From Cycas panzhihuaensis (lineage: Eukaryota > Plantae > Cycadophyta): 64,000 nucleotides of DNA. The stretch covers positions 139,321,741 to 139,385,740 of the forward strand of contig CM041465.1 in assembly GCA_023213395.1 (NCBI GenBank), written 5' to 3'. Within the stretch, counting starts at the first letter, position 1; every line of letters starts with the position of its first letter. Shown one piece after another: positions 1 through 64,000 of the stretch. The notes beneath the pieces are model-generated. The model saw nothing but the letters and a program-made list of their open reading frames with translations. It searched no databases and was not told where the DNA came from. A program made the translations under genes and the position numbers.

Positions 1-3000
1 AAGTCCATACTTTAGAGTCAATTCCGTTCCTATAAATGTCTATCATATACTCATTTTTATAGTAGTAGGTACAACTAACATTTTGATTATTATTAGGAAT
101 GAAATTATTCCTTTCTTAGAATATTGGTTTAGGTGAATTTTAATTTTTTGGTGGTCCTGAGTACTTAGTATTTTGATTATAATTATTTAAAGTAGAATCT
201 CTTTTTAAAACTTAAGATGACTATTGTGGTTATTTTGATAATTATTTTGGTTTATGGATTTGTGTTATGGTTTAGACTTTAAAAAATGACCCTGAGAATG
301 ATCTTGAATTTTTCTAGTTTATATTAACATAGTCTAGTATTCAACTAGTTGATTTATTAATTGAGTGAACGTAATTGGAGGGTATCCACACTATTGTCTG
401 GTAATTTTATATCGATTGAAAGATTTACGAAGTTTATTAATAGCTAAACAAACAATTGTATCGTCATCTTTTGCATGAGTAATAATTACAATTTTATCAT
501 GTATTTTTGTTGAAGATTTAATACAAGTTCCTAAATCTATATTTATGAGTTAAAGGTTTGATAAAAAATCTTCAACTCTATAGAAATCTTTATACTTTAA
601 CTCATACATCTTTTGTTCAAGAATAGTGACTTGTTATGTATCTACCTTATTATATTTTTCCTTAAACTTAGCCTAAACAATGGCAAGATCATCTATGTTA
701 GAGAATTGCCTACATATATCTAGCGAGAAAGAGGTTAAGATGGTACTTAGGGCTCCATCACAGCTCATCAAATAAATCATGTAAGTTTTTGATTTTATGT
801 CTATAGGTTTCACAAATTCTCTAATTTCTAGAGCTTTTGTTATTTAAGTTAGTTAGATACTTTCACTTGCCAATCAGTATAATTTCTGCTAGTTAAACCT
901 GAAATTGATATAGAGGAGGTTATCCCTGGTATGATTGTCATTTTGTAAGTAGAAACCTAATCTCAAAGATCCTCTTTTAATGAAAAATAAAGGAAAGGAT
1001 AAGGTGATTATAAAGAAAAAAATAAGCTTCAAAATTGAAACATTTAAGCCACAATTATTATATTAAGATAATCACAATATTTATTTCAATAATTAAGGAA
1101 AAGTATCATTGATTTAATATAGATAAATATGCATAAATGTTTGTGAATGAATTGTGAAAGTTTATGAATAAAATAAGAAAGTTAATGCTTTAATATATTA
1201 AAAATTGATTACAAATGCTTTGAAATTATGTTTTAATCATATAGATCAATAATAATAATAAATTTATAAATATTTATATTTGATTATAATATTATTCATA
1301 ATAAATAACATTAAGATAATAGTTAAATTGCTAATAAATAAATTGAATGAATTTATTAAAAAGTACGTAATAAGATGATTTGATTAATTCATCAATTTAA
1401 CAAATGATTAATAACGTATTAAATTAAAGTAATAACATTAAAACATTATAAAGAAATTTACTAGTTTAGGTTATATACCTGAACTTACCTAGTCTTGATT
1501 AGTTTTGTTGACTTTGCATGAGGTTTTCCTAATCAAAATGGCCCCAAAAATGCTCAAGTGTCTGGTCAAAATGTCAACGCCTGAGTCAAAATTTTGACAC
1601 AACTTTTGGAACTGAATTATGATTTCAAATGATGAAGTTATTATAAAAAATGTATAAGTACCATTTTGAAATATGGGGGGCCTAAGTATTAAGGGGTTAA
1701 GCCACTTTCATAATAGGCATGAGGTTATACAGGTGAATGATGATTGGAGGTTAGTAGACCTGAACTTTTAATTAACTAAATTAAAATATTTTTATAATTA
1801 CAAAAATATTAAATCAAATTTAAGAATTGTTTAGATTCTGCCCAAATGCGAAAGCAAAATATTTGATGTCTGTTTAAATACAAAATAAACTATGTTAAAA
1901 TATTTCATCAAATATTTATCAAATTTTTAGAGTTTTTAACTAGATTTTTTTCGAAAAACTGCAGGCAACAATCATTTGATTTTTTTGCATCTTTAGTTTC
2001 TTCGCATATGGCATCTGAGATCGACGATTTGCATTTGATTTTTCCTTACATCCTTAAGTAATAAAAATTCAATGATGGCATTGAATCTTCAACTTTGCGT
2101 TTGTGTTTAAGGTGTCTTTGTATTTGTCTGTGTGCAGTTGTGGTTCTATACTCTACGTGAAGATTGTAACGGTGTCTTCAATCTACATCATTGTAGCTTG
2201 AATTTGAGTTAGGCAGCACATTCATTTATAAATCTATGTTGGTCAAGTATTATAGGCATGTGTACCTCCTTTAGTAGTCTAATGCAATAGAGTGGTGTGT
2301 ACAATCTATAACTATCGACACATCTGAGAGGACCGCACCATTTGTAGGGTTGTCAAGATTGTTTAGCCGAAAAAAAAAAAGCTAGCTTATCATTATTGTC
2401 ACCGATGCATGGACATGGGTGCTCTTATGAGAGATATGATAGATGAAGCTGCAAAGCGGGGATTGTCTCTATTGGCTATCGTATACTGGGATGATGTCTC
2501 TTGACCCAAGTAGACCCTAATTTAAAATTGCATCATTATCTCTTGAAACACTGCGAACAACCTACCAAATCACCATCACTTTAGAGTCCATGTTCAAGCA
2601 TTTTTTCCCCTATAATATTAACAATACAAAGCCATGCTTGGTTCCATAGTTACTGGCTATAAGATTCATCTATAATTTGCAATGAAACATGCTCTAATAT
2701 CATGTTGGACAGAGGGTATCATTATCAATCCATAGGCATAATATCAATTAAATTGCACATGAATTCATCAGGCATTAAACTCAAATCCATTCACATAATG
2801 CACACCAAATTTGGTAGGTAGAAAACTCCTATAAGGGAGGAAAAACCACCTCATAAAATAGTAATATTATTAGAATAAAAATTAGATATATATACAAACC
2901 AATATGAGGATCCTATCCTCTCTCTTCTCTACTAGCTTGACCTAATCCCATTTAGCCAACCTCATACATAAATGATTCTTGAATAATTATTTCAAGAAGA

Positions 3001-3129
3001 TAGAGTAAAGTTTGTTGAAATGGACAACCATCCATTTTATTAAACTTTTAGTAAATAATAATTAAATAAATAATAATAATAATTAAGATTTACAAAGATA
3101 ACATTAGAAGATAAAGATTATTTCTAACA
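1..3129 (-). mobile_element. 5' part of a degenerate Ty1/copia element (5' LTR ~2703-3129, PBS, gag remnant), running off the left edge of the window
   Basis: The LTR-like block reads TGTTGG(2703)...CTAACA(3129). GCTCTAATATCA at 2691-2702 is the reverse complement of a decayed tRNA-iMet PBS (TGGTATCAGAGC). Minus-strand translation of ~400-850 resembles copia gag (...KFKEKYNKVDT*QVTILEQKMYELKYKDFYRVEDFLSNL...), and a decayed zinc knuckle (CTYYYKNEYMIDIY) lies near 30-85. Linking the LTR to this gag is an inference. Confidence 0.55.
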
Positions 3130-4400
3130 CAGTCGATATAAATTATTCTCTCAAAGTCCTTTAGCTTTAATATTATTCTATTTATCTTAGACTTTACATT
3201 ATCCTCAAGAAAATGTTATCATTGTGTCTTGTTATTTAATCTCACCAACTAGAACAAGGTTAACCTTTAGAGTTAGTACATATAAAACATTATCTAAGTA
3301 TTATTATTCTTCATTTGACGAGATAATTGGTACTTTTCCAACTCCTATGGCCTTTAAATTGGTGGCATCCCCAATGGTGACCTTTTGATTCGCTTCCCAT
3401 ATTTCAAAGGACCATTCTAACCTTCTAGTCATGTGTCTTGATGTATTAAAATCAATGAACTAGATATCTTATTCATCAAAACCTATTTTGTATACTACAA
3501 CAAATAATCGTTTTGAAATCTCACCATGTGTGTTCTTTATTATATCTAAAATGTAACCATGTTGCCTAGGTGGTCATTGTTATCATCATTGTTACCTTTA
3601 TCATTGGGGTTGATGTTATTATTATGAACATTACTAATGCTGCCATTCTTAATAATCCTTTTTTATGTGACCCAATTTCCTAAAATAATAATACTTTGGC
3701 TTATATTATCCCTTTGAAGCTCTTGGTTTATCCTCTTTAACTACAAGTTCAAAAAACATATTTTTCTTTAAAATAAATGGATTTTTTTAATTTGATTTAG
3801 ATGGCAATGCTTCAGACAATTCACCATGAATATATTTAAACTTTTGCTCATTTTCCATAAGTAGTGATTCTAAAAAACTAATTATTAGAGTGGACAATTT
3901 ATCTACCAAACTTATCAAGAATTATCTCACCTATAATCACTAATTGATCTTGAATTGATCTCGCATGTCATATGTCATCCATCACATTCCTAGTCATCTT
4001 CAAGTTGTATAGTTGACTCTACAACTTTAGGGCTCCAATGTCATCTTTATACTCAAATATGTTCATAGTCATGTCCCATATTTATTTTAGTCTAATAGCT
4101 TCCTTGATATGTAAGATGATGCTGCCACTGATCAACATGCTAAGAAAGCTAAATATGATCTATATCTTTAATTAATATTCAATATTAAAGTAGCAATAGT
4201 AGTCAATTTAGTTACAGATGCAGTAATCTCTTTAGTAGCTTTATCCTTAACTGACTTATCTACATAGTTCTAGAGATCATTCAAATGAAAAAACTTAAAT
4301 ATATAATGCTCCTAAACAATGTAATTCTCAGGACCTGTAAGTCTTTTTATGACTATTCTCATTATACCACCACTATTAGATATTTTAAGTAAAAAGTAAA
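3130..4400 (-). mobile_element. Degenerate Ty1/copia gag-protease fragment
   Basis: The minus strand reads MRIVIKRLTGPENYIV*EHYIFKFFHLNDL*NYVDK (copia gag N-terminus). A protease-like *FIDFNTSRHMT motif lies near 3425-3465. There are many stops. The family appears to be the same as 47400-48640. Confidence 0.8.
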
Positions 4401-4644
4401 TAAAAAAGAAATTAAAAAGAGGATAAACAAGCATAGAAATTAAAAATAAAAGTTATAAAATTCTTCAATCTATATGTAGGTAGTTGGTATGAGTGGATTT
4501 GCTACCTCAGGCTACTCATAAGTAGCTAAAATATCACAAAAAATATAAAATTTTATTTTTTTACTAGAAAATTATACAAAAATGTAGTATGTGACTACTA
4601 CCAAATCATAGATCTAAAAATATTAGGCACTATGGTATATTTAT

Positions 4645-4941
4645 TGAAAAGAGTGGATCTATCCTTCATCTCCATGCACTAAACACAAAGGCAAACATGG
4701 GAGCAAGAGAGACTTGAGAGAAAGAAAGTAGCTCTCACAAAATGGGGAGGTAAGAATGAATCTCCTCCATTGAGCTTTACTTTTATATTGAGAGAGGGAG
4801 CATTTGAGTTAGGTGAAATGAAATTACACATAATGCACATGAAAGTGTATTTCACTTAAGTGATCTAATTTAAAGTTCACTTAAGACCCTTTTTCGAAAT
4901 AATCAACTAATGTAATGACCTTATGTCATTAACCCTTTTCA
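4645..4941. mobile_element. 297-bp solo LTR with perfect 5-bp TSD
   Basis: Inverted termini TGAAAAG...CTTTTCA, with TTTAT on both sides (4640-4644, 4942-4946). The duplicate copy (~23710) has a single TTTAT, i.e. the empty site. Confidence 0.9.
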
Positions 4942-5548
4942 TTTATTTTCTCAAAACAAATATTTAATTGTAAAAAAAATATTCTTAGTACCCAAATAAC
5001 CATATAACTAGGGCTAGCAGGTAGTGAGTTTAGTCGCAAACCTCAAAATTAAACCTAATGCAATTTAGTTTCATATAAATATTAGAAAACGTAAATACTT
5101 TTAACCCAATGCTTTATATAGAATATTCCCTATAAAATATTCTCCAAAGAGGTATAGGTGACAAATGAAGCCCTTTAAAAAATATGCTTTTTCACTAAAA
5201 TGGAGTTGTTTCATCCAAAAAGATTGATATCACTACATTGTCAAACTATTAATGATTAATTTGATAGGTCATTGTTAGTACTTTTATGGATAATTTCATC
5301 ATTGGGTATGTAAAAAATGATTGTCTTCCTTGTCCTCCTTGTTCAAACTTTGACCTTCATTGGGCTTCTATTTCAAAACTTACAATATGTAATATGGAGT
5401 TCCCTTTCTTACACTTAGTTCTTATACTATGACATCTAGTTTTATATATGTGACCCTCAAATGAGCATATTACTCACTCATTATAATGTATATTTATGTG
5501 TTGGCATCTTTTGGCCTTCCAATGAGCATCGCACTATAAATATGTGAT

Positions 5549-8168
5549 TGTGTTAAGCCTTCACCACATGTTAGAGGACTATCATATTAAAAGGTAAGGT
5601 AGGTTAAGTAGGTTAAGGTTAGGAGTATTTAATAATAGAAAAAATATATAATTAGTTAGCTTAGTGGTAAAATAATATAATAATAGGGTGATCCTTCTAT
5701 ATATATAATACCCTACTCATTGTACTATTATGTTGATGAATATAATCTCATTGAGCCTCATTTCATTGTCTTTTAGTTCTCTTTTGGTGCTCTTCATATC
5801 CATCTTCTACTCTATCCATCTCTACAATTTTCTACTTTTCTTATTCTTCTTCACATATTATTGTGATAACAAGTATTACCCTATTATACCCGGTTTTGAG
5901 CAAGATTATTTGGTAATTTTTTTTTTCTACTACCTTAATGCAAGGTTTTGAAGGCATATCCAAGAGTATAAATGCTAAAATTTTTAAAAAACAATGGCAA
6001 ATTTGACCTAAATAGATCATTCTATAAACTTTGAGCAGTTACACTATAGATTTTAAGGTGAAAGTATAAAAACCATATGAGTTTTAATTTTTTCCTATTT
6101 TTTATCACTAATTTTATAATCAAATCTACTACCTCGACTTTAAATGACCATAACTTTAGCTACAAGTATCTAAATGACCTCAAATATTTTTTGATCTCAT
6201 GAATTTTGAAGTCTATTTTCCAATGGAAGTGGTCTTAAGTTGATCAATACTTAGAACAAAAAGTAAACAATATCTTATTAGAAGGTACTATTATAGTCCT
6301 AAAAACTTTACGAGTAAACCTCCTTAAAATAAGTATATCTTTTGATACAAACATCAAAATTTAATTTTATTTGTACCATAGGAACCCTAATTTAGAGACC
6401 ACTATTTTAGATTATATTTTATTAACTTTAAAACTATTATTTATTAGATATTTAAAATTAAATTAAATTATTTTATTTTGCAAAGGTTTATTCTAGTATT
6501 TCTTTTTGTATTATTTTAGGCCATTCAGACTTTGGCTTCTATCTCATTGCTCTTAAGGCTATAAAAAGAGAAAAAGAATGGACCTAAGGGATTCTATAAA
6601 TATACTCTAATATTATGAAACAATGGGTCTTAGTGATTGGTTCTTTGACTTTGAGCAATTCTTTTTCAATTATAGTGATGACCTTGACCTCTCCAACTTT
6701 GAGATGGATAGACACATTTGATTTTATGATTAGGTTACCACTTTTTAATAGGTCTTTGAATATTATTCTAAAGTTTATTACTTCAAACGTGACTATCCCA
6801 AGATTCTATTTATTATGTAATACTTAGATGTGGATCTTCATAGAAAGATTTAGGTATGGTATGACTCACTTTCAGAACTAGATTGGATATCCTTCAAGAT
6901 GGAACTTTAGAGAGAAATAAGAGCCTGTATACTTATTGAAGCTCTCGTAGAAGTAGTTTTGGAGAACTATGATTACTCAACTAAAGAGGACGAAGAGGAC
7001 CAAGATCACCCAAATAAAGAAAAAAGTGGAAAAAATGATGATTGAGGATGAGCATATTGAAGTCCCTTTCTCTGTTTGTACCATATAATGATAAGAACGA
7101 TTAGGTCTTTATCACTAAACTATATTATTTTAGTCTTAATGGTTTTGTCACTTTTAATGATTGGTTTGTATCCATGCTCACATACTTTGAAGAGGTCAAC
7201 TTGACAAAGTATCGCAAGCTTTGTCTAGGTTTCAGCAATTGGAAGGTCCCCTGAAATTATGGGAACGAGGGTGGTGTCAAAATGCTTTTAGGCCAAATTA
7301 GGATCTCTTCATTTTTATACTTCGCCAATAGATTGAAGCACTAATTCCTAACCATAGTAACCTTTTGGAATGAGAGGCCAAAGAAAAAGAAGAAGAAGAG
7401 GAAAAGGAAGAAAAAAAAAAAGATGACATAGGGGTAACTGTATCTTTTCAATCCCCTATATTTGAGATCTATTTTTCTTTGGATTGGTAGGTTGAAATAT
7501 CTTCACTTGAAAGGATAATAATCAAATTGACACCATCAATATTTAGGTTATAGGAGCATTTTAGTCCTCATTTTTATAGACCCACAATTTACTACACCAT
7601 AGGCCCTCATTTTTTTGATAATGATATCCATCCAGAAGGGCCACATTTTTTTAGTGTATGTTCATGCTTAATGAAAGATGTATATATGTTAATAAGTGTA
7701 GTGATAATTTCTATATCATGGCACAAGGACAATGTATCTACAGATAACATTTACGCAACGACAGGTGGTGGACACATGTATTTTTATATTAAGATGCTTG
7801 AAATTAAAGCATCTAAGGGGGGAGGGTATGCAGTGAGCCTTCACCACATGTTAGAGGATTATCATGTTAAGAGGTTAAGTAGATTAAATAAGTTAAGATT
7901 AAGAGTATTTAATAATAGGAAAAATATATGATTGGTTAACTTAGCAATAAAATAATATAATAATGGGGTGATTCTTCTATATATACGACACCATATTCAT
8001 TATAATATTATGTTGATGAATATAATCTTATTAGAGTTTACTTCAGTGCCCTTCGATTCTCTTTTAGTGCTCTTCACATCCATCTTTCACTTCATCCATC
8101 TCCATAATTTTTGGTTCCTCTTGCTCTTCTTGATATATTGTTGTAGTAACATGTTTTGCCCCATTACA
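5549..8168 (+). mobile_element. Non-autonomous LTR element (~2.6 kb, ~340-bp LTRs, no recognisable pol)
   Basis: Direct repeats at 5549-5888 and 7829-8168, about 80% similar. A PBS-like site follows the 5' LTR (TGGTTTCAGAGC in copy 2). A polypurine tract (AA-G6-AGGG) precedes TGCAGTG at 7829, and the 3' LTR ends in ...CATTACA. No TSD is recoverable. Confidence 0.8.
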
Positions 8169-9659
8169 ACAATTACTGTTTCATATAGTAATGCTTGAAT
8201 GCTTACTTACCCATTGTTTTCCATCTAAGTTCCTCTTCATGATATTCCTCTTCAATGGCCATTCTCCTTCTTGTGGTGTTTAATCCATTATTATGGCATT
8301 AATAGTGTCCTTTACTTTCCTATTATGGCTTTTACCTACAAGTCAATGGGCAGTGTTGTTGTGATTTAATGGTGGGGTATCGATCCTAGGTGAAGGCATT
8401 GCAATTTCCTTTTTTGATCGACTGATTCAATTAATCAAAACTCACAGTAGGTCACCATTTAGTTTACAAGTTACCAATTCTATTGTGCAAGTTGCTATGA
8501 AAAGTTACACAATAGATAGGCTAGTAAAACATTATTTGACTATAACTTATAGTCATAAACCTTAGAGTATGCAATTTAGAATATTCTACTTTTAATAAAA
8601 GCCAACTCTAAAGGTTAAAACAATCTTTTAATACACATTTCAACATTGACTTTTTAATGGAGTCTAGTAGCCCCTTTTCAAAGATTTATAAAATTGATTT
8701 TTAATACCTTCTTTTATCATCTTCATCAATATTTTTCCACTTTAAATGGTAGATTTATCATTATGCCAGCATAGTCCTTCAATAAAGTCTAGCACAATAT
8801 CTTCATTGGCCATCGCATTATTTCTAGTAGCCCCTTTAGTTTTCAACGATTTTAATAAGAGGATCCTTTAACAACAATCCATAGCAATATAACAGAGTTT
8901 GTCAATATGAGGTATATTTACAACTTGAGATTTCTTCAACAACAATTGAATGGAGGTCCATTCATGACAGATCAAAATGGTCCAATAACTCAACAAAGTC
9001 TTCCTACCTGCATGCATAACTAGCCATCCATAGAAGTTATTCCCTAATCACACTCATAGACCACAATTGTCTTACCCTTTCTTATTTGTATTTCAATACT
9101 CATCACTCACACATTGCTCTCATTAGGCCATATTTAACTCAGTTATACATGTAGAGAAATCTTTTTCCCTCATCTCATCTTGCATTCATTATATTTGCAT
9201 TAGACCTCCATATATACTGCTCCCTAGCTTTCTTTCAAACCTAAATTATTTGTACCATCTATCCCTTTACTTTGCATATATCTCTTTGTTGTATCCATCT
9301 CTATAGAATACCCATCTTACCATCTATCCATCATTCTCCATCTCTTTAGTATCAACACCTCGTATGTATCTTTCTCCAATTTTATTTGCAGACCCTAAAT
9401 CATTCATGTCACCTATTGCCTACACTTCAACTTTCATTCTTGACACATCCCTGTCATACACTTTTATATCTTAATCTCGCTCATCTCTGTTATTTCTCAT
9501 TAACTTCATTCCACTCTCTATTTTTTGTATATCTCTCTTTGACATAATTATCATTTGTATTAAATATTTGTAACATATCTTAAACCTTATTCCTTAGCCT
9601 TGTCGTATTAATACTCTATGTCTGTTACTACCTCTCGATCTCCTCCATAAGCCACCCTC

Positions 9660-10633
9660 CTATTATATCTTTTAGGTAGCTCTAGGGTATAAGTTATTAA
9701 TATAACTATTAATAGCTGGGAGAACCTACTTTGCACCCTCAATGACAAATTGGCACAAGCTTAAAATAGGATGAAATAGGAGATTGATCAATACCATTTA
9801 GAGTACTTATTAACCAAAGGAGATATGATCTTCTTGAACTTCTAAACTTACAAATAGACATTATTAAAGCATAAAGGTATAAACTTGTTTCAAAATTATA
9901 TGGGCTATATTATATGATATAAAAGATCAAAAAAATTTCTTATAAGTTGGATCCACCTCTATCCTCCAAGATATATTTAGTTTTATATTTGTCTTATTTG
10001 AAGAAGGTTTTGGGATAATAGATGCACATGTAATCATCACTGCCTGAGTCGGATGATGAAGGATTTATCATGCTTATGCCAAAAGTAATCCTATAATGTC
10101 AAATGTGCCAACTTTAAAAGCATGATACTATAGAAGTTTTAATGTAATGGCAAGGCATGTAATGAAAAGATGCAATATGGAAACCTCTTCACAAACTCTA
10201 ATAATAGTTTTCAACATTCAAGTCCCAAAGGAAATACTCTTCAAAGATAGAAGGCATATTAGGACCATTGTGTCATAATTATCTATTATATGGAGGCATG
10301 TAATACTCATAATATATAAAGCATTGTAAATGTCATATAACTCGTGTATTTATTTTTGTATATAATGAATCATCTTACATGCACGATTTAATAATATAAT
10401 TGAGATAAGTCTCTCATTTATATTTGTAATTTTTATAGTCTTAAGGATATCTTTGAATCTCTTGTAATTGAGCTTTGCTCTTAAGGAGGTTACCCCTTTG
10501 AAGAAACCTATGATTGTAAGTGATTCCTTATGAATATTAACATACTCATGATTTTGGTAATCCTATGATTTGATTTATATTTTTTAATATATTATTATTT
10601 TTAATATTCATAATTATAAGTAGTATGATATTA
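9660..10633 (+). mobile_element. 3' end of a Ty3/gypsy element (integrase C-terminus/chromodomain remnant, PPT, 3' LTR 10257-10633)
   Basis: ~9840-10020 reads KLVSKLYGLY...SYKLDPPLSSKIYLVLYLSYLKKVLG, against the consensus KLAPKFYGPY...AYKLDLP..SKIHPVFHVS.LKK. 10257-10633 aligns with the LTR at 31672-32035. Confidence 0.8.
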
Positions 10634-13306
10634 ATACTCCAACATGGCTTTGTTGGTTTTAGTTAGAAGCAATGATAATAGACCTAATAATAGACAAAGA
10701 ATAGATGTAAGGTGAGTGTAGGATAAGTAATAAGACATAAAAGAGATGAAGTATATATGAAGATGAAACATAATGAATTAGAAACTTTAAATTTTTAGAA
10801 AGAAATAAGTACATACTTATAGAACATCTCATCCTATGTGAGAACCCTCAAGGTTAAGCTCTATGTGTTGGCATACTTATTAAGGTAGCACACATGTTAA
10901 TATGATTATGAATATAAAAATCAAATAATACATGAAAGAGTGTTAATAAGGTTAAAATATAATTACATATTATGTCTAATATTTCCTCCTATTACATGCA
11001 ATTACATCAAATGAAATGTCATATCAAAAGCATAAATCTTGTTTTCAAATCTTTGCTAGATCAAGTTATTTTAATAATCATAAAGTATTATTGACATCTA
11101 TATAAAGTGAGCTCCATCCACTAGACCACATGGGTAACCAACTACTATGACTATCAGTTAACTAGGTTATTTCATTATGTATATAGTTTTTCTAGTGCCA
11201 TGTTAGCTATATTTTAGAAACACATTATCCTACATGGCTGAACAAGTGAGCTAAAAGTCAAATACAAGAGTAGTACAAAGGATGTCCCAACTCTTGCCAA
11301 ATTAGACTTAAGAGGAATTGTCATTAGCTATGATGGCTAGAAATACATCATAAATGGATCTATGACCTCATATAAGGGATTTATAGCCTCCTGAATTACC
11401 TCTAAGGGCTTACAAATATCTCTATGGGATTATAATTGTCATTATGGGCTATCAAATATCCAATAATATAATATAATATTAACTTAAAATGACATGAAAA
11501 GAGAACGTGACTTAATATATTAATTAATGGCTCTCTCTCTAAATGACAAATTTAATAAAATTTTAATGTAAAGTGGGTTCTCTGAAGCCTAAAAAGATCC
11601 TATATGATAAAGTTTATATTTACACCCCTATTTTGGGATATATCACATTAATATAAATGATATCAAATAGTATGAAACCTTTGAAAATGAAGAAAAATGC
11701 CTAAATGTAATAAACAATTTATTCATTCATACATATCTATCTATCTATATACACAACCTAAAATTTCTACATCAAATTAACTCTAATATACTTTATATAA
11801 CCTATTAAATGAAAGAGGGTTGAGCTAGCTTTCTAGTGCAATTTTCAAATCTGATATCCATATTTATATGCCCAAGATATAGCCAAAAAGGCAAAGTCAT
11901 GCTTTTATAAAATAAAAGGAGATTAAATAATAGGGAATTAGCCCATTTCATATTAAGTTGTTAGTTGTCTGGTACCTTTATATAACTAAGGGTTGATCCA
12001 CTAAAGGCTAGCAAATTTTAAATATTATTAAATATGGTTAATTTCATTTTCACAAATGTAAGAAGTTAACCATTTCAAATGGAATTTTAAGTCCACCATT
12101 GTAAATAATTTACTTGCTCAAAATATTACATTGAAATATTTATCAATTTTTTTTTGATATCATCTAATTTGTTTAGGATTTTATTATGAATTTATAGGTT
12201 TTATAAAAAAAAAAAGTATTATTTTATGTGGCATCACTTCATGTGTACCTAACTTTTTATTTTCTTTATTGCATCTCATTCAAGACTTTAACTGCAAGAT
12301 TTAACATACTTTGTGATGCCTTTGCATCATTTTCATTTCTCATTTGGGCCTCTTCCGTCTATTCCACTATAGTATATATCTAGATCTACATCATATGAAT
12401 AATCTTTGTCTTCAATGCCATAGATGTTTCCATTGCTTCCATGTTCTATTTGGATCCTCTTCTATATGCCATGATCTATATTTTGGGATATAATCACTTT
12501 CCTTTGTATGCTCTATATCCTTCTTCATTTTTTCTTCATTGTCTATATATAGCAGTCATGGGGTATTTCATTCTCTTTGACTATTTCTCTTTGAACTCTA
12601 TTCTTTTGATATAAAATTGTTGATGATGTCTACTTTCACAGCAAGGGTTTCATCTCCCTCAATGAGACCTTTCTTTAACACCTATAGGTCGAAAGTATAT
12701 TTAGGTGAATATGTGGTTATGTTCAGTCTCCATAATCAATAATAGAAAAGAAAAGAAAAAAAAAAAACATACATTATTCTTTTCTTTTACCCATCTTTAT
12801 AAATCTAACCCCTTCATATTTATATAAGTATCATATCAACATTTTGATATACATCCTTGAATATATTAATAAAGAGATTTATAAGGCTAAAAGAGCTTCT
12901 AACAACATACAAGCACTTACGCAGTAGATAACAAAATAAAATACCAATATTAAAACTTTATAGATAAAAGAAATATGCTCTATTTTCTACTTTAAAAATA
13001 TTATATTTATGGTCTTTATGAAACATTTATCTATAACATTATTATTGGCCTATATGTATAAAAATATAGGTTGTAGAATATATATCAAAATCCATAGTTT
13101 TTCATATAAATCTCCTCATTTTATAGTTCATAAATAGCTTTACATCAACTTTAAAACAACCTTTAATATGACTTAAAACTAGTAATAAATTAGTCCCAAA
13201 AATATTTTAAAAATAGTAGTAAAATAACCCTTAAATTTTGTATTTATAACATTGTAAAAAATCCAAAAAAATGTATTGAAATATAACTCACTAATATCTT
13301 TGAAAA

Positions 13307-16300
13307 TGATGGACTAGAAAACATAGAGACAGAGTAGAGCAGAAATTAAATAATCATTCCATTGTATTGCATGAGTATAAACAAAGTATTACATTCAATA
13401 CATTATAGACTGCATGTACAAATTTTCTAATAGAGGTGGTATCAAAAGACATTAGGGTTTGTCACCCCAGCAAATATATAGTTTGAGGGAGGAGGGAAAT
13501 CTCCTCAACCTCTAAAATTTAAAATATATTAAAATAATGCTTAATTAATGTAATACTTAACCTTACCTTACTTACCTTTATATGTATCCACTCACATGTA
13601 TAAATGGTGGGAGTGGGGTAATGAATATTAACCCAAGCATTCTCCCCCTTAATGGTCATCACAAGCATCTTCATTTTTCCTTGAACTTGTGGTATATATA
13701 TATCAGGAAGATTTTGAGTGAGTAATTGACCAAGTGTCCTTTCGTTTTGTCTTCATTTTCATGCATCGTTATCCTTGTATAGTGGTTTCTTTCAACATGG
13801 TTTGGTTCAAGTGATCTCCAAGTAAGTGTGACTTGCTTTAAATGAGGATGAGTGGCTTCATCTTTGTCTTTAACTTTTGGAATATTTATTTTATGAATAA
13901 CGATCATGTCAAAGGTATATACATCTTCATGTGCATCAATGTGATCATTCATTTGAGATGAGTATTCTACATTAGTCTTTTTAACACAAAAAACTTACTC
14001 TGGCATCTATCTCACATGTACAAAATCATCATAGTTACATTCATTCAAATTAAAGGTTTCTCCCCCATTAATAGATTCTAGTGTATCCCAAATGGATTTT
14101 GATATAGTTAATTTGCTAACATGAATGAATACATCATTATTTATTGCACTAAAGATTAAAGCTATGATTTCATTATCATTTCTTAGGTTTTCTTTATAAT
14201 TTTCTCATTCTTCTAGATAACCACATGTAACAAAATTTTAAATATCTTTTGAAATGAGAAGTGTTTTCAATAATTCTTTCCATTCATGAAAATTGGTCCC
14301 ATCAAGTGTGAGAATTAGCACATCATCTAAATAAAATAATAAAGACCTTAAATGTATGAATAGCATAAACTTGACAATAAGTACTTTTCAACAAATATGA
14401 ATCCCTTAACTAAGGTAGGAAAGTAATATGATCAATTGCATATCTTTTGAGACAAAAATTTTCTATTTATATGGAACTAAATCAATTAATGCTTTTATGA
14501 AAGAATAGATCTATATGTTCCTTTAAGATTTAATAATATAAATCTAAAGTCTAATTGTCTTTAATGGTAAAATGATGGATAATTAATGATAAGGAGTAGC
14601 TAAGGTAAAATGAATGACCTTTATCAATGTAAAAGTAAAGTATGCTTGATTATAAAAATAATTATCTATCATTTTGAAAGTAGTAGATCCTTTTGAAAGT
14701 AGTAATGAACTAGAAATATAAAGTATAATCTTTACTTTAGATGATAGAAATATCTAAAAAATAATAAGTTTCTTCCAAGAAATATAGAAAATGAACAAAT
14801 AAAACACAAAATGTACCTATTTAATTAGGTAGCTCCACTTAGCTTGAAGTATTGAAAAACTAATTTCTTACTACAAAAAATGACTTGAAAATGTAAATAA
14901 AGAATAATAAAAGCTTTAAGAATAAATTATTAGTAATCAATAAAGTAGTTGTAATCTTTTGAGATAATATAATTCTTGAAAAGTTATAGGATAATGCCTA
15001 TAAGGATTGAACAAGAAGCTAAATATAATTAGCTTCAAACACTTGTCAAATAAAGTCAGAATTGAGTGAAACCTACTTCAAACTAAAGAATATAAAATAT
15101 CCTTTCTGATAGATTTGACCATTCAGAAAACTAATTCCTATAACTCAAGATTTTAAAGAATAGGTAAAGAGACCCTTTTTAGGGCTTGAATATGAGCCAC
15201 AAGGCTAAAGTACTATAAAATATATTATAACTTTATAAAAATATATAAAAATTATCATTTATATATTTAAGACCCTTTAATATGATTTATTCTAGAAAAT
15301 CTTGAAGAAAATATCTCAAAAAATGTTAAATAATAAAGAACTAGGTTTGACTAAATACCTTGATTTTACTAGCTTAAAATACCTACAAAATAGCTTCAAA
15401 TCACTTGAAAAACTATATCAACATGAAGAGGGTTGAATCATATTTCCAACAAAGCTAACATTTTAGAAAATGGATATCATACGAGAAAGTTATAGTGAAA
15501 ATAGTGAAGTGACCTCTTTATGCTTAGCAAACTGGAAGCTAAAAAATTAGGTGACTTCAAACTATTAAAAATTGATCAAAATGACTCAAAATCTAAAAAT
15601 AAATTATACCATCAAATAGAGAATCAAAACAACTTTCCAATGGATCTAGTCTTTTGAAAAAAGGACTCTTGGGTCAAAAGTTGTAAACGAAATAGTCAAG
15701 ATAACTTATTATGAAAAAATAAAAAATGTGCAAAGGTTGTGCGCATATATAAAAGTTTATGGAGCTCATTTTCTTTGTACACAACTCATATTAAGATAAA
15801 ATTTTAGAAGAATATAGATATTCCTACTATAGAGTCACCTCTAAAATTTCATAAAGATCTGATAATCATAGAGAGAGAATGAAGCGATTGATCTCATAAA
15901 GGTTGTGGAGGATGTACGGACTGTAGAGGCCGTACAACTCAAGGAATGCTAAAAAATAGACTAAAATTACTTGGTATAACTTGTATTAGACCTATACCCA
16001 TGTCACGAAAGATATCTAATGAAAAAAAGAAGCCAAAATGAGCAAATGTGAGAAGGAGCAGTGGGGTTTCACTACCAAAAAGAGTAGCCAAGCTTCCAGG
16101 AAGAAGATCTCTTCGTAGGAGTGATGAAAATTAAAATTGTTGAATCCAATATGGAGCTGACTCAGAGAGCTTCAAAATGATTAGTCACTTGCTAGGGTTG
16201 ATTCATTGTGAAGACTACACCAGCCTATAAAAATACAAGTTCCTTGCTAAACCTTGAAAAAATAGTGAAAAAATGATAAAAACTTATAAAATATCAAACG

Positions 16301-17096
16301 AAATCTCAGTATAATTTCTCTAAAAAATTGTTGGGCTAAATATGTAGCTATTATTACATAGAACTAAAGAAATATTGAGTAAAATAAAGTAAATATGCTA
16401 AAAAATAGCCAAATATTTAATAAAAATATATAAAACTTATTAATAAAACTTTATAGAATGGTGAGATCTTAAATATTTTACTGATTATGGCTATGATCCT
16501 ACATAGATATATGACAATAAGGATTATTTTATATATATAACTCAGAAATAATTAAATTTTTAATAAAAATAATATAAAAATTACTAATAAGCTTTATAAA
16601 AAATAAATAGAACCAATATTTTGCTTATCGTGTATAGATTTGATAACTCTCTATTTTAGAACCAATAGATATTCTTGCTCTTCAAAATGAAGGACTTCAA
16701 CAAGTTAAAATCTAAGCTCTGATACCAAATGAAGGAGTTGGAACATGATGCTCTGATACCAAATGAAGGATTTAAAAAATTGGAGATAGAGTAGAGTAGA
16801 AATCAAATAATCAATCTATTGTATTGCATGAGAATAAACAAAGTATTACATTCAATCCATTATAGAGAGCACGTATACATTTCCTAATAGACATGGTGTC
16901 AAAAGATACCACGGTTTGTCACCCCAGTAAATATATAGTTTGAGGGAGGAGGGAAAACTCCTCAACCTCCAAAATTTAAAATACATTAATATAGTGCTTA
17001 ACTAATGTAACACTTAACCTTACCTTACTTATCTTCACATGTGTGCACTTACATGTGTAAATGGTAGGAGTGGGATGATGAATATTAACCCCAACA
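13307..17096 (-). mobile_element. Gag-only (TR-GAG-like) LTR retrotransposon, LTRs 13307-13639 and 16764-17096
   Basis: The LTR pair aligns over ~333 bp with TG...CA ends. A perfect PBS reverse complement GCTCTGATACCA is at 16750-16761, and the PPT reverse complement TTCTCCCCCTT is at 13640-13650. The gag remnant on minus (~14050-14320) reads LILTLDGTNFHEWKELLKTLLISKDI*...IHVSKLTISKSIWDTLES. TSD is GAAAA/AAAAA. Confidence 0.88.
16716..16770 (-). promoter_or_regulatory. Tandem primer-binding sites (tRNA-iMet PBS x2), each preceded by an LTR-terminus copy
   Basis: GCTCTGATACCAAATGAAGGA occurs at 16716-16736 and 16750-16770. A degenerate third unit lies at ~16677-16694. Confidence 0.85.
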
Positions 17097-20000
17097 AAAA
17101 ACTCTTAAAAGAAAAAACATTTTAATAAATCAAAATAAGAACAAGATGTTTCTTAAAAGCACTAAAAAATGTTGTAAATGACAACATAGAATAGGCTCTA
17201 AAAATTTAAAAAAATGTGTAGCTATATAACTATCCTACCCAAGTATTAAACATTGGGATATGATAACACAATGTTGGTTTTAGATGGAGGCATTGATAGT
17301 TGACCTAACAATGAATAAAGAATATATAATGAGGTAAGTATAAGATAAACAATGAGACACATAAGAGATGAAGTATGCACATGGATGAAGCACAATAAAT
17401 TGGGATGAATGGGCAACCTTTAAATTATTAAAAAAAATTAGGTATATACTTATAGAATATCTGAGCACATGTGAGAACTCGTAAGGTCAACCTTTGTGCG
17501 CTAGTACACTTATCAAAGTGGTACATATATTAATGTAACCATGAATTTAAAAATCAAATAATATATGAGAGAATATGAATGGTATTAGAATGTGATTGGA
17601 TATTTTATCCAATAGGCTTTATAAAATAACCAATCTTAGAGAAGGCTAATAGGTAGACTATAGTATCAAGAATGAATGGCAAAACATTAATTCAAATTAT
17701 TATTTCTAGTGGCATATTTTAAAACAATTAAATACATTCTATTTATCCTATTGTGGACCACCATGGGAGTTTTATAAACAATGCTTTTAGTATTATAGAA
17801 GAATCTGGGACCTATTATAAGAATAGAATTTAAAATCATAGAATAGTGACTTGTAGTAAGGTCATGGAGCTAAATAACCAATTCACTTAGTGTTAATAAA
17901 GTATTTTGAGTCTTTGTTAATCATGTAATATAAGATACTTGATCATTTATGAAAGGCAATATGAATGCAAATATATCTAATTTTTTATTTATAGTTGAGT
18001 AAACCAACCATATGTTATGATGGGTCTTTTAATAGTAATAATTCCATTCTATTTATACTTTTCATATTATTATTAGTTTTAGATGAATTAATGTATTAAT
18101 ATAATTTATCAATTATTATTCTACTTTTTTGTTACGTAGATACATATGTTTTTTTATTTTTATTTATTTATTTAGTTTTGTGTATTCATGAGAGAGAGAG
18201 AGGTATTTAGGTATAGGTAAAAATCAAAACTTACAAGAAACCTAAGGTAACTAATATGGTTAAGTAAATTAACTAAGCACTAAAGTGAAGATTAGCTAGA
18301 AAGAAATTTAGATTTCAAAATCAAGGAATGTAACTCAAATCAACTAGTAAAGTAAGTAGTGTTTCAATTTAAAAGTAATAGGTATTAGATAGTAATTATG
18401 GCTATGGACAAGTTTTATGGCAAGGCCAGACATAGGTAATTAAATAAATTTATGAATATTTAAACTAGTTATAGGGAAAAAAGAAATTCAAATTCAAAAA
18501 ATAAGCTCATTCTGCTCTTAGAGGGTATAGACTAAGAGAATGTCTCAAAATAATAAACCTAATGATAATGGTACTTTATATGCCACTATTTAAATACTAA
18601 TATGTGTCATTTAGTATATGCTGACTCCTTTGTCATGGCAGTTCTACAACATGCCCTTCCCTTTTAAGAGAAAAGCTATACCCAAAAAGCTCAAGATAGT
18701 GATCAACAAACTCTTAGGACTACCAAGTCACATCCTCTAATAACAATCCCTTTTACTTAATGAGGTATCCTATCATTATTTTGGATCAAAGTCTCTTACA
18801 TTATATCTCGAGGATGATCTATGGTTCTAAGTGTAGAAGTTCAAAGCATGGAGTAAACTATTTGAGAAGAATAGACCAATGTTACTTAGATAAAAAGGAT
18901 TTGACTAAATTACAAATAACATCTCATTCTCATAAAATCTTTTTAGTTTATAATACATGATAAGCGCTTATGTATAATCCTAAAAGGAATATTAATTTCT
19001 TTATGATTGACACATTTGAGGTGGGTGGTGTAACCCCCAATGACTCACCAAACTTGCATTCTAAAGAATTAATAATCATTAGAATATAATAATAAAGTGG
19101 ACAGGCTCAAAACCTAAGTTATGAGTAACATAACCATTAATTATCAACACTCCTAAGTAATTTTTATTACATTTATTCTAATATGTAAACCATCATTAAA
19201 TGTCTAAAATATATCACATGTCAATGATTTGGTAAAGATGTTAACTAATTGTTCTCCTATTGGCTTGTACATCATTTTAATCACTCCATTTTGAATCACT
19301 TTATAAGTAAAATCATAATACACTTAATATGTTTTATGTGAGCATATAACATAAAGTTCTTTAAAATCTTTTATGTATTCTAATTATCACAGTATAATAT
19401 AGTTGGTTCTAATTGATATAGTTCCATGTCCTTCTGAATATATCATGAACAAATGGATTTAGTAGTTGTTGTAATTACAAGCTTGTAGTTTGTTTCAATC
19501 AATGATAAAATAACATTTGATTACTTTTTTATTACAACTAATTCTAAACTAAAACAGTATATAAAAGTCAAACTTCTACTTTTTATGCATCTAGAATAAT
19601 CATAATCTATAAATCATGTTAACTTGAAGTTATCATTATGCATGAATTCAAGTCCACATTGAATAGTTTCATTTTGTTATATTAGCTTAGTTTATATTTT
19701 ATGTGGTAAAGTTATAATACATATTTACGCAATTAATTTATTATGATATTGGTATTTTATAGTTGATCCCATACATAGCTAACTTATGTCTTATAAATAC
19801 ATATTCAATGCATTATATTGTAATATGAATTATTCTTATTGTCTTAATCCAAATTAATGTACCTTAAGGGTACCGTTGTGATTTTGTGTTTGTTGTTTCT
19901 TTCTATTCGTGCTTTGTTATTTTCTATTACTTTTATTTTTCTACATGGTATTAGAGTAAATTTACATTTCTAACATGGTGTTAGAGCCAAGGTATGTTGA

Positions 20001-22295
20001 AACTAGCTAGTAGAACCATCATTTCTTTGTACCTTTGTAATTTGTTATACATATTATATTAAAGGACCCTTGATGTAATTTAATCATATTTGATATTAAG
20101 GTTAGGTCTACCTCATTTGCTATTAAGTCAGCCTATCAAATATCATGTAATATTAGTGGATGGGCTATATATTACACCTCATACCATTGTATCATGTAAT
20201 ATTCTGATGTTAATGCAAAAGCTCTGCCTATGAGACAGTTGTATGTGGGGACAAATTCACCCATAACATTGCCATTTACTTTGTTTTATCTATTTTGCAT
20301 ACTTCTTTATTCACTATAGCTATTTTACTTAATATTTATTGATTAGTCCACATGTATAACAGATCCTAATACTCTTAACATGGTATTACAGCTAAATGTG
20401 CCTGATTTAGTTTTTTTTGAAGTTATTTTGATAATTAGAGTTTTGTTTACTTATTTTTCTTTAAGTTTTTTTATCAAAAATCTAAATATTATACAATCTT
20501 AAAGTAAAGAGTAGCTAGTTCTAGTTGACTCCAACCTCGTGCAATAATTTATATACCTATTTGATCTCATATGGGGTTTGGCTCCAAGTTGTTAAAGAAA
20601 AATAAATGAAAAAACATATTTTTCATTTATTTCAACCATAAAGTAGGTCGTTTTTCTTTGTTGGAGAATCATCTATTCTTTCGATAGCCTTGAACCCACT
20701 TATATAGTCCATTAAAGGAGATTTAAAGTGTTTTTAGGTAGTTTTTGACTTCATTTTGCTCTGGTGGGCCCATGCAAACCCTTAGACTTTGGGAGCTTTA
20801 TTCTCCTCTGTACGAGATCCTTTTTTAAAAATCCCATTTCTATTCAAAAATTCCACTTCTATTTGATCCCTCTAGTCATTACATCCCTTCCTCTAATATT
20901 TCATTATAATCTAAGGTCATTTGATTCCCCGTTAGGGCTCTTCACCTCTCCATGGGTTGCCCTGTTCATGCGTTGGTTGTGCAACTTCATGAGAAACTTC
21001 TTTCATAAAAAATCTTTTAATTTTTCATTATGATTCAACTTTAGAAACTTAAATTAAGTTAAATTTAATTTTTGGTTGAAATTTAGGCCTTTATCCCCTA
21101 GATCCAGTCATTTTAAGTCACCATATGATCCTCTTTTGTCTTAAAAGGGAAAACTCCAAAGAAGATTAGACTATATTTGACTCTTTATACATAATAAAAA
21201 ATCATTTAGCTACTTTTGATAAATTTTTAGATCTATAAGACCCTAGTTGCATCACTGAGTGGTCACGTGCATCCAACAGGCAGCCACAAGCCAATTTTAG
21301 AAGGGGCTTCACCCCATCCTCACTTTGATTTTTAGCATAAAGATATACATATATTATTTCTACCATATCTTTTCAATCATATGTCTATTTCATGAACCAT
21401 CTAGATTATCATAAAATAGATTCAGAGCTCTACAACTTAGAATTAAATTAAGCTAGATTTGGAGCCAATTTGCTAGAGATGCAATTTGCTAATTTTGGCC
21501 TTTATGGTTAAGGGTTTTGAGCCTTATTTCTCAAGTTTTGAAGGCTTATTTCAGTTTCTTTGAGGTTCTTTTGCTTGCTTAGGCCATGTCTAATCTTTTT
21601 TAGCTATTTAATCTTGATTTTTGAGGCCAATTAGTGCATGGTATTACTTCTTATGTAGGTGTTACTCTTAGGAGGTTGATAAAGTTCACTCTTAAGCTTA
21701 GCCTATCAAAGAGCTTTCTAAACCTACCTTCGTCCTTTCAATTTGCTTTATTTCATCTTTATTTCATTTATTGCTTAAAAAATAAACCTCTTATTTGTAA
21801 AAAACTAACATTAAACATCAATTTCTCACATTAAAAGGATAACTCCAAAATTAAATCCTCTTTTCCAGTCTTGCAAGGGGAATGATTAAGACCCCTAAAG
21901 TTTCCACCCTATATATGCCATTAGTGTACTTTAAGTTATTAAGGAAACTATTAGTTATTAGGTGTATTAGGTGGAAGACTAAGGCAAAGACCCTATCTTT
22001 TTAGAGTTCAGAGACCAAACTAGACTTAGGGAGGTGAGTGCCTTGGTTAGATAAGTTCTCACCACTAGAACTGTTGTTTGGCATAAAACTAGTATAGGTG
22101 GGGAAACAAATTATGGGGGTATTAAGACCACCTTTATAGCCCACACACTGAGGTATATCGAGCCTTTGAGCTTACGTATTGATAAATTAGGTCCCTAGTT
22201 TGCCACTTGTGGGCAGGTGACACTAAACAGGATAATAATCAAGAACTTTCCTAAAGATCCTTCACCTTAGAATTCTAGATTAGACACCACTTAAC

Positions 22296-25200
22296 CTTGT
22301 TATTTAATCTCACCAACTAGAACAAGGTTAACTTTCAGAGTTAGTACATAGAAAACATTATCTAAGTATTATTATTCTTCATTTGACATGATAATTGGTA
22401 CTTTTCTAGCTCCTATGGCCTCTAAATCGATGGCATCCCCAATGGTGACATTTTGATTCGCTTCCCATATTTCAAAGGACCATTCTAACCTTCTAGTCAT
22501 GTGTCTTGATGTATTAAAATCAATGAACTAGATATCTTATACATCAAAACCTATTTTGTATACTATAACAAATAATCGTTTTGAAATCTCACCATGTGTG
22601 TTCTTTATTATATCTAAAATATAACCATGTTGCCTAGGTGGTCATTATTATCATCATTGTTACCTTTATCATTGGGGTTGATGTTATTATTATGAACATT
22701 ACTAATGCTGCCATTCTTAATAATCCTTTTTTATGTGACCCAATTTTCTAAAATAATAATACTTTTGCTTATATTATCCCTTTGAAGCTCTTGCCTTATC
22801 CTTCTTAACTACAAGTTCAAAAAACATATTTTTCTTTAAAATAAATGGATTTTTTTAATTTGATTTAGATGGCAATGCTTCAGACAATTCACCATGAATA
22901 TATTTAAACTTTTGCTCATTTTCCATAAGTAGTGATTCTAAAAAACTAATTATTAGAGTGGACAATTTATCTAACAAAGTTATCAAGAATTATCTCACCT
23001 ATAATCACTAATTGATCTTGAATTGATCTCGCATGTCATATGTCATCCATCACATTCCTAGTCATCTTCAAGTTGTATAGTTGACTCTACAGCTTTAGGG
23101 CTCCTATGTCATCTTTATACTCAAATATGTTCATAGTCATGTCCCATATTTATTTTAGTCTAATAGCTTCCTTGATATGTAAGATGATGCTGCCACCGAT
23201 TAACATGCTAAGAAACCTAAATATGATCTATATCTTTAATTAATATTCAATATTAAAAGTAGCAATAATAGTCAATTTAGTTGCAGATGCAGTAATCTCT
23301 TTAGTAGCTTTACCCTTAACTGACTTATCTACATAGTTCTAGAGCTCATTCAAATGAAAAAACTTAAATATATAATGCTTCTAAACAATGTAATTCTCAA
23401 GACCTGCAAGTCTTTTTGTGACTATTCTCATTATACCACCTTAATTAGATATTTTAAGTAAAAAGTAAATAAAAAAAAAGTTAAAAAGAGGATAAACAAG
23501 CATAGAAATTAAAAATAAAAGTTATAAAATTCTTCAATCTATATGTAGGTAGTTGGTATGAGTGGATTTGCTACCTCAGGCTACTCACAAGTAGCTAAAA
23601 TATCACAAAAAATATAAAATTTTATTTTTTTTACTAGAAAATTATACAAAAATGTAGTATGTGACTACTACCAAATCATAGATCTAAAAAGATTAGGCAC
23701 TATGGTATATTTATTTTCTCAAAACAAATATTTAATTGTAAAAAAATATTCTTAATACCCAAATAACCATATAACTAGGGCTAGTAGGTAGTGAGTTTAG
23801 TCGCAAACCTCACAATTAAACCTAATGCAATTTAGTTTCATATAAATATTAGAAAACATAAATACTTTTAACCCAATGTTTTATATAGAATATTCCCTAT
23901 AAAATATTCTCCAAAGAGGTATAGGTGACAAATGAAGCCCTTTAAAAAATATGCTTTTTCACTAAAATGGAGTTGTTTCATCCAAAAAGATTGATATCAC
24001 TACATTGTCAGACTATTAATGATTAATTTGATAGGTCATTGTTAGTACTTTTATGGATAATTTCATCATTGGGTATGTAAAAAATGATTGTCTTCCTTGT
24101 CCTCCTTGTTCAAACTTTAACCTTCATTGGGCTTCTATTTCAAAACTTACAATATGTAATATGAAGTTCCCTTTTTTACACTTAGTTCTTATACTATGAC
24201 ATCTAGTTTTATGTATGTGACCCTCAAATGAGCATATTACTCACTCATTATAATGTATATTTATGTGTTGGCATCTTTTGGCCTTCCAATGAGCATCGCA
24301 CTATAAATATGTGATTGTGTTAAGCCTTCACCACATGTTAGAGGACTATCATATTAAAAGGTAAGGTAGGTTAAGTAGGTTAAGGTTAGGAGTATTTAAT
24401 AATAGAAAAAATATATAATTAGTTAGCTTAGTGGTAAAATAATATAATAATAGGGTGATCCTTCTATATATATAATACCCTACTCATTGTACTATTATGT
24501 TGATAAATATAATCTCATTGAGCCTCATTTCATTGTCTTTTAGTTCTCTTTTGGTGCTCTTCATATCCATCTTCTACTCTATCCATCTCTACAATTTTCT
24601 ACTTTTCTTATTCTTCTTCACATATTATTGTGATAACAAGTATTACCCTATTATACCTGGTTTCAGAGCAAGATTATTTGGTAATTTTTTTTTTCTACTA
24701 CCTTAATGCAAGGTTTTGAAGGCATATCCAAGAGTATAAATGCTAAAATTTTTAAAAAACAATGGCAAATTTGACCTAAATAGATCATTCTATAAACTTT
24801 GAGCAGTTACACTATAGATTTTAAGGTGAAAGTATAAAAACCATATGAGTTTTAATTTTTTCCTATTTTTTATCACTAATTTTATAATCAAATCTACTAC
24901 CTCGACTTTAAATGACCATAACTTTAGCTACAAGTATCTAAATGACCTCAAATATTTTTTGATCTCATGAATTTTGAAGTCTATTTTCCAATGGAAGTGG
25001 TCTTAAGTTGATCAATACTTAGAACAAAAGTAAACAATATCTTATTAGAAGGTACTATTATAGTCCTAAAACTTTACGTAAACCTCCTTAAAATAAGTAT
25101 ATCTTTTGATACAAACATCAAAATTTAATTTTATTTGTACCATAGGAACCCTAATTTAGAGACCACTATTTTAGATTATATTTTATTAACTTTAAAACTA

Positions 25201-28200
25201 TTATTTATTAGATATTTAAAATTAAATTAAATTATTTTATTTTGCAAAGGTTTATTCTAGTATTTCTTTTTGTATTATTTTAGGCCATTCGGACTTTGGC
25301 TTCTATCTCATTGCTCTTAAGGCTATAAAAAGAGAAAAAGAATGGACCTAAGGGATTCTATAAATATACTCTAATATTATGAAACAATGGGTCTTAGTGA
25401 TTGGTTCTTTGACTTTGAGCAATTCTTTTTCAATTATAGTGATGACCTTGACCTCTCCAACTTTGAGATGGATAGACACATTTGATTTTATGATTAGGTT
25501 ACCACTTTTTAATAGGTCTTTGAATATTATTCTAAAGTTTATTACTTCAAACGTGACTATCCCAAGATTCTATTTATTATGTAATACTTAGATGTGGATC
25601 TTCATAGAAAGATTTAGGTATGGTATGACTCACTTTCAGAACTAGATTGGATATCCTTCAAGATGGAACTTTAGAGAGAAATAAGAGCCTGCATACTTAT
25701 TGAAGCTCTCGTAGAAGTAGTTTTGGAGAACTATGATTACTCAACTAAAGAGGACGAAGAGGACCAAGATCACCCAAATAAAGAAAAAAGTGGAAAAAAT
25801 GATGATTGAGGATGAGCATATTGAAGTCCCTTTCTCTGTTTGTACCATATAATGATAAGAACGATTAGGTCTTTATCACTAAACTATATTATTTTAGTCT
25901 TAATGGTTTTGTCACTTTTAATGATTGGTTTGTATCCATGCTCACATACTTTGAAGAGGTCAACTTGACAAAGTATCGCAAGCTTTGTCTAGGTTTCAGC
26001 AATTGGAAGGTCCCCTGAAATTATGGGAACGAGGGTGGTGTCAAAATGCTTTTAGGCCAAATTAGGATCTCTTCATTTTTATACTTCGCCAATAGATTGA
26101 AGCACTAATTCCTAACCATAGTAACCTTTTGGAATGAGAGGCCAAAGAAAAAGAAGAAGAAGAGGAAAAGGAAGAAAAAAAAAAAGATGACATAGGGGTA
26201 ACTGTATCTTTTCAATCCCCTATATTTGAGATCTATTTTTCTTTGGATTGGTAGGTTGAAATATCTTCACTTGAAAGGATAATAATCAAATTGACACCAT
26301 CAATATTTAGGTTATAGGAGCATTTTAGTCCTCATTTTTATAGACCCACAATTTACTACACCATAGGCCCTCATTTTTTTGATAATGATATCCATCCAGA
26401 AGGGCCACATTTTTTTAGTGTATGTTCATGCTTAATGAAAGATGTATATATGTTAATAAGTGTAGTGATAATTTCTATATCATGGCACAAGGACAATGTA
26501 TCTCTGAGATAACATTTACGCAACGACAGGTGGTGGACACATGTATTTTTATATTAAGATGCTTGAAATTAAAGCATCTAAGGGGGGAGGGTATGCAGTG
26601 AGCCTTCACCACATGTTAGAGGATTATCATGTTAAGAGGTTAAGTAGATTAAATAAGTTAAGATTAAGAGTATTTAATAATAGGAAAAATATATGATTGG
26701 TTAACTTAGCAATAAAATAATATAATAATGGGGTGATTCTTCTATATATACGCCACCATATTCATTATAATATTATGTTGATGAATATAATCTTATTAGA
26801 GTTTACTTCAGTGCCCTGCGATTCTCTTTTAGTGCTCTTCACATCCATCTTTCACTTCATCCATCTCCATAATTTTTGGTTCCTCTTGCTCTTCTTGATA
26901 TATTGTTGTAGTAACATGTTTTGCCCCATTACAACAATTACTGTTTCATATAGTAATGCTTGAATGCTTACTTACCCATTGTTTTCCATCTAAGTTCCTC
27001 TTCATGATATTCCTCTTCAATGGCCATTCTCCTTCTTGTGGTGTTTAATCCATTATTATGGCATTAATGGTGTCCTTTACTTTCCTATTATGGATTTTAC
27101 CTACAGGTCAATGGGCAGTGTTGTTGTGATTTAATGGTGGGGTATCGATCCTAGGTGAAGGCATTGTAATTTCCTTTTTTGATCAACTGATTCAATTAAT
27201 CAAAACTCACAGTAGGTCACCATTCAGTTTACAAGTTGCCAATTCTATTGTGCAAGTTGCTATGAAAAGCTACACAATAGATAGGCTAGTAAAACATTAT
27301 TTGACTATAACCTATAGTCATAAACCTTAGGGTATGCAATTTAGAATATTCTACTTTTAATAAAAGCCAACTCTAAAGGTTAAAACAATCTTTTAATACG
27401 CATTTCAACATTGACTTTTTAATGGAGTCTAGTAGCCCCTTTTCAAAGATTTATAAAATTGATTTTTAATACCTTCTTTTATCATTTTCATCACTATTTT
27501 TCCACTTTAAATGGTAGATTTATCATTATGTCAGCATAGCCCTTCAATAAAGTCTAGCACAATATCTTCATTGGCCATCGCATTGTTTCTAGTAGCCCCT
27601 TTAGTTTTCAACGATTTTAATAAGAGGATCATTTAACAACAATCCATAGCAATATAACAGAGTTTGTCAATATGAGGTATATTTACAACTTGAGATTTCT
27701 TCAACAACAATTGAATGGAGGTCCATTCATGACAGATCAAAATGGTCCAATAACTCAACAAAGTCTTCCTACCTGCATGCATAACTAGCCATCCATAGAA
27801 GTTATTCCCTAATCACACTCATAGACCACAATTGTCTTACCCTTTCTTACTTGTATTTCAATACTCATCACTCACACATTGCTCTCATTTGGACATATTT
27901 AACTCACTTATACATGTAGAGCAATCTTTTTCCCTCGTCTCATCTTGCATTCATTATATTTGTATTAGACCTCCATATATACTACTCCCTAGCTTTCTTT
28001 CAAACCTAAATTATTTGTACCATCTATCCCTTTACTTTGCATATATCTCTTTGTTGTATCCATCTCTATAGAATACCCATCTTACCATCTATCCATCATT
28101 CTCCATCTCTTTAGTATCAACACCTCGTATGTATCTTTCTCCAATTTTATCGGTACCCTAAATCATTCATGTCACCTATTGCCTACACTTCAACTTTCAT

Positions 28201-28422
28201 TCTTGACACATCCCTGTCATACACTTTTATATCTTAATCTCGCTCATCTCTGTTATTTCTCATTAACTTCATTCCACTCTCTATTTTTTGTATATCTCTC
28301 TTTGACATAATTGTCATTTGTATTAAATATTTGTAACATATCTTAAACCTTATTCCTTAGCCTTGTCGTATTAATACTCTATGTCTGTTACTACCTCTCG
28401 ATCTCCTCCATAAGCCACCCTC
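22296..28422 (+). repeat. Segmental duplication, copy 2 (partner 3228-9659), including second copies of the copia gag fragment (~22296-23450) and the non-autonomous LTR element (24316-26933)
   Basis: Colinear identity with 3228-9659. The ORF-track entries are duplicated (6615/25379, 7968/26733, 5730/24497). Confidence 0.97.
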
Positions 28423-28829
28423 TACTCCATATCGTTTATTACCCATTTACCATTATATAATTACTTTAGTCACATTCCACTTCAAGCATAGCCTTTCAAT
28501 CCTTATTTTTGCCCTAATCCCCAATACTTCTTACCTCCTAATCTCTTTTAGAACTACATTCTTATCTATTACAATATCATGTCATTATAAACCCTCGCAC
28601 TTTATCTCTATTTTTGACATACCCCTCCTGTGTGTCTCGATCTAAGCTTATTTTCCTATGATGCTGACAAACTTGATTCATGTTTATTGCGCACTCTTCC
28701 TATATGTCTCCATTCATTGCCATGCGACTTCAACTATATTCTCTATTCCTTATGCCTTTTTCAGCCCAACCTATGCCCCCATCTCCAAGGTAATTCTTAT
28801 CTTCAAGTGCAAAACTCCATGGGCATGAT

Positions 28830-29423
28830 ATAGAGGCAAGTTCCAAGATATGAGATAGTGCTAATCCCCAAAACACAGGGCCCACGATATACTGCGTGGA
28901 AAATGCTCTGCAAGAGCTATAAAGGAAATGGTGTCATCACAAATAGGAAGATGGCACATACGTATAGTACCTAGAAGACAACATAGAGATGGCACTAGCT
29001 CCAGCGATGTATTGGCTATAGCAAGTGGTAGATTGGAGAGGTGTGCATCATTTCTCCCACATTTTGTGTGCAAAGTATTCATAAAAGGGGAGGAGTGTTG
29101 TGGATCCAAATGGCAACATAAAACAAGATCATGAAAGAGACCTTAAGAAGTTACAAAATTCAATAAATGATAGAAGGAGCTAGTGGGATGACAAAGTGTC
29201 TTTAAGGAGGAAAGAATTGTAACGATCCCAAGACAATTTGAGAGAAGATGGATACTACTACGTGAAGTATATTTTAATAATATTTTATTATTATGAGAAG
29301 CTAGTGTTAGTGTTATAAATGGAGATATACAAAGAGATGTGTAGAGATTTAATTTTTGTTAATTGCATTTTATATGAGGGTGCATTTCTTTGTGAATATT
29401 GCTGCTATCTGAATTTTGCTACA
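28830..29423 (+). mobile_element. Highly decayed Ty3/gypsy 3' fragment (integrase remnant, PPT, short LTR ~29218-29423)
   Basis: A remnant resembling SAYHPQTDG...CLENYLR lies at ~28850-28920. GACAAAGTGTCTTTAAGGAGGAAAGAA is followed by TGTAACG at 29218, a typical gypsy 3' end plus PPT. A candidate LTR end TGCTACA is at 29423. Confidence 0.5.
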
Positions 29424-29652
29424 ATTCGTATTTGGGTGCGAAGAAATGAGAAGAAAAATCATCTTCTTCTAATTCACGTTACGTTTGTGTTTATGATGTA
29501 ATAACCCAAGAAAAATAAAGAAGATTATGACTGGAAAAGAGCAGAGACAGAGGAGTCGTCCAAGTGAGAAGTAAAATGGAGTTGAGGGGTTGCAAACGAT
29601 ATTGGGTAGAGATCAACGAAGGGTTGAGGGTTGAAAACCTAATCTTATGAGG

Positions 29653-29726
29653 CGCTAGAAGGAGGGCTTGAACCTCCGACCTTGTGGTTAACAGCCACAT
29701 GCTCTAACCAACTGAGCTATTCCAGC
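29653..29726 (-). tRNA. tRNA-Asn(GTT): tRNA-Asn (anticodon GTT), nuclear plant type
   Basis: The minus strand reads GCTGGAATAGCTCAGTTGGTTAGAGCATGTGGCTGTTAACCACAAGGTCGGAGGTTCAAGCCCTCCTTCTAGCG. This folds into a complete cloverleaf with anticodon arm TGTGG-CT-GTT-AA-CCACA and A and B boxes. A T4 run lies downstream (AAAA at 29634-29637). Confidence 0.97.
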
Positions 29727-30097
29727 TTTTCGGGGGCGAGATTTCAGGTACCGCGTTCAAGTCTGTACGGATATTATTTTCAAATGAACTCAGAATCAGA
29801 TCACGTATGTTTTGGGAATTAGAAGCATATGCAATAATTTTGTGGAGTGAAGCGGTAGTATTGAAGTAAGAGGTGAGAATACCAAGTTTGGGGCATTTTA
29901 TTGATTGGACAAGTTACCATAAAATATTTGTCTTACCACAATATTAATGTTGTGTCGTGTTGATATCTGTAACACAAGTCACGCAGCTGTTATCTGGTTA
30001 CCCTCAAACAAGCCATGCCATGCAATTCAGTGTGTGCAGGCCTTCCTGGCGAACGAATGGCCGGTGGATGGTTACTCGCTCGCATTATAACCCTGTT

Positions 30098-30169
30098 GGT
30101 TCCATGGTCTAGTGGTGAGGACATTGGACTCTGAATCCAGTAACCCGAGTTCAAATCTCGGTGGAACCT
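30098..30169 (+). tRNA. tRNA-Gln(CTG): tRNA-Gln (anticodon CTG), nuclear plant type
   Basis: The sequence is GGTTCCATGGTCTAGTGGTGAGGACATTGGACTCTGAATCCAGTAACCCGAGTTCAAATCTCGGTGGAACCT, with acceptor stem GGTTCCA/TGGAACC, anticodon CTG and T-arm CCGAG-TTCAAAT-CTCGG. Confidence 0.97.
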
Positions 30170-30172
30170 TGG

Positions 30173-30176
30173 TTTT
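30173..30176 (+). terminator. Pol III oligo-T terminator of tRNA-Gln
   Basis: TTTT starts 4 nt after the discriminator base. Confidence 0.6.
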
Positions 30177-30271
30177 ATCAAACTAGCTGGCTCAAACCTG
30201 GACACATCACTGCCATGAGAAACTACAATAATAAGTTACATGAAATGAAAACATAGTTTTAAGAGTACAGC

Positions 30272-30660
30272 GGTTGCAAACCCTTGACATGTATAGCAAC
30301 AACAATATTAAAAAATTTATTAGATTCAAAAATCTAGACATCATATTGTACCACATTACAGGATGAATTAGAATTCCCTCTCCTTTCCGTATGAGGCATA
30401 AACATAGTACATGGTTGCAAACCCTTGACATGTGTAGCAACAACAATATTAAAAAATTTATTAGATTCAACTAGAATGGAGCTTGATATACTCTACCAGG
30501 TATATTGTACCACATTACAGGATGAATTAGAATTCCCTCTCCTTTCCGTATGAGGCATAAACATAGTACATGGTTGCAAACCCTTGACATGTGTAGCAAC
30601 AACAATATTAAAAAATTTATTAGATTCAACTAGAATGGAGCTTGATATACTCTACCAGGT
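30272..30660 (+). repeat. 159-bp tandem duplication (30343-30501, 30502-30660) plus a third 58-bp partial copy (30272-30329)
   Basis: The two full units are identical by eye. The core GGTTGCAAACCCTTGACATGT(A/G)TAGCAACAACAATATTAAAAAATTTATTAGATTCAA occurs three times. Confidence 0.95.
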
Positions 30661-31671
30661 ATTCGACAAATCAATAAGAAAAACACATGTTGGCTCTTTT
30701 ACATGTTTATAGTTTCTTGAAGAAATATAGAAAGAAGGCCTCGCAAACTCAAAGAAAATATGAGTAGCTCATTACAACAATGTAGATCCCTAAAAATGAA
30801 CGCCAATCCTATTGAGGGACATACAAGAACATTCCATCATTTAATCGACCCACTTTGTATGAGCTCCATAACAAAAATTATTTTTGTCTCAATAAAAGCA
30901 ACACCTAATGGATAAAACCATTATCAACATGATATTTGATAATTACCCCCAAAATAAATTATCTGAATAATAATCATAGAAAATGAGGACATGTCGCCCA
31001 TAAACAACCAAGATCTAAAAATAATGATCTTAAGAAGGAGTGCACTTATGGCCCTAGTACAAAGCTTTGAGGGTGAAGCTTTTAAAGAAGGGAGGGCATG
31101 TTATGGCCTAACTTGACGTCAACCACAAACCATAATTACATATGTGTATTTACAATATGGCATAGGGATTAGCATGGTATGTTATTATCTTCCCTTGGCA
31201 TTGGTTCTTCATCGAATAACTTTACTTTGAGATAGGTCCCTAAGGCATCCAATAGTGCCAACAACACTACATCATATTATTTGGTAAAACATAGGGAAAA
31301 TGGAGCTATTGTTAAGCTATGCTTATTTGTTTGTTTTTCACCATTGACGACAACTCGGTGCACCAAGTTTGACCAAGGAACTGGAAGATATAGATGTGTG
31401 ATAGAACTATAAACTATATTACCTAAGTGTGATAGGGCACTCTACTCTTATGTGGGCTTATGGGTTAAGAATGAGGGCATGCTTCACATATTGAATCCTA
31501 TAAAGACCCAATGGACTAAAGCTACCCAAGAACCATAATATCATACCTCACTAGGTGATAATCAAATATTCATGAGATTACGCTACATCCTGATCCTCAC
31601 TTACATTGTACATAGGGATTATATCTTGGACAATGGTGTCTATGGGGATAGGTATAGGAAATAAAGATGAT

Positions 31672-34600
31672 TATTAGGACCCTCATGTTCTAACCATCTA
31701 TTATATAAAGCTATGTATTAGAATTAATACATAAAGCATTGTAGTAGTCATTATATATCTCATGTGCTTATTTTTGTATGAAATGAATTATCCCACAAAC
31801 ACCACTCAATAGCATGACTAAGATACACCTTTCCTTTATACTTGTACCCTTTATTATCTTAAAGATATCCTTGAATATCTTATAATTGATGTTTGCCCCC
31901 TTAATGGGACTTATAGTTGCAAGTGATTCCTTATGAATATCAACAGTTTGGTGATTTGGTCATCTTGTGATTTGAGCTATAGCTTTATATACATTGATAT
32001 TTTTAACATTTGTAGTTGTAGGTAGTATCGTATCAAGTGGCATCACAACACTTTTTAGGGCCATATTCTACTGTAGTGATTTTTAGTAGCTTAATGTAAC
32101 TAACCATTATATGCTCTCACCTCGCCCTTATGGGATCTTGGTGATAAAAAAGTGGAAAAAATAGTAGGATATTAACCTCATGCCTATATTTCTCCTCTCT
32201 TTTTATTTTTATTTTTTATAGTGGTGTCTAAGTTAGAAACCCTATTTTGGTAGTTTTCAAAAATCATAGAGTTCTTGTTATTGTCTAAGTATGCTTCGTG
32301 ATAAGCTAATGTATAAAGTGAGATGTGAAAGAAACCAATACCTAGGCCTTAGACAACATATATATGTGGAGTCAATCCTCCACATACCTTTTGCATATAT
32401 AGGAAGACCCCCCTAGGCTAAGAGATACCTAGTTATAAGAAGTATGAGGCAACCATTAGTTGTTTGTAACCTCCAGTACATTGGTTAATAGTTAATACTA
32501 GGAAGTTACGCCCTACGTAGACCTAGAAGATAGATAACATGACTACAAGTATGATAATTCTCCATAGTTAGTGCCTTGAGATACTGGGTTAATTCACCAT
32601 TATTGATTGAGAAGTGTATGAGAGAGCCTGTAGGCTAGATACTCCTTCAACTAGAAATTTTTTATGCCATGGCTATGAACAAATCTAGACATGCTTTAAA
32701 AGTTATCCAAAATACTAAAACCCTTGATCTGGCTATACCTGGGTAGCGAATTGTAGGAGATTTGGAAACTACAATAGGGAATATCTTGTAAATAGTCATG
32801 AATAGATTTCGACCTACTTGGACAATGACTAAAAGTACTATAACTATTAATCAAGATAGACTGAGGCTATGATCTAATAGAAATTTTAAAACTACAAGAA
32901 GAAATATTTTAAAGATTGTTAAGAATTTGGTAAATATGAAAACACAAAAGTTCAAGGTAAAAAAGCTTAACTTTTAGTCACTTATTCTAAATTTATCCTC
33001 TCGTTGAGCTGATCATTTTAATATAGATCTTTGATAACTTGTTTAGACAACCCATAGAAGCTAATATGGCTAGTGTTCATAGATCCTAAAACCTCTGCTT
33101 AGAGAAAATAGATGAAGATAGTAAAACAATCCAAGTAACACGATCGACCATACTCCAACTACTATCTAAATTAGATGCATTAAACTGAATTAACAAACTT
33201 AATAATAGGTTGACTTTATTAAATGTCAAATATAATACCATGAACTTACAAATACAGTAAGGCAAGCACTCTACCATAGAACGAGGTACCAATACAAGCC
33301 AACAATCTTTGAATAGACCCTAGGCTAGTGGCACATTCCATCCCCTTAACTTAATTTTTCCTAAATTTAATGGGAAAAATTTGGCTAGTTGGTTATATAA
33401 AGTAGGACATTATTTCTCTATCCATCAGATGCCTGGAGACTAAACAATTTCCACAACATCATTTCACCTACAACGTGAGGTAATCTATTTGTATTAATGG
33501 CTAGGAAAAAAATGTGGTACCTCATGTGGGCCAAATTTAGTAAATACTTATCATATGATTTGGACCAAGTAAACATGAAGACTTCATAGAGTTCTTAATT
33601 AAATTAAAACAAACTCATTCTATCTGCAAGTATCAAACATAATTTGAAATTTTAACAAATCAAACAATAGGGCTTGAATTCAAACTTTTGACAAATCAAA
33701 CAATAGGGCTTGGCAAGGCTTTCTTCAAGAGTTATTTTATTAGTAGCTTAAAAGAAGACATTCATGTAGAAGTTAAAAAGTTTAAGCCCGCTAGTTTTAC
33801 AGACATCGTAAGGTTAGCAAAGTTAGTAAAACCATTTAAAACTCTATAATTTTAACCCCCATAACTAGCTCAACCAAACCTAGCCCTAGCCATTAGAGAA
33901 CCATCTACCAAGGAATTAAGTCATGAAGAGATGATTGCTTATAGAGTAAGGGAGCTTTGTTATAACTATGATAATAAATATATACCTAATCATAAATGTT
34001 TAGAATAAAAACTCTATTTATTAGATGTTAAGGAACTTTGATAATAAATATATACCTAAAATTTTAGTGCACATACTAGCTAGAATTACCACACCCCAAA
34101 CTATAAAGGTATTAGGATATTTCAAGGGACATCATCTAATTATTATCATTGACTTGGGTAGCACCCATAATTTTATTGATCATAGTATAACCAAATAGAT
34201 AGGTTATTATATTTACCTACTCAATAGCTTCAAGGTAATGATAACTAATAAAGGAACATTGGCTTGGAAGGGCAAGTGTCTAAACATCAAGTTATCTATG
34301 GGGAAGTACACTATGAAACCAATCATGTTCACACTCTAATCAAGGGGTCATGACGTGGTCTTAGGGGCTTAATGGCTTCATAGATTAAGACCCATCTTAT
34401 GGGATTTCACGGAATTATGGATGAAGTTTACAATTAACAACCAATAATACACCTTAGTGGGCATGATGATTAGTCCTACCTAAATTGTTAGCTGCCACCA
34501 AATGGAGAAATTATTAAAAAGGGGTCCCTAGGGAGTGATGTCTCAACTATGTATAATGCAAATGCCAAAAACAATAAACTCAAAAGTTGAACATAATGTG

Positions 34601-34735
34601 AGATACAAATACCCTTATAAACTTACAATTAGTCCTAAAAGAGTAGGACCCAATGTTTACTACTCCTTATGGACTATTGCCCTAGCACTCATATGACCAT
34701 GCTATATAATTAATTTAAGGTAATTCACTACCTAA
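31672..34735 (+). mobile_element. 5' half of a Ty3/gypsy element (5' LTR 31672-32035, PBS, gag, protease), cut just before RT
   Basis: PBS-like TGGCATCAC at 32038. Gag reads LIFPKFNGKNLASWLYKVGHYF (~33350) and protease IIDLGSTHNFID (~34144-34180). DVVLGA*WL..LRPILWDF follows, and the fragment ends at YDHAI*LI*GNSLPN. Confidence 0.88.
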
Positions 34736-36195
34736 TGTTGGAATAATGTCCACATTGGGGCGATTACCCATATTGAGGAGATTACTCACATTGAGACAAT
34801 AACCCATATCATGGGAAATATTTTGTGTCAGTATATTGTCAAGTATTTGCCAATACCAGGCAGTGATGGGCCTTGAGAGGTGTGCCAAATCCTCTCAATC
34901 CTGACTATATTTATAGGGGGTTTGAAGATCTTACTATTTTTCAACATCACCTTCCTTATTGATTATTGGTTATCCTTTCTTGCATGCATTATTTCCTATC
35001 CTCTTTGCTCTTGTCCTCTAATTCTATCATTTAGTATCAAAGTTGCATTTAAATCTCTCGCTTCTTGTTACATCTAGGTTGCTGCTTTTCAATCTCTTGC
35101 TTCCAATCTTGTGTCTCATAGTTTGTCCTTTTAAGTAGTCTATGTCTGGTAGGTGATGATATTCTATGCCTGAGTTTGGGTTTATCTTTATGTAGTGAAG
35201 TGTGGTCTATCCTAAGTAGTGTACTCCAAGCAATATGTGCTTGTACTTGCTAACCACTTAGATTTCCATATTTGTAGGCTTTTTAAAAGTACATCACAAG
35301 TTTGAGTATCTATCTGCATTTTGTATTTGTGTTAGTCAAAACATGCCTCTTATGCATCTAGTATTTTGCCTCTGCATTCAAAGTCTACATTGAGATACAT
35401 TCTATTAATTTAATTTTGCATTACTTGCAACTTCATTTTTAACTTGCTAAAGGTAGTTTGTTGTAATTGTAATCATCTTATTGAGGGTATTTGGATCATA
35501 ATCTCAACCTTGCAGTATGGCGAGCCTACAAGATAGCTTTTTTAAAATCTACATTAATCTCAGCGAGTCAAGTTGGGTCATTATCTATAGAGTCAACTAT
35601 GAGAACACTCATTTTTTTATGCTCCTTTTCTCGCATGTTAGGAATTATATTTTATCCTTTATTCTGGCTTACAATAGTCTGCACACTCAATGTTTACATC
35701 CTCGTTTATATGTAGTCTTGCATCTGACTTACCAGTCCATCATCCACCTTTGCATAAAATATTTACATTTTCCCTTCAATTGATCAAATTATAATCTTTG
35801 CATTTCTATTTAATCAGAAAACATTGTTTTAATATTTATTTTTTATTCTCTGTTTACACATACTGCAAGGAAAGTTATATTTATGCCTCCATTTGATATC
35901 ATGCATCCCTTTTTTCATGCATATATTTTTTGCCCTATGAGTATTAATATTCATCTCTGGCTTTACTCTACGAAAGTGGTTAGGTATGAAGTTGTTGTTT
36001 CTATCGTCTCTTTGACTATGGATGCCTTTTGACCATTGGTGGTAGCTCTTACTACTCTGCTATTCTCTCTACATTGTTTATCACTCAAACCTACAAAGAG
36101 ATTGGCTACTCCCATATAGATTTACTTCTCATCTCACTTCAATCCATTAATTGCTACACATAATGTTGCTCAAGTATTTTGAGGTCATGCCTCAT
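34736..36195 (+). mobile_element. Truncated LTR element (LTR ~34736-35029, PBS-like site, leader) inserted in the gypsy pol
   Basis: Starts TGTTGG exactly where the gypsy frame stops. ...CTATCA is followed by TAGTATCAAAGT, a decayed PBS at 35032-35043. No partner LTR is in the window. Confidence 0.6.
34751..34809 (+). repeat. 18-bp minisatellite (3.3 copies) inside the LTR
   Basis: Units read CACATTGGGGCGATTACC / CATATTGAGGAGATTACT / CACATTGAGACAATAACC / CATAT. Confidence 0.75.
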
Positions 36196-36247
36196 TTAAC
36201 ATACCTCTCTCCAAGACTCCATCAATATAAAGAGATTTTCTCAAATT

Positions 36248-39200
36248 ATGATAAATACCATTAAACTCAATGGCATAAATAACTTCATACCATGGAAGAA
36301 GCAAGTTTAAAACTTACTCATTATGAACAAATTTTGGGCCTATATTAATAGGGACATACCCCTTCCTGTACCTACACGAGACCCTAATGATTGCACTAAA
36401 ATAATCCCACCAGATCCTATAGCCTTAGTAAACTTCAAAGCTAAGGACAACATTGCATTATCCTTCCTCCATTTGGCTTTTGAAGACCAAGTGGATTAAA
36501 GTATTAAAACTGCTCAAACATCTCATGAGACATGGAATATGCTTCATGCCCTCTTTGAGAGAAAAGATAAATCTAGATCTTTAACACTCAAATCTCATCT
36601 TTTTATAATGTCTTTTGCTAGAAATATTACTTACCATTTGACCAAAGTGAAAAAAATTAGAAATTAGTTGATTATCCTTAGTGAGCGACTTTCTAATCAT
36701 AATTTGATCTCTAGTATTATTAACATTATACTTATTGAATATAACTTCTTTATATCTAAGCTATATGATAATTATTCCAAGATGGACTTTATAACCTTTG
36801 AGGGATTCTTACTTCAAGAGGAGAATATACTTAACTAAGTAGGGGTGACATTAACATCTGACTCAACTCTTACCTTTATAGCCCAAAACTCAGAAAAGGG
36901 TAAGTCTGTTAATAGAGCAACTCAACAACTTAGTTAGCAATAAGACCTAACTTAACACTTTGACTCTCTTTATATATCACAAGAGTCATATCAATAGCCA
37001 ACTCAATAACAACAACATCTAATTGGCATCTCCAACTCCTCCTATCCAACTTAAGCAGCCTCAACAGTCTTAGCACCAACCATGGGGACAATCTCAAAAG
37101 AATCAATAGGGCAAACCAAATGTCACTTACATCTATTATAATAAAATTGGATATCTAGCTATTGAATGTAGGAGATGACAAGCTAATTTACAACTCTTAC
37201 AGAATTAAAGGAGCCAAGTATATGGGCCATATTATCAATAACCACCCCCCATCTATTAATAAGGAAAACCCTCATATCATTAAGGAGGTCTTAGTTATAC
37301 TCAACAAAGACAAAGACTCTCTTATCAACAATGAGAACCATGCCCTCATCAAGGAGCCTCCTTTCTGTAATAAGAATGGCCTCTTTTATAATATAGAGGC
37401 CTCTATTATCAATAAGGTGTCCCTATTTAAAAATAAGGATGCCCTTTTTATCCCCAAGGGGGGGGCAGCATATCAACCTCAAGGTTAATTCTACCGACAA
37501 AATTAGAATCCTAGACCCATATAAGGACAAAGACTTCATAATAGGTAACAATTCTCCAATAGGAATTAAAGGAATTGATAGAATAATCAACAACAAGGAG
37601 GTAATATGGGAGATAGTCAGGACTCATCCTTCCATAACTTATTCTTTATAACACTTTCATCACAACTTGATGAGACTACATGGCTCCTTGATTCTAGTGC
37701 AACGAGACACATGACAGGTTTATAAAAGATGTTGGAAGAGACCCAACTAATCAATACTCAAATTGTCACATTTAGGGATAAATTGACTTACAATGTGACC
37801 ACTATTGGTAAGGAACTAATAACATTGGAGGACTCTAATATTAGATACCATATTAGTAATGTGTTTTCTGTACCTAGTATGAAGATCAACTTACTTTCTA
37901 TTAGCCAAATAAACAAGCATAACTTAGATGTCCTCTTTAGCCAAGGCATTTATAGAATTACAAACCATGCAATAAGTAGACTTGTGGCTATAAGACATGA
38001 AGATGGTGGCTTATAAAATATGGATGGTGTCCCCCTTACCACTACTCTACAACATGAATCTTGTTCAATATCCAACATAACTTAATCTAATAAGGGGAAG
38101 GATGTAATTGATGAAGAGTCCCCTTGCATAGAAGAACTATGAGAATACTCTTATTTAAAGGATGATGCCATCACAAATAGCTCTAAATACCACCTATGGA
38201 ATTAATGTCTGGGTCATTTGAACATGCAAAACTTGAACCTCATGTTTAGGCTACAAATGGTATATGGCTTACCTAAAATAAAGAGATTCCATAACATATG
38301 TGAGGTCTGCCTAAAGCAAGAGTAGCAAAGAGAAAAATTCCCTTCTAAGAATGCATGGAGAGCTTCACAACCATTAGAGTTGGTCCACTTTGACATTTGT
38401 GGCCCTATGTCTATCCAATCTCTCAATGGAAGTTAGTATTTTATTACCTTCATAGATAGATTCAAAGAGTTCAAAACTACTGTAGAAAATGAAAGTGGAA
38501 TAATAATCAAGATCCTTAGACTAGATAATTGTGGTGAGTATATTTTAAATTAGTTCAATAATTTTTATAAGGAACATGACATCCAATGTCAGTTATATGC
38601 TTCTCATATACCTCAGTAAAATGGTGTAGCTAAAAGGATGAATCAGACTTTAATCAATAAAAGAAAAGCCATGCTTAGTGCTACTAACCTTGCTACTAGA
38701 TTTTGGGCTGATACCATTACCATTACTACTTACCTAACCTATATAAGTCCCATAATTATGGTTAGGAATATTACTCCCAAAGAAGCTTGGTCAAGTCAGA
38801 AAGCATATGTAGCACACTTGAAGATCTTTGGATGCATAACATATAATCATAACCTAAAGGATAACTAAAAGAAGCTTAATGACAAGAGCCTTAAGTGCAT
38901 CTTCCTTGGCTATATACTTAGTTATAAATCCTATAAAGTATTTGATATAATTAGTAACCAAGATTACATGACATGAGATGCAATATTTACAAAAGAACTA
39001 TAGGAACTAATACCTCCTCAACCTCGAATTATAATATCAAAAGAAATTGGTGCATCTTAAGTGACTCTTGGATAAATTTTAGAGCCACCAGTACTAGATT
39101 CATCATACTCCCTAGGTCCTTCATTAGTTATAGTAGCATCTTCGTCATGCACTCAAGCAATTATAACCTTGCTCCTAATCTCAATTAATGATCTTCAAGT

Positions 39201-40870
39201 AGAAGCCACTAGTTTTCAGCCACCTCCTAAGTGGGTACAATAGATTTTAAAGGATGCTCCTCCTCCTCATACAACTGCCAAAAGGCCTTTCAAGATGTGA
39301 CACTCCACAAATTTTGCCCTTATTGCACATGTCTTTAAAACACCTGAGCCTTCCACGTTTGAGGAGGCAGTCAAAGACCAAACATGGAAAGCAACTATGG
39401 ATGAAGAGATGAATTCCATCTTAAAAAATAACACTTGGGAGCTAACTGAATTTCCACCTAGGGAGAAAGTAGTTGGTTATAAATGGTTGTATAAGACCAA
39501 GTTCCATATAAACAACACCATAGAGCATCATAAAGCCTGCGTTATAGTAAGAGGTTTCAAACAGTATGAAGAAATTAACTATGATGATACCTTCGCACTG
39601 GTAGCAAACATGACTACATTCCATTTGATTATATCCCTAGCAGCCTAATTTAGATGGCCTATTTACGAAATAGATGTGAAGAGTGCTTTCCTCAATGGAG
39701 AGCTCAAAGAAGAGATTTTCTTGAAAGAACCCCTGACTATGTTGTTCCAGGATAAGAACACTTAGTTTATATACTCAAGAAAGCCCTTTATAGACTCAAG
39801 TAAGTACTGCATGCCTGGTATATAGAGATAGATGACTTTCTCATTTAGCATGGATTCAATCATTCACCCTTTGACCCAGATCTCTATATTCAGGTTAGAT
39901 GTAATTTGATCATAATCATAGTTCTCTATGTGGATGATTTTGCTATTGCTGCCAATGATATAGAAGAAATTTCTTGGCTTCAATCAAAATTAAAGAGAAA
40001 CTTTGAGATGAATGACCTTGAGCTGCTCCACTACTTCCTTGAAATTGAAGTTTAATAAGAACTAGGACACATCTTCCTAACTCAAACTAAGTATGTCAAT
40101 AAGCTCTTGGAAAGATTTAGGATAATAGAATACAATCCAATACTAATTCCCATGGAGATAAGAACCAAGTTAAACCTGGATGAACAAGGAAAGCCTTTCG
40201 ATATCACTTTATACTTAAAGTTGGTTACGAGTCTTATCTATCTCACCTATACTTCCCCAGACATCTCATATACTGTAGGGATCTACTCTAGGTACATAAC
40301 ACAACCAAAAATATCTCATTGGAAAGCAACCAATAGAATCCTTAAATATATCTGTGGCATATATTAATTTGGTCTAAATACAATGAGACTGACTCACCTA
40401 TATTAAAGGGACATATAAATGCTGATTGGGTCAATTTCCAAGACACTCACGATTTAACTTCAAGTTATTATTTTGATATGAACTCAGTTGTAATCTCATG
40501 GAGCTATAAGAAGTAGCCTGATATTACCTTTTCCTCCACCAAAGTAGAATACAAAGTGGTCATCCATGCTACAACTGAGTTGATTTTTTTTAGAATAATT
40601 CTTGACGAGCTTAGACTTCAATAATATATACTTACCATCCTATAATGTGATAATTAAAGTATATTGAAGATGACAAAGAATCCTATATTCCATGCTAGAA
40701 CCAAGCACATTAAGGTTAATCACCATTTCATCTATGAGTATATCTAGAATAGAGAAGTTGATATCATCTATTGTCCTACTAAAGACCAGGTCACCATCTT
40801 TACCAAAGCACTTAGTAAACCAAAGTATAAATAATTTAGACATGAACTCGACATCTGATGAGATGAAGTT
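36248..40870 (+). pseudogene. Decayed copia gag-pol (gag, protease, integrase, RT, RNase H) of the layer-3 element
   Basis: Gag start MINTIKLNGINNFIPWKKQV, protease WLLDSSATRHMT (37681), integrase [33 protein letters not shown] (39397) and LYVDD (~39924), RNase H FHARTKHI. Domains are in copia order, with dozens of stops and frameshifts. Confidence 0.95.
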
Positions 40871-43800
40871 GCTATTAAGGGAGGATGTTGAAACTAGCTA
40901 ATAACACCATCATTCTTTATACCTTTATAATTTCATGTACATGTTGTATTAAAGGACACGATATAATTTAATCATATTTGATATTGATGTTGGGTTAACC
41001 TCATTTGCCATTAATCTAGTCTATCAAATATCATATAATATTAGCAGATGACCTATATATTATACCCCATACAATTGTATCATATAATGTTCTAATGTTA
41101 ATACAAAAGCTTTACCCATGGGAGAGTCATACATGGTGATAAATTCACCTGTAACATTGTTATTTACTTTGTTATGTTTATTTTACATGCTCCTTTATTC
41201 ATTGCAACTATTTTGTTTAATATATATTGATCAATATACATGTATGATAGATCCTAATGCTTTTAACAAGGTGAAATATCAAAGCTAAGGTAAAGAAAGG
41301 TATATTGTCAATTTGTTAATAGCGAGATTATAAGTGATTTAGTAGAGCCAAAGTGAAATATTAAAGCAAGGTTATATAGGTTTGATAATTTGTTATTCAT
41401 TATTTGTGCTCATCGTGATGTCATGGAACTATTAAGGGTGAAACATTGTACATGCACTTGCAAGATTGTGTCATTTATGGACACACCTATTGGTAGAATG
41501 AAGTTTATTCTAGTTTGTTCCTATTTCAGTCTATTACACTCTATTACTATTATTTCCATTCCTAGTAGATATTGTTCAAAGTTATTTATCCATTTTTGTG
41601 CTCCATTTATTTGGCTATTTATTGTTCACTCTTTCCACCATGGAGATTCGTCATCACCTGTGGATACCTTGAATAATCATATCTGTCCACCATTGAAGGG
41701 GATTTGTACTATAGTTTATGAAGTCCTTGCCAGATTGTTAGCCATGGAGATTTCCTTCTTATTACATATTATACCTTTGACTATTGTGGATCATTCATTA
41801 GTATCTTGTTTTCATCTATCTTGATTTTACATCTACTTATCTACGAGAAGTTGTGGTACCCTAGTTTATTTATTATTATCATGAAGCTTATCACCTACCT
41901 ATGAGCGTGACTACCTATATGATTATGTGATCATGTTCTTTCACTGTGAAGACTATGAAGATATTTATTTATTATTTTTATTAATTAATCAACCTATTGA
42001 AAGGTTTTTTATTGTTACAAGGTTTTTTTATTTACTTATAAGTGATTTCAATTTAGATGTTGATTCCTATAGCTCAATTGATTATTTTTAAATTAAAGTT
42101 TGACTAAAAATCTGCACATAAAGTGTTAAATTTGAAATATTAAGAATATTACTTTTTATAAAGTTATGATTTCATTTAATTGGATTAAAATATTATTTTA
42201 AGATCCACTAGCCTCTTAGTGAAGTAGACTTTAGTGATATTGAGAGCTAATAAAACTAGCAAAAAACTAATGAAGTATGTTAAACCCCTAAATCATCTAA
42301 TTTTTTTTTTTTCAAAAAGATACCTTTGCATTTTCTTTAATATCTTGAATTCTAGGAGTCTATTTTTGAATCATCTAAATCATTAGAATCCTAAAAGGTA
42401 GTTGTTTTGGTATATAATTTAATATATTTTGGTGTCATTTCTATAGAGAAATTTTAGTCTAAAGTTGAGACTTTATACCAAATCCTTATGTGATAACTGA
42501 ATAAAATTTTCTTTTGCATCTTCTACATTATCTTTTTGACTATTTCTTGACCCTATGGCAACTAAATTTTGAACCCAAGAGGGCTATTATAAATCATTAA
42601 AAAAAAAAATTATTGTAATTTGTATATTAAATCCTATAAAGAACTAGTAAATAGAAGAAGGTCCTAAAATCTAGGATAAGGTTGTTATTATCTTATTGAT
42701 AGATTTATATGATTATATAGTCCATCCTATATACATTTGAGGGATAGGAGATATGTATTGATATCCTGATTATGATGTAATTATAACACATCTATTATGC
42801 TTTATTTTTATTTTCAAGATGCCATCTTCTTCATGTTTTTTAGGTTTTCTAAATTTGGTTATCTTTAATGGAAAAAATATTTAGAGTGCTCAAGAGGCAT
42901 AAAATATTATTTGATTTCAAATGACTTGTGGGGTATTATTTCTCAAGGATATAAAGTTCCAGTACTTATTTATCCTACTACTCAATTAACACCTGATTAA
43001 GAAAAATAAAAGAAGGAACTTAAAATAAAAGAATGTTACGCACTAGATTAGATCTGATCTACTTTGAATGATGATGTATTATCCCATATGCATTATGGAA
43101 ATATTACCAAGGAAACATAGGGTATTTTGAAGTGCAAGTTTGATCTAAGTTTGAGGGGGCATTTTAGGAGTTTTTAAGCATATTTTAGGAATGTTCAAGT
43201 AGTAAAATTTTGGTAAACTCAAGGTAATACTATAAGTGATCAAGATACATGTAACCAAGATTCTAAAGAATATATAAAAGTTCATACTGAGAAGGTATAT
43301 TAAGAATATATTAAGCAGGCATGTCAAGAAAACATGATTAAAAACATTGTTGATGAATCTACCACTGAATGTGAAGAGACTACTACTAAATGCATTATTG
43401 AATCTAATGAGACTATTAATGAAAGTACTACTAGTGAGTATGTTAAGTGTGATGAACTTGTTGCTATTATTAGATGTGAAAAATCTATTGATGATTATGA
43501 TTAAGCAATTCTAGATGTCAAAGTTTTTTTTACTTATTTATATAGTTATTCTTGTTACTTTAAAGGAGATTATATTTAAAGTTGAAGATGAATTAAATTC
43601 ACTTATATCTATTGATGTTACTGATGACTTAAATTCAAATGAGGTTCTTATTTTGAATATTAATTTAAATTTAAGTATATTGGCTTTAAAAGATGATTCT
43701 AATTATTTAAATAATGAGAAAGATTTATAAGTTGATGAAGATAAATGAATTATGATTGATCCTAATCTAAGAGATATTCTTGATTCAAATTTTGATAAGA

Positions 43801-46735
43801 GAATGACAAGATCTTAAGTGATTTAGAGTGATAAACTTAAAACAAACTACAAAGAAGTTAAAGTAGAAGTTTATGGAATAGTTAATATGAAAACAATACT
43901 ATAAGATCTATATCAAAATCAAAATAAACTTATAGAGATTTAGTATGATAATTAAAATACTATATAGATGATGAAGAACTGAGTTTTATAAAGAAGAATG
44001 AAGTAAGATCAAGCGCTATTACTGCATTTAAGAGTTGATATAACAAAAGAAAGTTAACAATAAAATTGAAGATTAAGTTCTAGATATTATTTTAAAAATG
44101 TTTCTAAAGGTTAAGCATTGCAAATTCAAAGCAACATTTATTATCAAATATGTATTATAGGGGAGTGTTAGAATAGCATGGTTCAAATTTTATAAGGTAA
44201 AGTTATAATGCACATTTATGTAATTAATTTTATTATGATGTTGATATTTTGTGATGGGTCTACAAATAGTCAAGTTGTGTATATTATAAATACATATTTA
44301 ATATATTATATTGTAATATAAATTATTCTTATGGTCTTAGTCTAAATCAAGGTACCTTCAAGGTACCATTATAATCCTGGCACTTGTTATTTCATTCCAT
44401 TTATGCTTTATATTTTTTGTTAATTTTATTTTTCTATGCATTCAAGTATTTAAGGAACCTTTTTACAAATTTCTAGTGACTTTGTTTTGGCACTACTATA
44501 AACTTAAAAATAATTTCAACTACAAATGAAATATCACATTTAGTAGTAATCAAGTATATTAGAATACCTATTAGTTGTTTGTACACCATTAGATTAATAT
44601 ATACCCCACTATCTTCTATTATCATTTTGAAACTATCTCCATAGGGGTAGGTATAGGTTTATTATGAATCATTTTGAATTTTCTTAGAATTTACCAAGTT
44701 TATTTCACTTATGAGATGAAGATGCATTTAAGCCTTTACCATACATCTACTCTAAGAGGTAATGTAGAATACCTAGATCCATCATCTTAAAAAAATAACT
44801 AAGATATGCTTTCAAGTTTAATATCATTACTTATGATTAATAGATCATCAATATATAACACCATAAATATAACTTTATCATTTACAACTTTAATGTATAT
44901 GTTTGACTCAATTGGAGATATCTCAAATCCATTTTTAAGAAAGTATAAATCAACATTTTAATACCAAGCTTGATGAGCTTATTTTAGGCCATATAAGGTC
45001 TTTCTAAGTTGGCATACTAACTATTCTTAACCCTTTTCCATAATACTAGGTGACTACTCTATATAAACTTATTCTACTAAATTACCATTCTAAAATGTGT
45101 TTTTCACATCTATTTGACAATGATGCTAATTAAATTATGAATCTATTACCAAAATAAGGTAAATAATATTTAACTGTGCAACATAAGTGAATGTTTCATG
45201 GTAGTTGATCCCTTTTTACTACTTCAAACCTTTTGCTATAAGTCTAATTTTAAACTTATTTATAAATTTATTAGATTTAAACTTAATTATTATATCCATT
45301 TATAACTGACTACACACTTATGGTGGGAAATTTGCCTAAATACCATATGTGGTTCTTCCTAATAGCTTGAATTTTAGTATCTATAATGTCATTTCACTTC
45401 TACTCTTTGACTATGTCTTCAATCATAGATGGTTCATTAGCATCTGAAACACATGTCATAAGAGTCATGTTTACTTAATTAAAAGGGCACATTTTTTATT
45501 TCTATTTTACCTCATATTCAAGTATTAAATTTTTAGTACTCTCCATAGTTTTTAAATACCATTTCAAAAACTTTTTTTTGAAGATGAAGGTGAAGGTATA
45601 AAAAATTCTCTGGCTTTGGATTTGACTATATCTTCAATTTTTACTTAGATCTAGATTTTGGAAACTAAAAGGATTCTAACTCTACCACTTCACTAATGTC
45701 AAATAGCTCATATTTAGGTATATTAAGATCATATAAAGAAATGTATTTAGGTGGCTCCTTAATCTACTTCTCAACATCACTTAAACTCATATCTATTCTC
45801 TCATCTTCATGGAAGATTACATCACAAGTTATATAAACCTTCTTAATCAATAACTTGTATAATTTATAGACTTTACTTTTGTTAGGATGTCTAATAAGGA
45901 TACACTTTGTGTTTTTATTATCTTTCCTTTGTAGTATACATGCATGTTATATGCTCAAAACTCTTAAATGCTAAAAAATTGGCTTCTTATCTGACCAAGC
46001 CTCCTTAAGTGTTTTATTCCTAATACCCCTTACAATGCTTCTATTTATTAGATATGAAGTTCTTGTCAAAGCTTTTTCCTATAAAACTTATAATACATTC
46101 TTAGCTTTCATCATAGATGTGGCCTTTTAAACCAAATTTCTATTCATCTACTTAATAACACCATTTTATTGAGGTATATGGCTAGTGACAAATTGTCTTT
46201 TAATTCCATGGTCCTTATAAAATAGAGTGAACTAATTCAAAGTGTACTCACCACTATTATCAGTTCATAAGATCTTTATTTTATATCTACTTTCATTCTC
46301 TACCAACTCCCTAAGGCTTGGGATTCTTCCCTAAGTGTAGAAATATAGATATTTTATAAAATGTCATCAATAAAAGTGATGTAATACCTTGCTCTTCTAA
46401 GTGATGCAATAAGCATTGGTTCATAAATATTTGATTAAATAAATCCTAACTTTTTTTCTAGCTCTTCAAGCTTTCTTATTTAGAAATAACTCTCTATACT
46501 ATTTTGCAAAAAATATAAGGTTCACATAAATAAGTTTTAACATTTATTACTGGAAGATTGTATACCATTTCTAACTTATGCATCAATTAGAGACCCAAGT
46601 AGTTTAAATGACTTATTGATTCATGCCATTAGTTTTGCTTTAAAGTTATAACAAGGAATTCTCTTTGTACTTTAGAGTATACTTATAATTTGTATAGATT
46701 ATTATTTCTAAACCCTTTTGCTATAATCTTATTTT

Positions 46736-47381
46736 TGTTGAGAATACAAGGTCCCAACCCTTTAACCGTCACCAAGATCTATTGCATTCTTACAACTAGT
46801 TACTGAAATCAAAACTTAAAATTACATGTAAGTTCTAAAATTAGAGATTATACAATAACATGAAAATGAAATCCAAACATCACATATGCACCTGATATAA
46901 CGTGGTAAAACCCTAGCAGTATGCTAGGGAAACATCCACATAGGAAATGTATCAATCTTTATTACTGTAGAGTGGAGAAACAATACATCTCAATAGTAGA
47001 GTGCTCTTAGGAATAACAACCAGCCGCCGCCCTTATCACTGTAGATTGCATTACATTACAACATAATAAGAAAAGCCCTAAAATGGGCTACATGAGAGGA
47101 ACATCCAAGACCTAAATCTCAACTATAGAATTTAGGGTATTTGTATCAAACAACCATGATTCTCTTTACATTTTAATATGCTTTACATGGCTAATTTTTT
47201 GGGTCAGGGGCTATCACCCATGAACCCCCACCTAGCGGGGAGCATTCCACACCCCGCCGCACCCCCCGGCCAAGGGGGGCTCCCGCCCCCCTTAGAACCC
47301 CTCGAGAAAGATTAAGGGGGGGAACCGCGCCGAAAACATGCCATAATTTTAGCACCATAATTGTTGTCATAATATCCAACA
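46736..47381. mobile_element. 646-bp solo LTR with perfect TSD ATTTT, apparently young (retains CpG)
   Basis: Termini TGTTG...CAACA, with ATTTT at 46731-46735 and 47382-47386. Removing it restores the copia frame VQDKQN|KIIAKGFRNNNL on the minus strand. Confidence 0.92.
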
Positions 47382-50300
47382 ATTTTGTTTGTCTTGGACT
47401 ATGCACTATCCTTGAGCAAATGTTATAGTCATTTTCTATTGTTCAATTTCATTTATAAAACAAGATTCACCTTCATATTAGGCATGTACAAAACATTCTC
47501 TAAGTTTTATTATTCACTATTTGACATCATAAATGGTACCTTTCTAACTCCTACAACCTTTAGAGTGGTTTCATTTCCAATTGTGACCTTTTAATTTGCC
47601 TCCCATTTCTAATAAAACCATTCCTATCTATGAGTTATATATCTTGATATAGCTGAATTAATAAACTAGACTTACTCTATATCAGACCTCATCTTGTATA
47701 CAATCATAAATAGTCTCTTTATAATCTTAACATGCTTGTTCTATATTATATTTGATATATGATTATATTAATCAGACATATGCGATTATCATTGCTACTA
47801 CTTCTATTGTTAGGATTATTATTAAGGCTATTAAGAACACTATTATAATTAGCATTCCTAATAATCCTTCCTTATGTGTCTAAACCTTTTACAATAATAG
47901 CGCTTTGGCATGTATTATTCCTTTGATCCTCTTGGTTTATCCTTTTAAATCATTAGTTTAGAAGGTGTATACTTTGGAATATAGGTCTTTTCACCATTTG
48001 ATCTAGATGTTAATAATCTAAATGATTTATCATATGTATCCTTTAACTTTTTCTCATGCTCCATAAATACAGATTCTAAAGAGCTAATTGTCAGAGTGGA
48101 TAATTTATTTGAAAGTGTTATTATAATAGTAAAATTCTTATACTGAAGTGATAGGCTTCTCAAAATGTAGGCAATGATCTTTAAAGTAGGTATGATATTG
48201 CCTATTATCATCATTTGGTCCTAGAGTAATCTAATGTATCATATGCGTTTCAACATTGTGCTTGTCATCTTCAAACTATAAAGTTGACTTTATAAGTTCA
48301 AGGCTTTCACATCATCCTTGTGTTTGTATAGGTTGATGACTATATCTTTCATTTGCTTTAGTGTAGTAGTGACTTTAATGTTCAATATAATGCTCCTATT
48401 AATTAACATGTTAAGAAAACCATATGTTATTCATATTTTAGATTCTTATTCTATGTTAAAGTTAATATATATATTTAGTTTAGATTTGAAAGCAATAATT
48501 TCTATTATATTTTTTCCTATGATAGAATTATCAATATACTTTTAAAGATCATTCAAATAAAATAAACTAAATATATGATATTTATAAGTAATACAATTTT
48601 TAGGACTAAGCACTTATTATAGGACCTGTTATGCTTCCTCCATTAGCAATTTTTAACTAAAAACATATAAAAAAAAACTAGAAACTAGCTAAAGCAATAT
48701 AGAAATAAAATGTGAAAGTTGTAAAATACTCAACCCAAGACTTAAGATAGAAGGTAATGGTTTTAGAAATGAATGATTGAGATATAATAAGAAGGATTAT
48801 AAAAAGTGGTAAAACCCACCATTAAATTACTATGTATTGTTTCTTTCTATGTTTTCATAAATATTCAATCAATACCTAGATTGAAGGCAATCATTTATAG
48901 AATTATAAAATATAAAAAATAATATAAGGGTTGAATTCAAAAGATACAATGAGTTAGGGCATGATTAATTTGTATAAGTGGCCTCCAAATTGATCAGAAT
49001 TTATCCAAGCATAGATTTTGAACCAATTTTTTCGATGAAATCTCTTAGAGCGCAAAGTCCAAATGACATAAGTAAAGAAATGTAAATCACCAACTATAGT
49101 TTTTGAATCAAATTGACCTCAAATGCCTAATTTATGACGAGTATTTTTCCTTTCACATACTTTTATTCATCCATAATACTAATTAACCAATAAGATAATG
49201 ATCCTAGCTATGGGTTTGATAATTATTAATATGAAAATTCTTCAAAGTGCCAAGTGAATAAATTTTATATGGTGAAAAGGGTAATGGATTCTAGCCTGTG
49301 GAGTCTAGGCTTGTATATATATCAATGTAATGCTAGAGGTTATTCCTTGTCCAAAGGTAATTCAACATTATGGTGAATACTTTGAGCCCAATATTAGGGC
49401 TATTTCATCCCCACAAAGGTCATTCCTTATGTGATCTTAGCTTATAGAATTTTATAAAAATTTTTAAATTAATTCCTAGAGACATTATTTTAGGGTTATA
49501 ATCCTTAGAGAAGGGAGCTAAGATGAATAACAAATTAGCACAAGCAATGATAAGTTGGATATATATTCCTCCTAAGAAAGGTGTGAAGCATACCATAGCC
49601 ATAAATAAATTATAAGAAAGCTTTCAAAGGTGGGTAATGTTATTACCAAATATATTAGGCAAAAAGATGACATGAAAATATACAATAACTATGCCCATAT
49701 AATTTATCTAGTATTGCAAAAGAGAATTGTACTATGATAGTCTATTAAAGTTAGTTGAACTATAATTTAGTAGTTGGTAAGAATAAAAATTGTAGGTGAG
49801 TTCTATATAGTTTCTAACCTAATTTATACTATTCTTGGGTTAATAAACCTAAAATCCATTTTCATACTAACCATACAAATTATTTTTCTTAAAACTCTAA
49901 TTTATTTTTTATTTACACTAGTATGGAAAATGAACTAAGCTATACGATACATATCCATAGCAAACAAATTATTTTATTCTATTCAGTCAAGCTTGGGAGA
50001 GCTATAAAGGATTGACAAAGAGGTTTAGTAGTGGCTAGATGGTTATAATAATATCAATTTTTGAAATTATTATATTTTTAAAAACCATTATACCATTTGG
50101 ATTAATAACTATTAGAGATATGCATCTTTATTACTTAAGTATCCATAAAATAGGTTTCCTTTTAGATATTTGCAAGTAATGGAAAACAATAAGAGATAAG
50201 TTAAATCAAGTTAAAAAGTCACCTCTTTAGAACCACAATATAGAAATTATCCCATAGAATGTGGACAACTAGGCTAACATAATAATCTTGGGGAATAACA

Positions 50301-51999
50301 TGATAATGTTAGGTATTAAACATTCAAAGGAAAGAAAATGTGACCATGATGCAATTATAGGAGCTTATTTATGAAGTTTAGGCATGGATTCTTAACAAAG
50401 ACATATTTTGCATGGCTTGAAATAGTTTAGGAATTAAGGAATGATAAATACAACTAGAATCAACATTAATTCACAAGCCATGGAAAACATTGGCAATGTG
50501 CATATTGAGAAAATCTTGGAAAAATATAAAGGAAAAGTTATTATGATTAAATCTCCAAAGAAGAAAGATCATAAAGGTACCAGGCTAAAGGGTTTAATAG
50601 GTGTTAAGATTATAAAACCTAGAAACGAGACAAAGAGATAAGTTCTTTTTTCGTAAACTACAAATAAACCACCCTTTATTCTAAGCGCAATCAAACTAGA
50701 TGAACTGGTTCAACAACTATAATAAATAGGGAAAGCAGAGCCCCAAATAACTAGTGATGTCTTAGAAATTAGTAAAGGTAGTATATATAAAAATATTGAT
50801 TCTAATGTAAATAATACTTCTAATTAGCTTTCCCCGCAAGATGCAAATATGGAAAAGATTGATTCTTAATTTGAGTAATACCTATAAATAATAGTAGAAT
50901 ATATAGTCTAGGAGACACAAGGCCTTAATGTACTTATGGAAACCCCAGTTGTAAGTAAAACAACTAGCCTTATACATAGTCATATTGTATAGAAATCATT
51001 AAGAGAAGATGTACAAATTATTAAGAGGTCTATAGAAAGTGAAGATATTCAGCAGTTAGATATTTCAACACAAAGTATATTGACTGAGGAACAAGGAGAA
51101 GAAATAGGAATGATAGAATAGACCCTAACATAGATAAATAATTAAGATACCTCAATAGAAATAATAGTTATTGGTAAATAATTGATATTCTCTATAGAAA
51201 CTTTGGTTAAGGAGCAAAGAAATAAGAGGAAAAAAATAGAAATTAGCCCATAATAAGCAAGAGACATGGAAGGATAATTTTGTTTCTCATAAAAAAAATC
51301 TCAATAGTTGCACATGGATATGATGAAGGAAGGAAAACCACTATAGGCTTATGATTTTTGTTTGATAGATATCACTCCTATGCAATTAGTGGACCTACAT
51401 CTAACTATTGGTAAATTAGTCAAGAACAAGGTTTAGGAATTATATCTTTAACTCCAAGAATACAAGTAGGAGAATCAAATACTAAAGTTATAAAATGAGA
51501 GATTTATAGAAATAAATCAATGAATTTACAAGGTTATCAGAGCCCTTATAGATTCGACCCTTGAGATTAGATGCTTCTGAATAAATTAAAATAATTTCAA
51601 GGCAACTAAAGCATGGTGTTCAAAGCAAGGCTCTTAAGAGTGAAATAAAGCAACAATATATGGCCAATATGAATGATTTAGTTGTCAATGTATGAGATTT
51701 TAATTTCCAATTTTAGAAAATTAAAGAAACCATTGATTATACAAATAAGACATCTATTAGTTTCATAGATTTATTTAAAGAAGTTATGGAGGAACATGTC
51801 GATGTAAAATAAATAATAATAGAAAGAATGATGCACTATGATTAAAATGGTATCATTAAATACCTCAATTTTTTATTGATTATAAAATAATAATATACAA
51901 TTATTTGTAATACAAATTGGCTTTTGTTTAGGGCCTATAATATTTTTCTAATATCACATAATACATAAATGTGCAGTATCACCTATTTTTCTCCAATAA

Positions 52000-52440
52000 T
52001 TCCCTATAATACACATTTAGGAAAACACCCAAATTTTCTCTAAATTGGTAATGCTTGATCTTGGATAATACTTTGGTAAAAATATTAGCAACTTGATCTT
52101 TAGTTCTATAATATAGTAGTTTAATTTATCCTTGTTGTACTAACTATCAAATGTAATGATGCTTGATTTTGATATGTTTTATTTTTCTATGTAAAATTAG
52201 GTTCTTTGTTATATGAATTGTACTTTGATTAATCATTATTAGTTTAATTTGGGTATAATGTAGATCATGTAATATCCATATGATCCATAATGCTTCACAA
52301 GTTGTTGTTTCAACTACTTTGTACTCTACTTCAACTGTAGATAAGAATCTGATAGTTGTTTCTTTATATTTCACATAATTGTAATTAAAATAATGTTGGA
52401 AACATGACTTAAAATGGATTTCCTATCTTTAATATCACTT
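52000..52440 (-). pseudogene. Isolated copia RNase H fragment
   Basis: ORF 52147-52374 reads STVEVEYK...TTCEALWI...NQSTIHITKNLILHRKIKHIKIKHHYI, continuing to DQVANIFTK. Confidence 0.85.
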
Positions 52441-52760
52441 CTGAATTATAGCCTCTTAATTTTAATGCTCTATGAGCATCTTCATTGTCATCTAATGCCA
52501 TTTCTTAGTGTAAAATTCTTATGCTCTCCACTAAATGTTCTCTTTATAATATTGTGTAATTATTAAAAATCCCAACTTCTATGTTGAGCTAGTTGGAATA
52601 ATAATTTGTTGACAATTTGTGTTAGATATATGTCTTGATCCATTTCCTTACATCATACAATCTATATGCATATTCACCATTGTTTAGTGGGCAAGAGTAT
52701 TAGTGGCAAGCCTCCTTCTACATATTCATTTGTTGTTATATCATAAACATAGGTTGTGAT

Positions 52761-52860
<100 letters not shown>

Positions 52861-53255
52861 ATGTATTAAGAGTAGTAAGAACATCGAGTCACTACTATAT
52901 TGACCTTACAAATAATATAGTCATATTAAACTATCTCACACCTAATAGACCTACATAGTATCACAAAGGTAGATGTAAGCATCCTCTATTTGATGAAATA
53001 TGTGACAAAGCATAATTAAATGGTCAACCTGTAACATAAATACATTAATCCACCTACATTATTAATATATTAATCCTTGCACTTGATACACTTCATTCTG
53101 CATAATTTTTGTATCGAGATAAGTTGCCTCTCATATGACGTGATATAGATACATTAAGGATAAGTGGCATTTCCTCATGAAAGTGATTACCTATGAGGAA
53201 AATGTTTCACAACTATGTGTATTAAGTTGCCTTACCTTCTATTATATACATACAC

Positions 53256-53430
<175 letters not shown>

Positions 53431-53789
53431 GCATATTATATATGCATTGTCTCAGGTTATAAGTTATTCATGAAAATGTAAGGTAATGTCATATTCTCCA
53501 CGAAGGTTTTTTTCATGATCTGGTACTCAAGTGCTTGACCTCCATAGGGTATTATATGGTACTAAGGGGGGGCGATATTGTATCACCCACCCACTAAGGG
53601 ATATATCAACCAAGATCCCTTATAAGTAAATGTACCCTTAACATATTACACATTATGCCTCATCACACCACTAATCACTAACATATTATACTATCATGCC
53701 TTAATATATTGATTTTCAAATTATATATATATACATAATATATTGTATATACTTTTATATGTTATACACTATTACATTGTAATATAATA

Positions 53790-53906
<117 letters not shown>

Positions 53907-54735
53907 ATAGATATAGATCTCCAATATAGGTAAGTAAGACTAATATAATAAATGTAAGGAATAATTCACATGGCCTTAAGTAATCGCAATTTACTTATTT
54001 TATTAACTTCCTCAATTTCTATATTGACCTCCATTCATTGCCTTATAATTAATACATTGATAATGATTATCAAAGTAATATATTAACCCACATTAAATAT
54101 ATAAATTTCCATACTACATTAAGACATTGACTTAAAATAAAATATCAACCGATATACTTTCCTATCAAGTGACATCTTCTGACATTAGCCTATAATGCCT
54201 TAATCTATATTACTCAACATAGAGTTATATATAACATAGATTGTATCAATATTCATATTAGATTTGAGTTATATATTCATCAATATATTTGGTAATAATT
54301 ACATCACATAATGCACCACTTTGTAATCATAACATATCATTGTCAACATTCATTGATCTAGGAATTTATAGGGAAAGACATTATCGCAAGTCCTATGATC
54401 ATTGACATCTCACTTTATCACTTAATGCTAGTTATCAAGAAAGAGATATATATACTCCAACCATATTAGACTATGAAGATTCCTAATCATATACTCGACT
54501 TTTACTAAATTTTTTAAATCTTTTTTGGTTGTCCCCTTTTTATTCCATACTAGTTCTTACCAACAAAATATCTCCTTGTAAATGTTTGAAGCTATAATAA
54601 AGCCTCAATGTAAACCAAACACAAGCTCGTATATGAAGACAAGATTGATGAAGGATTTCTTTACTAAGAATTATTTAATTACCTAAAATTGTCTCCAATA
54701 TTAGTCAGGCTTAATGATGTAATCTTATTGGTATT

Positions 54736-57700
54736 TGTTAAAACATTAATGATATCCTATTTATAAATGTATCTTATGTAACTTTGCAATATAATATTGT
54801 ATCATATTAAAATTAATTTATAATGTAATATGTTATCAGGTATGTCTGTTGCTAAATAATAGGCCAATAATATTGGCTTGTTATGTCAACCAATAAGATT
54901 AATCTTCAAGGCATATCATGGTCTATAAATTATACCCAAACACTCTCATTTGCACATTGGATTATTAGATAATATGAAGCTCTACCAAATTGAGGATTGA
55001 CGGTACTAACTAATCTGGTCATCTTAGCTTCGTGTAAATAATTTATGTTGATCTATTGTCAACTTTTCTTTATCATTTAATTTCTGCATGCACATGAGTT
55101 ATTAAGATATTATCTTAAAATTTTCATGGTATTAGAGCTAGATCATATGCTTGTAATCAATTTTTCATAGGCTTTCTTAGCCTATTTATAAAAAATGATA
55201 GCCTATTTGCTTCATTAAAGAGTGTTTGCACATCGTTATACCTTCACTAATGTCGTTTGACTCACTCGAAGATCTGTACCTAACTGATATATATGCTTGA
55301 ATTCTATTTGACTATTTATAAACTACTATGCTCTCCAGATCTAGTTTGTAGCCTCTATTCTTATGTCATTCAGTGAAAAATAGAGATGGGTCATTTGTCC
55401 TCTATCATTGTCACCCCTAATAGCATTCTCTATCAACTATGTGGATCTTGCATAGTCTCACTTGAGCATTCCCTATATTTTACATCATCTTATGGGAGCC
55501 AAATTATGATCTCTTGTAATTTTCATATAGTCTAGACTTAATTTGATCGAGTTTAGTCATTGGGTTATCGTTTCTACTACTTGCTATTTACTACCACTCT
55601 CTTGGCTATTGTTGACCTTGCTCTCTATTCTCGTAACCTCTCATGGCCAAAATTTTCTTCCTAACACCTATAAGAGTTCCTCTTAAAGATTTATAATCTG
55701 ATTGATTGTAATAAACTTAATTTCAATTGAGTTTACCCTTAGTTTATTTAGCATTTTTTACATGCAAGTTTTCATCTACCCTATTTTTTTTACTTTGTAA
55801 TATTTATTTTATAAACTTTTGGTTTAATTTAATTATATTAGAATTTGATCATAAGTCTAGTAGCCCCTCATAGTTCTAATAGGTGGTCATATACTGATAC
55901 ACAATGACTGGGGGCTTATCAACTAAGGGGGCTAAAAGCCTACCCTACTTCAGTTTATTAACATGAGGAGGATTATTCACTGCTTTATTGATATCTTTAT
56001 AATGGGAGGTCTAATTTTCAAACCATAAGATCTACCAAAATTTTGACTTAGAGCTCTAAATCTTAGAGTTAGTGTTAGAGTGATTTTGGATAGAATTTTG
56101 GAGCATTTGATTTAGTTTAAGTAGATCCTTTTTTATGTGCCTTCTTTAGTCTATTTTCACTAATTAAGGAGTTATTTTACATATTGTAAAGGGTTTTTTC
56201 TGTTGTTTTCTATTCACATTCACTTCATTATCCATTCTGCCTAATTTGTAGCTAGCATTTATATTTACATTATGGTTGTAGGTGCTCCATTTGAGTAAAG
56301 GAGGTTGCTTTCATCTTACAAGCATAATCTTTCTTTGAGCACCTTAAACCCTAACTTCTTTGATTTATTTGAGTTTCCTTTTAGTCTCCTTATCATTTTT
56401 TATTAAAAAGTAACCCTCATTTAAACAATATCACTCTTAAAAATAAGTTAAACTTGAAAGATTAAAAAGATAACTCTAAATTTGAATATAAAAATATTTT
56501 CAATCTTGCAAGAGAAATAGTTAGGACCCATAAAGTTACCACTTTGCATATGCCTTTACCTTTTCTTGAACTCTATGAATATTAGAGAAAGGAATTGGTT
56601 ATAAGGTGTATTAAGTGGTCGGTTGGGGTGTAAACCATCCTTAGAGTTTAGAGGCTAGGCTAGACTCAGAGCAAGTGAGTGCCTTGGTTTGTAGTTCTTT
56701 TCTAGATCTATTGTTTAATATAAATCTAGTGTAGGTAGTGTTATGGGGGCACACTAGCTTTCTATACTCATGTACCTAGGTATAACTTGTTCATATACTA
56801 AACTATATAGAGTCCCTAAACTACCACCTATGGGTAGGTGCTACTAGATAGAATAACACCCAAGGGATTCTTAGAGATTCTTAAGACTATAACATTATAG
56901 TTTAATAGCCTCTTAGGTAAATAGGACCCAAAGACACACATGCATGGTAGCATAAATGCTAGTGTCAAACACCATTAAACTAAGTGGAACTAATAACTTT
57001 TTGACTTGGAATAAATAAGTTAAAAACCTTTTGGTTATGAATGACTATTAGGCCTATGTAAATGGATATATTGCTCAACTAACACCCACCAAGGACCCAA
57101 ACAACCTGACCAACAGATTCCACCTGATCCTATTACCTTAGTAGTCTTCAAGTCTAAGGATAATATTACCCTCTCCTTTCTTCATCATACTATAGAAGAC
57201 CAAGTTGATCAAAATATTAAAACTACTAAAACCTCTCATGAATCTTGGAGCACCTTATGCTCCCTTTATGAGAGAAAAGATTACTCTAGATCAATCACTT
57301 TGAAAGCTTACCTCTTTGCCATTCCCTTTACTAGTATTATAGCTTCACAACTTACTAAAATCAAAACTATTAGAAATCAACTCATCAACTTTAGCACCCC
57401 TCCTTTTGATCATGACTTAGTGTTTAATATTATTAACATCCTTTTTATTGAATATAATAGATTTGTCTCTTACTTATATGATAGTTTTTCCAAAATAGAC
57501 TTCAATACCTTAGAAGGACTTTTAATTAGAGAGGAGGGCATCCTAAATTAGCAAGGAGTAGTATCCACTCTTAACTTTACTCCTATATTTATAGCCAAAA
57601 ATTTAGAAAGGAACTAACCACTTCAACAACCACATTAACAACCATCTTAATAACAACCCATTGCCCAATAATTTAGTTTGTTAAACCTCACTCAACAACA

Positions 57701-59643
57701 ACAATAGCTATAACCTTTAAAGAATCAACAATAAAGAAAAAATATCATCTACTTATATTGTGGCAAGAATGGGCATCTTGTGATAGATTGTAGAAGAAGA
57801 TAAGTAGGCTTACAATTCTTACAAAATCAAGGGGGGCAAATTTTTTAGCAAAATAAGAACCAAGGTAGAAATCAAAATTAGGGGCAATTCAATAGGTAAC
57901 AACAAAGAAACCAACTAAGAAACCAAAGGTTCAATAGGAATCCCTAATAAAGGAAATGTAGTTGACTCTCAAGCTAACTTTGAGAACCTATTCTACATAG
58001 CCTTGTCATCTCAACATGAAGATAATTCTTGGTTGATTGATTCTAATGCTAGTCATCACATGATTAGTATTAAAGACTTGCTTAAGGATACACATTCTAT
58101 TAGGGCATAAACAGTAACATTTAGAGACAATCTCATATATGCTATAACTAAAATTGGAGGAGACCCCATTGCATTAAAGAACTCAAATGTTTGTAATCAC
58201 ATGAGTAATATTCTCTTGGTACTTGGTATGAAACAAAACTTGCTATTAGTTAGCTAGATTGATAAGTAAAACCTTAATGTTCTATCTTACCAAGGCATCT
58301 ACATTATCACAAATCATGTTCTAGGATAATTGAATGCTATAGAACATGAAAAGAATGAGTTATACAAGTTGGATAGAGTTCCCCTCACCATTAGACCATA
58401 ATAAGATTCATGTGCTTCTATATAAACCAATCACCTAGATAGAGGTAAAGAAATCACAATTAAAGACCTACCCATAGAACAAATCTAAGGTGAATGTTCA
58501 CACCAAGTTGAGCAACCCCTATCAAAGAGAACCAAGGATAAATTATGTTATCAACACTTAGGTTACATAAACATGCAAAGCCTTAATCTCATGTATAGGC
58601 TACAAATGGTGCATGGGTTGCAAAAAGATATGAAGAACCAATTATATTTATGAGGCTTGCTTAGTAGAAAAGCAACATAGAGAGCTATTCCCTTCCAATA
58701 AGGTATGGAATGCCTCTGAACCTTTAGGGTTAGTCCACTTAGATATATAAATAGACCTATGTTAGTTTCTTTCCTTAATGGAAGTTGGCTCCTTATGACC
58801 TTCATTGATGATTATTCGAGGAAAGTTTGGGTTTACCTTCTTCAACACAAATTTGAAGCTTTTAAGAAATTCAAGGACTTCAAGGCTAAAGTTGAAAATG
58901 AAATTAGCATGACTATTAGGGTGCTTAGATCAGACAATAAAGGAGAGTACATTTCAAGATAGTTCACTAATTTTTGCTAAAAACTTAAGATTAAATGCCA
59001 ATTCTCTGGTTCACACATACCCTAACGAATTGGTGTGGTAGAAAGAATGAACTAAACTTTAGTGAATAAGGCAAAAGCTATGTTGAGTGTTAAAAATAGT
59101 GCTACTTAATTTTGGACTAAAGCTCTCTCTACTACTGCATATCTCACACATAGAAGTTCCACTATAGTAGTAAGAGATATAACACCTAAGGAGGTTTGGT
59201 CAGGCTAAAAGTCTACTATCTCATACTTAAAGACATTTGATTGCACTGCTTACAAGTTCATCCCTAAAAGTAATAGGGAAAAGTTTGATGATAAGAGTGT
59301 TAAGCATGTTTTCATTGGTTATATACCTAAATATAAACCTTACAAGGTGTATGACCTTGTTAGAAATCAGGCATATACCACTTGGGATGTCATTTTTACT
59401 GAAGACACTCTAGACTTGGACTCTTCTTAGATTTAGTTTGTTACAATTAGTGATGTTATTATACCAAAAGTGCCTCTTGCATTAATTCTTAATCCACTTA
59501 TACCAATAACATCTTACATGCGAAGTCCATCTTTAACTCCACTAGCTTCAATCTCAAATTTATATGCTACCTTTATAATGCCACCTATGTTAGTAAATGA
59601 TCATTAGGTATAGGTCACTAGTACGCAAAACCCTCCTAAGTAG
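54736..59643 (+). mobile_element. Ty1/copia element, same family as layer 3 (5' LTR ~54736-55126, PBS, leader, gag-protease-integrase), interrupted before RT
   Basis: PBS TGGTATTAGAGC at 55127-55138. The leader 56400-56900 resembles 21780-22290. Gag NTIKLSGTNNFLTWNK, protease WLIDSNASHHM and integrase FIDDYSRKVWVY...LRSDNKGEY are present. Confidence 0.88.
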
Positions 59644-60010
59644 TATTGAAACACATCTTATGGTTGAGGTAAAAAGATGTTCATACTAACAGTAATTATA
59701 AAGCTTAGGGCGTGCAATCTCTATAGGTATGAATGAGTCCTATGGCATTAAAAACTGGTGTCCGTGTACTACTTGAGTATATATGTAATGGGAATTATTT
59801 CTTCCTATTTAAGAGGCTCAACTAATTGCATCTAAATAAGTGAGAGTGCAAAGACATCAAATGATACCTATGAAAAGGGAGAAGGCATGATGTACTCCTA
59901 AAATATAACTACATGCTCTTTCAATTTGGATGAATACACCTAGCCTATTTCTAGTAGGGATTACATTATACCCTAGTAGATTCAAGACTTGCATTAACAT
60001 AGTCCCTCCT
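59644..60010 (-). mobile_element. Probable 3' LTR (59644-59999) and PPT of a minus-strand element interrupting the copia
   Basis: Termini TATTGAAAC...TTAACA followed by AGTCCCTCCT (PPT reverse complement). It begins where the copia pol homology stops. No partner LTR is visible. Confidence 0.45.
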
Positions 60011-60649
60011 CACATTTGGGCTCAAAATCTAGTATACAATCTATTAGTTGAATCCCCTACTTAAAAATGCAATGTAACATAAATGCAAATGGAAATAAAG
60101 GGGGTGCAATACAAATAGTCTTTTTCTTTTCTTTTCTTTTTTTTGATATAAAAGAAAAGGGAAAAAAGGTGAAGAAGAGCTAGGTAAGTAAAAGCAAATC
60201 CTTTCTTTATTTCTCTCTCTCTCTCTCTCTTTTTTCTTTTTCTTTTTTTTTGAAATGAAAGAAAGGGAAAGAGGAGGGAAATGAACTGAAGGATGCAGAG
60301 GTGCAGAGTAGGACTCCAATGGTGAAATCATTATGCTCGAGTTAACATATTAGTTTAAATCTTTGGCAATATTAAAAAACACCAGGGAGGTTTTCCCACC
60401 CCATTTATAGGATATTTTATGGAGACAGTAAGCGCCTCAATACGATCTACACATTATCCACTGTAAATTTAAATTAACATTAAAAATATAATAAAAAAAC
60501 TTAAACACGTACCTTAAGAATAATATGTCAGTATCTGGAGGCTCTATGTGGCTTAGTGTGTGATTCTAGGTGCCCTAGGGAGTCCCAAAGGTGGCTTTGA
60601 GGGGCCCTAGATGCACCTCTTCATAGAAACATTAGGGGTTATCCCAATG

Positions 60650-63600
60650 TTCTCCCTCATAATGCTCAATGTGAATGACTCCCAAACTTTCTCTAAATTT
60701 TTAGAATTTAAATTTGCTGAATGCCTTTGTAAATATATCTACTGTTTGGTCTTCAGTGATATAATAGGCCAATTCAATTTCTTCTACTTGTACTAATTAT
60801 CAAATAAAATGGTGTTGAATCTTGATATATTTCATTCTACCATGGAAGACCAGATTCTTTGCCATTTGGTTGGTGCTATAATTATCACACCAAATTCTAG
60901 TGGAACCTTTCCTTTTAAGTTAGAAATCTTGTAATAGTCTTCTCAACCAAACTAACTCACATACACCTACTACTAATACTTTGTATTCTTCCTTAGTTGT
61001 GGATAAGGAAACTGTGTTCTACTTCTTTGTGCTCCATGTTATTGCTACTAATCCCATGCTGAACATATAACCTATTGTAGATTTTTTGTTATCAATGTCT
61101 CCTGCCCAATTTGAATCTGTATAGTTAGTTAACTAAAAATTTGGAGAAGCTTTATAGTATAGCCCATAATTTGGAGTTCCTTTGAGATATTAAAGGATTC
61201 TCTTAGCTGCTTACCAGTGAGAGGTCTTTGGATTTTGCATGAACCTAGATACAACACTAACTAAATGTGTTATATCTAGTTGAGTGGATATTAAATATGT
61301 CAAACTACCAATAAGCTATGTGTAAAGTGTTGGGTCAATTGAAGTAGAGTCATCTATCTTAGAGAGTTTGATTCTTATTTTGGTAGGGGTTGCCAATGGT
61401 TTATAATCTATTATTCTAAACTCTTGTAGTAGGTCCAAGGTATATTTTCATTAGGAGATGAAAATTCCCTTCTTATCTTGCCAAACTTCCAATCCTAGGA
61501 AGTAATGCATAAGTTCTAAATATGTCTTCTTGAATTCTTTACACATAGCATCTTTGAATTGATATAATAAGTGGAAGTCATTTCTAGTATATACAAGGTC
61601 ATCCACATAAAGACCTATAATTAGGATTAAAATTTCCTTGATTTTAATATATAAGTTAGGGTCTACTTGAGATCTTTCAAATCCTTGATCTCTGAAACAT
61701 TTATCTATGTTGGAATACCAAGCCCTTGGTGCTTGTATTAAACCATAGAGTGCCTTTTTCAGTTTATATGCTTTGTTCTCTTACCCCCTGAATGAAAAAT
61801 TGAGGGGTTGAGTGATATAGATGTCTTCTTTGATGTAGACATTGAGAAAGACACTGTTACCATCCATTTGGTAAACTTTCCAACCCATTTATGCTACTAG
61901 GCTCATCATCATTCTAATATATTCCATTTGAGCAATAGGGACAAAAGTTTCAATATAGTCAATGCCTTCTTTTTTATCATACCTCTTTACAACCAACCTA
62001 ACTTTATACTTGTCAATGGAGCCATCTAAGCAAAACTTGGTCTTATAGATCCATTTTGTACCAGTAATCTTTTTCTTTGGAGGTAAATCAACTAGCTCCC
62101 ATGTGTCATTCTTAACAATGGAGTTGTATTAATCTTCCATAGATTTTTTCCAACATTCATGTCAATTGGCCTTAGCAAAGTTTTTAGGCTCACGAGTCTT
62201 CAATACCTTGCTCATTAGGGTAAAGTTAACCCTATGTCAGTATGTAGATCTTTGATTATTATCCAAGATATTGCCCAAGTCATGATTTCAATGAACCCAT
62301 TTTGGTAAGTTTTGTGGTGGAGGTTGAGATGAAGTTCCCTCACCACTAGGTTCATTAGTGCTTCTCCTAGAATCAAACATAGAAGGTACATATTTAGTTT
62401 TGGTAGATGTATCAAACTTTATTAGAACCTCCTTTTTCTTTTCTTAAGGGTCTTGATAGTAGGTATCTTCTTGGAACTTAACATCCCTACTTAACATGAC
62501 TTTCCTTGATTTGGGATCATATGCCTTGTACGACTTGGAAGTTTCACTATAGCTAAGGAAAATACATTTGACATTGTGATCATCTAGTTTTGATCTTTAT
62601 TGATCAGGGATGTGAGCATAGGCAAGACATCCAAATACTCTAAGATGATGCATGCTTAGTTTGTAACAAGTCCAAGCTTCTTCTAGAGTTTTCCACCTAA
62701 GAGCTTTGGTGGAGCACCTATTGAGTAAATAAATAGCTGTGTGTACTGCTTCAACCCAAAACACATGGCCCAAATTCTTGTCCTTAAACATATAGCTAGC
62801 CATTTTGACTATAGTGCAATTTTTCCTCTTCGTTGCACCATTTTGCTATGGGATGTAGGGATTAGTGAACTGTCTTCTAATTCCATGATGTACATAATAA
62901 TATTTAAATGCATATAAGATAAACTCTCTCCCATTATCCAATCTTAGGGATAAAAGTTTGTATCCACTTTGTTGCTCCACAAAGGTTGTGAAGTCAACAA
63001 AGTGTTGGAAGGCATTTGATTTATACTTGAGGAAGAACACCCATGTCTTCCTTATAAAGTCATCGATGAATATAATGAAGTATTTTACACTTGCTAGTAA
63101 AGGAGTGTTTATAGGACCACAAATATTTATGTATACTAATTAGAGAGGAGTTGATGCTTGATGACTATAATCTAGAAAATTTTCCTTATGGTGTTTTCTA
63201 GGAAGGCGCCCTTCACATAAATTTTTATTCACCTCAATATGTGGTAAACCATTGACCATATCCAACCACTTCATAAGGGTCAAACTATTGTAATTGAGAT
63301 GGCCAAACCTTTTATACCACAACTCACTATCCAAGTTAGCTAAAGTTCTCAAAGCACATGTATCTAAAGGAGTAAGTATATATTTGAATAAGTGATCCTT
63401 AGTCATTTTCCCTTTAACAATAATAGCTTTATTTCTTCTTTTATCTTTATGACACACTCACTATTGTTAAGAATGACTCTGTAGTCCTATCCCATTATCT
63501 GCCCTACTAATAATAAGTTTTTCCTTAGAGATAGGATATACAAGACATCATCTAGATGTCTGTATTCTCCTATATCCATCATCAAGGCTATATTACATCT

Positions 63601-64000
63601 ACCAATTGATTCATGGGAGGTATCATCTACAAACATAATGGATCATTTTCTGCTTTTATTCAAAGTTTGAAACAAGTGTTCTTTATATATCATATGAGTT
63701 GAATATCCTAAATCAATATATTAGCTATTGTATTCTTCCTCCTTAGTAGTGAATCTAAATAGAAATAACCTATTATTGTCCCTTGATTCAGTTGTATTAT
63801 GTGCATGCTCTCTAGTGGGTGGTCCATATTTTGAGAATTATTTATCTTCAAAATGGCCACTTTTATGGCAATATAAACAATATAGGGGATCTCTCCTTTT
63901 ATATCTTAAGCTCTTACTTCGTGGATAAGATCGATCAACATTGGAGGATCTCCCCCTTTCTTCATAATGTTGAGGATGATTTTCTCTTGATTTATTGTCA
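60650..64000 (-). mobile_element. Degenerate Ty1/copia pol (protease-integrase-RT-RNase H) running in from the right edge
   Basis: Minus-strand motifs LWYKRFGHLN, LRLDNGREF, FWVEAVHTAIYLLNR, YVDD (~61598-61609), AKNLVFHGRMKYI and DIFTKA. The PPT reverse complement TTCTCCCTC is at 60650-60658. Confidence 0.93.

Follow-up and report, generated by a model that had tools for sequence, protein, structure and literature searches.

A 14-kb block of genomic DNA with two tRNA genes inside a dead copia element of Cycas panzhihuaensis, probably a break-repair patch

How did about 14 kb of genomic DNA with two tRNA genes come to lie inside an old copia retrotransposon of the cycad Cycas panzhihuaensis? 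The question arose in a preliminary description of a window of 64,000 nucleotides (GenBank assembly GCA_023213395.1, contig CM041465.1, positions 139,321,741 to 139,385,740 of the forward strand), which is the whole stretch analysed here. That description proposed that a fragment of 13.9 kb had been captured at a staggered 5-bp cut marked by TTAAC on both sides, with almost nothing lost at the target, and named integrase capture and templated break repair as possible routes.

The host element and the left border of the block

The host (the layer-3 copia) is a single plus-strand element at 19995-41268, with its two halves in the correct order. Its LTRs (5', 19995-20380; 3', 40886-41268) have TG..CA termini, share 81% identity and are flanked by AGGTA on the left and AGGTG on the right, while the primer-binding site, TGGTATTACAGC, lies directly 3' of the 5' LTR. 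The primer-binding site and leader (20381-22295) are homologous until the junction to the leader (55928-56915) of a sister copia on the same strand, which served as the uninterrupted reference (55928-59641) and whose positions 56916-56966 are unmatched in the host. The decayed gag-pol of the host (36253-40885) resumes on the far side of the block and comprises gag (36377-36835), integrase (38194-39009) and reverse transcriptase (39301-40364). According to public contig sets, the family is present in very high copy in related genomes; four metagenome loci that shared a 20-mer with it were set aside as chance hits, none being window-like. The host is an old, dead element that was broken at 22295/22296 by foreign DNA.

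Comparison with the sister copia revealed that leader homology persists until 22293-22295, with approximately 60% identity (13-16 of 25 columns), and that the left TTAAC (22291-22295, plus strand) forms the final 5 nt of demonstrable copia leader, which reads ...CACCACTTAAC at the junction. The block starts exactly at 22296, the first base of a 97-99% duplicate of window positions 3228-9674. This start falls within a minus-strand copia gag fragment (22296-23533; 64-69% related to the gag of the layer-1 copia at 47439-48730), in agreement with the earlier claim that the block begins in the middle of a copia coding sequence. The left border is exact, because the duplicate begins at 22296 while in the other copy this gag fragment extends a further 53 bp to the left. 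The joint is blunt and microhomology is absent there.

The block termini, which read CTTGTT...GCCTCAT, were inspected for the ends of known transposon classes. The best local score for terminal inverted repeats at the two ends was 11, compared to 9.9 +/- 1.8 in shuffles (p = 0.31), and self-comparison of the window showed no direct LTR pair bounding the block. No TG..CA termini were found in any of the six registers permitted by TTAAC, and the block ends had no primer-binding site, polypurine tract or poly-A, nor Helitron ends (5'-TC...CTRR-3') when both strands were read. With a tandem repeat, LTRs and Pol III genes that retain their flanking DNA, the content is not that of an intron-less RNA-derived insert. 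Inverted-repeat, Helitron, LTR-end and poly-A readings of the block were consequently rejected on end inspection, in accordance with the preliminary description, which had noted the lack of TG..CA ends, inverted repeats and poly-A. Both ends are arbitrary points, the left one in a gag fragment continued in the other copy and the right one in DNA with no match.

These results bear on the idea that the block is cargo of an unrecognised mobile element, whether Pack-MULE-like, Helitron-like or another DNA transposon. Such an origin could be read from an imperfect 9-mer at the two borders, CCACTTAAC and TCATTTAAC, which agree at 7 of 9 positions; this likeness is within chance, and two mismatches in 9 nt are too many for an insertion only 1.6-3% old. 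As the inverted repeats and TC...CTRR ends are missing and the left end is a random point in a gag fragment that continues elsewhere, this origin is extremely improbable.

Content of the block and its partial duplicate

The first part of the block, B' (22296-28438, plus strand), is the 97-99% duplicate, truncated at its left end in the copia gag fragment. It contains a small, old LTR element (24323-26931, plus strand; 331-bp LTRs, 80% alike) that is found in the other copy at 5556-8166, and it continues into a C-rich, G-poor tract on the same strand recognised by its GC skew (28439-28838). Downstream lie a tRNA-Asn (GTT) gene on the minus strand (29651-29726) and a tRNA-Gln (CTG) gene on the plus strand (30098-30169), both of nuclear type. 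Both were detected by ARAGORN and Rfam (71.9 and 68.3 bits, respectively), with a canonical cloverleaf and a TTTT run at most 20 nt downstream, and are predicted to be intact, working-looking genes, as had been claimed. They are followed by a 159-bp tandem repeat of about 2.5 copies (30264-30662) and a plus-strand repeat (31672-32036) that is 71% like 10257-10634 and is possibly a piece of gypsy LTR.

The half gypsy of the preliminary description proved to be a plus-strand stump with gag and aspartic protease only (33327-34600), ending where reverse transcriptase should begin; it was detected only by tblastn with library hits, in which nothing matched past the protease. The right end of the block (34601-36195), which the preliminary description had assigned to the leader of another element, gave no match by within-window comparison or Pfam. 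Its sequence from 34600 to 35200 is moderately repeated in related genomes, while 35200-36199 was absent or uncovered in the contig sets compared. Pfam returned nothing for 20 ORF pieces of the block, and a homologous-protein search with the block ORF 35502-35780 and the sister gag ORF 57045-57548 gave no matches.

The duplicate had been placed at 3228-9659, and the alignment extended it to 3228-9674. This first copy, B (plus strand), lies 19 kb upstream as part of a partial copy, A-B, of the donor stretch. Its left end is ancestral, with the copia gag running on to 3175, while its right end is cut at 9659-9674. The two copies differ by 101 substitutions (1.6% divergence), rising from 0.6% in the centre to 2.5-3% at the ends. 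Compared to the 19% divergence between the host LTRs, this places the insertion much later: judged by divergence, the block is much younger than its host. A retained copy is present in the window for the first 6.1 kb of the 13.96 kb, and the window holds no source for the other 7.8 kb.

The GC skew of -0.55 to -0.68 runs through 28438 in the block and stops abruptly at 9674/9675 in the first copy. Since this tract is unbroken from B' into the following part, C, the two arrived together, and its continuity shows that the adjacency of B' and C is ancestral in the block. Each copy thus looks ancestral at one end only, so that the window in its present state contains no intact donor A-B-C. Three other origins of the resulting A-B-X-B'-C-Y layout were discarded, namely simple tandem duplication, insertion of a circularly permuted eccDNA, and gene conversion that homogenised old paralogues, as each needs extra coincidences or predicts flank similarity that is absent. 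A patch-type origin also carries a cost here: with the first copy cut at 9659-9674, it has to invoke a third locus or a deletion that came later.

The right border and the TTAAC pair

The preliminary description had the copia resume at a second TTAAC (36196-36200, plus strand). Both TTAAC copies are present; the right one lies within DNA that is not demonstrably copia. The sequence after it begins ATACCTCTCTCCAAGAC... (36201 onward) and reads ATACCTCTC..., which differs from the gag start conserved in the family. Identity to the sister copia over 36201-36250 is random (7-8 of 25 columns) and returns to approximately 70% (17-19 of 25 columns) only from 36251. The global alignment score of the 36201-36252 region against the sister was 1.0, while shuffles gave 2.8 +/- 1.5; an alignment of this stretch to the sister and family made by eye looked plausible, proved no better than shuffles and was dropped.

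The family alignment, which the preliminary description had itself named as the test against its reading, pointed the same way. The consensus was drawn from low-depth Logan contig sets, with four public runs compared with 31000-36999. Family contigs are 85-99% like the host gag, and every one of them loses this likeness at 36252-36259. Upstream of the break these contigs have in common a gag start that agrees with the sister (p = 0.004) and is missing from the host copy; the consensus reaches 37 nt upstream of 36259, leaving 36201-36221 uncovered. The outcome speaks against a target duplication, with resumption at 36251-36259 and away from 36196-36200. The 52 nt at 36201-36252 stand where the family has a conserved leader end and gag start, with random-level identity to both the sister and the family consensus, and a local template for them was not found, as no word of at least 13 nt recurs within the window. 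Because sister identity and family contigs resume only at 36251-36259, about 51 bp of copia, including the gag start, is, by alignment, replaced by approximately 13.96 kb (22296-36252). The claim that almost nothing was lost at a staggered 5-bp cut was not supported.

What remains in favour of that cut is the spacing. Removal of 22296-36200 leaves a single TTAAC and a spacing of about 101 bp compared to 100 bp in the sister (within 1-3 bp); this observation of the preliminary description is real, although it turned out to be the sole support for a clean target duplication. A test for 4-6 bp target-site duplications returned the same picture, namely TTAAC on both sides and a restored spacing, with the right copy followed by 50 nt of random identity. 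TTAAC occurs at 0.15% of positions. By chance it would turn up no more than 3 bp to either side of the position that restores the length with a probability of about 1%, and somewhere in the 57 nt that do not align with a probability of about 8%. On these alignments the pair is most likely a chance match. The restored spacing and single TTAAC, at a chance of about 1%, are left without explanation if the block is a repair patch.

If the TTAAC pair were instead a true 5-bp target-site duplication, a staggered cut would have been filled in on both sides and a linear or circular-derived fragment of 13.9 kb ligated into it, the cut coming from an aborted LTR-integrase attack or two nearby nicks; 36201-36252 would then be native leader of a divergent sub-lineage, or would have been scrambled later. 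Besides the exact TTAAC at both borders and the spacing, the length of 5 bp is that of the duplication of the host copia (AGGTA/AGGTG), and in summaries of the Wicker-type model breaks arise during target-duplication fill-in (PMC3445842, PMC3503983). Against this stand the 50 nt of random identity, from which the conserved gag start is missing despite a neighbouring gag that is 85-99% family-like, and the missing TG..CA in all six registers permitted by the repeat. The published model, as summarised there, also places the causing TE beside the filler, and neither border here has a TE end. A true duplication is therefore unlikely. More doubtful still is its stronger form, in which arbitrary-ended, non-transposon DNA of 13.9 kb would have entered an integrase-type staggered cut, through an aborted and patched integration or an integrase acting without LTR ends. 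Positive evidence for integrase capture is missing, as the block ends lack an LTR pair, a primer-binding site and, in all six registers, TG/CA; if real, this would be a route by which host genes (Pol III genes in this case) move with no transposon sequence involved.

A single replicative template-switching event (FoSTeS/MMBIR-like) might also have made all three young joints (9659-9674/9675, 22295/22296 and 36195-36252/36253), with TTAAC as the return microhomology. This is consistent with the two copies each being ancestral at one end, with a third young joint at 9659-9674 and a 15-nt patch of imperfect similarity there, and with the rise in duplicate divergence toward its ends. The left joint has no microhomology, however, and TTAAC is not at a demonstrable joint. 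The timing of the joint at 9674 is not tied to the insertion, and the A-B-X-B'-C-Y layout still demands the loss of intervening DNA, which makes a single event of this kind rather unlikely.

The low-depth contig sets contained no sequence spanning either junction and no empty site. An assembly artefact, either a chimeric join or a haplotype switch within the near-identical duplicate, would agree with the lack of a public contig over 36000-36199 in the four sets, with the best four runs each holding 0.56 of 16 sampled words across the left junction (200-nt query), and with the central part of the duplicate diverging so little, which could reflect cross-polishing. A false join, however, would not lead back into the copia about 50 bp or less from where it left, with the LTR pairs of layers 2 and 3 matching around it, and holes are expected when contig sets of low depth represent a very large genome. 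An artefact is accordingly very unlikely.

Probable break repair and its relation to known systems

The block is probably a double-strand-break patch, made of copied filler DNA with a small target deletion. The features that speak for this are a copy whose source is kept (for 6.1 of 13.96 kb), arbitrary ends and the loss of target bases. The chromosome would have broken at the leader/gag boundary of the old, dead copia, and ectopic genomic DNA of approximately 13.96 kb (22296-36252) would have patched the break, at the cost of about 51 bp of copia that included the gag start. The patch would be a copy of an ordinary TE-rich stretch of host DNA, A-B-C, holding the copia gag fragment, the small LTR element, the C-rich tract, the two tRNA genes, the tandem repeat, the gypsy stump and the unmatched DNA. 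We infer a copy-and-paste pathway, which may have been synthesis-dependent strand annealing or filler DNA synthesis, perhaps with switches of template, and completed by end joining, and a donor that would have lain nearby. Templated break repair, one of the two routes named earlier, is the best reading of the evidence, and the main observation of the preliminary description was supported: multi-kb non-transposon DNA was placed in an old copia, so that two intact tRNA genes came to lie within retrotransposons nested three layers deep.

Break repair would thus shift kilobases, including working-looking tRNA genes, to other sites of a plant genome that is large and TE-rich. The overlapping copies, each ancestral at one end, would imply a local donor that was later deleted or a third locus that seeded repeated patches. 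For genome scans the locus advises caution: in DNA of 70% A+T, a perfect 5-nt repeat combined with a length match can mimic a target-site duplication, and family members must be aligned over the insertion site before an integrase or transposase is proposed.

The block resembles an LTR-retrotransposon integrase insertion in its 5-nt direct repeat of the length typical of that superfamily. It differs from one in having no LTRs, TG..CA, primer-binding site or polypurine tract, and in a right repeat that is not demonstrably target. Vaughn and Bennetzen reportedly found in 2014 that patch-mediated staggered breaks give tandem duplications around insertions in rice. Such a process would explain a short duplication around captured non-TE DNA without a transposase; it is relevant only if TTAAC is a true duplication, and the family alignment argues against that.

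Break repair in plants with copied filler or foreign fragments is often templated in cis and often accompanied by target deletions (PMC7156093, PMC4423477). The block shares with published fillers a target deletion of about 51 bp coupled to an insertion, a template that apparently lay in cis at a distance of 19 kb, and a blunt or microhomology joint. Fillers are mostly short, averaging 13 bp at rice excision sites and typically 1-123 bp (PMC4423477); unlike these, the present one measures about 14 kb, at the large end of filler sizes, and includes 52 nt that have neither a primer repeat nor a template in the window. In the model of Wicker, Buchmann and Keller (2010), as summarised in later accounts (PMC3445842, PMC3503983), gaps at breaks are patched by copied foreign fragments. 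The present case matches what these summaries describe in that a multi-kb non-TE copy fills a break, the source is kept, the context is TE-rich and genes (for tRNAs in this case) end up in a non-collinear position. In the TE-linked cases given there, the causing TE lies beside the filler within one target duplication, whereas here no TE end abuts the block and the duplication is doubtful; compared with those cases, the recipient here is the interior of three nested retrotransposons, and the cargo is mostly dead TE DNA and two tRNA genes and not protein genes. Break-repair patching of plant DNA has thus already been described, and on the best reading the block is a natural example of it that reaches about 14 kb.

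Structure of the host copia and its setting

The 64 kb is a nest of decayed retrotransposons with 70% A+T, and contains just one open reading frame of at least 120 amino acids. The host copia (19995-41268) is bounded by LTRs at 19995-20380 and 40886-41268, which are 81% identical, have TG..CA ends and are flanked by the 5-mers AGGTA and AGGTG. A copia-type primer-binding site (TGGTATTACAGC) directly follows the 5' LTR, and similarities to gag, integrase and reverse transcriptase appear in the correct order at 36377-40364. Just upstream of the host copia stands the 5' member of an outer, layer-2 LTR pair (19675-19972 and 44166-44475; 76% alike), and this pair in turn interrupts a minus-strand, layer-1 copia (pol and gag at 44443-48730, pol end at 19187-19554). 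The LTR pair, the gag-pol order and the outer nesting thus indicate that the host copia is one element in two parts, and the three nested layers reported in the preliminary description are real.

The host copia insertion is located about 20 nt past the layer-2 5' LTR (19973-19994), within or just beyond its primer-binding site (TGGTGTTAGAGCC). Layer-1 copia is also interrupted by a short G+C-rich stretch (47195-47381; one frame reads GAVPPLNLSRGVLRGAGAPLGRG). The interruption coincides precisely with the point (47382 / 3175) at which layer-1 copia ceases to resemble the copia fragment in copy 1, the upstream counterpart of the duplicate in the block. At 53140-53480 and 53760-53990, runs of HT, IY and LS in the open reading frame listing reflect extended microsatellites of the types (AC)n/(AT)n and (AG)n/(AT)n.

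Contents and left border of the block

The foreign block inside the host copia starts at 22296 with a minus-strand copia gag fragment (22296-23533), followed by a 2.6-kb LTR element that is present in both copies (24323-26931; LTRs 80% alike) and a C-rich, G-poor tract (about 27800-28838). Two nuclear-type tRNA genes, each with a TTTT run downstream, were found next: tRNA-Asn(GTT) at 29651-29726 on the minus strand (72 bits) and tRNA-Gln(CTG) at 30098-30169 on the plus strand (68 bits). They are followed by a 159-bp tandem repeat (30264-30662), a repeat 71% like 10257-10634 (31672-32036) and a gypsy gag-protease stump without reverse transcriptase (33327-34600), while the 1.6 kb of 34601-36195 had no match in any comparison made. 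The upstream duplicate, the tRNA pair and the partial gypsy of the earlier account were all recovered. Its view that the block is not a transposon was also borne out: the ends showed no terminal inverted repeats (p=0.31), bounding LTRs, TG..CA, Helitron or poly-A features, and a transposon identity was rejected.

Self-comparison showed that 22296-23715 is 96.8% identical to 3228-4645, and 23709-28438 is 98.7% identical to 4941-9674. The likeness begins exactly at 22296, the preceding base being unlike in the two copies. In copy 1 (3228-9674) the minus-strand gag fragment, recognized by homology to layer-1 copia, extends 53 bp further left, and thus the left end of the block is an arbitrary cut within this fragment rather than an element terminus. 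On the host side, the leader can be aligned with that of the uninterrupted sister copia (55928-56915) as far as 22293-22295, each 25 columns holding 13-16 matches.

Right border and the TTAAC repeats

The preliminary description proposed a clean paste between direct repeats of TTAAC, the second at 36196-36200. Excision of 22296-36200 brings back the sister spacing, with 54 vs 51 nt between BLAST alignment ends, and the landmarks used earlier agree (about 101 vs 100 bp). However, the 50 nt after the second TTAAC show 7-8 matches per 25 columns with the sister, the random level for this composition, and identity rises to 17-19 per 25 columns from 36251 on. The global alignment of 36201-36252 with sister 56916-56966 scored 1.0, as compared to 2.8 +/- 1.5 for shuffles, and no template for these 52 nt was found within the window.

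Independent evidence was obtained by aligning public contigs to the window; these were low-depth sets, in none of which 36000-36199 was covered. The family that includes the host copia gag is present at very high copy number, contig depths adding up to thousands at 36200-36600; in related genomes, depth was 600-4400 over 36200-36999 vs 0-80 in adjoining block DNA. For family copies, two protein searches were blank and a metagenome scan gave chance matches only. The family contigs are 85-99% like the host copia in gag, but in three runs the likeness ended at 36252-36259. Upstream of that break the family consensus (TTTTAAACATGGCATCACAAATGCTCCTTTCCAACAA) is the gag start, which the sister fits (p=0.004) and the host copia does not (p=0.6). 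Over 37 homologous nt, about 5 mismatches would be expected at the neighbouring identity of about 87%, whereas the observed identity is random.

The random-level 50 nt and the contig break together indicate that demonstrable copia resumes at 36251-36259, leaving the second TTAAC outside it, and that about 51 bp (sister 56916-56966) are missing from the host copia. The homology thus resumes away from 36196-36200, the outcome of family alignment that the preliminary description had itself named as refuting a TTAAC duplication. A real target duplication is still retained as an alternative, since TTAAC would fall by chance at the length-restoring position with a frequency of only about 1% (about 8% for anywhere in the unaligned 57 nt); given the random 50 nt past the right TTAAC and the absence of the family gag start from the host copia, it is considered unlikely.

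Origin, age and proposed break-repair mechanism of the insertion

GC skew is strongly negative (-0.55 to -0.68) over the final 600 bp of the duplicate and stays so without interruption for a further 400 bp of sequence unique to the block, whereas in copy 1 the skew ends abruptly at 9674/9675. The original neighbouring sequence thus seems to be preserved to the right of the duplicate in the block, and to its left in copy 1. The source would have been a stretch A-B-C, of which copy 1 represents A-B plus other DNA, and the block B'-C. No copia pol was found left of 3175, which suggests that copy 1, too, may be fragmentary. A third young joint lies at 9659-9675, where composition shifts sharply and copy 1 ends in a 15-nt imperfectly similar patch (CTATTATATCTTTTA vs TACTCCATATCGTTTA in the block); this joint marks either a donor deletion breakpoint or the place where a further patched fragment ends. 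Possibly the locus 19 kb upstream served as donor, C being lost later by deletion at 9659-9674; both copies could also derive from a third locus, or a single multi-switch replicative event could have produced all three joints.

Between copy 1 and B', 101 substitutions were counted over about 6.15 kb (1.6%), as compared to 19% between the host copia LTRs, and thus the insertion is several-fold younger than its host. Divergence varies along the duplicate, from 0.6% in the central 3.5 kb to 2.5-3% in the 1.5 kb at either side, a pattern suggestive of subsequent gene conversion across the 19 kb that separates the copies, or of assembly polishing. A 295-bp MITE-like insert (4646-4940; terminal inverted repeats GAAAAGAG.../...CCCTTTTC, 7-nt flanking direct repeat ATTTATT) occurs in copy 1 only and is missing at 23708/23709 in the block. 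As the copies are otherwise 97-99% alike, its restriction to one of them indicates that it arrived, or was excised precisely, after duplication, and so that its family was recently active.

The arbitrary ends, the nearby retained source, the blunt left joint and the small target deletion correspond to the anatomy expected if a break in the host copia had been repaired using copied filler DNA, and the 52 nt of orphan sequence and the absence of transposon features likewise point to break repair. The structure makes an assembly artefact unlikely, since a false join would not lead back, within about 50 bp, into the very element it had left. For integrase capture, as raised in the preliminary description, no positive evidence was obtained, and this reading, like the clean 5-bp duplication from which it follows, is not supported. 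Without that exotic part, the block is regarded as a genuine and well-resolved case of a process already known. In plants, fillers are described as products of 3'-end-primed synthesis, for which the template usually lies in cis, and of subsequent end joining (PMC7156093), and deletions with foreign filler are common at rice transposon excision sites (PMC4423477). In the model of Wicker et al. (2010), as summarised in PMC3445842 and PMC3503983, gene-sized foreign fragments patch breaks, some of which occur during TE insertion. Compared with such filler or patch repair, the present case is of the same kind, but large (about 14 kb).
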